Positions 1 through 64,000 of a DNA stretch of 64,000 bases are shown here, piece by piece. The notes beneath the pieces were generated by a model. The model saw nothing but the letters and a program-made list of their open reading frames with translations. It had not been told where the DNA came from and did not search any database. The translations under genes were made by a program, and so were the position numbers. Source of the DNA: an uncultured Solirubrobacterales bacterium (GTDB lineage: Bacteria > Actinomycetota > Thermoleophilia > Solirubrobacterales > JBBDJG01); contig CAVWYB010000035.1 of NCBI GenBank assembly GCA_963759145.1, positions 32,824 to 96,823 of the forward strand. The letters are read 5' to 3'. Positions within the stretch are counted from its first letter, which is position 1, and every line of letters starts with the position of its first letter.

Positions 1-1383
1 TCGAGCTGCTCGAGGAGGCGGCCGCCGCGCTCGGCGACGGAAGCTCCGAGCTGCGCGTCGGAGTGCTCGGCGGGCTCGCCCGTGCGCTGGACTTCCAGGG
101 CGACCACGAGCGCGGCGCGATCGTCCGCACGAGCGCCGTCGACATGGCCCGGCGGCTGAACGATCCGGCCGGCCTCGGGACCGTGTTGATGCGCGCCTAC
201 TGGTCGCGCGGGACGAGCTCCCTCGAGGAGATCCTCGACGATGCTCACCGAGGCCAAGGACCTCGGCGAGGAGCTGGGCAACACCGAGATTCGCGCGGAG
301 GCGATGGCCTGGCGGGTGCCCACGTTCGTGGCGCTCTGCGACGTCGACAAAGCCCGGCGGGAGATCTCCACGCTCCTCGAGACAGCGGAGCAGACGGCGC
401 AGCCATTCATGCTCCATGTGGCCGAGCACTACAACTCGGCGATCGCGCTCGGCGACGGCCACTTCGCGGAGGCCGAGGCCGCCGCGGGGCGCTCTCACGA
501 GTGGAGCCGCCTGTTGACCGGGCGGGATGCGTCCGGCGTCCATGGCATCCAGATGTTCAGCATCCGCCGCGAGCAGGGGCGTCTGGCGGAGCTCGCCCCG
601 GTGGTCAGGATCCTGGCCGGCGAGTCCCGGGACGAAGGGTCGTGGCGACCGGGCCTGGTCACGCTGCTCGTCGAGCTCGGCATGGACGCGGAGGCAAGGC
701 GGGAGCTCTCGCGGGTCACCGCCGATGGGCTCGACCCCTTCCGCGCGTCGATCTGGCTCGGCTCGCTCACGTACCTGACCGACGCGTGCGCGGCGCTCGG
801 CGACGAGGCCACGGCTGCGCTCGTCTACCCGGAGCTCGCGCCGTTCGCGGGTGGGAACGCAGTGGTCGGCCACCTGGTCGCCTGCTACGGGGCCGTCGAT
901 CGTTACCTGGGCATGCTCGCCGCGACGCTCGGCGAATGGGAGCGCGCCGAGGATCACTTCGAAGGGGCAATGGGGCTGGACCGGCGGATGGGAGCCGTGA
1001 CGTGGCTGGCCCACACCGCCTACCAGTACGCGCGCATGCTGCTCGCGCGCGGCCAGGGCGAGCGCGACCGCGCCGCGGCGCTGCTGGGCGAGGCGGCGGC
1101 GCTCGCGGAGCAGATCGGCATGCCCGCGCTGCTCGCCCGCATCCACGCGCTCGGATCGGCTGCGCCGCCGGCGCCCCTGCCCGCCGGCCTGTCGTCGCGC
1201 GAGGTGCAGATCCTGGGGTTGGTCGCGCAGGGCATGAGCAACCGCGAGATCGGCGGCACGCTGTTCATCAGCGAGCACACGGCCGCCAACCACATCCGCA
1301 GCATCCTGCGCAAGACGGGCTGCGCCAATCGCACCGAGGCGGCCTCGTACGCCCATCGCCACGGCCTGATCGAGATACGCTGA
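1..1383 (+). CDS. LuxR-family transcriptional regulator, C-terminal part of a large helical-repeat (TPR/LAL-type) regulator; 5' end outside window; one apparent frameshift near 238
   Basis: C-terminus LSSREVQILGLVAQGMSNREIGGTLFISEHTAANHIRSILRKTG is a LuxR/FixJ HTH. Frame 3 (ELLEEAAAALGDGSSELRVGVLGGLARAL...EEILD) is open from base 3 and continues logically in frame 1 (MLTEAKDLGEELG...) at ~238. Confidence 0.8.
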
Positions 1384-1392
1384 GGGCCGCAC

Positions 1393-1917
1393 GTGACCGA
1401 GACCCAGGACATGCTCACGCTGCCGGGCGGCTCGAGCTTCGTGATCAGGACGTCGGCCGCGGACACGAATGGCGATCGGGTCGAGCTCGAGATCACGATT
1501 CCTCCGGACTCAGCTGGGCCGCCACCCCATTTTCACCCGCGGCAGGAGGAGCAGTGGCAGGTGCTCGCGGGAACGCTCGAGGTGCAGGTCGATGGGGAGT
1601 GGCGCACGCTGCGCGAGGGAGAGTCGGCGACGATTCCCGCGGGTCACGTGCACACCCTTCGCAATCGCACGAACGAGACCGTGCGCGTGCTCGACGTCCA
1701 CGTCCCGGCGCTCGACTTCCAGGACTACATGCTGGACCTTCACCGCCTTGCGCAGGAGGGGAAGATCACGAGCCTCCGCAGCCCGCGCAGCCTGATCTAC
1801 CTGGCGACGGTCCTGCGCGCGCACCGTACGACTCAGCTCACCGCGAGCCGGCTGCAACGCGCCGCGGAGTCGGCACTCGCCGGCCTCGGCAGGCTGTTCG
1901 GCATGCGCGTCCGCTGA
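1393..1917 (+). CDS. cupin domain protein
   Basis: 174-aa ORF with a GTG start 10 nt after the LuxR stop. PPHFHPRQEEQWQVLAG and GESATIPAGHVHTLRN fit the two cupin motifs (HxH..E..G and G..PxG..H...N). Confidence 0.75.
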   Translation: MTETQDMLTLPGGSSFVIRTSAADTNGDRVELEITIPPDSAGPPPHFHPRQEEQWQVLAGTLEVQVDGEWRTLREGESATIPAGHVHTLRNRTNETVRVLDVHVPALDFQDYMLDLHRLAQEGKITSLRSPRSLIYLATVLRAHRTTQLTASRLQRAAESALAGLGRLFGMRVR

Positions 1918-1939
1918 CCAGCGCTACGATCTCCGCACG

Positions 1940-2233
1940 ATGCCGCTCTACGTAATCGAGCGCACCTTCGCCGAGCAGCTCGAGCTGACGAGCGAGGACG
2001 TCAGGCTGATCGAGGAGATCAACGCCGACGAAGGGGTTCGCTGGCTCTTCTCGTTCCTGAGCGCGGACCGGCGGCGCACCTACTGTCTGTACGAGGCGCC
2101 CTCCCCTGAGGCGATCATCGCCGCCGCGAAGAGCGCGAACGTCCCGGTGGACGAAGTCGTCGAGGTCGGCCCGGCGACGCTCGAGCTCTCAGGTCGCCTG
2201 CGCGACTGGGCCGACTCCCAGACGCCCTCGTAG
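1940..2233 (+). CDS. DUF4242-like small protein
   Basis: 97-aa ORF MPLYVIERTFAEQLELTSEDV...RRTYCLYEAPSPEAIIAAAKSANVPVDEVVEV. The N-terminal M-x-x-[FY]-[MV]-[IV]-E-R-x-F pattern and the length match my recollection of the DUF4242 family. Confidence 0.65.
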   Translation: MPLYVIERTFAEQLELTSEDVRLIEEINADEGVRWLFSFLSADRRRTYCLYEAPSPEAIIAAAKSANVPVDEVVEVGPATLELSGRLRDWADSQTPS

Positions 2234-2269
2234 CCTCCGGGCCGGCGGGCCGGGGGGCGAATCCCGGCG

Positions 2270-2312
2270 CCGTCCTGACTTTTCCTCCTGGTGGAAGGAA
2301 AAGTCAGGACGG
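2270..2312 (+). terminator. 17-bp perfect inverted repeat (CCGTCCTGACTTTTCCT / AGGAAAAGTCAGGACGG, 9-nt loop) downstream of the DUF4242 gene
   Basis: Read directly from the sequence. It lies 37 nt after the stop at 2233 and before the likely ATG (2336) of the next gene. There is no U-tract, so it could be a terminator or another structured element. Confidence 0.45.
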
Positions 2313-2335
2313 CGGTGGAGGCGACGCTTGCGCGG

Positions 2336-3183
2336 ATGGCAAGTCGTGCGCATGGTGTTGTGACGCGGGCGCAGTTGCTTGACGCTGGTGTGACTTCCGG
2401 GCAGATCGAGCAGCGCCTCGAGACGGGGGCGCTGACTGCGCGAGCATCGCGGCGTTTATCGGGTCGGCCATCGCGCGCCGAGCATCGAGGCTCGTTACAT
2501 GGCCGCTGTTCTTTCGTGTGGCGATGGAGCGCTCCTGAGCGGACGCGCGGCCGGTCATCTCCTGGGAATCGTGAAAGGGCTCGCCACCGGCGCCCGAGGT
2601 GACGGCCCCCACCGAGCGGCGAGTCGAAGGGGTCAAGGCCCGGCGCGCACCCGTGCACGCAGAGGAAGCGACGACCTGGCGCGGGATCCCCGTCACCAGT
2701 GTTGCCCGCACGCTCGTGGACCTCGCTCCTTTACTTGCCGGTCGATGACCTTGCGCGTGCATGTCACGAAGCAGGCGTCCGTCACCACACCACGCCGGCG
2801 ATGGTCGAGGCCGTGCTCGCGCGGCGCCCGCAACAGCCCGGGCGCGGCGAAGCTGCGCAAGATCCTCCGCGGCGAGGTGCGCGTCACGCTCAGCAAGCTG
2901 GAAGCCCGGTTCCTCGAGCGGCTGCGCGAGGCGGGACTCGCTGCTCCCGCAGACGAACCGCCCGGCCGGGGGCCGGCGCGTCGACTGCCGCTGGCCGAAG
3001 CAGCGCCTGACGGTCGAGCTCGACAGCTACCGCTATCACCAGTCCCGCCACGCGTGGGAGCAGGACCGGCGCCGCGAGCGCGAGGCCCGCGCCCGTGGCG
3101 ACGAGTTCCGCCGCTACACCTACGGCGACGTCTTCGACCACCCGGAGATGATGCTCTCCGAGCTGCGCGCGCTGCTCCCCTAA
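2336..3183 (+). CDS. AbiEi-N-like / DUF559 (Vsr-like endonuclease fold) domain protein, frameshifted (at least 3 frame switches)
   Basis: MASRAHGVVTRAQLLDAGVTSGQIEQRLETGAL in frame 2, AAVLSCGDGALLSGRAAGHLLGI in frame 0, then RLTVELDSYRYHQSRHAWEQDRRREREARARGDEFRRYTYGDV in frame 1. Collinear with the intact paralogue at 37596..38672. Confidence 0.7.
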
Positions 3184-3290
3184 GGCGCGAGACCAAGCGC
3201 AGAAATCTGACAGCCCTGTCGCACTTGAACCGCCGCGGCGCTGGTGATAGCGTCGCCGTCGCCCATCCCCGCAGAGGCTGAGGAGGAGAG

Positions 3291-5589
3291 ATGCGTCGCA
3301 CGCTACTCGTGGCGGTGATCGCCACCCTGACGATGGCACTCGCGGCTCCGGCCGCGCACGCGAAGCAGGTCAAGCTGGAGGTGCTCTCCAGCAAGCCGCA
3401 CATCGGTGAGCGGCGGGGACGCGCTCGATCCGCGTGACCTCGAAGGACGAGCCGCTCCACAGCCTGCGCGTGCAGGCGCAACGGGATGGACGTGACGGAC
3501 GCCTTCTCCGAGCAGGACGGCGCCCTCGTCGGCCTGGTGGACCGCCTGCGGCTCGGCAAGAACGAGCTCACGGTCACGCAGCGGCACCAGCCCGATGGTG
3601 CTCGCGCGGCAGAAGCTCACCAACTACCCGAACACCGGGCCGATCTTCTCGGGACCGCACCAGGAGTTCTTCGTCTGCAACACGATCCAGGCCGGGCTCG
3701 GCGAGCCGCTGGTCGACAACCAGAACGGCGAGGGCTTCCGGGTGCAGAACCCCGACGGCAGCACGGCCGGCTGGAGCCTCAACTGCTCCGCCAACACCCG
3801 GGTCGACTACCAGTACCGCACCACGAGCGGCACGCTTCCAGCCGCTGCCGACCGACGGCTCGCGTCCGTCGAACATGGCGCAGACCACGCTCACTCGACG
3901 GCCGCACCGTCGACTACGTCGTGCGGCGCGAGCGCGGCACGATCGACCGCTTCATCTACTCGTTCGCGATGCTGGCGCCGTTCGGCGAGCAGCCGGGCGA
4001 CGAGCCCGGACACCTCGCTCTGGAACAAGCGCGCGATCTACACGTTCGACGGCGGCGTGCAGATCGGCCACCGGCAGGGCACGCCCGGCGGGAGCTGCGC
4101 TGCTCGACACCGGCCTCAGCAAGGGCTACGCGATCATCCACTCCTCCGGGCACGCGCACGAGCACGCACTACAACCTCGCAGCTCGGCGGCGAGACGGCG
4201 CTGATGACGAAGGAGGAGTTCATCGAGCGCTACGGCGTGCCGCTCTACACGGTCGGCCTGGGCGGCTCCGGCGGCGCGATCCAGCAGTACGTCTACGGGC
4301 AGAACCACGAGAGGCTGCTCGACGCCGGCATCCCGCAGTACTCGTATCCCGACATGGTCACGCAGACCATCCACGTCGGCGACTGCGAGCTGCTCGAGCA
4401 CTACATGGACGTCACGGACGGCGTCGAACCCGAAGTGGCAGAACTGGGACAACCGCGAATGGCTCGAGGGCCTGAACGCGCACGCCACGCTGCCGAACCC
4501 CTACCGCGGCGGCGCGCCCGGCAACAGCGAGTGCGTGCAAGGGCTGGCGCGGGCTCACGCCGCTGGCGCTGAACCCGCTCTGGTTCCAGGCCTTCAGCGG
4601 GCTCGACCGCATGGATCCCGCCGGAGATGGCGCAGGTCCACTGGACCCACTGCCGAGGACCTGCGGAACATCTACGGCGTCGACCCGGACGGCTACGCGC
4701 GCAACACGTGCGACAACGTCGGCGTGCAGTACGGGCTCAAGGCGCTGAAGGACGGCAACATCACGCCGGCGGAGTTCCTGAACGTGAACGCGCGGATCGG
4801 CAGCTGGAAGGAGCCGAAGCGACATGGTCCAGGAGGCCTTCCCGTTCCCGTCGCCGCCTCCGCCGATGCCACCGGCAGCGACCGGGCTTCGACCCGTGGA
4901 GCGCGGCGCAACCAGAACCTCAGCCCGGATGGCGGCGTGACGCCGGCGCCGCGGCGCGCGGGTGACATCGCCGCGATGAACGCGGCCTACAACACGGGGC
5001 TCGTACTTCGACGGCAACATCGACATCCCGCTGATCGACTGGCGGCACTACCTCGAGGAAGAGCTCGACATGCACAACAGCCACCAGTCGTTCGCCTCGC
5101 GGCAGCGGATGCTCGACCGCGACGGCGACGCCTCCAACCAGGTGATCTGGTTCACGGACGCGCGCCCGGCGCGCCAGTCCGACCCGACGCCCGAGGCGCT
5201 CGAGGTGATCGACGAGTGGATGGCGAACATCCGCGCGAACCCCGACGCGGGCGTGGCGGCCAACAAGCCGGCGCTCGCGACCGACCGCTGCTTCACGACC
5301 GCGGGCACGGAGATCGCGCACGGAGCGCGACGTCTGGGACGGGATCCTCGACAGCGGGCCCAAGGGCGCCTGTGCGCAGGAGTTCCCGCTCCACTCGACC
5401 TCGCGGATCGTGGCCGGCGGCCCGCTGCGGGGCGGCGTCTACAAGTGCGCGCTGCAGTCGGTCGAGGACGCGATCGCGAGCGGCGTGTACGGCTCGTGGA
5501 CGCCCTCGGCGGCCGAGGTCGCGCGGCTGAAGCAGATCTTCCCGACCGGGGTCTGCGACTACAGCCAGCCGGACGTCGGCCGGCCCTGA
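3291..5589 (+). CDS. large secreted protein, tannase/feruloyl-esterase-like alpha/beta-hydrolase relative (DUF6351-like by recollection); heavily frameshifted (10 or more frame switches)
   Basis: GAGGAGGAGAG RBS plus ATG 3291 and signal peptide MRRTLLVAVIATLTMALAAPAAHA. Consecutive pieces in three frames read collinearly (KLTNYPNTGPIFSGPHQEFFVCN..., GVPLYTVGLGGSGGAIQQYVYGQNHERLLDAGIPQYSYPDMVTQTIHVGDCELLEHY, ...FPTGVCDYSQPDVGRP stop at 5587..5589). Confidence 0.55.
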
Positions 5590-5614
5590 TCTGAGGGAGG
5601 TTCAACCAGCTCAT

Positions 5615-5640
5615 CCCCCGGCGGCGCGCGCCGCCGGGGG
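5615..5640. terminator. perfect 26-bp GC palindrome between convergent genes (bidirectional terminator candidate)
   Basis: CCCCCGGCGGCG-CG-CGCCGCCGGGGG lies between the stop at 5589 (+) and the stop at 5660 (-). Confidence 0.55.
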
Positions 5641-5659
5641 ATGGCTGCGCTCGTGCCGG

Positions 5660-7075
5660 TTACTCGACGAAGCAGTACGAGTCGCTCGAAGCGTCCCCGC
5701 CCTGAAGCCGGGCCTGATGCACCCGCAGCCCGCGGAACGCGTCGCCGTGCGGGAAGAACCGCGGGTCGACGGTCATGCCGCCGCTCTCCGTGTCCGCGTC
5801 GATGCGGGCCATCCAGGCGCCCACGCCGTCGGGATAGAAGACGTCGTCCCAGGACGCGTAGAGCGAGTTGGTGAAGTACACGCGGCGCCCGTCCCGGCTG
5901 ATCTCCACCATCTGGGGCCCGCCCGCGAGCGGCTGGTCGGGCGCGGCCGGGTGCGGCGCTCGGCCGACGATCCCGCCCATCCGCACTGAGCCCGTCTCGC
6001 GCGGGTTGTGCGGGTCGCTCACGTCGTACTGCTTGAGCTCCCCGGTTCCCCAGCACGACACGTACAGCCAGCGGTCGTCGACGGACAGGTCGATGTCGCT
6101 GATCAGCGGCGGAACCGCGCCGAAGGGCTGCAGCGCCGGCGGGAGCTGGTCGGCTTCAGCCGGCTCCGCGGGGATCGTGATCGCCTTCTTGGCCACCCAC
6201 TCCTCGCCCTCTCGGTGCCACAACCACACCGAGGCGGACAGGTCCTCGACGCTGATCACCACGCCGACGAAGCCCCAGCTCTTCCGGGGATCGTGGGCCG
6301 GCCTCAGCTCGAGCACCATCTGATGCTCGTCGCCCAGGTCGATGCGCTGGATCAGCTTGCCCTCGGAGAGCTTCCAGAAGTCGAGGTGGTGGCCGAACCG
6401 CTTCCCGAGCAGGTCCTCGGGGTTCAGTCCGCCCTCGATCATCGACGGGCGTCGCCCACTCCGAGGTGATCGCGACGTCCTCGTTGAGGTGCCACCACAC
6501 GTCGTAGGCGAAGTTGCTGGTCGCCCCGGTCGGTCTCCCAGGCGCCGATCACCTCGAAGGTGTCGTGGTCGATCAGCGCCACCCCGCCCGGGCCCTTCGC
6601 TGCCGTTGGCGCCGCCGAGGTTCGACATGAAGATGCCGCCCGGCCCGCAGTGCACCGTGTGCGGGCGGGAGTAGCCGGCCTTGGCCGCGAGCTCGTCGGG
6701 CTCGATCGTGCGGACGACCTGCGGTTGCCGCGGATCCGGCTTGGTGTCGAGCACGTACGTGCGCGAGGACCGGATGCCGGGCACGATCAGGTAACGGCGC
6801 TCGAGCGGATGGTCGTGCGCATGTCCCTCGTGGCACAGCGCGCTCGAGCAGGCGTTCCATCCGAAGTGGTGCAGCTCATTGCCCGCGGTGGGAAGCTCCG
6901 TCCATCCGACGACCTCGCCGTAGCTGGGCGACTCGACGTCGCAGTCGATGACGGTCATGGCGTCGCGCTGCTTGCCGGCCGGATCGAAGGCCGCAACGTA
7001 GGCGAGCGTCTCGGGCGGTGCGGCTGCGGCAGCGGCAGGTGACCGGTAGAACGTCGGGTCTGCGACCTGGCTCAC
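5660..7075 (-). CDS. selenium-binding protein (SBP56) family, methanethiol-oxidase-like; two compensating frameshifts (~6590 and ~6450)
   Basis: VSQVADPTFYRSP...HHFGWNACSSALCHEGH...PHTVHCGPGGIFMSNLGG...WGTGELKQYDVSDPHNP...SSDSYCFVE are typical SBP56 blocks. The segment VWWHLNEDVAITSEWATP sits in a different frame (ORF 6156..6500). GGAGAGGGG RBS lies before GTG 7075. Confidence 0.85.
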   Translation of the reverse strand: MSQVADPTFYRSPAAAAAAPPETLAYVAAFDPAGKQRDAMTVIDCDVESPSYGEVVGWTELPTAGNELHHFGWNACSSALCHEGHAHDHPLERRYLIVPGIRSSRTYVLDTKPDPRQPQVVRTIEPDELAAKAGYSRPHTVHCGPGGIFMSNLGGANGSEGPGRGGADRPRHLRGDRRLGDRPGRPATSPTTCGGTSTRTSRSPRSGRRPSMIEGGLNPEDLLGKRFGHHLDFWKLSEGKLIQRIDLGDEHQMVLELRPAHDPRKSWGFVGVVISVEDLSASVWLWHREGEEWVAKKAITIPAEPAEADQLPPALQPFGAVPPLISDIDLSVDDRWLYVSCWGTGELKQYDVSDPHNPRETGSVRMGGIVGRAPHPAAPDQPLAGGPQMVEISRDGRRVYFTNSLYASWDDVFYPDGVGAWMARIDADTESGGMTVDPRFFPHGDAFRGLRVHQARLQGGDASSDSYCFVE

Positions 7076-7121
7076 GGGAACCCCTCTCCTCGGATTCAGG
7101 GAGACTACCGCGCCCACAAAG

Positions 7122-7166
7122 CTGCAAGACGCCTTGCATTTCGTGATTTTGCAACGCGTCTTGCAG
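7122..7166. promoter_or_regulatory. 17-bp inverted repeat (1 mismatch) with 11-nt AT-rich spacer: terminator of the upstream gene and/or operator of the SBP56 gene
   Basis: CTGCAAGACGCCTTGCA-tttcgtgattt-TGCAACGCGTCTTGCAG. It starts 2 nt after the stop (7168) of the saccharopine dehydrogenase gene and ends 47 nt upstream of the SBP56 start. Confidence 0.5.
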
Positions 7167-7167
7167 G

Positions 7168-8441
7168 CTAGGCCTGGACGGAAAACCGCAACCGTGCGCG
7201 CTCGAAGCGGTCGATCGAGCCCGTGCCGAGCGCGGTGGCCGGCGTCAGGCATCCCGCCCGCTCCGGCGTCGCGCCCGGCTCGGCGAGCAGCAGCCCCGCC
7301 TCGCCCAGCATCCGCGCGGTCGCGAGGTAGCCGGGGTGGCCGTCGGCGTCGACGTCCGACGCGCACCTCGTGTCCGCCGGTGGTGCGGGCGTCGACCGAC
7401 ATGCTGCCACTTCCAGCTCTCGAGGCGATCGCCGGTCGGGCCGAACCCCGACGAGGGAAGGATCTTGCTCAGCGCGCGCCCGACGCGGCGCCGCACCGAC
7501 GGCCGCGCTGCGCGGCGGCGCGCCACCGCGGCCTGCGTGCCCGGCGAGCACGCCCGCTGCCGCGTAGCGCAGCGGCAGCGAGGCCGCCGGGCCCCCGCAG
7601 CGCGATGCCCTCGCGGTAGCGGAACGGCTCCGCTGGCCCACCGTTGTCGGCCGCGACCAGCGCCGCGGTGCGCTGGATCACGGCCGGGTTGATGAACGCC
7701 GCCGGCGCCATCGGCGCGATCACCGCGCCGCCCGGGCCCCGCCGCGGCGCGACGTTGATCGGGCTGCGGCGGCGGACCTCCTCGGCGCGCGCCGGGTCGG
7801 TGATCAGCGCCGCCGGGTCGGTGACCGCGGATGCGTCGTCGCCGCCCGCCGCCGCGGCAAGGCTCTGGAAGGTCCCGCCCGAGATCATGTCCGAGGGCCG
7901 CGGCAGCCCGGGCGGGCCCGTGACGCTCACCTCCAGGTCGGCCTCCGCCAGGCCCTCGCCCCAGCGCTCGCGCGCGGTCTCGGCGGCGAGCAGCACCGCC
8001 AGGTCGGGCGGCAGCGCCTCGAACCCGCACACCTGCACGACCTTCACCCCGGCCTCGCGCGCGCGGGCGTCGTAGGCGTCGATCATCTGGCGCACGAACG
8101 GGATCTCGCCGGTCAGGTCGACGTAGTGGGCGCCGTTCGCCACGCACGCCTCGATCACCGGCTGCCCGTGCAGCGTGTAGGGGCCGCAGAGGTTCAGCAC
8201 CACCCGCGTGCGCGAGGCCATCGCCGCGAGCGAGCTCGGGTCGTTCACGTCGGCGACGATCGTCTCCGGCGCGGTGACGCCGACCTCGCCCAGCACCTGC
8301 TCGCAGCTTCGCGGGGTCGCGCGCGGCCGCCGCCCAGCGCGCGCCGTCTCCGGCGCTCCGCTCGGCCAGATACGCGGCGACCTGGCGGCCGGTGATGCCC
8401 GTGGCCCCGAAGACGACGACGTCGAAGTCTCGCTCGCTCAC
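7168..8441 (-). CDS. saccharopine dehydrogenase NADP-binding family protein, frameshifted (about 4 switches)
   Basis: [27 protein letters not shown] (Rossmann GxxGxxG) continues with [42 protein letters not shown] and ends in [23 protein letters not shown]...RFSVQA. The pieces lie in three minus-strand frames. Confidence 0.75.
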
Positions 8442-8504
8442 TGCCGCGCACGATATATGCCTTTTAAGATCGCGAGATCGGGTAGATGTCCTGACAAGGA
8501 GACT

Positions 8505-9728
8505 GTGGCTGCGGTAACCTTCAACCACGTCAGCAAGGTCTATCCGGACGGCACGCGCGCCGTCTACGGCATGGATCTCGCGAGCGAGGACGGGGAGTTC
8601 ATCGTCCTCGTGGGCCCTTCGGGCTGCGGCAAGACCACCGCCCTGCGCATGGTCGCGGGCCTCGAGGAGATCACCGAGGGCGAGATCCGGATCGGCGAGC
8701 GCGTCGTCAACCACGTGCCCGCCCGCGACCGCGACATCGCGATGGTCTTCCAGAGCTACGCGCTCTACCCGCACCTCACCGTCCGGGAGAACATCGCCTT
8801 CGGGCTGAAGCTCCGCAAGCTCGACAAGCAGGAGGTCGAGCCGGCGGGTCGAGAACGCCGCCCAGATCCTCGGGTCTCGAGCAGCTGCTCGACAAGAAGC
8901 CGCGCGCGCTCTCCGGCGGGCAGCGCCAGCGCGTCGCGATGGGCCGGGCGATCGTCCGCGAGCCGCAGGCCTTCCTGATGGACGAGCCGCTCTCGAACCT
9001 CGACGCGAAGCTGCGCGTCCAGGTGCGCGCCGAGATCAGCGCGCTCCAGCGCAACCTCGGCACCACCACGGTCTACGTCACCCACGACCAGGTCGAGGCG
9101 ATGACGATGGGCGATCGCGTCGCCGTGATGCGCAAGGGCGAGCTGCAGCAGGTGGCCGAGCCGGAGGAGCTCTACGACCGGCCGGTGAACCTGTTCGTCG
9201 CCGGCTTCATCGGCAGCCCCGCGATGAACCTGCTCGACGCGACGCTCGAGCGCCGCGACGGCGGACACGAGGCCGTGATCGGCGACCAGCGGATCGCGCT
9301 CGACGAGGAGCTGTCTCTCAGCACCGGCCCGGCGCTGCGCTCGTTCGAGGGCCGCGAGGTGATCCTCGGCATCCGTCCCGAGAGCCTCGAGGACGCCTCG
9401 ATCGCGAGCGACGCCCCGGCGGACCGCCGGCTCAAGGGCCGGCTCGAGCTGCGCGAGGCGCTCGGCTCGGAGATCGTCGCGCACGTCGGCGTCGACGCCC
9501 GCCAGGCGGTGACCGAGGACGTCCGCGAGCTCGCGGGCGAGATCGGGGCGGAGCCGGGGCGGCGCGGGCGCGGCTCGCCGCGGAGGGCGCGAGGCGGTGG
9601 TCGTCGCGCGCTTCGACCCTCGCTCGGAAGCCCAGGAGGGCAGCACGGTCGAGATGGTCGGTCGACACCACGCGCGCCTGCACTTCTTCGATCCGGAAAC
9701 GAGCTTGGGGATCTACGACGGCGGCTGA
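8505..9728 (+). CDS. sugar ABC transporter ATP-binding protein (MalK/UgpC/MsiK type), frameshifted (~8850-8880 and ~9560-9680)
   Basis: Walker [11 protein letters not shown]-loop, signature [14 protein letters not shown] and Walker [12 protein letters not shown] are present, with a C-terminal regulatory domain ending [25 protein letters not shown] lies before GTG 8505. Confidence 0.9.
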
Positions 9729-9753
9729 GGGCCGCCAAGAAGGAGAGGAAGCG

Positions 9754-11064
9754 ATGAGGAAGCGATGTCAAGCCTGTACGTGCTCGCCGTTGATCGTGGC
9801 CGCGCTCGGCCTCGCGATCGCCGGCTGCGGCGACGACGACGGCGGCGGGGGCGGCGGAGGCGGGAACGTCTCGGGCAATCTCTCGATGAGCGGCGTCTGG
9901 ACCGGCCAGGAGGCGCGGTCGTTCAACGCCGTGCTGGACGGCTTCACGGAGGAGAACCCCGACGTGACCGTCAAGTACCGCCCGGTCGGCGACGAGATCC
10001 CGACCGTGCTCTCGACGGCGGTCCAGGGCGGCAACCCGCCCGACCTCGCGGCGGTCCCGCAGCCGGGCCTCGTGCGCGACTTCGCGGACAGGGGCGAGCT
10101 GAAGCCGATCGACTTCGCCAAGAGCACGATCGACGACAACTTCTCCGAGGGCGCGATCGACGTCGGCACGGTCGACGGCAAGCTCTACGGGCTGCTGTTC
10201 AAGGCGGCCAACAAGTCGACCGTCTGGTACAACGTCCCGCTCTTCGAGCAGGCGGGCGTCGAGCCGCCGGAGGACTTCGACGCCTTCCTCGAGGCCGCCA
10301 AGACGCTGAGGGCATCGGGCACGCGCGCATACTCGATCGGCGCGGCGGACGGCTGGACGCTCACGGACCTGTTCGAGAACATCTACCTGCGCCAGGCCGG
10401 TGCGGAGAAGTACGACCAGCTCGCCGAGCACAAGATCCCCTGGACCGACCAGTCCGTGAAGGACGCGCTCGAGGACGATGGCGAAGATCGTCGGCGATAG
10501 CGAGCAACATCGCGGGCGGTACCGCCGGCGCGCTCGAGACGGACTTCCCGACATCGGTCACCAACGCCTTCAAGGAGAACCCGGACGCGGCGCAGGTGAT
10601 CGAGGGCGACTTCGTGGAGAGCGAGATCACCGACTCGACCCCGTCCAAGCCGGAGACGGGCTTCAACTTCTTCGACTTCCCGGCGATCGACGGTTCGGGG
10701 TCCACGGTGGTCGGTGGCGGCGACACGATCATCATGTTCAACGACTCGGAGGCCGCGCAGGCGCTGATCGAGTACCTCGCCACGCCCGAGGCGGCGGAGA
10801 TCTGGGCCAAGCGCGGCGGCTACTCGAGCGCGAACAAGAACGTGCCCGACAGCGCCTACGAGGACCCGCTGCTGCGCAGACGGCGACGGCGATCGGCGAC
10901 GCGGAGACGTTCCGCTTCGACCTCTCCGACCTCCAGCCGGCGGGGTTCGGCGCGACCGTCGGGCAGGGTCTCTGGAAGCAGTTCCAGGACTTCCTGCGCA
11001 ACCCCGACGACGTCGACGGCACCGCGCAGGCAGATGGAGCAGTCGGCGAGCGAGGGCGTTCTGA
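9754..11064 (+). CDS. sugar ABC transporter substrate-binding lipoprotein, frameshifted (~10490, ~10880, ~11030; 3' end approximate)
   Basis: Lipobox [17 protein letters not shown] is followed by family-1 SBP-like blocks ([83 protein letters not shown]). Confidence 0.8.
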
Positions 11065-11087
11065 CGGTGGCGGCACCGATCGTGCCG

Positions 11088-12431
11088 ATGAGTGGAGGAG
11101 CCGCGACGGCCCAGCCGGTCGCGGCTCCGCCGCCCCAGGCGGAGCCCGGCCGCTGGCGCAGGCACCGCGTCACGATCGCGTTCCTCGCCCCGGCGGCGGT
11201 CCTGCTCGGCGTGTGGATCGTCTATCCGACGATCTACACGATCGTGCGCAGCTTCTTCGACCGCGACGGTTCGAAGTTCATCTGGCTCGACAACTACCAG
11301 GAGCTGTTCTCCCAGGACACCCTGACCACCGCGATCAAGAACAACGTCCTGTGGCTGGCGATCGTGCCCGCGCTGGTGACGGCGATCGGGCTCGTGTTCG
11401 CCGTGCTCCTGGAGCGCGTGCGCTGGTCGGTGGCGTTCAAGACCGTGGTCTTCATGCCGATGGCGATCTCGCTGTTCGCCGCGGGCGTGATCTGGCGGGT
11501 GATGTACGAGAAGGATCCGGAGATCGGCGCGGTCAACGCCTCGCTCAACGTGGTCGCCGACACCTTCGACCCGCCGGGCGCGCTGTCCGACGCGCAGCCC
11601 GTCGACCGACGACCTCACGGGCAGTCCGCAGCAGCGGGCTCACGCTGCAGCGGCCGGTCGAAGCCGGCGACGTCGCGCGGCTCGGCCTCACCGGGATCCC
11701 GCCGGACGAGGTTCCCGAGGGCGCCGTGCAGGCCCGGGCGCCCCCGGCCGCGGCGGGCGCGATCGACGGGCGTCGTCTGGCGCGACTTCAAGCCCGGAGG
11801 CGGCAAGCCCGGCGTCGTGGAGCAGGGCGAGCTCGGGCTGCCCGGGGTGACGGTCGAGCTGCAGCGATTCCGGCGGAGACAACGTCGCCAAGACGGAGAC
11901 ACGTGACGACGGCAGCTTCACCTTCGAGCAACGTGGAGGCCGGACCGCAGCGGGTCGCGATCGGGAAGGAGACGTTCGAGGAGCCGTTCTCGGGCGTGTC
12001 GTGGCTCGGATCGAGCCTGATCACGCCCGCGATCATGCTCGCCTACATCTGGGTGTGGGCGGGCTTCGCGATGGTGGTGATCGGCGCCGGGTTGGCGGCG
12101 ATCCCGCGCGATCTGCTGGAAGCGGCGCGCACCGACGGCGCGACCGAGAGGCAGGTCTTCCGCCGCGTGACGGTGCCGCTGCTGCGCCCGGTGCTCGTGG
12201 TCGTGTTCGTGACGATGCTGATCAACGTGCTCAAGGTGTTCGACATCGTGCTGTCGGTCGCGCCCGGCATCGAGTCAGGACGAGGCGAACGTGATCGCAC
12301 TCGCGATGTGGCGCACCTCGTTCGGCGGGGTGAACGACTTCGGCCTCGGATCGGCGATCGCGGTCTTCCTGTTCCTGCTCGTGATCCCGATCCTGCTGCT
12401 CAACATCAGGAACTTCAGGAGGGAGTCCTGA
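11088..12431 (+). CDS. carbohydrate ABC transporter permease (MalF-like) with a large inserted extracytoplasmic domain; several frameshifts (11600-11900, ~12270)
   Basis: N-terminal TMs (VTIAFLAPAAVLLGVWIVYPTIYTIVRSF, NNVLWLAIVPALVTAIGLVF). EAA-type motif region DLLEAARTDGATERQVFRRVTVPLLRP. The stop overlaps the next start (TGATG at 12429..12433). Confidence 0.8.
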
Positions 12432-13270
12432 TGGCGGCCTCCGCCTCCCGGGTATTCGCTCGAGCCCCGCTCAACCTCCTGCTCCTCTTCATCGGGCTGC
12501 TGTGGCTGGTGCCGACGCTCGGCCTCTTCCTCGACTCGCTGCTGGCTCCGGACGTGATCGGCACGACGGGTTGGTGGAAGATCTTCACGGAGCCCAGCCT
12601 GGCCACCTTCGAGAACTACTCGAACGTGCTCGACAACTCGACGCTCACGTCGGCGCTCGGCACGACGCTGCTCGTAGCGGTCTTCGGCACGGCGATCCCG
12701 ATCTTCGTGGGCGCGCTCGCAGGCTATGCGTTCGCGTGGATCGAGTTCCCGGGCCGGGAGTGGCTCTTCCTGGGTGTGGTCGCGCTGCTGGTCGTCCCCC
12801 TCCAGATGGCCCTGATTCCGATGTTCTCCCTCTACAACAACCTCGGCCTCTTCGACACGGCGCTGGCGCTGATCCTCTTCCACAGCGCGTTCGGGCTGCC
12901 GTTCGCGATCTTCCTGCTACGGAACTTCTTCGTCGGGATCCCGAAGGATCTGCTCGAATCGGCGCGCATCGACGGCGCCTCCGAGCTCACCATCTTCTTC
13001 CGGCTCATCCTGCCGCTCGGACTGCCGGCGATCGCCTCGCTCGCGATCTTCCAGTTCCTCTGGACCTGGAACGACTTCCTCGTCGCGCTGACCTTCGGCC
13101 GCGACACGCAGGTCATCACCGTCGCGATCTTCTCGGAGTTCCGTCAGTTCGGCGCGAACCTCGAGCTGATCGCACCGGCGGCGTTCATCTCACTGGTCGT
13201 GCCGCTCGCCCTCTTCTTCGCCTTCCAGCGGTACTTCGTGGAGGGCCTGCTGGCGGGGTCCGTCAAGTAA
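12431..13270 (+). CDS. carbohydrate ABC transporter permease (MalG-like), intact
   Basis: 279 aa with 6 predicted TM segments and DLLESARIDGASELTIFFRLILPLGLPAI (EAA loop). Confidence 0.9.
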   Translation: MAASASRVFARAPLNLLLLFIGLLWLVPTLGLFLDSLLAPDVIGTTGWWKIFTEPSLATFENYSNVLDNSTLTSALGTTLLVAVFGTAIPIFVGALAGYAFAWIEFPGREWLFLGVVALLVVPLQMALIPMFSLYNNLGLFDTALALILFHSAFGLPFAIFLLRNFFVGIPKDLLESARIDGASELTIFFRLILPLGLPAIASLAIFQFLWTWNDFLVALTFGRDTQVITVAIFSEFRQFGANLELIAPAAFISLVVPLALFFAFQRYFVEGLLAGSVK

Positions 13271-13321
13271 GGACAACCGCGCTCGACAGTCGAACGCCGT
13301 TCGGCGCTAGGCTCTCGACGC

Positions 13322-14218
13322 ATGGCCCGGCCGTTCCCCCACGTCGAAGGCACCGAGCACCGATACGTCGACACCGGCCGCATCACGCTGCACGTGGCCG
13401 AGGCGGGCTCGCCGGACGCGGACCCGATCGTGCTCCTTCACGGGTGGCCGCAGAACTGGTACCTGTGGCGGCACCAGATCCCGACGCTGGCGCAGCACTA
13501 CCGCGTGATCGCGCCCGACCTGCGCGGCTTCGGCTGGTCCGACGCGCCGCCCGACGGCTACGACAAGGAGAACATGGCCACGGACGTGCTCGCGCTGCTC
13601 GACGCGCTCGAGCTGGACCACGTGCGTCTCGTCGGCCACGACTGGGGCGGCTGGATCGGGTTCCTGATCTCGCTGCGCGCACCCGACCGTATCCGCCGGT
13701 TCCTGGCGCTCAACATTCCCACGCCCTATGGGGGCAAGGATCCGCGCACATTCGCCCAAATGTGGCGCTTCTGGTACATGGCGGTGATCGCGTCGCCCGC
13801 GGGGCCGAGGCTGATCCAGGGCAACCTCGTCGACCGGCTGTTCGAGCGATCCGTCAAGCCCGGGAGCCTCTCCGAGGAAGAGCGCCGCGAGTTCGTGGAG
13901 TCCCTGCGCGAGCCCGACCGGGCCCGCGCGAGCCAGCAGCTCTACCGCACCTTCCTGACGCGTGAGTTCGGGCCCGTGGGCGCCGGTCGCTACAACAAGC
14001 GGCGCCTCACCGTGCCGACCAAGCTGCTCTTCGGCGTGGACGACTTCGCGATCCCGAAGCGCATGGTGACCGGCGACTTCAGCCGCTACACGGACCGGTT
14101 CGAGGTCGAGCTCGTGCCCGACACCGGGCACTTCATCGTGGACGAGCAGCCCGACCTCGTCACCCGGCGCACGCTCGACTTCTTCAGCGGCGTGGACCGG
14201 CCGGCAGTCGTCGGTTAG
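13322..14218 (+). CDS. alpha/beta-fold hydrolase (epoxide hydrolase / haloalkane dehalogenase-like)
   Basis: HGWPQNWYLWRHQIPTLAQHYRVIAPDLRGFGWSD, nucleophile elbow VGHDWGG and C-terminal GHFIVDEQPD. Confidence 0.85.
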   Translation: MARPFPHVEGTEHRYVDTGRITLHVAEAGSPDADPIVLLHGWPQNWYLWRHQIPTLAQHYRVIAPDLRGFGWSDAPPDGYDKENMATDVLALLDALELDHVRLVGHDWGGWIGFLISLRAPDRIRRFLALNIPTPYGGKDPRTFAQMWRFWYMAVIASPAGPRLIQGNLVDRLFERSVKPGSLSEEERREFVESLREPDRARASQQLYRTFLTREFGPVGAGRYNKRRLTVPTKLLFGVDDFAIPKRMVTGDFSRYTDRFEVELVPDTGHFIVDEQPDLVTRRTLDFFSGVDRPAVVG

Positions 14219-14608
14219 TCAGGTCGCTGGGCGCTTCTCCGGCACGATCGGGTCCCGCTCGAGCCCGCGCCGGTGGAAGAACGCGCCGAACGAGCCGGCC
14301 AGCGTCGCCACCACGCTGATCGCCCACAGCTCCAGGAAGACGTCGAGGATCCTGGCTCCCGCCGAGATCGGGTTTCTCAGCTGCGAGCTGACAGTCAGCA
14401 GCTGGCACGTGGTCCAGAACAGCGAATCCCAGTAGGAGTGGATCTCGGTTTGCGGCGCGTTGCGCTCAAACATGTAGATCGCGACGCTGCCGACGACGGC
14501 GACCACGAACGTGGCGCCGAGAATCCAGACGAGCCGGCTGCGTAGATGGATGTGGGTCGGCGTGGCGCCGCGCATGATTTTGCGGATCTCATGCATGAGG
14601 GACCGCAC
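14219..14608 (-). CDS. small 2-TM ion-channel protein (potassium-channel fold) with a non-canonical filter sequence
   Basis: 129 aa with a TM1-pore helix-TM2 layout. YWDSLFWTTCQLLTVSSQLRNP aligns to the K-channel ...TLTTVGYGD... region, but TVSSQ replaces TVGYG. Confidence 0.6.
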   Translation of the reverse strand: MRSLMHEIRKIMRGATPTHIHLRSRLVWILGATFVVAVVGSVAIYMFERNAPQTEIHSYWDSLFWTTCQLLTVSSQLRNPISAGARILDVFLELWAISVVATLAGSFGAFFHRRGLERDPIVPEKRPAT

Positions 14609-14625
14609 GCTAGCGTCAGGGACAG

Positions 14626-15357
14626 ATGGCGCAGCTCGTCTCTCATGCGTTCGCGGACCGGCCCGCCTACGACACCGCGATCTCGGCCGCGATCCTCCAG
14701 CGCGTCGCGCGCGGCGAGCTGCCGGACACGATCCGTCTCGCCCGCCCGGGGGCGATGGTGGCGTTCGGGAAGCAGGACGTCTCGAGCGCCGGCTACGAGC
14801 AGGCGGCCGCCGCGGCGCGCGCTCACGGGTTCGAGGCGGTCAAGCGCCTCGCCGGCGGGCGCGCCGCCGTCTTCCACGAGCAGACGGTGGCGTTCGCGTG
14901 GGCCGAGCGCAATGCGGACCCCTGGCCCGGCACCCATGACCGATTTCGCGCGGTCGCGGGCGTTCTAGAACGGGCGCTCCAGTCGCTCGGCGTGGACGCC
15001 CGGACGGGCGAGGTGCCGGGCGAGTACTGCCCGGGCGAGTACTCGATCAACGCCGGCGGCCGCACCAAGCTGGTGGGGCTCGGCCAGCGGATCATCAAGG
15101 GCGCCACTCATATAGGAGGCGTGATCGTGGTCGGCGGCGCCGATCGCATCCGCGACGTGCTGATCCCGGTGTACGACGCGCTCGGCCTCGAGTGGGACCC
15201 GCGAACGACCGGCAGCATCGAGGACGAGATCGGGCCGGTCGCTTTCGAGGACGTGACCGCGGCGATCAGGGCCGAGCTCGGGAGCCTCGAAGACGCGACC
15301 CTCGACGATGCCACGCTCGCGCTCGCCGAGCGACTCGAGCCGGACCACTTGCACTAG
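14626..15357 (+). CDS. lipoate-protein ligase A / biotin-lipoate ligase family protein
   Basis: 243 aa with a RLARPGAMVAFGKQD...KRLAGGRAAVFHE...PGEYCPGEYSINAGGRTKLVGLGQR pattern typical of the LplA/LipB-type catalytic domain. Confidence 0.75.
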   Translation: MAQLVSHAFADRPAYDTAISAAILQRVARGELPDTIRLARPGAMVAFGKQDVSSAGYEQAAAAARAHGFEAVKRLAGGRAAVFHEQTVAFAWAERNADPWPGTHDRFRAVAGVLERALQSLGVDARTGEVPGEYCPGEYSINAGGRTKLVGLGQRIIKGATHIGGVIVVGGADRIRDVLIPVYDALGLEWDPRTTGSIEDEIGPVAFEDVTAAIRAELGSLEDATLDDATLALAERLEPDHLH

Positions 15358-15413
15358 CCGTTCGGCCCATTTAGGGTCGGTTCTCCGAGCAGATCACGGA
15401 TGAGGAGGCAGGG

Positions 15414-15695
15414 ATGACCAGACGACTCGGAACACTGCTGGCTGCGGCCGCGCTGTTCGCAAGCATCAACGGCACGGCAGCGGCGGCGCCGAACGCCGAT
15501 AACGCCAGCTGCATGGGCCTCGGCTCGTCCTTCTACGCGCACGGCGCGGGCTCCGCGGGGGTCACCGGCGCGCGGGCCGACGTCGCGCACCTCGTGAAGG
15601 AGTTCGCGCCGGCCCCGGGCCAATATCTGCGGGGCTTCGCGCAGGAGAAGGAAGGCGGCTCGATTCCGGCGCCGTGCGGAGCCCGCATCGAGTAG
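15414..15695 (+). CDS. small secreted hypothetical protein
   Basis: GAGGAGG RBS and signal peptide MTRRLGTLLAAAALFASINGTAAAAP. 93 aa with two Cys. No family recognised. Confidence 0.5.
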   Translation: MTRRLGTLLAAAALFASINGTAAAAPNADNASCMGLGSSFYAHGAGSAGVTGARADVAHLVKEFAPAPGQYLRGFAQEKEGGSIPAPCGARIE

Positions 15696-15733
15696 CCGCG
15701 GCCACATAGCCGCAGCATTTAGGCTGGGCGGCC

Positions 15734-16598
15734 ATGACTACCGCCGCCCAGCAGATCCGCGACCTGGTCGCGAGCGACACGATCCTGATGCCCGGCGTCT
15801 ACGACGCGCTGACGGCGCGCATCGCCGCCCGCATCGGCTTCGACATCGTCTTCATCTCCGGCTACTCGGTGTCCGCCGCCCGGCTCGGCGAGCCCGACTT
15901 CGGCTTCCTGACCGAGTCCGAGATGGCCGACGCGGCCCGCTCGGTCACGCGCGTCAGCAACGCGCCGGTGATCGTCGACGCCGACACCGGCTACGGCAAC
16001 GCCGTCAACGTGATGCGCACGGTGACCGACTTCCAGGACGCGGGCGCGGCCGGCGTCTTCCTCGAGGATCAGGTGTGGCCGAAGAAGTGCGGCCACTTCC
16101 AGGGCAAGCAGGTGATCCCCACGGCCGAGCACGCGGCCAAGATCCGGGCCGCCGCCGACGCCCGCGGCGAGCGCGACCTCTTCATCGTCGCCCGCACCGA
16201 CGCGCGCCAGCCGCTCGGGGTGGACGAGGCGATCGAGCGCTGCCTCGCCTACAAGGAGGCGGGCGCGGACGCGCTCTTCGTGGAGGCGCCGCAGTCTGTG
16301 GCCGAGCTCGAGCAAATCGCGCAGGCGCTGCCGCCGCCGCTGGTCGCGAACATGATCGAGCGGGGCGTCACGCCGCACCTCTCGCGCACCGGAGCTGAAG
16401 GACCTCGGCTACCAGCTGATCGTGTGCCCGCTGGCCGCGCTCTACGCCGCCACGAAGGCGGCGCAGAAGGTGCTGACCGAGCTGAAGGACAAGGAGACGA
16501 CCGCCGCGCTGTACGACGATCTCACCACCTTCGACGAGTTCGGCGAGCTCGTCGAACTCGAGAAGCGCTACGCCGACGAGGCGGACTACGCGACCTGA
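15734..16598 (+). CDS. isocitrate lyase / PEP mutase family enzyme (2-methylisocitrate lyase or carboxyvinyl-carboxyphosphonate phosphorylmutase-like), one frameshift ~16385
   Basis: PGVYDALTARIAARIGFDIVFISGY, VIVDADTGYGNAVNV and FLEDQVWPKKCGHFQGK (the K-[KR]-C-G-H motif of the family). The C-terminal part PELKDLGYQLIVCPLAALYAA lies in another frame. Confidence 0.85.
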
Positions 16599-16653
16599 CG
16601 GCCGTGCTGAGGCTCGCTAGCCCTCGAACTATCAGGCACGAAAAGTGACGGCC

Positions 16654-16676
16654 GATTTCCGCAAATTGCGGGAATC
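16654..16676. promoter_or_regulatory. 23-bp near-perfect palindrome (candidate operator) upstream of the secreted-protein gene
   Basis: GATTTCCGCAA-A-TTGCGGGAATC has 10 of 11 arm positions complementary. It sits about 100 bp upstream of ATG 16773 in a 170-bp intergenic region. Confidence 0.4.
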
Positions 16677-16772
16677 CGGTCTGTGGGACGTCGGACCGGC
16701 CCGGTAGTCCTTCCCGCTCGGCCGCTAGCGCTTTAAGGACGAATCGATCCAACGGCGGCCGAACCGGATCGG

Positions 16773-18233
16773 ATGTTCCGGGCTTCCAAGGACACCTGGG
16801 TTCGCTTCGCGCGAACCACCGCGTGCACAGTCACGCTCACGGCGATCACGAGCCTTGCGCTTGCGACCGCTGCGTCGGCCCCTGCCGCCCCGCCCTGGCG
16901 CGCGTTCGCGCCGTCGAGCCCCTGGAACGTCCCGGCCGCCCCCGAGCAGCATCGCCGCGGCGAACCCCTACGCCGACCAGTTCGCGGGATCGTCCGGATT
17001 CACAGATGAAGCTGTCGGGGACCCCCGACAACCCCAGGTACGCGAACCCGATCTTCTTCGCGCAACCGGGAGATCCGCTCGCGCCTGTGAGCGTCGGTCA
17101 GCCGGATTGGGCGCCCAGAGGAGCCACGAAGTACGACGGGAAGCCCATCCCGGTGCCGGCCGGCGTGGGCGCCGCGGCGGGGTCGGACGGACACCTGACC
17201 GTGGTCTCGGCGGACCGGCGCACGTCCTGGGAGTTCTGGCGCGCGACCGCCGCCGGCCCCGGCGGCTACACCACCGAGGTGATCGTCCAGTGGGACCTGA
17301 CCGGACCCGGGGTCTCGACCCACGTCGGCGACAACTCGGCGCGCGGCTCCGGCACACCGCTGATCCCCACGACGCTTCGCGCGGAGGAAGCCCTCAACGG
17401 CATCAACCACGTGCTCGGGATCACGGTGCCGTCGGTCTCGAGCGACCACCTGTACCCGCCCGCGAGCAAATCGGACGGCAACGACGGCGCCGAACGCGAT
17501 CAAGTACGGGATGCTGTTCGTGCTCCGTCCGGACTACCCGGTGCCGCCCAACGCGGGCATCGGCGAGCGCAACGTGATTCAGGCGCTCAAGACCTACGGC
17601 GCCTACGTGATCGACCAGGGCGCCGACTTCGAGATGGACGCGGATTTCACCCATCCCGAGATCTGGGCCCAGACAGGCCTCAGCCTGAACAGCTTCGACT
17701 TCACCGGGGCCGACATGCGGCCCGCCAAGGCGGGCCCGGTGCCGCCGGCGGCGCCTCCGGCCCGGAGCACCACGGCAAAGAAGAAGAAGAAAGGCAAGCG
17801 GGTCCGGATCAGCGTGAACCGCCGCAGCCTGCGGCTCGGCGGGCAGCTGCGCCTCTCCGGCAAGGTGCGTGGGACGGTCCGGCGCAGGGCGCACGTGCGG
17901 GTCCAGGTCCGCACCGCGGGCGGCAAGTGGCGCCGCCTCCGGCGGAAGCCGGTGAACGCCGACGGGACATTCGCGACCTGGCCGCGGTACCTGCCTTCGG
18001 CGCGGGCCGCGCGAGCCGGGAAGGCCCGCCGCTACAAGCTGCGGAACCTCCACCTGACGCGGCGGGCGCGCGTGATCCGCATCCGCGCCGTTGTGACCGG
18101 CGCCGGCCGGTCGAACGTGTTGCGCGTGCGGCTGCGGCCCGGCGCGGGGCCGCGCCGAAGCCCAAGCCGGCGAAGCCCGGCAAGAGCGCCGGCGAGCGCG
18201 CGTTCACCGTCTAGCCCCGCGAGCGCCCCGTAG
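16773..18233 (+). CDS. secreted hypothetical protein with a basic C-terminal region, frameshifted (~16960, ~17005, ~17495; 3' end uncertain, 18214 or 18233)
   Basis: Signal-like N-terminus ...TLTAITSLALATAASAPA. Collinear pieces in three frames (NPRYANPIFFAQPGDPLAPVSVGQPDW..., HLTVVSADRRTSWEFWRATAAG..., IKYGMLFVLRPDYPVPPNAGIGERNVIQALKTYGAYVIDQGADF). No family recognised. Confidence 0.55.
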
Positions 18234-18355
18234 AGCGGGACAGCACGGCGCTCGCACTCCTCCGGGTCGAGACGCGCGCCCCCAAAACACATCTCCTACT
18301 TGCCGCTTTTCAGGTCCTTCCGAGGGGCTCGCACCCTGGAACTTTCCGAGGCGCC

Positions 18356-18664
18356 CTACACCCGAGCCCCGTATTGCTTGCGGCGCTTCTTGCGTCCCGG
18401 CAGCCGCACCGGCGAGACGACGTCGCCCAGCTCGGCCGCCAGCGCCCGCAGGTCGAGCTGGCGCACGTGGTCGATCAGCTCCCGCCGCTCCTCGCGCGTG
18501 AGCTGCCCGGGCCGGCCCTTCGACCTGGCGACCAGCTCGCGCAGGCGCCGCCGCGAATGGGGATGCAGGGAGCCCCAGTGCCGTCGCAGGACGAACACGG
18601 CCTCCGCCATCACGAGTGCCCAGGCAATCGGTATCGCGCGCTTTCCGACCATCGCTTGACACAT
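18356..18664 (-). CDS. hypothetical small protein (one N-terminal hydrophobic segment)
   Basis: 102-aa ORF with IPIAWALVMAEAVFVL followed by a charged region. Divergent from the ceramidase-like gene. Support is only ORF length and non-artefactual composition. Confidence 0.4.
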   Translation of the reverse strand: MCQAMVGKRAIPIAWALVMAEAVFVLRRHWGSLHPHSRRRLRELVARSKGRPGQLTREERRELIDHVRQLDLRALAAELGDVVSPVRLPGRKKRRKQYGARV

Positions 18665-18702
18665 ACCCCGGCCGGTGTGGTTTAATTGCGCCGCAGAAGA
18701 GT

Positions 18703-18726
18703 AAACGTTGGTTCAACCATTCGTTT
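18703..18726. promoter_or_regulatory. AT-rich imperfect palindrome AAACG-TT-GGTTCAACC-ATT-CGTTT flanked by two GTTTAAT direct repeats (18680, 18723)
   Basis: Read from the sequence. It lies in the 100-bp divergent intergenic region 18665..18764, the most AT-rich patch locally. Confidence 0.35.
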
Positions 18727-18764
18727 AATCATCCGTTAGCGTCGGATCCAAGGGGGAGGAATCC

Positions 18765-21670
18765 ATGCGGCGAGTCTCCGTTTCGCTCGTCCTGCTGGTC
18801 GCCACGACGGCACTCGGCCTGATCGCCGGGATCGCCAGCTCGACCGCCGCGCCGGGGCAGCTGATGGCGGGCGCCGCGAAGGTGGACGCCTCCTGGCACG
18901 TGGGCGCCTCGGCCGGCCAGTACGCCGACAACGGCACGTTCGTGGGAGTGCACGGCGTCGACCCGGGCCTGCACGCGACTCGCAAGAACGCCTCCTACGG
19001 GATCCAGTCGCGGCTCGAGGCACGCGCGCTCGTGATCGAGGGCGACAACGGGGAGAAGGTCGCGATCGTCAAGAACGACCTCTACATCCCCCAGGACCTG
19101 CTCTACCGGCGCACCGCCCAGATCCTCGAGCGGGCGACTCGGGATCACGCGGGCGAACCTCACGATGGCCGTCACGCACGATCACTCCTCGCCCTACTAC
19201 TCGTCGACCTCGTGGGGCGCGTGGGCCTTCCAGGACGTATTCGACGTGCGCTTCTTCGACTACTACGCGAAGAAGATGGCGGAGGCGGTCGAGCACGCGA
19301 ACGAGAACCTCCAGCCTGCGCGCGTCGGCGCCGCCGTGACCGAGTTCGACAAGACGCATCGCCACTCGTTCGGCCCCGCGCTGGCCGACGACGGCACGCC
19401 CGCCGGCTACCCGCAACTCGGACGCGGACCACGACATGACCGTGCTGCGCTTCGACGACGTCTCCGACCCGGACCACCCGAAGCCGCTCGCGAACCTCGT
19501 CAACTACTCGCTGCACCCTGAGTTCCTCGAGGGCAACGACCTGATCAGCGCCGACTACGTCGCGCCGCTGCAGCGGATCGTCGACCGCAAGACCGGCGCG
19601 CTCACGATCTACACGCAGAACGCGGTCGGCACGGCCGAGCCCGAGCGCAGCACCTACCACGGCATCCACGAGCGGCTCGAGTTCTCGCACAAGGAATACG
19701 GCCAGGCCGAGTACGCCGCCTACCTGATGTCGCAGGCGATCCTGCGGACCACCAACAACATCGAGCAGGGAACGCCCGAGGACCCGGCGCGCTACGTGCC
19801 GTTCGCGGACTCGGCGCCGGTCGCGATGGAGGACCGCTGGTTCCCCGGCCCGACCTCGCACCCGTACCCCGGCGTCTCGAACTGCCGCGCGGACAAGGCG
19901 TTCGACGGCGACCCGCAGTTGCCGATCGTGGGCCTGCCGGACTGCGAGAACGGCGTCGGCGTGCTGCAGAGCATCGCCAGCCTCGCCGGCCTACCGGGCC
20001 CGCCCGATCCGCCGAGCTCGCCGGTCGACCCGGGCATCTCCACCGACGACTTCCAGCGGCTCGGCATCCCGCTGCCGGAGAACTACTCGGCGCCGTCGTA
20101 CACCGGCCTGGCCGAGGACGTGAGCGTTCACCTCCAGGCGTTCCGGCTCGGCGACATCCTGGTCACCGTGTGCTCGTGCGAGCAGTGGAAGGACCAGGCG
20201 CTCGACATCAAGACGCGCACCGACCGGATCGCCGGCAACCAGTACATCGGCTACGACTGGGCCAAGCAGTGCACCGACAACGGCAACGGCACGTGGAGCT
20301 GCCCGAACCCGCAGAGCCCGGGCCAGACGCTGCCGCCGATCTCCGACCAGAACTTCCAGCGCATGAAGGCACAGGTGAACAATCCCGCCAACGGCTGGAA
20401 CGATCTCGCGAACATCCTGTGGGCCGAGTCCGAGCCGACCGACCCGACGCAGATCAAGGGCAACTTCACCCACCAGGAGCTGCCGCCCGAGCTCGGCTAC
20501 CGCCTCACGGTGCCGATCTCGATGGCGAACGACTACAACGGCTACATCGCGAGCTACCGCGAGTACCAGCGGGGCGACCACTACCGCAAGGCGCTCACGG
20601 CCTGGGGCCCGCACTCGAGCGACTACATGGCGACGCGGCTCGTGAACATGGGCGGTCACCTGAACGGCGGCCCGGACCTGCCGGCCGAGGTCGGCCAGGA
20701 AAAGGTCGCGCCGGACATCGCGCTGAACGACCAGCGCGCCACCAACCTCGGGCGGGTCGGCGAGACCAGCGTGGCCGCCTACGAGGCGGCGTTGCCCGAC
20801 GACGGGGGCCAGGCCGAGGTGACGCAGCAGCCCAGTGACGTCGAGCGCTTCTCGGCGGCGTTCCTCAAGTGGAACGGCGGCTCGAACTTCACCGACAACC
20901 CGGTCGTGAAGGTCCAGCGCCAGGTGAACGGCGGGTGGGTCGACTTCGCCGACCAGTCGGGCGAGATCCCGGTGACGGTCAAGTACCCGCAGGGCGAGGA
21001 AGTCCAGAGCTATCTCGAGGGCAACCAGCACTGGGAGTGGACCGCGCACTTCGAGGCGTTCGCGTCCAACTACGACCTCGGCATGGGCGGCGGCGAGCTC
21101 GCGACCCCGCCGGGCGCATATCGCTTCGTCGTCGACGGCGAGCGCCGGCAGGGCGGAGCGCGGCTGCCGTACCACCTCGTCTCGAACCAGTTCGAGGTGA
21201 GGCCCTGGAGCGGGATCACCGCCAGTGACCTGCGTGTCGAGCCCGGCGGGCGCATCACCTTCAAACTCGGCCCGCGCCACACCTACTCGGTGAACGGCAT
21301 GAGCGCCGAGGTGGGGCCGATCGACTATCCGGACAGCTACTCCTCACCGGCTCGCTTCATCAAGAACCAGCGCACGCCCTACGTCGACCCGACCGCACCG
21401 AGCGACCCCCAGAAGATCGAGTGGTTCTGCTTCACCTGCTCGTTCCGCTCGTGGGCCGATACCGGTGACGCGGCGATCGCGTACCTCACGATCGTGGACC
21501 CGCAGGGCAAGCTCTTCCGGTACAAGGCCCGCCCGCGCGGCGACCGCTGGTCGGTGACCCGCAGGCTCCGGCCGCGCGAGGCCGCATACGTGCGCGCCGG
21601 GGACGTCCGCGACGACTTCGGCAACTTCAACGGGACGGACTCGGAGCGGCTCCCGGGCAGCGCCGGATAG
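18765..21670 (+). CDS. secreted neutral/alkaline ceramidase-like hydrolase with a long C-terminal extension; frameshifts ~19140 and ~19420
   Basis: Signal peptide, then AGAAKVDASWHVGASAGQY..., SRLEARALVIEGDNGEKVAIVKNDLY and LTMAVTHDHSSPYY (equivalent to the ceramidase SATHTHSGP block). About 968 aa when joined. Confidence 0.65.
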
Positions 21671-21736
21671 CGCCCGGCCGTGCGGCGCGGAGATGTGCGA
21701 GAGTAGCGCGCACGTTCACGCCGACACGAGGAGGAG

Positions 21737-21958
21737 ATGACATTGGCCGACAGCGTCTATCGCGTTACCGAGGTGATCGGAAGCAGCAGCGAATCGTGGG
21801 AAGCGGCGGCTCGCAACGCCGTCGAGACCGCGGCCAAGTCGGTCCGGGACCTGCGCGTCGCGGAAGTGATCCGCGAGGACGTGACGATCGAGAACGGCTC
21901 GATCTCGAACTACCGCGTCCGGCTCGGCATCTCCTTCAAGTACGACACCGGCGACTGA
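21737..21958 (+). CDS. dodecin family flavin-binding protein
   Basis: 73 aa. SVYRVTEVIGSSSESWEAAARNAVETAAKSVRDLRVAEVIREDVTIENGSISNYRVRLGISF matches the dodecin pattern. GGAGGAG RBS is present. Confidence 0.85.
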   Translation: MTLADSVYRVTEVIGSSSESWEAAARNAVETAAKSVRDLRVAEVIREDVTIENGSISNYRVRLGISFKYDTGD

Positions 21959-21967
21959 GCGGGGAGC

Positions 21968-22866
21968 TCAGTCGCTAGCGGTAGGGGCGGCAGCCGCCGC
22001 CCGCTCCGCGTTCGCGACGATCTCGTCGACGAAGCGCTGCCATAGCTGCGGCGGCCAGTCGTGGCCCATGCCCGCGATCTTGACGAGCTTCGCGCCCGGG
22101 ATCGCCTTCGCGGTCGCCTCGCCGCCGTCCACCTGGATCAGCGGGTCGGCCTCGCCGTGGATCACGAGCGTCGGCACGCCGACGCCCGCAAGGGCCGCGG
22201 TGCGGTCGCCGGAGGCCATGATGCACGGTGAGCTGTCGCAGGAAGCCCTGCGGGTAGTACATGCGGTCATACGACTGGCCGATGATCTCGCGTAGCTGGT
22301 CGTCCGGCATCGGGTAATCAGGTGAGCCGATCAGGCGGAACAGGTTCGCCTGGAAGTCGATGAAGTCCTTCGCTGTCTTCAGGCGCCGGCGTGACCAGCG
22401 CCATCATCACGTCCTGCCGCGGCTGGCCGACGGCCTGGTCGCCGGTCGTGGACATGATCGAGGTGAGTGAGAGCACCCGATCGGGATGCCGGATCGCGAG
22501 CGTCTGGCCGATCATCCCGCCCATCGAGACGCCGACCAGGTGCGCCTTCTCGATGCCGAGCTCGTCGAGCAGGCCGGCCGCGTCGTCGGCCATGTCGTCG
22601 AGCGTGTAACTGGCCGAGCTGGTGTCGCCCGCGAGCAGCCTCATCAAATCCGGCTCGGGGCCGTCCTCGATCTTGCTCGAGAGGCCCACGTCGCGGTTGT
22701 CGTACCGGATCACGAAGTAGCCCCGCTCGACCAGCATGTTGCAGAACAGCTCGTGCCACCCCAGCAGCTGGATGCCCAGCCCCATGATCAGGAGGATCGC
22801 CGGGTTCGACGGGTCTCCGAAGGTCTCGTACTCGAGCTCGATCCCGTTCGCCTGCGCGCGTGGCAC
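21968..22866 (-). CDS. alpha/beta-fold hydrolase, frameshifted (~22330 and ~22250)
   Basis: GIELEYETFGDPSNPAILLIMGLG, nucleophile elbow LVGVSMGGMIG and C-terminal PTLVIHGEADPLI...IAGMGHDWP. Three minus-strand frames are needed. Confidence 0.8.
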
Positions 22867-22906
22867 GTCCCGAAGCCTACCGATATCGAGAGGGCGAGAA
22901 GAGCCG

Positions 22907-23716
22907 CTACGGAATCGGACGCGGCTCGCCGTAGAAGAAGTCGTCCATCACGGCGGCGTCATAGGTCGGGCTGTCGCTCGGCCCGAGCGGGCCGCTGCCG
23001 TACCTGATGCGCACGCGCGCCACGCGCAGGCGCTTGACGAAGACACGCCGAGGAAGGAACGCTTGCCCTTCGACACAGGGGCAGAGAACTTGCCGAGCGA
23101 GCGCCCGCTCGGGCTGAAGTACTCGAACGCGGTGTTCTTCGCCTTGTCGATGTCCGTGTACACCGCGCCGAACCCCTTCACGAACGGCACGCGTGTTGGT
23201 GCCCGGCACGCGGAAAGTCAGGTTGACGACGTTGCTGCCGATCGGCGAGAAGAGGCGCTCCGGGCTGAAGGTCGCGAACTGGCTCACGTAGCCGGGGTTG
23301 ATGTTGCCGAACCGCACCGCGGCGCCCGCTGGATTGGAGCTGTCCGCGCTCACCGCGACGTTGGTGCCTGGCGTGCTCAGCACGGCTCCGCGCGCCCGGG
23401 GTGCGACGGCCGCGTTGAAGAAGTCGGCCGGCAGCGCGTTCGGCGAGGCGAACTCGTCCGGCACGGAGTCCCAGTTGATCTCACGACGCCCGTTCGGGTT
23501 GCCGCCGGGGGCGCCGCCGTTGTTGGGCCCGAGCAGCTGCCGGAAGCGCTTGACGGCGGCCTTCAGGTCCCCGGTGCCGGTCACCACCCGTGCCCGCAGG
23601 AACTTCTGTGCCGCGGCCTCGGCGGAGTGGTCGTCGCCGCTGCGGCCGCCGAGCGCGATCAACGCGCCGGTCGCCAGAAGCACGACCGCGGTCAGGGCTG
23701 TCGCGAGCCGGGGCAT
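22907..23716 (-). CDS. secreted hypothetical protein, frameshifted (~23190 and ~23040)
   Basis: Signal peptide MPRLATALTAVVLLATGALIALG. Pieces are NWDSVPDEFASPNALPADFFN..., VPFVKGFGAVYTDIDKAKNTAFEYFSPSG and ...RIRYGSGPLGPSDSPTYDAAVMDDFFYGEPRPIP. Confidence 0.5.
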   Translation of the reverse strand: MPRLATALTAVVLLATGALIALGGRSGDDHSAEAAAQKFLRARVVTGTGDLKAAVKRFRQLLGPNNGGAPGGNPNGRREINWDSVPDEFASPNALPADFFNAAVAPRARGAVLSTPGTNVAVSADSSNPAGAAVRFGNINPGYVSQFATFSPERLFSPIGSNVVNLTFRVPGTNTRAVREGVRRGVHGHRQGEEHRVRVLQPERALARQVLCPCVEGQAFLPRRVFVKRLRVARVRIRYGSGPLGPSDSPTYDAAVMDDFFYGEPRPIP

Positions 23717-23739
23717 GACTCGCGCGAGTCTACCCCCGT

Positions 23740-25248
23740 TTAGCCGTACAACGCCTGGAATTTCTCGGTGAGGTAGGTGACGTAGGGGCCTACCTCGATC
23801 GGCCGCCCGGTCGCCCGCTCGACCACCTCTGCCGCCGAGTACTTGCGGCCGTGGCGGTGAACGTGCTCGCGCAGCCACTCGCGCAGCGGCTCGAACTCGC
23901 CCACCTCGATCTGGCGGTCCAGGTCGGGGAGCGCCTCGCGCGCGGCCTCCCACAGCTGCGCCGCGATCACGTTGCCCAGCGAGTAGGTCGGGAAATAGCC
24001 GAACTCGCCCGCCGCCCAGTGCACGTCCTGCAGCACCCCGTGCGCGTCGTCGGGCACGTCGATCCCGAGGTACGTCCGCACACGCTCGTTCCACGCGGCC
24101 TGGAGGTCTCGCGGCTCGACAGTGCCGTCGATCAGCTCCCGCTCGAGCTCGAAGCGCAGCAGGATGTGGAGGTCATAGGTGAGCTCGTCCGCCTCGATCC
24201 GGATCAGAGACGGCTCCACCTTGTTGACGGCTCTGAAGAAGCCCTCCGGGCCGACGCCGTTCAGCTCGTCCGGGAACGCCTGGCCGAACATCCCGTAGAA
24301 GCGCTGCCAGAACGGCAGGCTGCGCCCCACCAGGTTCTCCCACATCCGGCTCTGCGACTCGTGCAGGCCGAGCGACGTCGGCCGCCCCAGCGGCGTGCCG
24401 TCCAGTGCGGGATCGACGCCGTTCTCGTAGAGGCCGTGACCGTACTCGTGGAGCGACGAGAAGATCGCCGATTCGAGGTCGTGTTCGTCGTAGCGTGTCG
24501 TGAGCCGCACGTCGGTCGGCGACAGGCTGGTCTGGAACGGGTGCGTGGTCTCGTCCAGGCGCCAGGACTCGCCCGGCATCGGCAGCAAGCCCAGGAGGCG
24601 GCGTACTACCGCGCGCTGCGGGTCCGCCGGGAAGTCGCTGCGGAGGAATGAGTCGTCCACGCCGGCCGCTCGCTCCGAGACCTCCGCAACCAGCGGCAGC
24701 AGCGCCTCCTTCAGGTCGTCCAGGATGGCCGCGATCTCGGGGGTCTTCATCCCGGGCTCGTAGTCGTCGAGCAGGGGGTCGTAGGCATCCTCGCGCTCGA
24801 AGCAATGGGCATAGCGGAGCTTCAGGTACACGTTCCGTTCGAGGTGGGGCAGGAAGAGCTCGAAGTCGTTGCGCTTCTTCGCCTCGCGCCAGACCTGCTC
24901 GGCCACCGACGCGGACCGCGCGATCTCGGCGTGCAGCTCGATCGGCACCCGGCACGCCTTCTCGTGGTCGCGCTTCGCGACCCGGATCAGGGCGGCGTCG
25001 TCGGAGTCGTAGGAGAGCTCCTCGCCAAACGGCTCGAGCTCGTCCAGCAGCCGCCCGAGCTCCTCGGCCGCGAGCTTCTCGTGGCGAACGCGCACCAGCG
25101 CCCCGATCTGGTCGGTCCGCGCCTCGGCGCCGCCCGGCGGCATCATCGTGCGCTCGTCCCAGTCGAGCAGCGCCTTCGCGCGGCCGAGGTAGTGGATCTC
25201 GGCGAGTCGCCGTCGCAGCTCGTCGAACGTCGACGGCGCCTGGTTCAC
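23740..25248 (-). CDS. M32 family metallocarboxypeptidase (Taq-type carboxypeptidase), intact
   Basis: About 502 aa with the zinc motif HEYGHGLYE and blocks [29 protein letters not shown] and [22 protein letters not shown] start at 25248 overlaps the menB stop (GTGA). Confidence 0.9.
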
Positions 25249-26050
25249 GACGACACCCGCTCGCGAAAGCGCGCGAAGTCCGGCGCGCGCTTCTCGGTGA
25301 AGGCGCGCACGCCCTCCTCCGCCTCTTCGGTCTCGACGAAGAGACCGAGTCCGGTGAAGGCGAGCTGGCCCACAGCCGGCGAGATGCTCGGTGTCGGCGT
25401 TGAACGACTGCTTGAGGAACCGCAGCGCGGTCGGGGAGAGCTGCAGCATCTCGTCGGCCCAGCGCCGCACCTCGGCGCGCAGCTCGGCCGCCGGCACGAC
25501 GCGGTTCACGAGTCCCCAGCGCTCAGCGGTCTCGGCGTCGTACTGGCGGCAGAGGAACCAGATCTCGCGCGCCCGCTTCTCGCCCACGACCCGCGCCAGG
25601 TAGGCGGTGCCGAAGCCCGCGTCGAAGGAGCCGACGCGCGGGCCGGTCTGACCGAACACCGCGGTGTCGGCCGCGATCGTCAGGTCGCACAGCACGTGCA
25701 GCACGTGGCCGCCGCCGATCGCGTAGCCGTTCACGGCCGCGATCACCGGCTTGGGGATCTCGCGGATCAGCCGGTGCAAGGTCTCGATCTCGAACAGGCC
25801 GGACTCGGTGGGCCCGTAGTCGCCGGTCTCGGCGCGCTGCTTCTGGTCGCCGCCGGTGCAGAACGCGCGGTCGCCGGCGCCGGTCAGGCAGACGACGCCG
25901 ACGTCGCCGCTCGGCCCACGCGCGCTTGAAGCAGTGGATCAGCTCGTCGACCGTGCGCGCGCGGAACGCGTTCATCCGCTCGGGGCGGTTGATCGTGATC
26001 GTGGCGAGGCCGTCCTCGACCTCGTAGAGGACGTCGGTCAGCTCGTCCAT
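25245..26050 (-). CDS. menB: 1,4-dihydroxy-2-naphthoyl-CoA synthase-like crotonase, frameshifts ~25910 and ~25375
   Basis: [81 protein letters not shown] is almost block-for-block MenB. The C-terminus is [18 protein letters not shown]. Confidence 0.8.
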
Positions 26051-26108
26051 GTCGCTCCTTTCCAGATGCTGCTATTCCGCGTCGAGCCTCGCTGCCCTTT
26101 CAAGAGGC

Positions 26109-26865
26109 TCAGACCATCGTCAGGCCGCCGCTGACCGAGAGCGTCTGGCCGGTGATGAGTCCGCCTCCTCCGATGCGAAGAACGCGACCGCGGCGGCGAT
26201 GTCCTCCGGCATGGCCGAGCCGCTTCATCGGCACCGCGCGCTTCATCGCCTCGATGATCTTCTCGCCCTGGTCCGTCGGCGACCTCCGCGAGCATCTGCG
26301 TGTCGGTCGGGCCCGGGCAGACGGTGTTCGCGGTGACGCCGCTGCGCGCGTGCTCGCGCGCGATCGTCTTGGTGAACGCGATCACGGCGCCCTTCGCGCC
26401 CGCGTAGACCGACTCGAGCGAGGAGCCGACGCGGCCCGCGTCGGAGCCGATGTTGACGATCCGGCCCCACTTGCGCTCGACCATTCCGGGCAGCGCCGCC
26501 TTCGTCATCCGCAGGCAGCCCTTGTAGTTGACCTCGATCACGCGGTCCCAGAACGGCTCGTCGGTCTCGAGGAACGGGTGCATCTCGTCCCAGCCCGCGT
26601 TGTTGACCAGAATCTCGACCGGCCCGAGCAACCCGAGCGTCTCCTCGACCGCGCTCTCCACAGAGTCCGAGTCGGTCACGTCGACGAGGATCGAGACCGC
26701 GCGGCCGCCGAGCTCCTGGATCGCGGTGGCGGTCTCGGTCGCGTCGTCCTCGTTGATGTCCCCGACCGCCACGGCGTCGCCGTGCTCGGCGAGCCGGAAC
26801 GCAATCGCGCGGCCGATTCCGCGCCCGGCGCCGGTTACGAAGGCGACTCGCCCGATGCGCTCCAT
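26109..26865 (-). CDS. short-chain dehydrogenase/reductase (FabG-like), frameshifts ~26200-26280
   Basis: VAFVTGAGRGIGRAIA (TGxxxGIG), NNAG and YAGAKGAVIAFTK (YxxxK). The C-terminus GQTLSVSGGLTMV ends at 26109 in another frame. Confidence 0.85.
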
Positions 26866-26870
26866 GGGCG

Positions 26871-26877
26871 TAATCTA
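26871..26877. promoter_or_regulatory. shared back-to-back -10-like element (TAATCTA / TAGATTA) in a 19-bp divergent gap
   Basis: Only 19 nt separate ATG 26865 (-) from ATG 26885 (+). TAGATT lies 6 nt from the minus-strand ATG and TAATCT 8 nt from the plus-strand ATG, fitting the actinobacterial TAnnnT hexamer of leaderless mRNAs. Confidence 0.4.
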
Positions 26878-26884
26878 GTCAGCC

Positions 26885-27401
26885 ATGGATGCATACCTCG
26901 CGATCGTCAGCAAGCGCGAGGTCCGCGACTACGCGGACCGGCCGATCGAGCCGGAGGCACGCAGGCGCATCCTCGAGGCGGGCGCGGATCGCCGGCAGCT
27001 CCGCCAACAAGCAGCAGTGGCGCTTCATCGTGGTGGAGAGCCAGGACAAGCGCGAGCGGCTCGCCGACCTCGTCTACACGCCGAGCAACGTGCGCGGCGC
27101 CAAGCTGATCGTCGTCGTCGTGACGTTCGGCAAGGGGCCAAGCGGCTTCGATGCCGGCCGCACGTCCCAGAACATGATGCTGGCCGCCTGGAACGAGGGA
27201 ATCGGATCCTGCCCGAACGGCATGCCCGATCGCGAGGCGGTCGGGAGCATGCTCGGCCTCCATGCCGGCGAGGAGCCCGCGATCGTCCTCACCTTCGGCT
27301 ACCCGGCACGGCCGGTCGAGCCTGTCCAGAGCCGCTCGCCGGAGGAGTGGATCAGGCGCGCGAACCGCAAGGACTTCGACGAGGTCGTCGAGACGGTCTA
27401 G
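26885..27401 (+). CDS. nitroreductase family protein, one frameshift ~26985
   Basis: MDAYLAIVSKREVRDYADRPIEPEARRRILEAG continues in the next frame as SSANKQQWRFIVVESQDKRERLA...MMLAAWNEGIGSCPNG... Confidence 0.8.
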
Positions 27402-27887
27402 TCAGTCGCGCCGCAGCTCGTCCGCGAGCAGGTCCATCAGCAGCGCGTCGCGCCAGTTGCCGTCCGGCGCGCGCTCGGCGCGGCGCATCACCCCGACGGG
27501 CTGGAACCCGAGCGCCGCATAGGAGCGGATCGCGCGCTCGGTTCGCGGTGGCCGGGTCGATCGTGAACCGGTGATGGCCGCGTTCGCGGATCAGGTGCTC
27601 GATCGCCACGCGCAGCGCCTCGCGGCCGAGGCCTCGCCCGTGGTGGTCGCTGCGGATCGCGATGTCCAGCGCCGCGCTGGGATAGTCCGGATCGGTCTCC
27701 TCGCTCACCTGCACGACCCCGATCAACTCGCCTTCGAGCTCCACGGCCAGCATGTACGAGTCGCCGGCCGGCCATGTCGGCGCGCACACGCTCTTCGTCG
27801 TAGTTGCCCCACCACGGAGTGATCTCGGGATCCGCCAGCACCGCGGCGAGTGGCGCCGCATCGGCCTCGGTCGAGCGAGCGCAGCAC
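27402..27887 (-). CDS. GNAT family N-acetyltransferase, frameshifted (3 switches); start uncertain
   Basis: ERLVLRS / STEADAAPLAAVLADPEITPWWGNYDEERV / MLAVELEGELIGVVQVSEE...DIAIRSDHHGRGLGREAL...HHRFTIDPATAN / RAIRSYAALGFQPVGVMRRAE. The stop lies immediately after the nitroreductase stop. Confidence 0.7.
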
Positions 27888-27907
27888 CAGGCGCTCGCCG
27901 CGAAGCT

Positions 27908-28337
27908 CTAGGTCCGCTCGAGCACGATCACCGGGATGTCTCGCTCCGTCTTGCGCTGGTACTCCTCGTACGGAGCGTAGACGTCGACGCACACCGGCCA
28001 GAGGCGCTGCTTCTCGTCCGGGGTCGCCTGCCGCGCGCGCACGGCCCGCCTCTCGGACCCAACCTGTACGGTCGTCTCCGGCTGCTCTCGCAGGTTGAGC
28101 CACCACATCGGGTGTTTGCGCGCGCCACCGAATGAGGCGACGATCAGGAGGTCGTCGCCGTCGCGCGCGTAGATCAGCGGGCTCGTGTGCCGCTTGCCGC
28201 TCTTGCGCCCGACGTGGTCCACGAGCATCACTGGACTGCCGCGGAAGGTGCGGCCGATGCGGCCGCCGGTCAGCCGGTAGGCGCGCACGTGGGCCTGCGT
28301 GAACTGCTGCCAGAGCGCGCAATTGGAGCTTCTTCAT
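27908..28337 (-). CDS. deazaflavin(F420)-dependent nitroreductase family (DUF385/Ddn-like) protein, one frameshift ~28315
   Basis: HVRAYRLTGGRIGRTFRGSPVMLVDHVGRKSGKRHTSPLIYARDGDDLLIVASFGGARKHPMWWLNLREQPETTVQVG is the family signature. Confidence 0.8.
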
Positions 28338-28347
28338 GCGGGCGACC

Positions 28348-30662
28348 CTATCTCCTCACGTCCTCGCAGCCAACGACCTGGTCGAGCGCGTCCACGTCGG
28401 CGCGGTCCCTTCCGGCCCCGCAGTCGATGACATCGCGCAGGCCGTTGTTGGCGGCCTGGACGTAGTCGTCGCCGGCTCCTCCCAGGAACTGGTTCTGGCC
28501 GAGGTTGTCCTCCAGGTAGTCGTTGCCGCTTCCGCCCTCGAGCACGTCGTTGCCGAAGTTGCCCTCGAGATGGTCATTGCCCTCGCCGCCGAGCAGGTGA
28601 TCGTTGCCCCGCCGGCCGTACAGGCGGTCCACGCCGTTGCCGCCGTCGAGCGTGTCGTTCCCCTCGTCGCCCTCGAGATGGTCGTTGCCGTCGAGCCCGG
28701 ACACGAAGTCGTCGCCGGGGCCGCCAAGCATCAGGTCGGCCGCCGGCGTGCCGGTCAGCACGTCGTTGCCCGGGCCGCCGATGATCACGGAATCGTTCGT
28801 CTCGTTCGGGTCGGTGAGCTCGGGCGGGACCGGCGTGACGGTCTCGCAGCCCTCGAGCGCATCGACGGTGGGCATGGCGTCCGACACGTACACGGTGTCG
28901 CTGCCGGATCCGCAGTCGACCGTGTCGCGGTCGCCGTCGTTCACGTAGATCGTGTCGTCGCCCGCGCCGCCCAGGACCCGGTCCACCCCGGTTCCCGCCC
29001 GCACCGTGTCGCTGCCGTCGCCGGCGCTCGCGTAGTCGTCGCCGGAGCCGCCGTCGAGCTGGTCGTCGCCCGCGCCACCGTAGATGCGGTCGCGGTGCTG
29101 CTGGCCCTGGATCACGTCGTTGCCCTCCTGGCCGAGCAGCCGGTCGCCCGCGCGACCGCCCTGCAGCGCGTCGTCGCCGGTGCCCGCGTACATGCGGTCG
29201 ACGCCGCCGCGGCCAATCAACGTGTCGATGCCGTCGTCTCCGTAGATGAGATCCCCGGCGCTGTTGCCGTCGATCCGGTCGTTGCCGGGGCCGCCCGCGA
29301 GCTGGTCGCGCCCGAGCCCGGACTCGATCAGCTTGTCGTCGCCGTCGCCGCCGAAGGCCTTGTCGTCGGCGTCGCCCGGGTCGATGTAGTCGTTCCCGGC
29401 GCCGCCCTCGAGGAAGTCGTTCGAGTTGCCGCCGGTCATGTAGTCGTTCCCGTCGGAGCCGGTCACGCGATCGCGGCCGAACCCGCCGAACGCCCGGTCG
29501 TCGCCGGGACCGCCGTCGAGCTGGTCGTCGCCGATGCCCCCGGTGAGGAAGTCGTTGCCCTCGCCGGCGTCGAGCACGTCGTTGCCGCGAAATCCGTCGA
29601 GGCGGTCGTCGCCCGCGAGGCCGCGGATCAGGTCCTGCCCCCGGTCGCCCTTCAGGATGTCCGGGCCGGGTGTGCCGACGATCAGGGAGTACCCGCCCTG
29701 CGTCGCCATCGCGACGATCCGCCGGCCCACGCGCACGCTGCCGGGCAGGCGCCGCAGCGTGTAGCCGCTCGCGAACGTGATCGTGCCGCTGCCGCCGTTC
29801 GCGATGTAGATGCGTGCGCCCGTCGGAGAGATCGCGACCGCGCCCGGTCCCCTGCCGGCCGCCACGCGCTTGACGAAGCGGCGGCGCCTGGTGTCGAGCA
29901 CGAGCGCTTTGCGCGAGCGCCTGCCCGGCGCGACGATCGCGCGGCGACCGCCCGCGAACACCGCAATGCCGCCCACAGGGCGGCGCGCGCGCACGGCTTT
30001 CACGACGCGCAGCCGCCGGGCATCGACGATCGACACGGACCGCGCGCCGGCGTTGGTGACGTACGCGCGCGTGCCGGAAGGACGCGACCGCGACGGCGTG
30101 GGGGCCGCGCCCGACCTTCAACGTCTTCAGCACTCGGAAGGCGACCAGGTCGACCACCGCGAGCCGGCGGGCGCCTGCCGTCACGTACGCGCGCGTACCG
30201 TCGGGAGAGAGCGCGATCGCGCCGGGTTGCCCGGCGATGCGAAGGCGAGCGGCGATCGTGCCGGTGACGAGATCGACGACCACGAGTCTTCCGCGCGCGC
30301 CGCCCGCGGTGACGTAGGCGCGCGCACCGTCGGCGGAGAGCGCGACCTGGCGCGCCAGCGCCGGCAGCGGGATGCGCTGCACGACCGTGTTGCCGGCGAG
30401 CTCGATCGTGCTCAGCAGTCCGGCCGAGCCGTCGCTCGCGACCACGTAGGCGCGCATCCCGTCGAGGCTGAGCGCGACTCCGCGCGAGGGCAGCCCCACG
30501 CCGGACGCGCCAGCACCTGCTTGCGGCCGAGATCGACCACGGCCACCTGCGGCTTGCCGGTGGTGACGACCGCGAGGCGCGCAGCGGCCGGCGCGCGGGC
30601 ACGAGCAGAGCAGCACACGCCAGCAGCGTTGGACCTGAGAGCCGAGCGAGTCTCACGGTCAC
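28348..30662 (-). CDS. secreted protein: N-terminal YVTN-type beta-propeller repeats plus a C-terminal RTX (hemolysin-type Ca-binding) repeat region; frameshifts ~30040 and 30480-30600
   Basis: Signal peptide ...LSGPTLLACAALLVPA. Repeated ...DG.RAYV(T/A)... blades (ALSLDGMRAYVVAS, ALSADGARAYVTAG, ALSPDGTRAYVTAG, ISPTGARIYIANGG). More than 25 GGxGxD-type nonapeptides follow (GGAGNDYID, GGPGNDRIDG, GGEGNDHLEG...). Confidence 0.8.
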
Positions 30663-30721
30663 TCAACGTAGCGGCGGCCCACCGGCGGGGCGTCGATTCC
30701 ACATGGGTACGATGCTTCGCC

Positions 30722-31279
30722 GTGCGTGCCGCTCGCCTCATCTTGTTCACCGCATTGTTCGCCGGGCTGGCTGGTCTCCGGCTGCGGTGACGACGAGCAG
30801 AGCAAACCCGCTCCCGTGCCCGACACGATGCGGCTCGAAAGCCCCGCGTTCAAGAACGGCCAGACGCTGCCCAGCGCGGTTCACCTGTGACGGCAATCTC
30901 GGCGGGGTCAACCCGCCGCTCGGATGGTCGAAGCGCCCGCGGGACACACAGAGCCAGGCGCTGGTCGTCACCGACCCCGACGCCCCCGGCGGCACGTTCG
31001 TGCACTGGACCGTATGGGGCATGATGGACAGGACGAGCGGCCTCGACGCCGACATCCCGCCGCTCGGCCTCCCGCAGGGAGAGAACACCGATGGCGACAG
31101 CAAGTACGCGCCGCCGTGCCCGCCCACGGGCGACCCGCCGCACACACTACGTGTTCACGATCTACGCGCTCGGGGAGCCGATCGATGCGAAGCCGGGGGC
31201 GCCGGCGGACGAGGTGATCGACAAGATCGAGCGCGCCGCCCTGGCGCGCGGCGTGCTCACCGCCACGTACGAGCGCTAG
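30722..31279 (+). CDS. YbhB/YbcL (PEBP / Raf-kinase-inhibitor-like) family lipoprotein, frameshifted (3 switches)
   Basis: LILFTALFAGLAG then SGCGDD (lipobox). FTCDGNLGGVNPPLGW, ALVVTDPDAPGGTFVHWTVWG and PPCPPTGDPPHHYVFTIYAL are the conserved PEBP blocks. Confidence 0.75.
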
Positions 31280-31434
31280 CGAGCCCCGAGAACGCAAAAG
31301 AGACGCGCCGTCCTTGGCCTTGCGGCTTCCGGTCGGCGCGTCGTGGACGGGATTATGTCCCCTCACGACGGGGAAATCAAGTGCTGTTTGAAACTTTTTC
31401 ACGCTCCGAGCGCGCGGATCCACGCCCAGACGTT

Positions 31435-32098
31435 CTAGCTGCCAAGCACCACGGGCGGGTTGTGCCCGGGAATCACCATGTATGGGTCGAGCGCGCGGAT
31501 CCGCTCCCACTGCTGCAGCAGCTCCTCGCGCTCGTCTCCGAAGTCCTCGGGCAGGTCCATCTGCTCGAAGTACTCGGGCAGCGGGCCGACGCAGTCCGAG
31601 GCGATCACGACCAGGCCGTCGTCGGTGTCGACCAGGAGCGAGATCAGCCCGCGCGAGTGTCCGGGCGTCAGCATCCACCGCAGTCCCGGCTCGATCTCGC
31701 CCTCCTCGCCGGTCAGCTTCGTGGTGCGCACCATGTCGAGCACGCCCTTCTCGATCGCGGTGTAGGGCGCCTCGAGCTCGATCTCGTGCACGTACACCTC
31801 GCGCTGCACGAACTCGATCAGCGCCTGCACGTGGTCGAAGTGGGTGTGCGTGAGGATCACCTTCGTCGTGTGCGGCTCGATCCCGCGCGCGCGCAGCGAG
31901 CCCGTCACCGGCGCGCCCTGCATCATCACGCCGGGATCGACCACGTAGTTCTCGCCCGCCCGCACGAGGCAGGCGTTCGGAATCGCGATCATGCCCGCCA
32001 CCTTGCCCTCGGCCTGCAGGCGCTTGTAGACCTTGAAGCCCTCGGCGGAGCTCGACGACCGGCTGCGGCTCGGCGCGCCCGTCCTCGAGCGCGAACAC
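31435..32098 (-). CDS. MBL-fold metallo-hydrolase, one frameshift ~32030; start uncertain (32098-32165)
   Basis: VILTHTHFDHV (HxHxDH), MLTPGHSRGLISLLV and the C-terminus IPGHNPPVV. Confidence 0.75.
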
Positions 32099-32169
32099 GA
32101 AGCGCTGGGCGGGAAGGAGGATCTCGACGGAGTGGGCCAGGGCGGCAGGAAGCCTATCTGCCCGAACGA

Positions 32170-32195
32170 CCGAGGGCGCCTTTCGGCGCCCTCGG
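32170..32195 (-). terminator. perfect 11-bp stem hairpin with a TTTC loop
   Basis: CCGAGGGCGCC-tttc-GGCGCCCTCGG lies 25 nt downstream of the reconstructed stop (32221) of the minus-strand gene. Confidence 0.6.
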
Positions 32196-32220
32196 GTGCT
32201 GATGCAAACGTGTCGCCGGG

Positions 32221-32666
32221 CTAGCTCGGCACGGCGGCGTGCGGGGCGGTGCTCGAGGTGTACTCGAACTCCTCCTCCGCGCCGAAGATCCGGTCGAGGA
32301 GGCCTTGCGCGCCCCCTCGGAAAGGATCAGCGCCGCGGCGGCGCCGAGGATCACGAGCATCAGAAGCTTGCGGCCCCGGTGACGGCGCCGCTTGCCGCGG
32401 AGCTGCTCGGTCGCCTGCTGCAGCGAGTCCGCAGTCTTCCGTAGGTCCTTCTGGAGCTTCTTGTCCTCGACGAGCGCCCGGGCGGGGCCCTTGCCGTTCT
32501 GCATCCGCTTGTACGCCTTTCGAGCGGACTCGAATGCGGAGCGGACGTTCTCGCGCAGCTCGGGGTCTTCGACGAACCGCTGCACGTATGCGTTCTGACG
32601 TGCCTGGTACGCCGCCCTGCCCGCCTTGCCGGCCGTCTGTCTTGCGGCCTTCGTTCTTCCTGCCAT
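32221..32666 (-). CDS. hypothetical protein with a coiled/charged N-region and one C-terminal TM segment; one frameshift ~32310
   Basis: GGGAGAGG RBS. MAGRTKAARQTAGKAGRAAYQARQNAYVQRFVEDPELRENVRSAFESARKAYKRM...KLLMLVILGAAAALIL, then GLLDRIFGAEEEFEYTSSTAPHAAVPS in the next frame. Confidence 0.5.
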
Positions 32667-32753
32667 GCCTCTCCCTCGTCGTTAGAAAGGTGGTCGGGGG
32701 AGCATATACCCGTTAAAGGGGTGGACGGCAACCCGCCGAAGTAGCCTTGGAAG

Positions 32754-34110
32754 GTGACCAGCAGGGATTCGGACAGAGGACGCAAGTCCGTCCGCAGGGT
32801 AGGACTCGTCCTGTCGGGGGGCGGGGCGCGGGGCGCATACGAGGCCGGCGTGATGTCGGTGCTGCTGCCCGCGCTCGACGATCGCGGGGAGCGGCCGAAC
32901 ATCCACGTCGGGACCAGCGTCGGCGCGATCAACGCCGCCTACTTCGCCTCGAGCCGCCACCAGCCTCCCGACGAGGCCGCCGAGGGAGGCCTGGAACGCT
33001 GGCGCGAGGTCACCAAGGGACGCGTGGTCCGCCCGATCCTGATGCGCCAGGCGCCGCTCACCTTGCTCCGCTATGCGGGCGAGATCCTGTCGCTTCCGGG
33101 CATGCGCCTGCCGAGCCTGCTCGACCCCAAGCCGCTCGTGCGCAATCTCAAGCGCTGGATCGACTGGCAGGCGGTCCACAAGAACGTCGACGCCGACGTG
33201 ACCCAGTGCCTCGCCTGCGTCGCGACCGGTGCCCGCACCGGGCGCACGGTCGTGTTCCTCGAGGGACACGGCGAGCGGGTCAGGCACAAGTCGCACGCGA
33301 TCGACTACGTCGAGACGAGGCTCGACGACCAGCACGTGCGTGCGTCGGCGGCAATCCCGATCCTGTTCCCGCCGGTGCGGGTCGAGCACCCGCGTGAGGC
33401 GCGCGGTTGGTACTTCGACGGCGGCACGCGCCTCAACACGCCGATCAAGCCGGCCCTCGACCTGGGGTCGGAGCGCCTGATCGTGATCGCGACCGACTCG
33501 GTCGCCGAGCCGACCAAGCGTCCCGGCCGCCACGAGTCCTCGCCACCCGACTTCGGCGACGGCGCCTTGCACGTGCTGCAGGGCATGCTGGTCGACCCGG
33601 TCGTCGAGGACATGCGCATCCTCGGGCAACATCAACATGTTCTTCGCCGAGAAGAACGGCCGCTCGCGAGAGCGCCGCGGGACCGAGGGGCGGCGCTCGC
33701 TCGACGCGTCCGCGCGCAAGTACCGAGAGGCCCGCGGCAAGCCGCCGTACCGCTGCATCCCGTACATCTTCATCGCCCCCGAGCGCCGCGGCGAGATCGG
33801 CCGCGTCGCGCACGCTGTCTTCAACGACCGCTACGGCGGGCTGAAGGGCCTTCGCTCACCGGATTTCCCGTTCCTGAACCGCCTGATCGGCGGCGAGAGC
33901 CCCACCCATGGCGAGCTGCTGAGCTACCTCTTCTTCGACCGCGAGTTCACCGAGGAGCTGATCCGCATGGGGCAGCGCGACGCCCGCCGCTGGCTGCGCG
34001 CGGCGCCCGGGCCGGGGGACCCCTGGCAGATCGAGCCCCTGGATGCCTTCATGTCGCCCAGCGGGCGGCGCACAGGCGCGCGAGGGAAGCTCGCCGCCGC
34101 CTCCGGCTGA
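32754..34110 (+). CDS. patatin-like phospholipase family protein, one frameshift ~33625
   Basis: GLVLSGGGARGAYEAGV (oxyanion GGGxRG), HVGTSVGAINA (GxSxG) and WYFDGGTRLNTP (catalytic Asp DGG). Confidence 0.85.
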
Positions 34111-34297
34111 GACGGCCGGACTTGACGTAGTGTCAGGTTTCAACCCGGGCGCGAGTAGCGGGCGCGAATTCGGGTAGCCTAGAACCGAGCTCATCAGCTA
34201 GGTACCCGAACGGAATTGGACTTCGGGTGGATCCGCACTGTGAGCGTTTCGCGTTTGCCGGTGGTCGGCGCGCGCAAGAAAGACATTCGGCATCGAG

Positions 34298-35146
34298 GTG
34301 ATGCCCAACCCATTGGCCGAACCCGATACTCAACTGATCGCGCTCGTCGCTGCGCCATTGCTGATCGTGGTGGTGATCGCGCTCGCAATCTTGCTGACGC
34401 GACGGCTCCGCAGCAACCGCTTGCAGGTCACCGCTCTCGACCACGAGCTGTTCGTGCACGGCCGGAGCGCCGACCGCAAGATCGGTGAGTTCAGCGGGTT
34501 CGCCCATGCGGTCGCGTTCGCCGACCGGCAGAACGGCAGGGGGCCGAAGCAGACGATGTACCTGGTGAGCGACCCGGCCAAGCCGGCTCCGATCTGGATC
34601 AGGGTGGAGGAGATCGAAGGCCTCAACCACGACCGCCGCCGGGTGGTCGGCTATGCGACCGGGACCGGGAGCGATCACGATGACCCCGCCGCGCTGAGGT
34701 CCGAGTGCCGGCGGCGGGGCTGGCATCTGGTCGAGGTGGTGCACGACGCCGGGGACCGTGCTGCGCTGCAGTTTGCACTCGAGCTGATCTCTGGCGGCGA
34801 GGCGACGTGCCTGCTGACCGTTCACCTGGACCGGCTCGCCTACACCGCTTTCGAGTTCGCGAACCTGCTCGAGTGGTTCGAGGAGGCGAACGCCTCGCTC
34901 GTGACGCTCGAACCACCGCTCGATACCTCGACCGACGAGGGCAAGCGCATGGCCCGGGTGATCACGTCGCTCGGAGAAGCCGAGCGCGCACACGCCTTGC
35001 AGAGTCTCGAGTCCGCTCCGAGCGAGCCCGCTCCGATCGAGCCCGACGAAGTGATCGTGGAGCCCGACGGCTCTGCGCTCGAGCGCAGGCTCCTCGGGTT
35101 CGGTGAGCGCGCCGTGCGCCGCTACAGGCGGCTCTCGGAAGATTGA
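34298..35146 (+). CDS. membrane-anchored protein with a serine-recombinase (resolvase) catalytic-domain-like core, apparently catalytically degenerate, no DNA-binding domain
   Basis: N-terminal TM LIALVAAPLLIVVVIALAILL. Residues ~105-225, VVGYATGTGSD...CLLTVHLDRLAYTAFEFANLLEWFEEANASLVTLEPPLDTSTDEGKRMARVITSLGEAER, align to resolvase blocks (GYaRVSt / LDRLgR / iDTST..Gr....l.a.AE.ER). R-V-S is replaced by T-G-T(GS) and the last Arg of DRLxR by Tyr. Acidic/Pro tail instead of an HTH. The stop overlaps the GT2 start. Confidence 0.65.
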   Translation: MMPNPLAEPDTQLIALVAAPLLIVVVIALAILLTRRLRSNRLQVTALDHELFVHGRSADRKIGEFSGFAHAVAFADRQNGRGPKQTMYLVSDPAKPAPIWIRVEEIEGLNHDRRRVVGYATGTGSDHDDPAALRSECRRRGWHLVEVVHDAGDRAALQFALELISGGEATCLLTVHLDRLAYTAFEFANLLEWFEEANASLVTLEPPLDTSTDEGKRMARVITSLGEAERAHALQSLESAPSEPAPIEPDEVIVEPDGSALERRLLGFGERAVRRYRRLSED

Positions 35147-36321
35147 TGAGCAACCGCACCGAGACAACGATTCCGCGTCCGCGCGGTGCCCGCTCTCACT
35201 TTGCGCCGGTGGGGTCCGCTAGGCGTGCCGGAGGCAGGCTTGCGCCGCGCCGTCCGTCCCTGCGCCAGGGCGTGACGGCAATCGTTCCCGCGTACAACGA
35301 GGCGGGCATGATCACGGACACCGTTCGCTCGCTGCACCGTCAGACCCATCCGCCCGAGGACATCATCGTGGTGGACGACTACTCCGACGACGGCACCGGA
35401 GACATCGCGGCGGTGCAGGGCGCTCACGCCGAGGTCCTGCGCCTGATGCGCTGGCGGCAGGTGACCGTCGTGCGACCACCTTCCAACACGGGGTCGAAGG
35501 CCGGGGCGCAGAACTTCGCGCTTCCCATGGTGGAAACCGAGTACTGCATGGCGCTGGACGCGGACTCGGTGCTGGAGCCGCATGCGATCGAGCTCGCGCT
35601 GGCCGCGTTCGAGGACCGGGAGGTTGCGGCAGCCTGTGGCTTCGTCGCCCCGCGCTATGTACGCACCCTCTGGGAGCGCGGGCGCTATCTCGAATATCTG
35701 TTCGCTTTCAGCTTCTTCAAGCCGATCCAGGACTATTACGGTAAGCCGCTGATCTCCTCGGGCTGCTTCTCGCTCTACCGCACGGACATCCTCCGCGAGT
35801 TGGGCGGTTGGTCGACGCGCACGCTTGCCGAGGACATGGACCTCACCTGGAGCCTGTACGAGCGTGGCCACAAGGTGCGCTTCGTGAGCGAGGCGGTCTG
35901 CTACCCGATCGAGCCGCACAACTTCAACTACATGTGGAAGCAGCTTCGGCGGTGGTCCCATGGGTTCGTGCAGAACGTCGTGCTTCACTGGCGTGGTCTC
36001 AGCCGGATCAAGTACATCCGGTCGGCGGTCGCGGTGTCGTTCACCGACGCGGCATTCGCCTCCATCGTCTATCTGGTGCTGCTGCCGCTGCTGGCGCTGC
36101 TGGCGAGCCCCTGGTTCCTGCTCGGCTATGCGATTGACATGCCGGCGATCCTGGTGCCGGTGCTGGTCGCGGCCAGGCAGAGACGTGAGATGAGGAAGGC
36201 GCTCGCGAGCATTCCGGCGTTCATCGTGCTGCGCACGGTGAACGGCATCACGATTCTGATGGCGCTGGTCCTGGAGCTCGTCCTGCGACGCTCCCACACC
36301 GTCTACGAGAAGGGGCACTAG
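35143..36321 (+). CDS. family-2 glycosyltransferase, processive beta-glycan synthase type (PgaC/NodC/chitin-synthase-like)
   Basis: TAIVPAYNE, VVDDYSDDGT, ALDADS, AEDMDLTW and QLRRWSHG (QxxRW), plus 3-4 C-terminal TM segments. Start is TTG 35143 or ATG 35146. Confidence 0.9.
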   Translation: MMSNRTETTIPRPRGARSHFAPVGSARRAGGRLAPRRPSLRQGVTAIVPAYNEAGMITDTVRSLHRQTHPPEDIIVVDDYSDDGTGDIAAVQGAHAEVLRLMRWRQVTVVRPPSNTGSKAGAQNFALPMVETEYCMALDADSVLEPHAIELALAAFEDREVAAACGFVAPRYVRTLWERGRYLEYLFAFSFFKPIQDYYGKPLISSGCFSLYRTDILRELGGWSTRTLAEDMDLTWSLYERGHKVRFVSEAVCYPIEPHNFNYMWKQLRRWSHGFVQNVVLHWRGLSRIKYIRSAVAVSFTDAAFASIVYLVLLPLLALLASPWFLLGYAIDMPAILVPVLVAARQRREMRKALASIPAFIVLRTVNGITILMALVLELVLRRSHTVYEKGH

Positions 36322-36662
36322 TGAACGGCAGCCCTCCGACCCTCGGGATCGGCGTCCTGTTCTTCGTCTTGTGTGCCCTGGCGATGCCGCTGATCGAGTT
36401 GTGGCACACGCTCCATGGGCGCAGCAGCGCCGCCAGATGGCGTTTCGTCGTCCAGCAGGTGTTGGTGGCGCTGGGCATCCTGGCCGTCGTGGTCGTCGGG
36501 CTCTGGGCGCTCCAGCACTACACCGATCTGGCCATCGACAGCCATACCGGCCTGATGGTGGCGCTGGTCGTGGCATTGGTACCGCCGGCCTTCGTTGCGC
36601 TTATCCTTGCCGGCGCAGGGCTCGCCCTGATCGGGCGAAGCATCACCCGCCGCGCCCTCTAG
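36321..36662 (+). CDS. small polytopic membrane protein (3 TM), hypothetical
   Basis: 113 aa. GTG start overlaps the GT2 stop (TAGTG). Three hydrophobic segments (GIGVLFFVLCALAMPLI, VLVALGILAVVVVGLWAL, LMVALVVALVPPAFVALILAGAGLALI). Confidence 0.6.
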   Translation: MNGSPPTLGIGVLFFVLCALAMPLIELWHTLHGRSSAARWRFVVQQVLVALGILAVVVVGLWALQHYTDLAIDSHTGLMVALVVALVPPAFVALILAGAGLALIGRSITRRAL

Positions 36663-36691
36663 AAACTCTGCGTCTCGCGGAGCGAGGCCTT

Positions 36692-37753
36692 TTGAAACGG
36701 ATTACGCTCAAAACGGATTGGGGGACCGGCGTCGGGCTGGCGTGTATCGCCTTTGTGCTGTGTCTCGTCCTCGCGGCGGAGACGTCAGCGGCGCCCAAGG
36801 TCGTGGGCTACGTCTCCTACTGGGACCAGGCCCGCGCGATGCAGACGCTCAGTGCGAATCCGGGCACGTTCTCGACGATCAGCCCGTCCTGGTTCGCGCC
36901 GGGGCCGCGCGGAGGAGTGATAGTCCAGGAGCCCTCCGTCGACGTGGACCCGGCGCTCGTGCACCTCGCCCACAGCCAGGGCGCGAAGGTCATGCCTGCG
37001 ATCGCCAACTATCAGGACCGCGAGTGGAGCTCAGTGGTCGTGAGCCGCGTGCTCAACGATCCGGAGCTACGCGATCGTCATGTCGGGGCGATCGTGGACC
37101 TGGTCGACTACCTCGGTTACGACGGGATCGACGTCGACTACGAGCATCTGCCGGCCGAGGACCGCGATGCGCTCACGACGTTCGTCACGGAGCTCTCCGC
37201 CGCGATGCATGCCAAGGGCAAGCGCGTCTCGGTCGTCGTGCACCCGAAGCGGTCGGAGCCGGGGCCCCAGCCGAAGAACCAGGCACAGGACTACGCCGCG
37301 CTGGGAGCGGTCGCCGACGAGGTGCGCGTCATGCTGTACGACCACAGCTGGGAGACCTCGCCACCCGGACCGGTCGCCCCGCTCGACTGGGTGGAGGACG
37401 TGATCCGCTTCGCGGTCACCCAGATTCCCGCTCACAAGGTCGTGCTCGGCGCGCCGCTCTACGGCTACGACTGGCCGTTGGGGCGTCCGGGCGAGTCGGT
37501 GATGTGGCAGGACCTGCCGTTCGCGCGCCTGGGGGCGCTGTGGCCGCAATTGGACCCGGCCAGCTCGTCGCCGTGGTTCACATACGTGAGCGGCCTCACC
37601 ATGCACACGGTCTGGTTCGAGAACGCGCAGAGCACAGCCGCGAAGCTGTCCCTCGTGCGGCGGTACGGCCTCGGCGGCGTGCATTTCTGGCGCCTCGGTG
37701 GAGAGGATCCGGCCACCTGGCCGACCGTGCGAGCCGCGTTCGCTGCCCCTTAG
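36692..37753 (+). CDS. secreted glycoside hydrolase family 18 (chitinase-like)
   Basis: Signal/anchor GVGLACIAFVLCLVLAAETSAA. Catalytic motif YDGIDVDYE (DxxDxDxE). TIM-barrel blocks VVGYVSYWD, KVMPAIANY, LGAPLYGYDW and GGVHFWRLGGED. TTG start 36692 is inferred from frame and RBS. Confidence 0.85.
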   Translation: MKRITLKTDWGTGVGLACIAFVLCLVLAAETSAAPKVVGYVSYWDQARAMQTLSANPGTFSTISPSWFAPGPRGGVIVQEPSVDVDPALVHLAHSQGAKVMPAIANYQDREWSSVVVSRVLNDPELRDRHVGAIVDLVDYLGYDGIDVDYEHLPAEDRDALTTFVTELSAAMHAKGKRVSVVVHPKRSEPGPQPKNQAQDYAALGAVADEVRVMLYDHSWETSPPGPVAPLDWVEDVIRFAVTQIPAHKVVLGAPLYGYDWPLGRPGESVMWQDLPFARLGALWPQLDPASSSPWFTYVSGLTMHTVWFENAQSTAAKLSLVRRYGLGGVHFWRLGGEDPATWPTVRAAFAAP

Positions 37754-38672
37754 CGCCGGCGCGAGCGAGCATGCTCTCGAGGTCGGCGGCGAGCGAAGCC
37801 GGGTCGTCATGGAGCTGGCGCGGGGTGACTCGGATCACGCGCCAACCTGAGGCCTGGAGCGCGCGGTCGCGTTCACGGTCCTGCTCGAACGCGGCGCCGG
37901 TGTCGTGCGTTGCACGCGCGTCGAGCTCGACGACGAGCCCGTGGTCTGGCCAGACGCAGTCGCATTCGTAACCGAGCACGTTGAAGTTGGTGCGTGGAGC
38001 CGGCAGGCCCGCGTCGCGTGCGAATTCGAGGAAGAGCGCCTCGAGGTCGCTGCGGGTGAACTGTGGTCCGGTGTCGAGGATGGCCCGAATGGTTCCGACG
38101 CCCTTGCGCCTGGGATAGCGGGCGATCAGGTCCGGCACTGAAAGTGCGTCATCGAGTCGCCGCATCTCGGCTTCGTTGAACGCTTTTGCGAGCTGGTACG
38201 GGCGGAGCACCGCTGCCAGATCGAGCAGGGTGCGGGGGACCGAGGTCGTCGGGATGCCATTCACTGACATCGCCTCATCTTCTGGCAATGAGGATCTGTA
38301 AATGGTGATGCCCCGCCGGGAGCGACGGCCAGGTGCAGTGACCTCGAGGCCGGTGTAGGGACGCAAACCCAGGTTCGCCGCGGCCGACCGGTGGCTCAGC
38401 ACCGAGCGAGGACCGCATGCCAGGACCGCGGCCATCCACAGCCCTTCCCTCTTCAGAGAAGAGTGCCCGACTGCATAGACGCCGCGGTACAACCGATGCA
38501 GCCAACCTCGATCGAGCCGGTGTTGAATTGCGTCACGACTAGCACCAGCATCAACTAACTGCCACCGGGCGATCACGCCATGTTGACGCCTGGCCAATTC
38601 GGCGATCGCCGACTCCACACAACGGCAATTTGTACGGCCTATAGCCCGTACAAAATGACTTTGCTCGGGCAT
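37596..38672 (-). CDS. AbiEi-N-like / DUF559 (Vsr-like endonuclease fold) domain protein, intact; both ends uncertain (GTG 38618 possible start; last ~50 codons overlap the GH18 gene)
   Basis: IAELARRQHGVIARWQLVDAGASRDAIQHRLDRGWLHRLYRGVYAVGH..., then VVELDARATHDTGAAFEQDRERDRALQASGWRVIRVTPRQL. Confidence 0.75.
   Translation of the reverse strand: MPEQSHFVRAIGRTNCRCVESAIAELARRQHGVIARWQLVDAGASRDAIQHRLDRGWLHRLYRGVYAVGHSSLKREGLWMAAVLACGPRSVLSHRSAAANLGLRPYTGLEVTAPGRRSRRGITIYRSSLPEDEAMSVNGIPTTSVPRTLLDLAAVLRPYQLAKAFNEAEMRRLDDALSVPDLIARYPRRKGVGTIRAILDTGPQFTRSDLEALFLEFARDAGLPAPRTNFNVLGYECDCVWPDHGLVVELDARATHDTGAAFEQDRERDRALQASGWRVIRVTPRQLHDDPASLAADLESMLARAGAKGQRTRLARSARWPDPLHRGARNARRRGRTAARGTASRLCSARSRTRPCAW
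38629..38654. promoter_or_regulatory. 26-bp palindrome TTTGTACGG-c-CTATAG-c-CCGTACAAA (one mismatched pair), AT-rich
   Basis: Read from the sequence. It lies just upstream of the conserved part of the DUF559 gene, between the ATG 38672 and GTG 38618 candidate starts. Confidence 0.45.
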
Positions 38673-38836
38673 CGGCCGAGCATGGCACCCAGATCGACCC
38701 AGGTTGCGCTCGGAAAGGGCCGTAAGTCAGCGCGGATCGTGCCGAGACCGCGACGAGGCGCCCAGACCGCCCAGGCCGACCCCCTTACTGCCGGTTTTCG
38801 TCCCGCGCGAGCCTACAGCGGGCGCCCGCAGGAGAG

Positions 38837-39823
38837 CTACGAAGCCTGCGCCCGCGCCGGCTCGGCGTCCTCGGCCACGACCCACTCGAGCGTGCGGCGC
38901 ATGCCGTCCTCGAGCGCGATGCGTGCCTCGAAGCCGAGCACGTCGCGGGACCGGTTGACGTCGAGCGCCGAGCGCTGCACCTCGCCGGCACGGGCCGGCG
39001 CGAACTGCGCTTCGAAGGGATCGTTGGGGCCGATGATGCCCATGTCGCGGCCGAGCCTTCCCAGCACGTCGACGAGATCGAGCACCGATGACTCCTTGCC
39101 GGTGCCGACGTTGAACGGCCCCGTGACCTCGTTGGAAGAGGCGATCAGCGCGGCGCTGACGACCTCGTGCACATATATATAGTCGCGCGTCTGCAGGCCG
39201 TCGCCGAAGACGGTGGGCTGACCGCCGTCGCGCAGCTTGCCGCAGAAGATCGCGACCACGCCGGCTTCGCCGAGCGGGTCCTGCCGCGGGCCGTACACGT
39301 TGCCGAACCGCAGGCTCGCGGTGGAGAGACCGTGCAGGCGACCCCAGAGGTCGCAGTAGCCCTCCGCCGCGAACTTCGACTGGCCGTACGGAGCCTCGGA
39401 GTTGATCTCGGTGTCCTCGGGTGTGGGGAGCACGTCCGTCTCGCCGTAGATGGCGCCACCGGTCGACGCGAAGATGAAACGCCGGGATCCGCATTTGCGC
39501 GCGGCCTCCAGCATGTTGATCGTGCCGATCACGTTCACCTCGGCGTCGTAGACCGGCTTCGCCGCGGACACGCGCACGTCCATCTGGGCGGCCAGATGGA
39601 ACACGACCTCGGGTCGCTCCTGTTCGAGCAGCGAGCCCACGAGGGCGGCGTCGCGGACGTCCTCGACGACCAGTCTCGCGCCCTGCGCGAGTGCCGAGTC
39701 GAGGTTGGACCTGCGGCCCGTCGCGAGGTTGTCCAGCACCACTACGTGGTCCCCTCGTGCGAGCAGGGCATCAACGAGATTCGATCCTATGAACCCGGCT
39801 CCGCCGGTCACCAAAGCCTTCAA
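38837..39823 (-). CDS. NAD-dependent epimerase/dehydratase (UDP-glucose/UDP-GlcNAc 4-epimerase-like), intact
   Basis: MKALVTGGAGFIGSNLV (GxxGxxG) and SEAPYGQSKFAAE (YxxxK). 328 aa. Confidence 0.85.
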   Translation of the reverse strand: MKALVTGGAGFIGSNLVDALLARGDHVVVLDNLATGRRSNLDSALAQGARLVVEDVRDAALVGSLLEQERPEVVFHLAAQMDVRVSAAKPVYDAEVNVIGTINMLEAARKCGSRRFIFASTGGAIYGETDVLPTPEDTEINSEAPYGQSKFAAEGYCDLWGRLHGLSTASLRFGNVYGPRQDPLGEAGVVAIFCGKLRDGGQPTVFGDGLQTRDYIYVHEVVSAALIASSNEVTGPFNVGTGKESSVLDLVDVLGRLGRDMGIIGPNDPFEAQFAPARAGEVQRSALDVNRSRDVLGFEARIALEDGMRRTLEWVVAEDAEPARAQAS

Positions 39824-39937
39824 GCGCGGTGCCTCCTAACTGGCTCTTTTACAGCTTTTTCAGAGGGCTGCCGACAAACACTGCTGCTACCCTCGCTTGA
39901 CGTTTCGGCCGCCTGACGCATTACCTAAAGCACCGCA

Positions 39938-42240
39938 ATGAGACTGATCGTCACAGAAAAAGACAACAGCGCCAAGAAGATCGCCCAGATCCTGTCGGGG
40001 GGGAAAGCCAAGCAAGGTAAAAGCTACGGCATCCCGTTCTACGAGTGGCAGGATGAGTCGGATCACGTGTGCGTGATCGGCCTCAAGGGCCACCTGATGA
40101 ACCCCGTTTTCCCGGAGGGCTACTCGGAGTGGCGCAAGGTCGAGCCCCGCGAGTTGATCGATGCTCCGCTGCAGAAGGAGCCGATCCAGAAGAGCGTCCA
40201 CAAGGCGCTGCGCAAGCAGGCCAGGGACGCCGACTCGGTCGTGATCGCGACGGACTTCGACCGTGAGGGCGAGCTGATCGGGCTGGAGGCGCTCGAGGAG
40301 ATCCTCGACGTCAACTCCAAGATCGCGGGAGAGAACGGACGCGTGACCGGCGCCAACATCAGGCGCGCGCGCTTCTCGGCGCTCACGCAAGGAGGAGATC
40401 GAGGAGGCCTTCTCCAACCTGGTCGACCTGTCCGAGCCGCTTGCCCGCGCCGGCGAGGCGCGTCAGGACATCGACCTGATCTGGGGTGCGACGCTGACGC
40501 GGTTCGTGTCGCTCGCCACCGGCCGCCTGGGCTCGAGTTTCCTGTCCGTCGGGCGCGTGCAGAGCCCGACCCTCGCGATCGTCGTCGACCGCGAGCTCGA
40601 GCGGCGCGCCCACGTCGCCAAGCCCTACTGGGAGGTGTTCGCGGCCTTCGAGCATCCCGACGGCCGGTTCACGGCACATCACAAGGTGGACAAGTTCTGG
40701 GAAGAGGCCGAGGCCAAGGCCGCGCTCGCCAACACCAAGAGCCCGGGCATCGTGCGCAAGGTCGAGTCCAAGCGCAACACTCGCCGTCCGCCGGGGCCGT
40801 TCAACACGACCGCATTTACGAGCGCAGCCTCGAGTGTGGGTGTCTCGCCGGCGCGCGCGATGCGGATCGCCGAAGACCTCTACATGGACGGATTCATCTC
40901 CTACCCGCGGACCGACAACACCGTCTATCCGGACTCCCTTCCGGTGCGCGAGCTGCTGCAGTCGATCGCACAGGTCGACGCCTTCGACGCGGCCGCGCCG
41001 ATCGCGTCGAAGCCCGAGCTCACGCCCACCCGCGGCAAGAAGCAGACGACCGACCACCCGCCGATCTATCCCACGCAGGCGCTCGACCCGAAGGTGCTGC
41101 CGGACGACGGCCACCGCAAGATCTACGAGCTCGTCGTGCGGCGCTTCGTCGCGACGTTCGCAGATCCCGCGGTGTCGGAGTCCACGCGCGCCGATATCGA
41201 GGCCGGCACCGAGGGTTACTTCGTGCGCGGCAACGTGCTGATCGAGCCCGGCTTCCTCGCGATCTACCCGTACGGGCGCTCGAAGGACGAGGAGATCCCG
41301 AAGGTCGAGGAGGGCCAGGAGCTTCCGCTCGCCGCGGTCGAGGTCTCCGACGAGGGCCCGACATCGAACCCGTGGTTCGACGCCAAGGAAACGCAGCCGC
41401 CGTCGCGGATCGGGCAGGGCACGGCTGATCGAGATGATGGAGGAGCTCGGCCTCGGTACGAAGGCCACCCGCCACGACATCATCCAGAAGCTCTACGACC
41501 GCGGGTACGTGCAGAACAACCCGATCGAGCCCTCGGAGACCGGGATCGCGATGGTGAAGGCGTTCACGCAGTACGCCAAGCGCGTCGCAACGCCCGACAT
41601 GACCGCCGAGCTCGAGCAGGACATGGACCGGATCGCCGCGAGCGAGGTCACCAAGGACCAGGTCGTGGACACATCCCGCAGCATGCTCCGCGAGTCCTAC
41701 GACCTCATGGACGAGCACAAGCGCGAGCTCGCCGAGATCATCTGGGAGGGCATGAACCAGGACCGGATCCTCGGTCCCTGTCCGCAGTGCCGCGACGCCG
41801 GCCGGGTGAACGAGGAAGGCCAGCCCAACCGCCTGAAGATCATCCGCGCGAAGAAGTCAGGGAAGCGCTTCGTCGGATGCGAGGGCTACCCCGAGTGCGA
41901 CCAGACCTATGGGATTCCGCAGCGGGGTGACCTGATCCGCCTGGAGGAGAACTGCTCGATCTGCCACGAGACGCCTCGCCTCAAGGTGTGGACGGGCCGC
42001 CGGCCCTGGAATCTTTGCCTGAACGAGGACTGCCCGTCGATGGTGGAGATGCGCGAGCAGCGCGCCGAGCGCGAGGCCGCCCGGGCGGCCAAGGAAGCGG
42101 CTGAGGCCGAGGCTGCGGGCGACGGTGCGGCGGACGGCGCCGCAGCGTCGGACGGCGACGGCGCGGAACAGGCGCCGGACGAAGCGGCTCCGGCCAAGAA
42201 GGCCGCCCCGAAGCGCCGCCGGGCGCCGGCCACCACCTAA
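39938..42240 (+). CDS. topA: type IA DNA topoisomerase of Topo III / archaeal-TopA sequence type with C-terminal zinc ribbons and a Lys/Ala-rich tail; frameshifts ~40385 and ~41425
   Basis: Toprim start MRLIVTEKDNSAKKIA and DSVVIATDFDREGE. Active-site block GFISYPRTDN. Also CPQCRD...GCEGYPECDQ and CSICHE...CLNEDCP. The tail is ...PAKKAAPKRRRAPATT. Confidence 0.85.
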
Positions 42241-42311
42241 GCGGACCGCGCCCGAAAGGGGCACCTGGCCGGCGGGCCTGGTACCCACCAATTCGTGCGA
42301 GTATCAACCCC

Positions 42312-42812
42312 ATGGACCTGCGGGCCCAGCAGAAGCCCCTCAAGGAGCGCTACCGGGCCGAGCCCGACGCGGCCCGCATCACGCTGACCGCCCGAGGTAG
42401 TCAGGGCGACGCGCCGGTCGCCTGTTCGGTCGATCTGGGGCGAGCGATTCAGCAGGCAGAAGCGCACGTCGGCGTCGGTGGGCCCGGCACGGCCGCCTGC
42501 TCCGGCGATCTACTGCTGGGCGCGCTCGCCGCGTGCGCCCAGGTGACGTGCCAGATGGTTGCGACCGCAATGGGGATCGCGGCCGAACGCATCGAGGTCG
42601 TCGTGGAGGGGGATCTCGACCTGCGCGGGACGCTGGGCGTCTCGAAGGAGACGCCGGTCGGCTTCGAGAGCATCCGGCTGCGTTTCGAGATCGACGCGCC
42701 AGACGCGACGCCCGAGCAGATCGCCGACCTGATCGCTAAATCCGAGCGCTACTGCACGGTGCTGCAGACGCTCAACCACCCGCCACGGGTGGAAGTGCAG
42801 CTTCACGATTAG
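42312..42812 (+). CDS. OsmC family peroxiredoxin-like protein
   Basis: 166 aa with two conserved Cys contexts ([15 protein letters not shown] ... [11 protein letters not shown]). Confidence 0.8.
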
Positions 42813-42866
42813 CCCATGCCCGAACCGGGAAAGCTGCCCCAGGAACGCGATCGGAGGGGAAGTGGC

Positions 42867-43930
42867 ATGGGAATCGCGGGTCAGAGCGCGCTGGCGCCGC
42901 AGCTCGACGCGCTGATCGAGCACGGAGTCGAAGAAGGTTGCCTCGAGCTCTCGGAGATCAGCGAGCTGATCGCCGAGCTCGGCTGGAGGAAGCCAACGTC
43001 GACGAGCTCTTCATCCGGCTCGAGCAACGCGGAGTCGAGATCAGCGACGACTGCGGTCGCGAGGTCTCCGAGCAGGTCGCCTATGGGAACGACAGCCTCG
43101 CGGCCAAGACGACCGAAGCGCTCGACCTGTTTTTCGCGGAGATGCGCCGTTTCAACCTGCTGTCCGCTTCGGAAGAGGTGTCTCTCGCAAAGCGCATCGA
43201 GAACGGAGACGAGCGGGCGAAGGAGCGGATGATCAACTCGAACCTGCGGCTGGTCGTCTCGATCGCGCGTCGCTACCCGCGCACGGAGCTGTCGCTGCTC
43301 GACCTGATCCAGGAGGGAACGCTCGGCCTGATCCGCGCGGTGGAGAAGTTCGACTGGCGCCGTGGTTTCAAGTTCTCGACCTACGCCACCTGGTGGATCC
43401 GGCAGTCGATCGATCGCGGCGTTCAGAACAAGGCGCGCACGATCAGGATGCCGGTCCACGTGCTCCAGCGCGAGCGCAAGGTGGGCAAGGTCGAGCGCGA
43501 GCTGACGGCGAGATTGGAGCGCGCGCCGACGGACGAGGAGATCGCCGAGGCGTGCGAGTTCTCGCCGAAGCAGGTCCGGGAGGTGCTCGACGCGCCCCGC
43601 ACCGTGACGAGCTTGGACAAGCCGATCACCGAGGGAGAGGAAGGGACGCTCGGCGAGGTGCTGCCGGGTGAGGGCCCCGACCCCGAGCGGGAGGTCGACA
43701 TCAGGCTCGAGCAGCGCGTCGTGCGCGAGGCGCTCGACCAGCTCCCGGCCGAGGAGCGCGAAGTGCTGATGCTCCGCTTCGGGCTCAACGGCTCGGCGGA
43801 GCCGATGACGCTCGACCAGGTCGTCACGCAACTCGGCATCTCGCGGAACCGGGTCCGGCGCCTGGAGGCGGAAGGGCTCTCGAGGCTGGCGCTCCTGCGC
43901 GAGGTCCAGGGGCTGCGCCGCTTCGGCTGA
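42867..43930 (+). CDS. sigma-70 family RNA polymerase sigma factor (group 1/2 type), one frameshift ~42985
   Basis: Region 2 [37 protein letters not shown], region 3 and region 4 [39 protein letters not shown] lies before ATG 42867. Confidence 0.85.
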
Positions 43931-43968
43931 AGGGAGGGCCGCGGCGGCTCGCCGTTAACCTGCGGAAG

Positions 43969-44571
43969 GTGTTCGTCACCTTCGAGGGAATCGACCGGTC
44001 CGGCAAGACGACGCAGGCCAAGTTGCTCGCGGAGGCGCTCGGCGAGGAAGCGGTGCTGGTGCGCGAGCCGGGCGGCACACCGGCCGCCGAGCGGATCCGG
44101 GAGCTCGTGAAGGACCCCGGCGTGACGCTTTCGCCGATCGCCGAGACGCTGCTGTTCGGCGCGGCCCGCGCGGAGCTGATCGAGCGAGTGCTGAGGCCTG
44201 CGCTCGACGAGGGCAAGACGGTGATCTCCGACCGCTACATCGACTCGACCGTCGCCTATCAGGGCGGCGCGCGCGGCCTGGGCATCGAGCGCGTCGAGCA
44301 GCTCAACGACTGGATCGCGGGCGGGCTCTGGCCGGACGTCACGTTCCTGCTCGAGATCGAGCCGGCCGCCGCCGGCGGCCGCCGCGGGGACGCGGACCGC
44401 TTCGAGCAGGAGGGGCAAGACCTTCAGCGGGCGGTCGCGGCGGCCTACGAGCGGCTCGCCGAGCGCCACGCCGAGCGCTACGTGCGGATCGACGCCTCGC
44501 GGTCCCCGGAGGAGGTTCACGAGCAGGTGCTGGCAGAGGTCGAAGCTCGCCGCACCGGAGCGATGCGATGA
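43969..44571 (+). CDS. tmk: dTMP (thymidylate) kinase
   Basis: FVTFEGIDRSGKTTQ (P-loop), VREPGGTP and DRYIDSTVAYQG. 200 aa. Confidence 0.9.
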   Translation: MFVTFEGIDRSGKTTQAKLLAEALGEEAVLVREPGGTPAAERIRELVKDPGVTLSPIAETLLFGAARAELIERVLRPALDEGKTVISDRYIDSTVAYQGGARGLGIERVEQLNDWIAGGLWPDVTFLLEIEPAAAGGRRGDADRFEQEGQDLQRAVAAAYERLAERHAERYVRIDASRSPEEVHEQVLAEVEARRTGAMR

Positions 44572-45698
44572 GCGCCGTGCTCCCGGGCACCGAGCATCAG
44601 CCGCTGGCGCGGCTCGCGCTCGAGGCGGCGCTGCGCGGGGACGGGTTGAGCCACGCCTATCTCTTCCACGGTCCTCCGGGAACCGGCAAGCGGGAGGCGG
44701 CGCGCGCCTTTGCGGCCGCCCTGATCTCGGAGGGTGCCCCGGATCCCGCCGACGCCGAGCGGCGGGTGCTGTCGGGTGTGCATCCGGACCTCGCGTGGGT
44801 CGAGCCACGCGGCGCTCACGAGGTGCTGGTCGACGACGTGCGCACACAGGTCGTGCGCCAGGCCGCGCTGCGGCCGTTCGAGTCCGAGCGCCGCGTGTTC
44901 GTGATCGTCGAGGCCGACCGCATGAACGACGAGTCCCAGAACGCTTTGCTGAAGACGCTGGAGGAGCCCGCCTCGTTCGCTCACATGCTGCTCGTCAGCT
45001 CGGCGCCGGGCAGGCTTCTGCCCACGATCGTCTCGCGACTGCAGAGCGTCCGCTTCGGCCCGGTGCCGGCGGCGCGGATCGCGGAGCTGCTCGAGGCCGA
45101 CGGGATCGAGCCGCGCACGGCGCTGGCCTGCGCGCGGCTCGCAGGGGGCAATGCCCGGCGCGCCCGCCACCTGGCCTCGCCCGATGGCGCCGAGCAGCGC
45201 GCGGAAGCCGTGCAGGCCGCCCGGTCGACGCTGCAGCGGATCGATGATCCACAGTGGGTGATCGCGGAGCCATGGCGACCGCTGCTGGACCGGGCGGCGA
45301 AGGCCGGCGCCGCGGCGGAGGCCGCGGTCAAGCAGGACCTCGCCGAGCGGCTCGAAAACGAGCCGAAGCGGGGCCGGCAGGGGTTCGTGCGGGAGTTCGA
45401 GCTGCAGGCGCGCCGGGCCCGGCGGCGCGGGCAGACCGCGTCGCTCGATCTCAGCCTGGAGCTCGTCAGCCTCTGGTTCCGGGATCTGGTCGCGGTGGCG
45501 AGCGGGCGCGAGGCTCAGGTCTTCAATCTCGACCGTGCCGACGAGCTCGCCGCGGACGCGCGCGGCCGCAGCCCCGAGCGGCTCATCGACTGCCTCGAGC
45601 TGTCCGAGGACACGCGCCGCCGGCTCGAGCGCAACGTGCTCGAGGACCTTGCGCTCGAAGCGCTCTTCAACCGGCTGCGGCGCGTGGCGGCGGCCTAG
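44568..45698 (+). CDS. holB: DNA polymerase III subunit delta-prime
   Basis: HAYLFHGPPGTGKREAA, VFVIVEADRMNDESQNALLKTLEEP and TIVSRLQSVRF. ATGA overlap with tmk. Confidence 0.85.
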   Translation: MSAVLPGTEHQPLARLALEAALRGDGLSHAYLFHGPPGTGKREAARAFAAALISEGAPDPADAERRVLSGVHPDLAWVEPRGAHEVLVDDVRTQVVRQAALRPFESERRVFVIVEADRMNDESQNALLKTLEEPASFAHMLLVSSAPGRLLPTIVSRLQSVRFGPVPAARIAELLEADGIEPRTALACARLAGGNARRARHLASPDGAEQRAEAVQAARSTLQRIDDPQWVIAEPWRPLLDRAAKAGAAAEAAVKQDLAERLENEPKRGRQGFVREFELQARRARRRGQTASLDLSLELVSLWFRDLVAVASGREAQVFNLDRADELAADARGRSPERLIDCLELSEDTRRRLERNVLEDLALEALFNRLRRVAAA

Positions 45699-45709
45699 CG
45701 CTCGGCTTC

Positions 45710-46805
45710 ATGAGCAGCCGCGGGAGGAACAACGGGAGGCGGCGACCGCTTCGAGCGAGACCGGTGACCGGTCCGGCGCCGGTCACGATGCCGGCCGAGT
45801 TCAACCCACGGATGCTGGCGAAGCGGGCGGCGCAGGTGGCGGTGGTGATCGCCGTGCTGTTCCTGATCGTGATCTTCGCGCCGGGGCTCGGCGAGGTGCG
45901 CGCCCGCCTGGAGGGCGCGAAGCCGCGAGTGGATCGCGCTCGGGGTCGCCTTCGAGGCCCTGTCGGGCATGTCCTACGTGCTCATGTTCAGGCCGATCTT
46001 CTGCCCGCGGATGCCGTGGCGCACGAGCTGGGAGATCAGCTGGTCATCGCTCGGGATGGGATCGATCGTGCCGGCCAGCGGCGCCGCCGGTCTGGCGCTC
46101 GGCGCCTGGATCCTCCACGAGGGCGGCATGGACGCAGACCACATCGCGCGCCGCTCGGTGGCCTTCTTCCTGATCAAGAGCATGGTCAACTTCGTCGCCG
46201 TGGCGGTGCTCGGCACGCTGATGGCGCTCGGCATCCTGGGGCCGGACCAGCCGCTCTGGCTGACGGCGCTCCCGGCTGCCGCCGCGGTGATCGTGATCGC
46301 GCTCGTGCTGGCGATTCCACGCCTTGGCCCTGGGAAGGACCCGGGTCCCGACGCGGGCCGCGTCCGGCGCGCGTGACGACGCGCGCGCCGGGCAGTTGAT
46401 CCGGGGCACCGGCGAGGCGGTGCAGCTTCTGCGTTCGCGCAACTGGCAGGTGCTGCTCGGCTCCTTCGGATACTGGGCGTGGGACAACGCGGTGCTGTGG
46501 GCGACCTTCAACGCGTTCGGCTACTCGCCGCCGCTCAGCGATCCTGCTGATGGGCTACCTGATCGGGCAGCTCGGCGGACTGCTGCCGATTCCCGGCGGC
46601 ATCGGCGGGATCGACGGCGGACTGCTCGGCACCTTCATCGTCTACGGGGCGCCCGCCGCCACGACCGCCGCGGCGGTGCTCGCCTACCGCGTGATCCTCT
46701 TCTGGCTGCCCGCTGGTCGTGGGCGCGGTCGCGTTCATCCGCCTGCGGCGCGGGCTCAACGACCCGGACCGCCCGGAGCTGTGCGTGGTGCCCGCGCCAA
46801 CCTAG
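45710..46805 (+). CDS. flippase-like / lysylphosphatidylglycerol-synthase TM-region (UPF0104) family membrane protein, frameshifted (~45930, ~46380, ~46540, ~46720)
   Basis: Multi-TM pieces in three frames (AAQVAVVIAVLFLIVIFAPGLG, SYVLMFRPIFCPRMPWRTSWEISWSSLGMGSIVPASGAAGLALGAWIL, MGYLIGQLGGLLPIPGGIGGIDGGLLGTFIVYG). Confidence 0.65.
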
Positions 46806-47883
46806 CGCGTAGGGCGAGCACGCGACGAGCCGCGGCCTCGAGGTCGGCTCGCGGGATCGCACCGGCGGAGGCCGCTCGTTCGAGGCCCGCGGCGGCCAGC
46901 GCGCCGGCGCGGTAAGTGCGCGCGAAGAGCAGCAGGTCGGTGCCGGCGGCTGCCGCGCGCCTCGCGACCTGCTTCGGCCCTCCATATCGGGCCAGCGCCG
47001 GGCTCTCGAGCGTGTCGGTGATCGACACTCCTTCGAAGCCCAGGCGGCCTGCGCAGCTCGCCGGTCGGCGACCGCGCGCGAGAGCGCCGCCGGCAGGCGG
47101 TCGAGGGCCGGGTAGACCGCCGTGCTCAGCATCACCATGCGATCGCCGCCGCGGATCCCGCGCGCGAACGGCGGCTCGTCGACGCCGCGAATGGTCCGCG
47201 CGGAAAGCGGGATCCGGACGGGGCCGTAGTCCGTGTTGGTGGCGGCGGCGCCGAAGCCGGGGAAGTGCTTCAGGGTCGCGACCACGCCGGCGTCCTCGAT
47301 GCCTGCCGCAAACGCGTCCGCAAGCGCGGCCGACTGCGGCCGGCTCCTGCCCGTATGTGCGCTCTTCCCTCTGCAAGGCGCTGCCGGGGCGTGCGACGTC
47401 GGCAACCGGCGCCAGGTTCACGTTGATCCCGAGCGCGCGCAGGTTCCGTCCCGCGCTTCGCCCTTCCGCCCGGGCGAGCCGCGGATCGTCGGCGCGGCCG
47501 ACGCTCTCGGCGGACAGCTCCGGTGGCCCGGGTACGTGGTTCGTCTCGCCTCCCTCCTGGTCCACCATCACGAGCAGTGGGGCGTCCAAGGGCGAGGCAG
47601 CGTTGAGGCGCTGCGCGCGGCGGATGAGCGCGCGCAAGCCGCGCCTCGAGCGGAAGTTCCTCGAGAAGATCACGATCCCGGCGGCCTCGCCCGCCCGGAT
47701 CCGGCGAGCCAGCCCGCGGGGCAGCGTGCGGCCGGGGAACGCGAACACGAACCGCTGCCCGACCAGCTGGGAGATGGACAGCGCGGGCCCGCTCGCCCGC
47801 GGTGAGCTCTCGCCTTCCCCGCATGCCGCCGTCCCGATCGCCAAGACCGCGAGAGCGGTCCGGACGGTCGCGCGCCCGGTCAC
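46756..47883 (-). CDS. glycoside hydrolase family 3 N-terminal-domain protein (beta-N-acetylhexosaminidase/NagZ-like) lipoprotein, frameshifted (~47400, ~47050)
   Basis: Lipobox LAIGTAACG, then VDQEGG, NVNLAPVADV, ATLKHFPGFG and GFEGVSITDTL. Confidence 0.75.
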   Translation of the reverse strand: MTGRATVRTALAVLAIGTAACGEGESSPRASGPALSISQLVGQRFVFAFPGRTLPRGLARRIRAGEAAGIVIFSRNFRSRRGLRALIRRAQRLNAASPLDAPLLVMVDQEGGETNHVPGPPELSAESVGRADDPRLARAEGRSAGRNLRALGINVNLAPVADVARPGSALQREERTYGQEPAAVGRACGRVCGRHRGRRRGRDPEALPRLRRRRHQHGLRPRPDPAFRADHSRRRRAAVRARDPRRRSHGDAEHGGLPGPRPPAGGALARGRRPASCAGRLGFEGVSITDTLESPALARYGGPKQVARRAAAAGTDLLLFARTYRAGALAAAGLERAASAGAIPRADLEAAARRVLALRARLARAPRTAPGGPGR

Positions 47884-48779
47884 CGGACCTCCTCCGCGCG
47901 CGCACGTCGAAGCGCCTCCACGAACGGCATCGGCGCGACGTCGAAGAGCGCCGCGCCGGTCGGATCGGTGACCACCGTGGTGGTCGAGAGCCCTTCGACC
48001 AGCGGCCGCGCGACGCCGGCGTCGACGGGCGTGACGAGTCCGATCCAGAGCGACGAGAGGCGGGGCGACAGCAGGGGCACGGGCAGCTTCGGCCGGCGCC
48101 GCCGGTCCAGCACATCGGCCATGCGATCGAGCATCTCCCCATAGGAGAGGACGTCGGGACCGCCGATCTGGATCTCCCGCCCGGCGGACGCCTCCACGCT
48201 CGCCGCCGCAACAAGATACGCGAGCACGTCGTCGACCGCGATCGGCTGCGTCGGGGTCCCGAGCCAGGCGGGCGCGATCATCGCCGGCAGGCGCTCGACG
48301 AGGTAGCGAAGGGTCCGGTAGGACTCGCTGGCGGCGCCCACCACCATCGCCGCCCGGAAGTAGGTGAGGGGAGGTCCTTCCGCGCGCAGGACCTCGGCGG
48401 TCTCGTGGCGGGAGCGCAGGTGCTTCGAGCCCGGGCGATCGCCGAGGCCGCCCAGGTATACGACGCGCTCGATGCCCTCGTCGCGCGCCATCCGCGCAAA
48501 CGCGCGAGCAGCTTCACGGTCGCGCTCGCCGTAGTCGCGATCCCCGCCCCGGCCCATCGAATGGATCAGGTAGTAGGCGATGTCGACGTCGCGCCCGGCG
48601 CCTGCGAGCGTCTCGGGACGGGTCACGTCCCCTTCGTGGAGCTCTACGCCGCGATGCTCGAGCTCAGCCGCGCGGGCGCGGTCGCGCACCAGTCCCCGGA
48701 CGTCGTAGCCGGCATCCGCAAGCGCAACGGCGAGCTTGCCGCCGATGAATCCGGTCGCGCCTGTCACGAGGGCACGCAT
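47880..48779 (-). CDS. NAD(P)H-binding NmrA/complex-I-NDUFA9-like SDR-family protein, intact (alternative start 48803)
   Basis: MRALVTGATGFIGGKLAVAL. The stop overlaps the GTG start of the GH3 gene (GTGA). Confidence 0.8.
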   Translation of the reverse strand: MRALVTGATGFIGGKLAVALADAGYDVRGLVRDRARAAELEHRGVELHEGDVTRPETLAGAGRDVDIAYYLIHSMGRGGDRDYGERDREAARAFARMARDEGIERVVYLGGLGDRPGSKHLRSRHETAEVLRAEGPPLTYFRAAMVVGAASESYRTLRYLVERLPAMIAPAWLGTPTQPIAVDDVLAYLVAAASVEASAGREIQIGGPDVLSYGEMLDRMADVLDRRRRPKLPVPLLSPRLSSLWIGLVTPVDAGVARPLVEGLSTTTVVTDPTGAALFDVAPMPFVEALRRARAEEVR

Positions 48780-48852
48780 CTGAGGTCCGGCATATAGCAC
48801 CATCTGATGGTTCGGAGCCGGGTCGATTCCGGCTCAGCGCCGGTGCGGGCGG

Positions 48853-49981
48853 CTAGCCCAGGCCGATCGCGGGGGCGCGGAGCCTTGCGACCACGCGCGG
48901 GAGCGGCAGGTGGTGGAGGTGGGGCTGGAAGGCCGCATCGCCGTAACCGCTCAGATGCTCGCGCGCGACGACCTCGACCGCGGCTTCGACCACGCCGGGG
49001 TCGAAGTGGTAGCCGGCGCGCGATACCAGCATGCTCAGAGCCTGCGGATGGGTGAGCTCTGCGGAGTCCGCCGCGGTGACCCGCGCCCAGATGTCGGCCA
49101 CTGCCAGGATCCGGCTCGTGAGCGGGATCAGCTCGCCTATGAGCGCGCCCGGCGTGCCGCCCGGCGCGTCCCAGTGCTCGCGATAGAAGAGCAGCGTCTT
49201 CCTGCACCTCGCTCCAGTGCTCGAACTCACCGGCCTGCAGCTCTCCCTGGACGGCGTGGAAGACCTTTGCGTCGAGGAATGTCGCGGCGTCCTGGAGCAC
49301 CGCCCGGTCCCTTCGCTCGAGGCGCAGGACGTGAGCGATGGCACGCGCATAAAGCGCGACCGCCTTCTGGTAGGGCAGCTCGCGCACCGGTCGCGGCCGC
49401 AGCAGCACCGGCAGCACGGCTTGCGGGATCACCACGATCACCGAGAACAGCACGAGCGCGAACACACCGATGTGCTCGAAGAGGAACGCCGTCGTGACTC
49501 CGACGGCGATCATCAGCAGCGTCGCGGGCGCGGGGCGGATGAGCTCTTCGCGCACGATCGCGCGCATCGGCTCCCCGTTGAGGATCACGCCGATGATGGC
49601 CCGTGCGATGGCGAAGTTGACGCACAGCATCGCGATACCCGCGAGCGCGAGCGCAGCGTATGAGGAGCCGAGCAGGTGCAGCACGAATGCACCGGCGAGC
49701 ACCGCCCATCCGTAGGAGGCGATGTTCGCCACGTGGGCCTCGATCGTCCTCCTGCTGAGCACGAAGTACACGGCCTCCGTCGCGAGCCAGATGCAGGCCG
49801 CGGGCAGTGGGCCGAGGAAGTCGAGCGCCAGCAGCACCGCCACGAAGCATGCGTCGAGGAACAGGGCCGGCTTGATCGCGACGAGGCCCCAAAGGCTTAC
49901 GAGCGCGATCGCCGTCAGCGCGACCAGCAGCACAGGGTCGCCCCACCGCTCCGCGCCGGGGGCGAGCGCGAATGCGGGCAC
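48853..49981 (-). CDS. polytopic membrane protein with a C-terminal degenerate HD-GYP-like domain, one frameshift ~49200
   Basis: 7-8 TM N-region. The C-terminus YREHWDAPGGTPGALIGELIPLTSRILAVADIWARV...GYHFDPGVVEAAVEVV aligns to HHERWDGSGYP...IPLEARILAVAD...FDP, but without the HHE/GYP residues. Confidence 0.6.
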
Positions 49982-50190
49982 CAGGGCCGCAATTGCAAGG
50001 ACCGCGACCCAGCGCGCGAGGAGCGTGCGGCCGGCATCGCCGGCAGCTGGTGGCGTGGGGACCTGGATAGGCGCTTCCGTGGCTGAAACAGACTTCGGAG
50101 GAAACGGTACGCGCGGTCGCGCCGGCGCGCAACCAACGTTCGTCCAGATGCCGTTTAGGCTGACGCCCCCGGCAGAAGGAGAGGAGAACC

Positions 50191-51084
50191 ATGAGCTACG
50201 AGACGTTGCTCTATGACACAGACGGCGCGATCGCCACGATCACGTTGAACCGGCCCGACCGCCTGAACACGATCGTCCCCCCGATGCCCGACGAGCTCGA
50301 GGCGGCGATCGACGGCGCGGTCGCCGATGGAGACGTGAAGGTGATCGTGCTGCGTGGAGCCGGCCGCGCCTTCTGCGCGGGATTCGACCTCGGCGGCGGC
50401 TTCCACCACTGGGACGAGGGCCTGACGACCGACGGGAAGTGGGACCCGGGCAAGGACTTCGTGATGGCGACCTCGCCGACCTTCGGGCCCGTCCCCAAGT
50501 TCATGAGCATCTGGCGCTCGCCCAAGCCGGTGATCGCGCAGGTCCACGGCTGGTGCGTCGGGGGTGGCAGCGACATGGCGCTCTGCGCCGATCTCGTGAT
50601 CGCCTCCGAAGACGCCCGGATCGGCACGCCCTACTCGCGGATGTGGGGGTGCTACCTCACCGGCATGTGGATCTACCGCCTCGGCCTGACACGCGCGAAG
50701 GAGTACGCGCTGACCGGCAAGCCGCTGTCGGGCCGCGAGGCGGTCGAGGCCGGCCTGATCAACGATGCCGTGCCGTTCGACCGGCTGGAGTCGGAGGTCC
50801 GCGCCGCCGCCGAGCGCCTCGCGAGCGTGCCGCTCTCGCAGCTGGCCGCGATGAAGCTGGTCGTGAACCAGGCGTACGACAACATGGGCCTGGCCTCCAC
50901 GCAGAAGCTCGGCCCGATCCTCGACGGCTTGATGCGAAACACCCCGGACGCGCTGCGCTGGATCGAGGTTGCCGAGCGCGAGGGAGTGTCGGCAGTCGCG
51001 GCTGAGCGCGACCGGCTGTTCGCCGACTACAGCGCCGGGCCTGCCGAGGAGCAGCCCGACCCGGAGCACGTGATCGAGCCGTGA
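50191..51084 (+). CDS. enoyl-CoA hydratase/isomerase (crotonase) family protein, intact
   Basis: IATITLNRPDRLN, VIVLRGAGRAFCAGFDL and AQVHGWCVGGGSDMALCADLVIAS. Confidence 0.85.
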   Translation: MSYETLLYDTDGAIATITLNRPDRLNTIVPPMPDELEAAIDGAVADGDVKVIVLRGAGRAFCAGFDLGGGFHHWDEGLTTDGKWDPGKDFVMATSPTFGPVPKFMSIWRSPKPVIAQVHGWCVGGGSDMALCADLVIASEDARIGTPYSRMWGCYLTGMWIYRLGLTRAKEYALTGKPLSGREAVEAGLINDAVPFDRLESEVRAAAERLASVPLSQLAAMKLVVNQAYDNMGLASTQKLGPILDGLMRNTPDALRWIEVAEREGVSAVAAERDRLFADYSAGPAEEQPDPEHVIEP

Positions 51085-51099
51085 ACAATCGGCGTGGCT

Positions 51100-51545
51100 A
51101 GCGCGCCGCGGCCCGAGCGCTGATCGAACGGCGATCCCGACATGAAGAAGAACCAGAACTCGAACACCACGACTGCACCGATCACGACCAGGACGAGGAC
51201 GCGCTCGGGCTGCGGTGACGCGCGGAGCCTCGTCCGGGTACACCGGGCGCTCGCCGCGCATGCTGCGCAGCCACGGCGTGTGCGCCCGGACGTTGGGGGC
51301 CTGTCCGCTGCTCTTGTTGTAGGCCCGCTGCAGCACCGCGATCAGGCCGGACCAGGGTGAGGCTCAAGGTGAGCAGCACGATCACGAGGACCAACAGGGC
51401 GGTCATGGTCAGCGGGCCACTCCCCTGGGCATGCGACCCGACCCACAGCGCGAACAGCGGCCCGCCGGTCCAGAGGTTCAGGGACGGCGAGCCCGATCAG
51501 CGAGAGGAGAGCGACGCGCCACAGCTTCTCACGGACCTGGTCCAA
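51100..51545 (-). CDS. hypothetical membrane protein (3 TM), frameshifted; 3' end uncertain
   Basis: GGCGGAGG RBS plus TTG 51545. Pieces LWRVALLSLIGLAV / LNLWTGGPLFALWVGSHAQGSGPLTMTALLVLVIVLLTLSLTLV / SGLIAVLQRAYNKSSGQAPNVRAHTPWLRSMRGERPVY / VLVLVVIGAVVVVFEFWFFFM. Divergent from the TetR gene. Confidence 0.45.
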
Positions 51546-51559
51546 CGAACCTCCGCCCT

Positions 51560-51599
51560 CTCGGATACAGTACGTATTTAAATACATTATGAATCCGAG
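51560..51599. promoter_or_regulatory. AT-rich palindromic operator/promoter region between the TetR gene and the divergent membrane-protein gene
   Basis: CTCGGAT...ATCCGAG outer arms enclose the perfect 12-bp palindrome GTATTTAAATAC (51574..51585). Confidence 0.55.
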
Positions 51600-52261
51600 A
51601 TGTCAAGAGCGGGCCCAAGGGAAGGCCGCGCCGGCAACCACGGCGCACGCGGGCCGAGAAGCAGGCAGAGACGCGCCGCTGCTCCTCGAGGCAGCCGAGG
51701 AGCGTCTTTCGCCGCCGCGGATTCGCGAGCGCGACGGTGGAGGAGATCACGGAGCGCGCCGGCTTCAGCCGCGGCGCCTTCTACTCGAACTTCGAAAGCC
51801 GCGAGCAGCTCTTCATCGAGCTGCTGCACAAGCGCGTCTACGACGAGTTCACCCGCATGCTGCAGCGGACCCCGCGCAAGAAGACGGCACGCGCACAGAT
51901 GAAGTCGACGGCGCGCGAATTCGCTGCGCGCTACGAGCACGGCGAGCGCTGGCTCTTCGAGCTGTGGCTCGAATGCCTGGCCTATGCGGCGCGGCACCCG
52001 GAGTTCGCATCCCTGCCGGCGACCTTCTGGCGTGGCAACCGCGCCCTGACCGCGCAGCAGATCGACGCCACCTACGGCCAGGTGGGACAGCGGCCGCCGA
52101 TCGAGTCGAAGCACCTCGCGACCGCCTTGACCGCCCTCGACATCGGCCTCGCGATCCAGAACCTGGTGGACCCGGAAGAGGTCCCGCTGGACCTCTATCC
52201 GAAGCTCTACGACCTGCTCTTCGGCCCCCTGCTTCCCGAGGACGCGCCCGCGGTTAGGTAG
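51600..52261 (+). CDS. TetR/AcrR family transcriptional regulator, frameshifts ~51690 and ~51725
   Basis: HTH region FASATVEEITERAGFSRGAFYSNFESREQLF. The N-terminal basic leader lies in other frames. Confidence 0.8.
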
Positions 52262-52293
52262 CGGGAAGCCGTGCCTATACTTGGCGCCTCAGC

Positions 52294-52367
52294 GCCGACG
52301 TAGCTCAGCTGGCCAGAGCACTTCACTCGTAATGAAGGGGTCCCCGGTTCGAATCCGGGCGTCGGCT
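52294..52367 (+). tRNA. tRNA-Thr (anticodon CGT)
   Basis: Manual cloverleaf: GCCGACG-TA-GCTC-AGCTGGCCA-GAGC-A-CTTCA-CTCGTAA-TGAAG-GGGTC-CCCGG-TTCGAAT-CCGGG-CGTCGGC-T. 74 nt, no encoded CCA. Confidence 0.9.
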
Positions 52368-52368
52368 T
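52322..52368 (+). repeat. copy 1 of a 47-bp direct repeat (att-like core) inside tRNA-Thr
   Basis: ttcactcgtaatgaaggggtccccggttcgaatccgggcgtcggctt is identical at 56748..56794 and 63229..63275. Confidence 0.9.
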
Positions 52369-52752
52369 GACGAGAAAGCGCTTGGCGAAGCCGTTTGCGG
52401 CAATGCTTCTCCCCTTTGCTCGCTTCTCGATCCGGCGGTGGGCAATGGATTGGGCAAGGCGCTACCGGCTTCGGGGTGCCGCCAGTTCCATGGGCACCCG
52501 AGCTTCGCTTTGATGTCGTACCGAGTGGCGAGCCAGTCGTCGCGTGTCGGCGGTGGAAGCGCGCCCAACGCGGACGGGCTGTTGTCGGGCCGCGGAACGC
52601 GGTTAGCCCTGCCGACACGCATTCGCTCTCACCGGATGTGCTCAGGCACCCACCAGCCTTAGCGCACACGCGGGTCCTTCCCGGATCGGAGTAGGTCGAG
52701 CGGAAGCAGCCGCTGGTGCGGTCGTCCCGGCCTGGGTGTGGGGTCGGGTCGC

Positions 52753-52782
52753 TTGACATCCGCGGCGAGGTCGCATTAGTGT
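52753..52782 (+). promoter_or_regulatory. sigma-70-like promoter candidate (TTGACA-N18-TAGTGT)
   Basis: Consensus -35 hexamer at 52753..52758 and TAnnnT at 52777..52782, about 300 nt upstream of the epoxide hydrolase ATG. Confidence 0.3.
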
Positions 52783-53084
52783 CGCGATGCACGGCCGCAA
52801 CAAGTAGGACCAGGGCAGGCCCGCTGATTTGCGGGGGCCAATGCAGTCAGAGACCGCAGGCAGGTCGGGCGTAGTTCGGCCCGTAGGCCGGGCTCACAGT
52901 GCGCACGCCAACGGCATGGCTCAGTCTGTGCCGGGCTCGGCGCTGTGGCGCCTGCGGCACCTGGCATCAGACGTTCGCTTGCGACAAAGCCTTCGCGGGC
53001 CGCTCGATCCGGGCGGCGTTGCAGACAGACGCTCAGGCTCCGTGCCGTCACCAAACCACCGTCCCCTAACCAAGGAGGACCCAC

Positions 53085-54293
53085 ATGGCTGTCAAGACTG
53101 AAAAGTCAGCGGACGCCACAGCGATCCGGCCGTTCACAATCGACATCCCCGAGGCGGACCTCGAGGACCTGCGCGCGCGCATCGCGGCCACGCGCTGGCC
53201 CGAGAAGGAGACCGTCGACGATGACTCGCAGGGCGTGCAGCTGGCGACGATGCAGGCGCTCGCGCGCTATTGGGTCGACGAGTACGACTGGCGCAAGTGC
53301 GAGGCCAAGCTCAACTCGGTGCCCAACTTCATCACCGAGATCGACGGGCTCGACATCCACTTCGTCCACGTTCGCTCCAAGCACGAGGACGCGCTGCCGG
53401 CCGTCATCTGCCACGGATGGCCCGGTTCGGTCATCGAGCAGTTGAAGATCGTCGACCTGCTCACCGACCCCACCGCGCATGGCGGTAGTGCGTCGGACGC
53501 CTTCCACGTGGTGATCCCCAACATGCCGGGCTACGGGTTCTCGGGCAAGCCGACGACGACCGGCTGGGGCCCGGAGCGCATCGGGCGCGCCTGGGTCGAG
53601 CTGATGAAGCGCCTCGGCTACACGCAGTTCGTGGCGACAGGCGGCGACTGGGGCGGGATCGTCGTCGATCTGATGGCCGCTGAGCCGGCGCCGCCGGAGC
53701 TGCTCGGGATCCACAGCACCTTCGCCGGGGTGGTTCCGCCCGCCATGGACAAGGCGATCCCGACCGGCGCCCCGCCGCCGTCGGATCTCTCAGACGACGA
53801 ACGACGCACGTACGAGATGTTGGCGGGCGCCTACGGGTACGCGGGCCAGGCCGAGATGGCGTGGCACCCGCAGTCGCTGTTCGGACTGGCTGACTCACCC
53901 GTCGCCCTGGCGGCCTGGCTGATCGACCACGACCCGGTCAGCTACAAGACACTGATCGCCCCCGCCTTCGTCGACGGGCGCGAGGGAGGCCTGACGCGTG
54001 ACGACATCCTCGACAACATCACCCTGTTCTGGTTGACGAACACCGGCGTTTCCGCGGGGCGCATCTACTGGGAATTCAAGGGCAGCTGGGCCGGTGTCAG
54101 GAACGTCTCCGTTCCAGTTGCCGTGAGCAACTTCCCCGACGATGTCATCTACTCCGCGCGGAGCTGGGCGGAGGAGGCGTACCCCAACCTCGTGCACTTC
54201 AACGACGTCGACCGCGGCGGGCACTTCGCCGCCTGGGAGCAGCCGGAGCTGTACACCTCCGAGCTCCGCACGGGGTTGCGGTCGCTTCGCTAG
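53085..54293 (+). CDS. epoxide hydrolase (microsomal-type, with N-terminal EHN domain), intact
   Basis: IRPFTIDIPEADLEDLRARIAATRWPE, ITEIDGLDIHFVHVRS, HGWPGS and ATGGDWGG. Confidence 0.9.
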   Translation: MAVKTEKSADATAIRPFTIDIPEADLEDLRARIAATRWPEKETVDDDSQGVQLATMQALARYWVDEYDWRKCEAKLNSVPNFITEIDGLDIHFVHVRSKHEDALPAVICHGWPGSVIEQLKIVDLLTDPTAHGGSASDAFHVVIPNMPGYGFSGKPTTTGWGPERIGRAWVELMKRLGYTQFVATGGDWGGIVVDLMAAEPAPPELLGIHSTFAGVVPPAMDKAIPTGAPPPSDLSDDERRTYEMLAGAYGYAGQAEMAWHPQSLFGLADSPVALAAWLIDHDPVSYKTLIAPAFVDGREGGLTRDDILDNITLFWLTNTGVSAGRIYWEFKGSWAGVRNVSVPVAVSNFPDDVIYSARSWAEEAYPNLVHFNDVDRGGHFAAWEQPELYTSELRTGLRSLR

Positions 54294-55205
54294 ATGTCCG
54301 TATTTGCACGTGCGCGCATTCCCTCGCTCGGTGGGGCGACCGAGTGGCTCAACTCAGAGCCACTCGGCCCCGCCGAGCTGCGTGGACACACAGTTCTCGT
54401 GAACTTCTGGACGCTGACGTGCATCAACTGGCTGCGCCAGGAGCCGTTCGTTCGCGCGTGGTCGCAGGCCTACCGAGACGACGGGTTGGTCGTGATCGGA
54501 GTGCACACGCCGGAGTTCTCGTTCGAGCACGAGGTCGACGGCGTGCGGCGGGCGACGCAGGAGCGAGAGATCGACTACCCGGTCGTGGTCGACAACGACT
54601 ACGAAATCTGGAGCGCCTTCGACAACAACTACTGGCCGGCGCTCTACTTCGTCGACGCGGACGGCGTGATCCGCGACCACCACTTCGGCGAAGGACGCTA
54701 CGAGCAATCGGAGCGCGTCATCCAGCGGCTGCTCGACCTCGAGCGCGAGCTCGTCGCCGTCGAAGGAGTCGGCGTGGAGGCCGAGGCCGACTGGGACCAC
54801 CTGCGGACGCCCGAGACGTATCTCGGCTACGGGCGCGGCGATCGGCCCGCGTCACGGGACGGCCTGGGGTTGAACCAGTGGGCGCTCGCCGGCGAGTGGA
54901 CGACCAGCCCCGAGAATGTCGTGCTCGACCATGCCAGCGGGAGCATCGCCTACCGGTTCCACGCGCGCGACGCGCATCTCGTGCTGTCTCCGGGAACGCG
55001 AGAGCCGATTCCCTTCCGGGTGCTGCTCGACGGCGAGGCTCCGGGCCCGTCACACGGCGTGGACGTCGACGAGGACGGGAACGGCTTGCTCCGGGAGGGC
55101 CGCCTCTACCAGCTCGTGCGCGAGCACGACGCGGTCCGCGAGCGGACGCTGGAGATCACGTTCCTCGAGCCGGGCGCCGAGGCGTACGTGTTCACGTTCG
55201 GGTAG
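54294..55205 (+). CDS. redoxin/thioredoxin-like protein related to the DipZ C-terminal domain, intact
   Basis: VLVNFWTLTCINWLRQEPFV...GVHTPEFSFEH..., YWPALYFVDADGVIR, plus a C-terminal beta-rich domain. The ATG directly abuts the preceding stop. Confidence 0.75.
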   Translation: MSVFARARIPSLGGATEWLNSEPLGPAELRGHTVLVNFWTLTCINWLRQEPFVRAWSQAYRDDGLVVIGVHTPEFSFEHEVDGVRRATQEREIDYPVVVDNDYEIWSAFDNNYWPALYFVDADGVIRDHHFGEGRYEQSERVIQRLLDLERELVAVEGVGVEAEADWDHLRTPETYLGYGRGDRPASRDGLGLNQWALAGEWTTSPENVVLDHASGSIAYRFHARDAHLVLSPGTREPIPFRVLLDGEAPGPSHGVDVDEDGNGLLREGRLYQLVREHDAVRERTLEITFLEPGAEAYVFTFG

Positions 55206-55390
55206 GAAATGGCCTCTGCGCCGTCCAGGAGACCAGGGAGTAAACCAGGGCCTCCACGGGCGCGACAGCCAGACGAGACGACCAGGCTTGGCGTCGCCCA
55301 AACCAAACGCCGCCAAGCGTTGTCGCGTCGCCGCGAGTCGCCGCTGCCTCGGCAGCTACCTGACAGCTCTGTATCGAACGAGGAGGCCTC

Positions 55391-55642
55391 ATGCCTGACA
55401 TACAAGGAGCCACGCAAGACGGTCCCCGGGATGCTCGGATCGTCGAGGAGCACCACGTCACCGGTCCGCACGGTGAAGACGAGATCGAAGGCATCGACGA
55501 TCGCGGACGGCGGTGGTACCACCTCCGGCCGGAGCCTCCCCGCCGCACCGATTTCATGGGCTTCAACTCCACGTGGTGGATGGCGGTGGGCTGGGTCCTC
55601 GTGATTCTCGTCCTTCTCTTCCCATTCCCTTGGTGGTGGTAA
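55391..55642 (+). CDS. hypothetical small protein with a C-terminal TM segment
   Basis: AGGAGG RBS. 83 aa ending WWMAVGWVLVILVLLFPFPWWW. Confidence 0.5.
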   Translation: MPDIQGATQDGPRDARIVEEHHVTGPHGEDEIEGIDDRGRRWYHLRPEPPRRTDFMGFNSTWWMAVGWVLVILVLLFPFPWWW

Positions 55643-55664
55643 CGGAAAGGATGAAGTTGACCTC

Positions 55665-56300
55665 ATGACGGACGCGCTGACGTCGTCACAGCGAGTCGGC
55701 GAGGACGGGCAAACAGCCGAGCGCCTGAGCGATCAACTCGAGCGGTGGTTGGGCGAGGGTCAGCAGCAAACGCTCGGCAGCTTGAACGACCTGTTCGGGA
55801 GCAAGGCGTTTGCGGTCTTCTTCATCGTCTTGATGGCGCCGTCCGCGCTTCCCCTCCCGACGGGCGGAGTGACGAATGTGCTCGAGCTCGTGGCGATGTT
55901 GCTTGCCCTCGAGCTGATCGTCGGTAGGCGCACGGTATGGCTACCCGAGCGCTGGAAGCGTTTGGACCTTGGGGGACCCAGGAGAGAACGGTTTGCGAGT
56001 GCGCTGGTGCGACGGGTCCGCTGGGTCGAGCGGTTCTCGCACCCGCACTTGCGCTTCCTTTTCGGCCACCGCCTTACCGGCGTGGTCGTCGGGATACTGG
56101 TACTGGCACTTACGCTCGCGGCGTTTGTGGCGCCGCCGTTCTCCGGCTTGGACACCTTGCCCTCCCTCGGGATTGTCCTTCTCGCGTTCGGCGTGCTGTT
56201 CGAGAACTTCTACCTGGCCATCGCCGGTCTCGTGATCGGAGCCCTGGGGACGTTGCTCGTAATCGTCCTCGGACGCCAGGCGATTGAGCTGGTTCTGTAG
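55665..56300 (+). CDS. exopolysaccharide biosynthesis protein ExoD family, intact
   Basis: 211 aa. LGSLNDLFGSKAFAVFFIVLMAPSALPLPTGGVTNVLELVAMLLALELIVGRRTVWLPERW is the ExoD pattern. Confidence 0.8.
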   Translation: MTDALTSSQRVGEDGQTAERLSDQLERWLGEGQQQTLGSLNDLFGSKAFAVFFIVLMAPSALPLPTGGVTNVLELVAMLLALELIVGRRTVWLPERWKRLDLGGPRRERFASALVRRVRWVERFSHPHLRFLFGHRLTGVVVGILVLALTLAAFVAPPFSGLDTLPSLGIVLLAFGVLFENFYLAIAGLVIGALGTLLVIVLGRQAIELVL

Positions 56301-56588
56301 ATGCCCGTACGCGCTCCTATATCTACGCGCACGGGCTGAACGAGACGGCTTTGACTTCGTCGTTCTCTGTGGCGAGGGTCATGTGATGCACGAGCTGACG
56401 CTGACTGGGCTTGACGAACTCCTTCCCGTAGTCAATCCCTCAGCGGTGCTTCCAGAGACGATTAGTGCCCCGTCGTCTGGAAGCGCCTCGAGAAGGCTGG
56501 GCACGCCGAGCGGATAGGGAAGCGCAGCTACCACGTCATCAGCGTCGTCCCGAAGGCCGCGATGGCGGCCGCCCGCGCTCGTTGACGG

Positions 56589-56794
56589 GGTTGCGCAGGG
56601 TTCGATACTCCTGCATTCCTGACCTTCGGCTCTCGTGGGCCGTATATGGGCCGTACGGATTTGACCAACGCAGTCATATCGGGTCCGCCTGGGGCAGATG
56701 GATCGGGTCTGGACTGCCCCCGGAAGGACTCAACTGGACAGACTCGTTTCACTCGTAATGAAGGGGTCCCCGGTTCGAATCCGGGCGTCGGCTT
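56589..56794 (+). repeat. copy 2 of the 47-bp core (56748..56794) preceded by a ~160-nt conserved non-coding arm
   Basis: GGTTGCGCAGGGTTCGATACT...TCGTGGGCCGTATATGGGCCGTACGGATTTGACCAACGCAGTCAT...GGACAGACTCGT is homologous (about three quarters identical by eye, with small gaps) to 63074..63228. Confidence 0.85.
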
Positions 56795-56799
56795 ACTCC

Positions 56800-57158
56800 G
56801 TTGTGGCATGCGTGCCGCCGGGCGATAGCGCTGGCAGTAATTGTGCGCACACAGGTAGGAGCCACCCGTCATCACCTTCCGTGGGATTGGGACGTTGGGC
56901 AACAGTGGATCATGACTTTGCTCCCGCGGCCTTCATGGCCGACCGCTACGCGAGCTTCCGGGCCGCATCGGTCCCGTTCGATTCCGAGCACTGGGCGGAG
57001 ATGCCGGTAGGCGACGGGTAGCAAGCGGAGCCTGTCAAGTCCGACGAGCCTGCACTCAACCGGTCCATCACCGGGTCCCACACACGGCGGTCAGCGCCCA
57101 GCGCGTCGAGCAGGATGAGCGGCGGGCCCGCTCCACGGCTGTCGAAGGCGAGTTGCAC
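56800..57158 (-). pseudogene. 5' fragment of an alpha/beta-hydrolase gene, frameshifted and truncated at the repeat
   Basis: MQLAFDSRGAGPPLILLDALGADRRVWDPVMDRL is a typical alpha/beta-hydrolase N-terminus. Downstream frames decay (VAVGHEGRG in place of a GHSxGG elbow) and the gene ends at the 47-bp copy. Confidence 0.45.
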
Positions 57159-57166
57159 AGCCGGCC

Positions 57167-57544
57167 TCAGCGGTGGGCGGCCCGGCCCACCGCAGCGCTG
57201 ATCAGCGCCGAGCCGCCTGCGACGACCACAGTTGCGGGCGCAGAGCCCTCGGGGAGGCCGCGGCGGCCCGCCAGGGTTGCCCCGATGTCCGCCAGGTCCC
57301 CGGCGATGCTGGCCGCGAGGTACGGCCGCACGGGCGCGCTGCGTAGGGCAGCCGCGATCGCCAACCCATGCAGCGCCACCTCGCGCGCTCCCAGGCCGCG
57401 GAGCGCGACCTGCGCAGCAGGCTTAGCGGCGGTTGGCCCGAGCCACCTGCGGGTGAGACGTGCGGGAACGGCGATCAGCGCCGCCCCATAGGCGACGCGT
57501 AGCGTCAGCACGGCAAGGGCGGCAGTGCGGGAAGGCGTGGACAT
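57167..57544 (-). CDS. hypothetical membrane protein
   Basis: MSTPSRTAALAVLTLRVAYGAALIAVPARL... is about 125 aa with 3-4 hydrophobic segments. Divergent from the SDR gene. Start chosen at the internal ATG 57544. Confidence 0.45.
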   Translation of the reverse strand: MSTPSRTAALAVLTLRVAYGAALIAVPARLTRRWLGPTAAKPAAQVALRGLGAREVALHGLAIAAALRSAPVRPYLAASIAGDLADIGATLAGRRGLPEGSAPATVVVAGGSALISAAVGRAAHR

Positions 57545-57621
57545 TCCGGTCAAGATACGGGCGAGCGGGCACCGTCGATCAGTGATCGGCGCTCCCGCGG
57601 CGCGCGTAACCTCGTGTAGAC

Positions 57622-58409
57622 ATGGATCTCTCCGGCGCAACCGCCCTCGTCACCGGGGCCAACCGCGGCATCGGCCGCGCGCTCACCGAGGCCCTTGCCG
57701 CACGGCCGCTGCGAATGGTGCTCGCGGGCATGCGCGACACTGGGAGGTTCGAGCAGGTGGAAGGGGGGCCGCCGAGGTCCGCCCCGTGTGGCTCGATCTC
57801 TCCAGCCGTGAGTCCATCGACTCGTGCGTCGACGCTCTGGGGGACGACCTCGGGAAGATCAACGTGCTCCTGAACAACGCCGGCCAGATGACCGGGGGGC
57901 TGCTCGAGGAGCAGGACATGGGCGAGGTCTACTCGATGTTCCAGGCCAATCTGATCGCGGTTGCCCACCTCACGCATCGATTGCTCCCACACATGCTCGC
58001 GAACGGGCACGGCAAGGTCGTGAACAACGCTTCCATCAGCGGCTATGCGTACTTCCCCGCCGCCACCACATACGCTGCGTCCAAGGCTGGCGTGGTGGCG
58101 CTGAGCGAGTCCCTGCGTCGCGAGCTGAAGGGCACCGGCGTCGACGTCCTGCACCTGGTCACACCCGGCGTGAACACCGACATGCTCGATGCGACCGAGG
58201 ATGTCTACGGCCGCCACATAGATACCTCCCGCTGGGAGAAGGTCGAGCCCGCGGAGTGGGCAGCGAAAGTCCTCGAGGCGATCGTGAACGACGACCACGT
58301 CCTCGGTCCCGGCGGCCGGACGGCCGTCGCCAAACTCGCATCGCGGGGCCCAGCGTTCCTGCTCGACTCGCTCAGCGCGCGGATGTTCAGCCGCCAACCG
58401 CGCTCATAG
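57622..58409 (+). CDS. short-chain dehydrogenase/reductase, one frameshift ~57765
   Basis: ALVTGANRGIGRAL, LLNNAG and YAASKAGVVALSESL (YxxxK). Confidence 0.85.
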
Positions 58410-59634
58410 CCGAGGGAGTCGTTACTGCCGTCACCGCCGTCCGCGGGTGATGGCCTGCCCAGCGTGGCTTCGCCAGCAGCGCCTGGATCAGGCCGATCCT
58501 GCGCTCGGCGAAGCCGGCCTCGCAGTAGGACAGGTACATCCGCCAGAGCCTGCGGAACCGCTGGTCGTATCCAAGCGACTCCAACTCCTCGGCGGCTGCT
58601 TCGAAGTTCGCCCGCCAGCGGCGCAGCGTCTCGGCGTAATGGGGAGTGAGGTCATCGAGGTGCTCGGTGGCGAAGTCGGTCCGGCGCGCAACGCACTTCG
58701 CGATGACCTGCCGCGAGGGTAGGCAGCCGTTCGGGAACACGTAGGTCCGGATGAAGCTCTTCGATGCCTTCTCGACCTCGTACGCGTCGTCATCCATCGT
58801 GATCGCCTGCAGCAGCATCACGCCGTCTGGTGCGAGCAGGTCCGAGCAGCACTGGAAGAACGTGCCGAAGTCCTTCCATCCCACCGCCTCGATCATCTCG
58901 ATCGACACGAGCTTGTCGTAGCTGCCGCGCAGATCGCGATAGTCGTCGAGCAGCACCTCGACGCGGCTCTCGACACCGGCCTCCCGCACCCGCGCGAGGG
59001 CCATGTCGTGTTGTGCCTTCGAGATCGTCGTGGTCGTCACCCGGCAGCCGCGCGTGAGGGCCGCGTGCACCGCGAAGCCGCCCCAGCCGGTGCCGATCTC
59101 GAGCACGTGGTCGGCGGGCCCCAGATCGAGCTTGTCGCACACCATGTCGAGCTTGGCGATGGACGCCTGCTCCAACGTCATCCCACCGTCGTCGAAGACC
59201 GCGCACGAGTACATGAGCGTCGGATCGAGCATGTGGGAGAACAGCTCGTTCCCCAGGTCGTAGTGCGCCGCGATGTCCTTCCGGCTCCGCGTCGGCGTAT
59301 TGCGCAGAAAGGCGGCACGCATCCTCTGGTAGGGGGCGCGGGCGAACGTCAGCCGGCGGCGAATCCGGTCGATCCCGTCCACGTTGCGCGCCGCGACGCG
59401 GATCACCGCCGTGAGATCGGGCGTGTCCCACATTCCCGCCATGTAGGACTCTCCCAGACCGCGACTGCCGCGCAGCAGAGACACCCATGCACGGGTAGAG
59501 CGCACGTGGATCGTCGCCCGGGGCGCTCCTTCGCCGAACACCTGAGGGCGGCTGTCCTCGATCACCGTCAGCTCCCCGCAACGCAGCCGCGACAGCACCG
59601 CCGAAACGATCCTGCGCGCGACCCACTCGATCAC
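58387..59634 (-). CDS. cyclopropane-fatty-acyl-phospholipid synthase family SAM-dependent methyltransferase, intact
   Basis: AHYDLGNELFSHMLDPTLMYSCAVF, VLEIGTGWGGFAVHAA, FVFPNGCLPS and WRMYLSYCEAGF. Confidence 0.9.
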   Translation of the reverse strand: MIEWVARRIVSAVLSRLRCGELTVIEDSRPQVFGEGAPRATIHVRSTRAWVSLLRGSRGLGESYMAGMWDTPDLTAVIRVAARNVDGIDRIRRRLTFARAPYQRMRAAFLRNTPTRSRKDIAAHYDLGNELFSHMLDPTLMYSCAVFDDGGMTLEQASIAKLDMVCDKLDLGPADHVLEIGTGWGGFAVHAALTRGCRVTTTTISKAQHDMALARVREAGVESRVEVLLDDYRDLRGSYDKLVSIEMIEAVGWKDFGTFFQCCSDLLAPDGVMLLQAITMDDDAYEVEKASKSFIRTYVFPNGCLPSRQVIAKCVARRTDFATEHLDDLTPHYAETLRRWRANFEAAAEELESLGYDQRFRRLWRMYLSYCEAGFAERRIGLIQALLAKPRWAGHHPRTAVTAVTTPSAMSAVGG

Positions 59635-60356
59635 GACGGCTGTACTCCCGGATGGGGCTGGACCGGCACTCCCTTAAGCTTCAGCGCGACCGCGTGCCCG
59701 TAGATCAGCGCAAGCATCCGCACCGTCGCGGCGGGGTGCCGGGCGGTCACGCGAGCGAGCGAGCGCCGCGTGAGCGACACGTGGCGAAGCCCGAGCGTGG
59801 CGTCGAAGGCGACCCTCCCATCCTCGCTGCTCTCGATGTGCACCGAGAGGGTCTCACCCGGCGCGGGAGCGCGCCACGTATAGCGCTGGTCCATGCGCAT
59901 GAAGGGAGAGACGTGCAGTGCCTTGTCGAGGTCGCCGCGGATTACGGGGCCACCGCCGTGCGGCAGCACGTATGCGTGGCGCTCGCCCCAGGGCGTGCTG
60001 GTCACTTCGGCGAGGACCGACTGCACCTGCTCCCCGTCTGCCGCAAAGCAGTAGTAGAAGCTCACCGGGTTGAAGCAGTGCCCGAAGGTGCGCAGATGGG
60101 TCAGGACCCGGATCGGCCCCTCGGGGCGCGACCCGCAACGGGATGCGACCAGCGACCGCACGGCCTCGTCGAGCGGCTGCGCCGGGTCGCCCAGGTAGTC
60201 GCTGCGACGGAAGCGCACAAGGCCGGGCGCCGGTGCGGACAAGCCTCCCATCCAGCAGCCTGGGCAGCTCGTCCAGGTCCACGTAGGCCATCGCGATGCG
60301 ATGACGGAACTCGTGGGAGCGGACCGCGAAGCGGCGGTGGCGGATCGTGCCTTCAT
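59631..60356 (-). CDS. DUF1365 family protein, intact
   Basis: HSALYEGTIRHRRFAVRSHEFRHRIAMAYVDLDELP...FRRSDYLGDP...LRTFGHCFNPVSFYYCF. The start of the downstream methyltransferase overlaps its stop (ATGA). Confidence 0.85.
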   Translation of the reverse strand: MKARSATAASRSAPTSSVIASRWPTWTWTSCPGCWMGGLSAPAPGLVRFRRSDYLGDPAQPLDEAVRSLVASRCGSRPEGPIRVLTHLRTFGHCFNPVSFYYCFAADGEQVQSVLAEVTSTPWGERHAYVLPHGGGPVIRGDLDKALHVSPFMRMDQRYTWRAPAPGETLSVHIESSEDGRVAFDATLGLRHVSLTRRSLARVTARHPAATVRMLALIYGHAVALKLKGVPVQPHPGVQPS

Positions 60357-60371
60357 AGAGAGCGCTGTGCA

Positions 60372-61619
60372 TCAGATACTCCCTACCCCCAGGCGCTCGG
60401 CCACCCGCACCGCGCTGGTCACGCCGTCCTCGTGGAAGCCCCAGCCCCAATAGGCGCCGCAATAGTGCGTGCGGTTGCGGCCGCTGATCTCGCCGTGGCG
60501 AGCCTGCGCGGCCTGGCCGGCCGCGGTGAAGACCGGATGCGCGTAGGGAATCGTGCGGATGATCTTGCCGGGGTCGATCGCGCTCGTGTGGTTGAGCGTC
60601 ACGCAGAACTCGCGGTCGGCGTGCAGCGACTGGAGCCGGTTCATGTGGTAGGTCACTGTGGGCTTGCCTCGGGGCGTAACAAGCAGGTGGTAGTTCCAGC
60701 TCGCCCATGCGCGCCGGCGCCGCGGCAGCAGTCGGGTGTCGGTGTGCAGCACCGCTTCGTTGGGCTGGTACGGGATCGCGCCAAGCAGCTCGTGCTCCCG
60801 CTGCGTAGCGTCGGTGAGCAGTGCGAGTGCCTGGTCGGAGTGAGTCGCGAGGACCACCTCGTCGAAGCGCTCGACCTCGCCCCCGCGCGGGGTGATTGCG
60901 ACGTGGCCCTCATGGCGGTGGATGGAGTCGATCGGCGTCGACAGGCGCAGGCGGTCGCGCCACGGCCTCACGAGCGCCTCCACGTAGCGGTGCGACCCGC
61001 CGTGGACCGTGCGCCACTTCGGCCTCCCGCGGAAGTTGAGCATCCCGTGGTTGTGGAAGAACTCGAGCAGGAACCGTGCGGGGAAGCTCCACATCTGCCG
61101 CGGGTCGGCGGACCAGACCGCGGCCGCCTGGGGAACGATCAGCCGGTCGACAAACGCAGGGGAGAAGCGCCGGGCCTCGAGCCAGTGACCGAGCGACGGG
61201 CCCGTGTCATCGGATCGCAGTAACTCCCGGGCCTCGCGGTTGAAGCGCACCAGATCGGCCACCATCCGGTGGAACCACGGTGACGCGAGATGCGCGCGCT
61301 TGGCGAAGAGCCCATTCGGTGATGCGCTGCTGTACTCGAAGTCGCTCGCCTCATCGGCGACGGCGAAGCTCATGGTCGACGACTGGCTCGCCACACCCAG
61401 ACGCTCGAGCAGGCGCTCGAAGTTCGGGTAGTTGCGGTTGTTGAAAACGATGAACCCGGTGTCGACCCAGTGGGTCTCGTGGTCGGTGTCCACGCGGACG
61501 GTGTTGGTGTGGCCGCCCGGGTAGGAGCCGGCCTCGAACACCGTCACCTCGTGCCGGCGCGCGAGCAGGTGGGCCGCGACCAGGCCGGACACTCCCGCGC
61601 CGACGACGGCGATTCTCAT
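60372..61619 (-). CDS. FAD/NAD(P)-binding amine-oxidase / phytoene-desaturase-like oxidoreductase, intact
   Basis: MRIAVVGAGVSGLVAAHLLARRHEVTVFEAGSYPGGHT (GxGxxG dinucleotide fold). 415 aa. First gene of the minus-strand operon. Confidence 0.85.
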   Translation of the reverse strand: MRIAVVGAGVSGLVAAHLLARRHEVTVFEAGSYPGGHTNTVRVDTDHETHWVDTGFIVFNNRNYPNFERLLERLGVASQSSTMSFAVADEASDFEYSSASPNGLFAKRAHLASPWFHRMVADLVRFNREARELLRSDDTGPSLGHWLEARRFSPAFVDRLIVPQAAAVWSADPRQMWSFPARFLLEFFHNHGMLNFRGRPKWRTVHGGSHRYVEALVRPWRDRLRLSTPIDSIHRHEGHVAITPRGGEVERFDEVVLATHSDQALALLTDATQREHELLGAIPYQPNEAVLHTDTRLLPRRRRAWASWNYHLLVTPRGKPTVTYHMNRLQSLHADREFCVTLNHTSAIDPGKIIRTIPYAHPVFTAAGQAAQARHGEISGRNRTHYCGAYWGWGFHEDGVTSAVRVAERLGVGSI

Positions 61620-61695
61620 TGGCGAAGCTCGGAGTCCGCAGCGTGCACGGACAGTTATACGCGTCGGCGAGGGTGTTCAGATCACCGAAAGAAGG

Positions 61696-61766
61696 TCGGG
61701 GCGACTGGATCTGAACCAGCCACCGCTCGGCTCCCAGCAGCCGAGTGCGCTAGCAGGCGCCTCCCG
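61696..61766 (-). pseudogene. tRNA-Pro-like sequence, apparently degenerate (good T-arm and 3' acceptor, shortened D-region, 8-nt anticodon loop)
   Basis: The minus strand reads CGGGAGGCGCCTGCTAGCGCA-CTCGGC-TGCTGGGA-GCCGAG-CGGTG-GCTGG-TTCAGAT-CCAGT-CGCCCCG-A-CC. The 3' half resembles tRNA-Pro(TGG). The 5' acceptor pairs at only 5 of 7 positions. Confidence 0.4.
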
Positions 61767-62141
61767 CCGCAGCCAGGCAGCTGTCGACGGTTTCGTCACG
61801 ACTGGCATTCGAAATGCGCCACTCACGCAGGCGTTTCCCGAGCTCGCGGGAAGCTGCGCGTGCGATGGCGGAGGACAAGATCGACTTCCTCAGCGGCGGC
61901 ACCTACCGGCAGAAGCATGCGAGGCCGCTGGAGGGTTTCTGCCGAGACGCGTCGAGCAAGACCTGCACCCTGCGGGTGTGCCCGAGAGGACGTCCCTGGA
62001 ACTCAAAGAGCTGGGACCCCGACAACGGGGGGCGCGGATGGACGCAGGCTTGCCTCGCTCACCTCGAACACGACGGAGAAGACATCCAAGCGGCCCTGCG
62101 TTTCGAACAACTCCCAAATAACAACAAACTGGAGGTAGCTC

Positions 62142-62894
62142 GTGACGCACAGCTTCTCACTCTCCCGAGCCCTGTGGGCTCTACCCGTGGCGCTTGGATT
62201 GATGGTCGTGATGCTGGTCGCCAGTCCGGCCGCCCAGGCACACGGGAAGTCGTGGAAGCACTGGGACGGCGGCAAGTGGGGTCAGTGGCACAAGACGCAC
62301 AACCACAAGCCCAACACCGATGGTAGGACCGTATCCGTGGTCGGCGGGAACACCAAGCTTTTCGTCGACGAGGGCACCGGGGTCGCGCTGGGGTCGCTCG
62401 GCATCGCAGTCGAGCCGGTCGATTCCGCCAGTGTCTCACGCGGCGACGGGTTCCGGTTCCCGATCACGGGCGGTGAGGTGAACGCCAAGACGCTCGTGGG
62501 CCAGATCAGGCACAGCGGAGGGCTTGCTTTCGTGAAGGGCTCCACCCGTGTCGAGTTGACCGACTTCTACATCAACATTGACGCCCAGCCCGACCTCACG
62601 GCGGTGGTGGGCGGCTCTCGAGTCTCGATCCTGTCGTTTGACGTATCCGATCTGGAGCGCAAGGACAGGGGCAACAAAGTCCGGCTCAGCGGCATCAAGG
62701 CAAGCCTCACTTCCGATGCGGCGGCAGCGCTAAATGCTGCGTTCTCGACCAGCGCGTTCCAGGAAGGGCTGCTGATCGGCACGGCCCGAGTGAAGGCGTA
62801 CGCCCACAGCAGCGACGGCCGCCACGGCGACGACGACGATGAGGACGACGACCGCCACGGCGACCACGATGGCAAGCGCGGGTCCGACCGCTAG
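62142..62894 (+). CDS. secreted hypothetical protein with a His-rich N-region and a His/Asp/Glu-rich C-terminal tail, intact
   Basis: GGAGG RBS plus GTG start and signal peptide ...LMVVMLVASPAAQAHG. HGKSWKHWDGGKWGQWHKTHNHK follows, and the tail is HSSDGRHGDDDDEDDDRHGDHDGKRGSDR. Confidence 0.7.
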   Translation: MTHSFSLSRALWALPVALGLMVVMLVASPAAQAHGKSWKHWDGGKWGQWHKTHNHKPNTDGRTVSVVGGNTKLFVDEGTGVALGSLGIAVEPVDSASVSRGDGFRFPITGGEVNAKTLVGQIRHSGGLAFVKGSTRVELTDFYINIDAQPDLTAVVGGSRVSILSFDVSDLERKDRGNKVRLSGIKASLTSDAAAALNAAFSTSAFQEGLLIGTARVKAYAHSSDGRHGDDDDEDDDRHGDHDGKRGSDR

Positions 62895-62934
62895 CGCAAC
62901 GCCGTAGCGGCATGCACACGACGACGGATCCTCT

Positions 62935-62963
62935 GAGGGCCGGCTGCTCGGCGGCCGGCCCTC
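62935..62963 (+). terminator. 10-bp GC stem hairpin downstream of the secreted-protein gene
   Basis: GAGGGCCGGC-tgctcggcg-GCCGGCCCTC lies 41 nt after the stop, followed by a small GACG-gaaa-CGTC hairpin. Confidence 0.5.
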
Positions 62964-63073
62964 CGACGGAAACGTCGTCATCACCAAGGAGGAACTGCTG
63001 CGGGGCCTGGCTTTTAAGCCGGGGCGACGCCAAACGGGACTACGGCTACAAGGAGCCGTTACCCCACCGGGAA

Positions 63074-63275
63074 GGTTGCGCGGGTTCGATACTACCGTCT
63101 TGACCCTCGACTATTCGTGGGCCGCATATGGGCCGTACGGAATTGACCAACGTAGTCATGTGGGGTTCGCCCGAGACACATCGATCCGCCTGCCCTGCCC
63201 CAGCGAGGACCCCACCGGACAGACTCCTTTCACTCGTAATGAAGGGGTCCCCGGTTCGAATCCGGGCGTCGGCTT
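63074..63275 (+). repeat. copy 3 of the 47-bp core (63229..63275) preceded by the conserved non-coding arm
   Basis: GGTTGCGCGGGTTCGATACT...TCGTGGGCCGCATATGGGCCGTACGGAATTGACCAACGTAGTCAT...GGACAGACTCCT plus the identical core. Confidence 0.85.
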
Positions 63276-63451
63276 TGGCTCGCAAAGACGAATTCAGGCA
63301 CTCGGTGAGCAGTCCCACTGGTGGGAGAGGGGTAGACGCAGGCCTGGGGTATCGGCGCCTGTCCCGCTTGATGTGGCGATCAAGGCGTGATCGGATATCT
63401 TCGGTTGGCCACAGTGGGCTCATGCCTGTTGAGTGATCGGAGAGGAGCGAA

Positions 63452-63746
63452 ATGACTGGTCCTGACTACGATGACTTGGTCGCCGGGCCGGCGCGCCTAC
63501 TTCCTGGAAGGCAACACACGCACCGTCGCGTGGCCGGGGGAGCAGCTGAACGCGATCACCACGGTGATCGACGAGAGCCGCGACGCCACGTACGACGCGC
63601 TCTGGCATGACCTGCGGCGCAACAGGACCGATGCCGACCTCATGGATGTCGATTCGGTCCACGGCTACGAGAAGGGTGGCGCAGCGGCTGGTGACGACCT
63701 GATGGCGGGCCACGGCCGCTGGCCTAGGCCCTGGATTGCCTCATGA
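63452..63746 (+). pseudogene. N-terminal fragment (~95 codons, one frameshift) of an aldehyde dehydrogenase family gene
   Basis: GGAGAGGAG RBS. ...RRAYFLEGNTRTVAWPGEQLNAITTVIDESRDATYDALWHDLRRNRTDADLMDV...RWPRPW resembles the ALDH3-type N-terminus (..F.sG.Tr...wR..qL..l......e...AL..DL.k...e). The reading frame ends where the next gene starts. Confidence 0.45.
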
Positions 63747-63982
63747 CGATCGGAGGTTCAATCTTCCTGATCGCCGTCGGGGCGATCCTCAACTTCGCCG
63801 TCACCGCGACGGTCGCCGGGATCGACATTCAGACGGTCGGCGTCATCCTGATGATCGCCGGCGGAGTCGGCCTCGTGATCGGACTGATCTTCATGGCAAG
63901 CGCGAGCCGTGGCGGACCACCGCCGCCCGCAGGTCCTGGTGGCGCGCCTCCGGGTGGACCACCTCCCCCCGGCCAGTACTGA
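63743..63982 (+). CDS. small membrane protein (DUF6458-like) with a Pro/Gly-rich tail
   Basis: MTIGGSIFLIAVGAILNFAV...VGVILMIAGGVGLVIGLIFM has two TM segments, then GGPPPPAGPGGAPPGGPPPPGQY. Confidence 0.6.
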   Translation: MTIGGSIFLIAVGAILNFAVTATVAGIDIQTVGVILMIAGGVGLVIGLIFMASASRGGPPPPAGPGGAPPGGPPPPGQY

Positions 63983-64000
63983 AAGCCATGAGCGCGACGA

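Follow-up and report, generated by a model that had tools for sequence, protein, structure and literature searches.

What kind of DNA lies between three copies of the 3′ part of one tRNA-Thr(CGU) gene, when the two segments so delimited are filled with metabolic genes and have no integrase of their own? This question was addressed by a functional bioinformatics analysis of a 64-kb stretch (64,000 nucleotides, hereafter the window) and of its relatives in public sequence collections. With a probability of roughly 0.8, the region consists of two small islands without an integrase, 4.4 and 6.5 kb long and arrayed in tandem at the 3′ end of tRNA-Thr(CGU), and the best reading of the islands is that they are integrase-less, att-flanked units of the CIME kind which accreted in tandem.

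The att core and its tRNA target

Exact matching over the window bore out the initial annotation in its basic observation, as the 47-bp 3′ part of tRNA-Thr(CGU) is present in three direct copies on the plus strand without a mismatch, at the positions given in Table 1. A search of the window that allowed as many as 3 mismatches revealed no further copy, and 100 shuffles yielded none. The repeat begins at tRNA position 28, which lies in the 5′ strand of the anticodon stem, and ends one base beyond the tRNA 3′ end. No second tRNA was detected by ARAGORN and Rfam, copies 2 and 3 not being tRNAs, and these two displaced cores carry 0 substitutions in 94 bp. The segments measure 4379 and 6434 bp between cores, or 4426 and 6481 bp if counted between core starts. 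The 47-bp repeat is the att core (att identity block), and the earlier proposal that it represents the footprint of a tyrosine-recombinase element gains support from relatives in which both a tyrosine integrase and an excisionase are found at the same tRNA with the same core.

The relatives compared are related soil-metagenome genomes. Eight related contigs (L001–L008, ~77–84% nucleotide identity) share the conserved tRNA gene and the region upstream of it. Synteny with them ends exactly at 52368/52369; beyond the core they run into at least three different right-hand contexts. In three different relatives (L001/L002/L003, L012 and L013) a tyrosine integrase and an HTH_17 excisionase lie directly after the tRNA. 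These integrases are 396–397 aa long, possess the domains PF14659, PF22022 and PF00589, and have a reading frame that stops inside the same core. The core of the window is identical in sequence to the one that the L001, L012 and L013 integrases apparently use. The core-encoded SRRPDSNRGPLHYE forms the tail of at least nine integrase clusters; other members of the family have other tRNA-antisense tails. The family shows the tail pattern xEFRSxxG-SRRPD... and comprises more than 2600 relatives, the nearest characterized integrases being those of Gordonia and Mycobacterium phages at only 26–30% identity. The tRNA-Thr(CGU) gene is an integration hotspot for this large phage-type tyrosine integrase family in an uncultured high-G+C lineage. 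No conjugation genes were present in the 10 kb read of an integrase-bearing relative.

Displaced cores were sought as exact cores whose preceding base is not C, and were found in 3 metagenome contigs, in 0 viral contigs and in 0 of 185,579 GTDB representative genomes; no intact element with both ends was recovered from these viral, GTDB and metagenome scans. In an unrelated metagenome contig (L009) no integrase follows the displaced core and an integrase-tail scar, ARFRSKKP-SRRPD, is kept; L006 has no degenerate core at the point where the L009 homology begins. An empty site, for which the initial annotation had pointed to related genomes, did not turn up, since no relative examined has the tRNA joined directly to the sequence of 63276 onward; a circular junction or an alternative array was not found either.

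Architecture of the two segments

Table 1. Features of the tRNA-Thr(CGU) locus in window coordinates.
Feature	Coordinates	Strand	Basis or remark
tRNA-Thr(CGU), intact	52294–52367	+	integration target, attL side of the array; ARAGORN, Rfam tRNA 68.7 bits
Core copy 1	52322–52368	+	exact match; synteny with all relatives stops at 52368/52369
Segment 1 left end	52369–53035		667 bp, no detectable gene; no GC3 signal, no six-frame Pfam, no integrase-HMM match
Segment 1 cargo block	53036–56312	+	Pfam; homology to other contigs
Epoxide hydrolase	53085–54293	+	segment 1 cargo, Pfam
Thioredoxin-like protein	54294–55205	+	segment 1 cargo, Pfam
83-aa ORF	55391–55642	+	segment 1 cargo
ExoD	55665–56300	+	segment 1 cargo, Pfam
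Segment 1 right arm	56313–56747	+	part conserved with segment 2: 56589–56747
Core copy 2	56748–56794	+	displaced tRNA 3′ fragment, segment 1/segment 2 junction; exact match
Segment 2 left end	56795–57009		215 bp, no detectable gene; six-frame Pfam
Segment 2 cargo block	57010–62986		Pfam; homology to L018
Short-chain dehydrogenase	57525–58409	+	segment 2 cargo, Pfam
Cyclopropane-fatty-acyl synthase family protein	58387–59634	-	segment 2 cargo, Pfam
DUF1365	59631–60356	-	segment 2 cargo, Pfam
Amine oxidase	60372–61619	-	segment 2 cargo, Pfam
HtaA-like protein	62142–62894	+	segment 2 cargo, Pfam
Segment 2 right arm	62987–63228	+	part conserved with segment 1: 63074–63228
Core copy 3	63229–63275	+	displaced tRNA 3′ fragment, right end of the array within the window; exact match
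Short scar like an integrase gene 3′ end	63276–63301	-	tblastn, L001 integrase residues 374–396, 74% identity

In both segments, the cargo block is set between a short left end and a right arm of ~160 bp, the two arms being related. The right arms of segments 1 and 2 are 79% identical over ~158 bp (about 15–20% diverged), and both have a pair of TGGGCCGTA-type repeats with 11 bp spacing about 100–113 bp 5′ of the core: tandem TGGGCCGTA at 56636–56644 and 56647–56655 in segment 1, and TGGGCCGCA at 63118–63126 with TGGGCCGTA at 63129–63137 in segment 2. Tandem GGGCCG repeats start ~113 bp before the core in the right arms of segment 1, segment 2 and L009. The 11-bp-spaced TGGGCCGTA repeats are candidate arm-type integrase binding sites. 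A D-arm-like stretch was also seen in the segment 1 right arm, immediately 5′ of core 2. The cargo–arm–core junction of segment 2 is supported by an independent Logan contig, which covers window positions 61512–63242 and stops inside the core.

The left ends share no homology with each other or with integrase 3′ regions beyond about 25 bp and the 8-mer GGATTGGG, of whose four occurrences in the 64 kb two follow cores 1 and 2 at distances of 79 and 90 bp (52447–52454 and 56884–56891). The initial annotation's description of perfect cores next to diverged arms is accurate for the right arms, whereas the left ends have just this 8-mer in common. Its 717 bp of non-coding DNA at the left end of segment 1 agree with the lack of any GC3 signal or Pfam match there; the truncated hydrolase gene that it placed at the left end of segment 2 was not recovered, six-frame Pfam searches having detected nothing in 56795–57524.

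The cargos of the two segments are unrelated to each other. That of segment 1 is 88–99.7% identical to 14 other contigs, all of which go on into other genes and carry no cores; the homology always stops at 56312, and its left limit at 53036 is visible in one contig (L014). That of segment 2 is 96.8% identical over 5984 bp to positions 430–6380 of L018, whose flanks are unrelated and without a core. As the cargo blocks are 97–99.7% identical to DNA in other, core-free contexts, the cargo must have been acquired recently. Base composition was considered as evidence of foreign origin and proved uninformative (segments 66–68% G+C versus 69% for the backbone, with typical GC3). Nor did cluster sizes establish a wider distribution for the cargo (1–44 members) than for the backbone (1–9 members), since the two ranges overlap. 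Duplication in situ can be excluded because the arms are homologous but 15–20% diverged, the cores are perfect and the cargos are unrelated; the earlier suggestion of two related elements accreted in tandem is sustained by these diverged arms beside perfect cores.

Search for recombinase and mobility genes

No integrase, resolvase or other recombinase was found in either segment by Pfam searches of the called genes and of the non-coding stretches in six frames. A profile of the relatives' integrase family found no member in six frames of the whole 64 kb (the best match, at an unrelated place, had an E value of 0.17), and the window has none to the left or to the right of the tRNA. Neither segment has rep, tra (FtsK-like), int or xis genes, the Pfam domains being only metabolic or envelope-related. 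The absence of integrase, excisionase, replication and transfer genes reported in the initial annotation therefore withstood Pfam and six-frame searches, with the family profile negative for integrase, and the six-frame profile search that it had suggested returned neither a Pfam recombinase in the non-coding parts nor an integrase of the family over the 64 kb. Phage structural, replication or packaging-interference genes, by which prophages and phage satellites are recognized, were likewise absent, and the PHROGs matches were limited to esterase and FabG-like metabolic proteins.

The one sign of an earlier, since lost integrase gene, as is expected of a CIME, is the integrase-tail scar at 63276–63301, which reads VPEFVFASQ in the integrase frame and runs into the core-encoded SRRPDSNRGPLHYE. 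In-frame translation revealed no such scar at the flanks of core copies 1 and 2. A decayed integrase in the left ends was considered and rejected, since the similarity is confined to the 14 residues that the core encodes, with a few additional ones at copy 3; a weak tblastn match to integrase at 52818–53045 (E 1.3) was unconfirmed by the family profile. An attC-like fold or structured RNA in the arms was rejected as well. Rfam recognized only the tRNA, and the fold of arm plus core is no better than that of shuffles (z = -0.85); with no adjacent integrase either, the array does not resemble an integron cassette array.

Origin of the array and alternative readings

Strand exchange would take place in the anticodon loop, a position suggested by the start of the 47-bp block in the anticodon stem, and the rest of the att block would restore the tRNA after integration. 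In intact elements of this kind, int and xis sit directly after the tRNA and read towards it, with the last 14 codons of int encoded by the core. In the window, only the att-proximal ends would be left, namely the ~160-bp right arm and the short left end, and the cargo between them is a recent acquisition from gene clusters in the chromosomes of related genomes. Such islands are unable to move alone. They may be dead remnants, or they may be CIME-like and movable with a related integrase and excisionase from a helper element, which could reside elsewhere in the genome or be newly accreted at the same tRNA. As an integrase-like scar is found only at the flank of copy 3, descent of the islands from integrase-bearing elements by deletion is something that we infer.

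Even odds may be given to the possibility that successive integrase-bearing islands lost int, xis and most of their backbone by internal deletion or replacement, leaving inert remnants with cores too young to have mutated. The integrase-tail scar to the right of copy 3 and the similar one in L009 point in this direction, the neighboring backbone genes also appear decayed, and tandems of this sort are described as usually arising by decay to CIMEs and subsequent accretion (PMC5704250). The reading would however require int to have been lost independently two or three times, the core and a short arm being spared each time, and the fixed distance of the arm repeats in three independent junctions is unexpected without selection or a very recent common origin. 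A more tentative proposal, which we consider rather unlikely, is that the units are functional satellites, i.e. minimal att-flanked cassettes moved in trans by a helper integrase and excisionase, with selection preserving arms and cores. It would account for displaced cores that are perfect while the arms differ by 15–20%, although recent integration explains the perfect cores equally well. The arms of segment 2, trimmed near the minimum (215 and 242 bp), the same arm architecture in an independent contig with different neighbors and no integrase (L009), and the very recent cargo, 97–99.7% identical to other loci, also agree with it. Against it stand the lack of a helper integrase within the 64 kb, the failure to find a circular form, an empty site or either segment as a whole at another location, and the rarity of displaced cores in the exact-match scan, with only 3 metagenome contigs and 0 GTDB representative genomes. 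It is very improbable that the array goes further and is a working gene-cassette platform, a functional analogue of the integron in an uncultured actinobacterial lineage. Chromosomal gene clusters would then be enclosed by a short left end on one side and a ~200-bp recombination site (arm repeats plus tRNA-derived core) on the other, and a trans-acting tyrosine integrase from helper islands would stack or shuffle them at tRNA-Thr.

Assembly quality is a caveat to all of this, because the sequence was assembled from a metagenome and frameshifts seem to affect three genes to the left of the tRNA. The TetR/AcrR regulator gene upstream of the tRNA occupies frame 51593–52261, the ORF at 51589–52257 being in the wrong frame. 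The nearest contig for this regulator (P0001, 1788 bp) shows about 97% identity once the frameshifted stretch is set aside, and two ENA contigs of 105 and 207 kb have backbone proteins in common with the window at 90% identity or more. One could suspect that the assembler joined fragments of different strains at the 47-bp repeat, so that the array would exist in no single genome. The window does come from a MAG contig, its cargo matches other contigs at 99% when the best relatives found for the backbone are more distant, and short contigs break at the core. We nevertheless regard such an artefact as very improbable, since unique sequence lies on both sides of each core with continuous arm–core–left-end junctions, L009 independently has an integrase-less arm–core junction of the same design, and the cargo–arm junctions at 56312 and 62986 have no repeat able to cause a false join. 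The longest k-mers commonly used by assemblers also exceed 47 bp. Hardly any credence is due to the notion that the 47-mer has nothing to do with site-specific recombination and is instead a dispersed repeat or a miniature element derived from a tRNA, a notion that is already contradicted: nothing beyond the repetition itself favors it, only three copies exist in the 64 kb, all direct and all at one locus, displaced copies are absent from the 185,579 representative genomes and present in 3 metagenome contigs, and the integrases of relatives end inside the same sequence.

Significance and comparison with known systems

As an instance of stripped-down islands at an integration hotspot, the tandem array of integrase-less islands is ordinary and well preserved. 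It offers a clean natural example of tRNA-hotspot islands cut to near their att ends while gaining fresh chromosomal cargo, a kind of unit that integrase-requiring island finders will miss. The large uncharacterized integrase family, with reading frames running into the tRNA targets, could be mined for site-specific integration tools, and, should the units still be mobile in trans, the spread of integrase-less cargo among soil Actinomycetota could be studied in them as a simple system.

In AICEs of the pSAM2/SLP1 type, which inhabit high-G+C Gram-positive hosts and encode a tyrosine integrase and an excisionase, the att segment extends from the anticodon loop to the tRNA 3′ end. The array resembles them in host type and in the extent of the att segment. 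It differs in its gene content, as the characteristic set of int, xis, rep and an FtsK/SpoIIIE-like transfer gene is absent from the segments. Islands at ssrA of Dehalococcoides reportedly sit in tandem between direct repeats of the gene's 3′ end, and are said to keep their own recombinases, of which the array here has none. An island with metabolic cargo that is integrated at this single small-RNA gene and mobilized site-specifically is described in PMC3146451, and the likeness to the array lies in metabolic cargo at one small-RNA gene.

Islander tRNA/tmRNA islands include tandem arrays and anticodon-centered att sites (PMC4383910). As in these islands, an intact tDNA and displaced 3′ fragments in the same orientation bound the segments, the identity block starts at the anticodon stem-loop, and both segments fall within the accepted length of 2–200 kb. 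An integrase reading frame across attP, as seen in the relatives of the array, is known for Mx8 and SSV (PMC4383910). Islander, however, needs an integrase in or overlapping every member of an array, and both members here lack one, so such pipelines would miss or merge them.

The closest counterparts are CIMEs and their tandem accretions with ICEs or IMEs, such as the ICESt1/ICESt3-related elements of Streptococcus thermophilus (PMC5704250). How Streptomyces pathogenicity islands accrete site-specifically and are mobilized in cis is the topic of Zhang & Loria 2017, as entered in the reference list of PMC5704250. Like the array, CIMEs have no integration or transfer genes, a tandem arrangement at the 3′ end of the target gene and adaptive or metabolic cargo, and helper elements with the cognate integrase occupy the same site, here in relatives; the attL and attR flanks of CIMEs have putative counterparts in the array. 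The array and its window differ in having no helper. The integrase family is another one, and so is the host, which belongs to an uncultured high-G+C actinobacterial lineage. Current concepts are left unchanged by the array, which adds a further case to a known kind of element.

Core repeats and segment architecture

The 47-bp core, that is the 3' part of tRNA-Thr(CGU), recurs as exact copies at all three positions claimed in the initial annotation (see table), and starts at position 28 of the tRNA, on the 5' side of the anticodon stem, to end one base beyond the tRNA 3' end. A fourth match at up to three mismatches was absent from the window, and shuffled sequence gave none. Displaced cores were found in none of the 185,579 representative genomes scanned and, by pattern scan, in only three metagenome contigs, which speaks against the dispersed repeat that the annotation had named as one alternative.

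Coordinates of the core copies, segments and genes discussed, gene content of the segments being derived from GC3 frame analysis and Pfam
Feature	Position	Strand	Remark
Core copy 1 (TTCACTCGTAATGAAGGGGTCCCCGGTTCGAATCCGGGCGTCGGCTT)	52322-52368	+	exact match, within tRNA-Thr(CGU)
Core copy 2 (TTCACTCGTAATGAAGGGGTCCCCGGTTCGAATCCGGGCGTCGGCTT)	56748-56794	+	exact match, not a tRNA
Core copy 3 (TTCACTCGTAATGAAGGGGTCCCCGGTTCGAATCCGGGCGTCGGCTT)	63229-63275	+	exact match, not a tRNA
tRNA-Thr(CGU)	52294-52367		only tRNA found in the window
Segment 1	52369-56747		epoxide hydrolase, thioredoxin-like protein, 83-aa ORF, ExoD
Segment 2	56795-63228		short-chain dehydrogenase, cyclopropane-fatty-acyl synthase family protein, DUF1365, amine oxidase, HtaA-like protein
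Left flank of tRNA			enoyl-CoA hydratase, TetR/AcrR regulator
Right flank of core copy 3			91-aa ORF, DUF6458 membrane protein
HD_5 gene	48856-50086		frame switch near 49200
Homologue of L001 209-aa gene	51105-51545		spread across three frames
TetR/AcrR gene	51593-52261		8-aa out-of-frame stretch, RCSSRQPRS vs RLLLEAAED in homologue P0001
Integrase gene of L001	L001 10705-11895		family proteins P0121-P0159

The right arms, the DNA preceding the next core, are homologous between the segments (56589-56745 vs 63074-63226; 79% over ~158 bp). Each carries two TGGGCCGTA-type repeats, 11 bp apart and ~100-113 bp ahead of the core, and a D-arm-like stretch immediately 5' of it (CTCAACTGGACAGA vs CTCAGCTGGCCAGA of the tRNA). 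At the outer end of both arms lies a T-arm-like stretch, GGTTGCGC(A)GGGTTCGATACT (56589-56611, 63074-63096), perhaps left over from a further tRNA-derived att site. The left ends have only GGATTGGG in common (79 bp after core 1, 90 bp after core 2; four occurrences in 64 kb) and are otherwise without homology. The gene-free 717 bp described for the left end of segment 1 were borne out; for the truncated hydrolase reported at that of segment 2, no evidence was found.

The reported lack of an integrase in either segment held. Pfam detected no recombinase in any called gene or in six-frame translations of all non-coding stretches of both segments and the right flank, and none was found in the 64 kb, translated throughout in six frames, by an integrase profile run with all filters off and based on those of the 120 best family matches that are 340-430 aa long (best E 0.17, at an unrelated place).

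Synteny break and integrases in relatives

Soil metagenomes contain hundreds of homologues of the TetR beside the tRNA. Eight contigs with the closest homologues among those retrievable (L001-L008) are collinear with the window at ~77-84% nucleotide identity as far as 52368/52369, the final base of the core, and diverge beyond it into at least three different kinds of context: a DUF2252 gene in L005, cupin and SnoaL genes in L006-L008 and, in L001-L003, two minus-strand genes, first one for a tyrosine integrase of 396 aa (PF14659, PF22022, PF00589) and then an excisionase-like one of the HTH_17 type. The same order of excisionase-like gene, integrase and tRNA-Thr recurs in two contigs found via integrase homologues, one (L012) beside holB-tmk-topA genes, as in L001 and L006, the other (L013) with different neighbours.

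The integrase reading frame ends within the core, and its last 14 residues, SRRPDSNRGPLHYE, are therefore the antisense translation of the core; Mx8 and SSV are known cases of integrase frames that run across attP (PMC4383910). Taken together, the synteny break, the integrase and excisionase-like genes of relatives and this frame establish the tRNA-Thr 3' end as a real integration hotspot with the 47-mer as its att identity block, in agreement with the att footprint of a tyrosine-recombinase element initially proposed. The family counts more than 2600 members at E < 1e-20, at least nine clusters of which carry SRRPDSNRGPLHYE while others end in different tRNA-antisense tails (e.g. ...DSNPRPPLYESGALAN for another target); going by these sequences, target specificity could be read from the C-terminal tail. 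One member's NCBI name gives a Solirubrobacterales MAG as its source, and among characterised integrases the closest are those of Gordonia and Mycobacterium phages (26-30% identity).

None of the relatives examined carries segment 1 or 2 at this tRNA, contradicting universal synteny of the segments; the empty site, with the tRNA followed by sequence from 63276 onward, was likewise not found among them. The backbone on the left side of the tRNA likewise varies between relatives, since the window holds ~1 kb extra vs L001 (46806-47889) and its NmrA-like gene (47880-48803) is missing in L005 and L006.

Parallel junctions and origin of the cargo

To the right of core copy 3, the integrase frame reads VPEFVFASQ ahead of the core-encoded tail, resembling the family's xEFRSxxG; no such scar of an integrase gene 3' end was seen at copies 1 and 2. 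Among the three contigs with a displaced core, L009 repeats the layout of junctions 2 and 3: its core follows an arm that bears CGTGGGCCGTATTTGGGCCGCA at an unchanged distance, together with a D-arm-like stretch, and is itself followed by a scar (ARFRSKKP|SRRPD) and the GGGATTGGGG motif, with no integrase within 1.27 kb after the core. Integrase-less units with this arm type thus recur in independent samples. The other two displaced cores (L010 1223-1423, L011 483-683) are preceded by an unrelated arm type containing GTGCCCAATCCGTGCC, within which GGATTGGG occurs as its reverse complement, so that at least two element lineages use the tRNA-Thr core. Further mosaic shuffling downstream of tRNA-Thr is indicated by a SnoaL_2 region, 91% identical between L006 (9852-10173, 1.5 kb after an intact tRNA-Thr) and L009 (reverse strand, 174-494 bp after its displaced core), with no degenerate core at the L006 breakpoint.

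Segment 1 cargo (53036-56312), from the epoxide hydrolase to 12 bp beyond the ExoD stop, shares 97.3% identity with L014 and 88-99.7% with 13 further contigs. In all 14 the homology stops at 56312 and the core is absent; 13 continue with the same 73-aa gene, then an RraA-like gene where the contig extends far enough, and L015 with different sequence. L014 also reaches backbone DNA, matching window 15734-16610 at 86%. Segment 2 cargo (57010-62986) matches L018 430-6380 at 96.8%, the L018 flanks being unrelated and core-free. From these homology limits and core-free contexts, each segment consists of a left end (667 or 215 bp), cargo and a right arm (435 or 242 bp). Judged by sequence comparison, the cargo blocks are recent and from elsewhere, evidently cut out of gene clusters common in related genomes. 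Their junctions show no repeats except a 5-bp GCTCC microhomology at segment 1. Base composition and GC3 of the cargo are typical for the genome, a result consistent with exchange between close relatives and without independent evidential value. In the usual segment 1 cargo context, seen in L014 (1-1269, 1271-4567), L019 and L020, the epoxide hydrolase gene is directly preceded by a paralogue (67-74% nucleotide identity), with which it makes up a tandem pair; the window has the second copy only.

Discussion

We consider integrase-less, att-flanked islands accreted at a hotspot the best explanation of the array (probability about 0.8). The integrase would bind the symmetric anticodon stem ((C/T)TTCA ... 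TGAAG) and exchange strands in the 7-nt anticodon loop, att sites of this 'anticodon-centred' class having been described (PMC4383910), with the remainder of the identity block restoring the tRNA. The tandem TGGGCCGTA repeats of the right arm would be contacted by the integrase through its arm-binding N-terminal domain (PF14659); the role of the HTH_17 protein would be to direct excision. As neither segment encodes an integrase or HTH_17 protein, neither is mobile by itself. It is unlikely that the 101.5-kb MAG contig containing the window was chimerically assembled at the 47-bp repeat, given that all core flanks are unique, that an independent Logan contig spans window 61512-63242 (the segment 2 cargo-arm-core junction) and that L009 shares the junction design. 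Three backbone genes directly left of the tRNA look frameshifted vs relatives (see table), and the TetR/AcrR gene has no ATG, GTG or TTG upstream of its helix-turn-helix; this could be real local gene decay or assembly indel errors, and leaves the six-frame searches unaffected.

Within the accreted-island reading there is an even chance that the segments are inert remnants of integrase-bearing islands that integrated serially and then lost integrase, excisionase and backbone, a course of decay to cis-mobilizable elements (CIMEs) and accretion reviewed in PMC5704250; pointing this way are the integrase-tail scar and the fact that the data examined show neither a helper nor a circle nor an alternative arrangement. 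The perfect displaced cores, near-minimal arms, arm repeats at a fixed position in three independent junctions and very recent cargo favour units integrated, and still excisable, by an integrase in trans or a helper accreting at the same tRNA, or at least a recent origin; such present-day mobility is a tentative proposition. A trans-serviced cassette platform analogous to the integron seems highly improbable.

A prophage or phage satellite was rejected, PHROGs showing no phage function. The absence of rep, tra, int and xis sets the array apart from AICEs, and it is no integron either, since no integrase adjoins the site and a folded attC is lacking in the arms (z = -0.85). In formal terms it is a tDNA island array in the sense of Islander, but one that lacks the integrase Islander demands. 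Functionally closest are CIMEs and CIME-containing tandem accretions, to which it adds a well-resolved structure from a poorly studied lineage.
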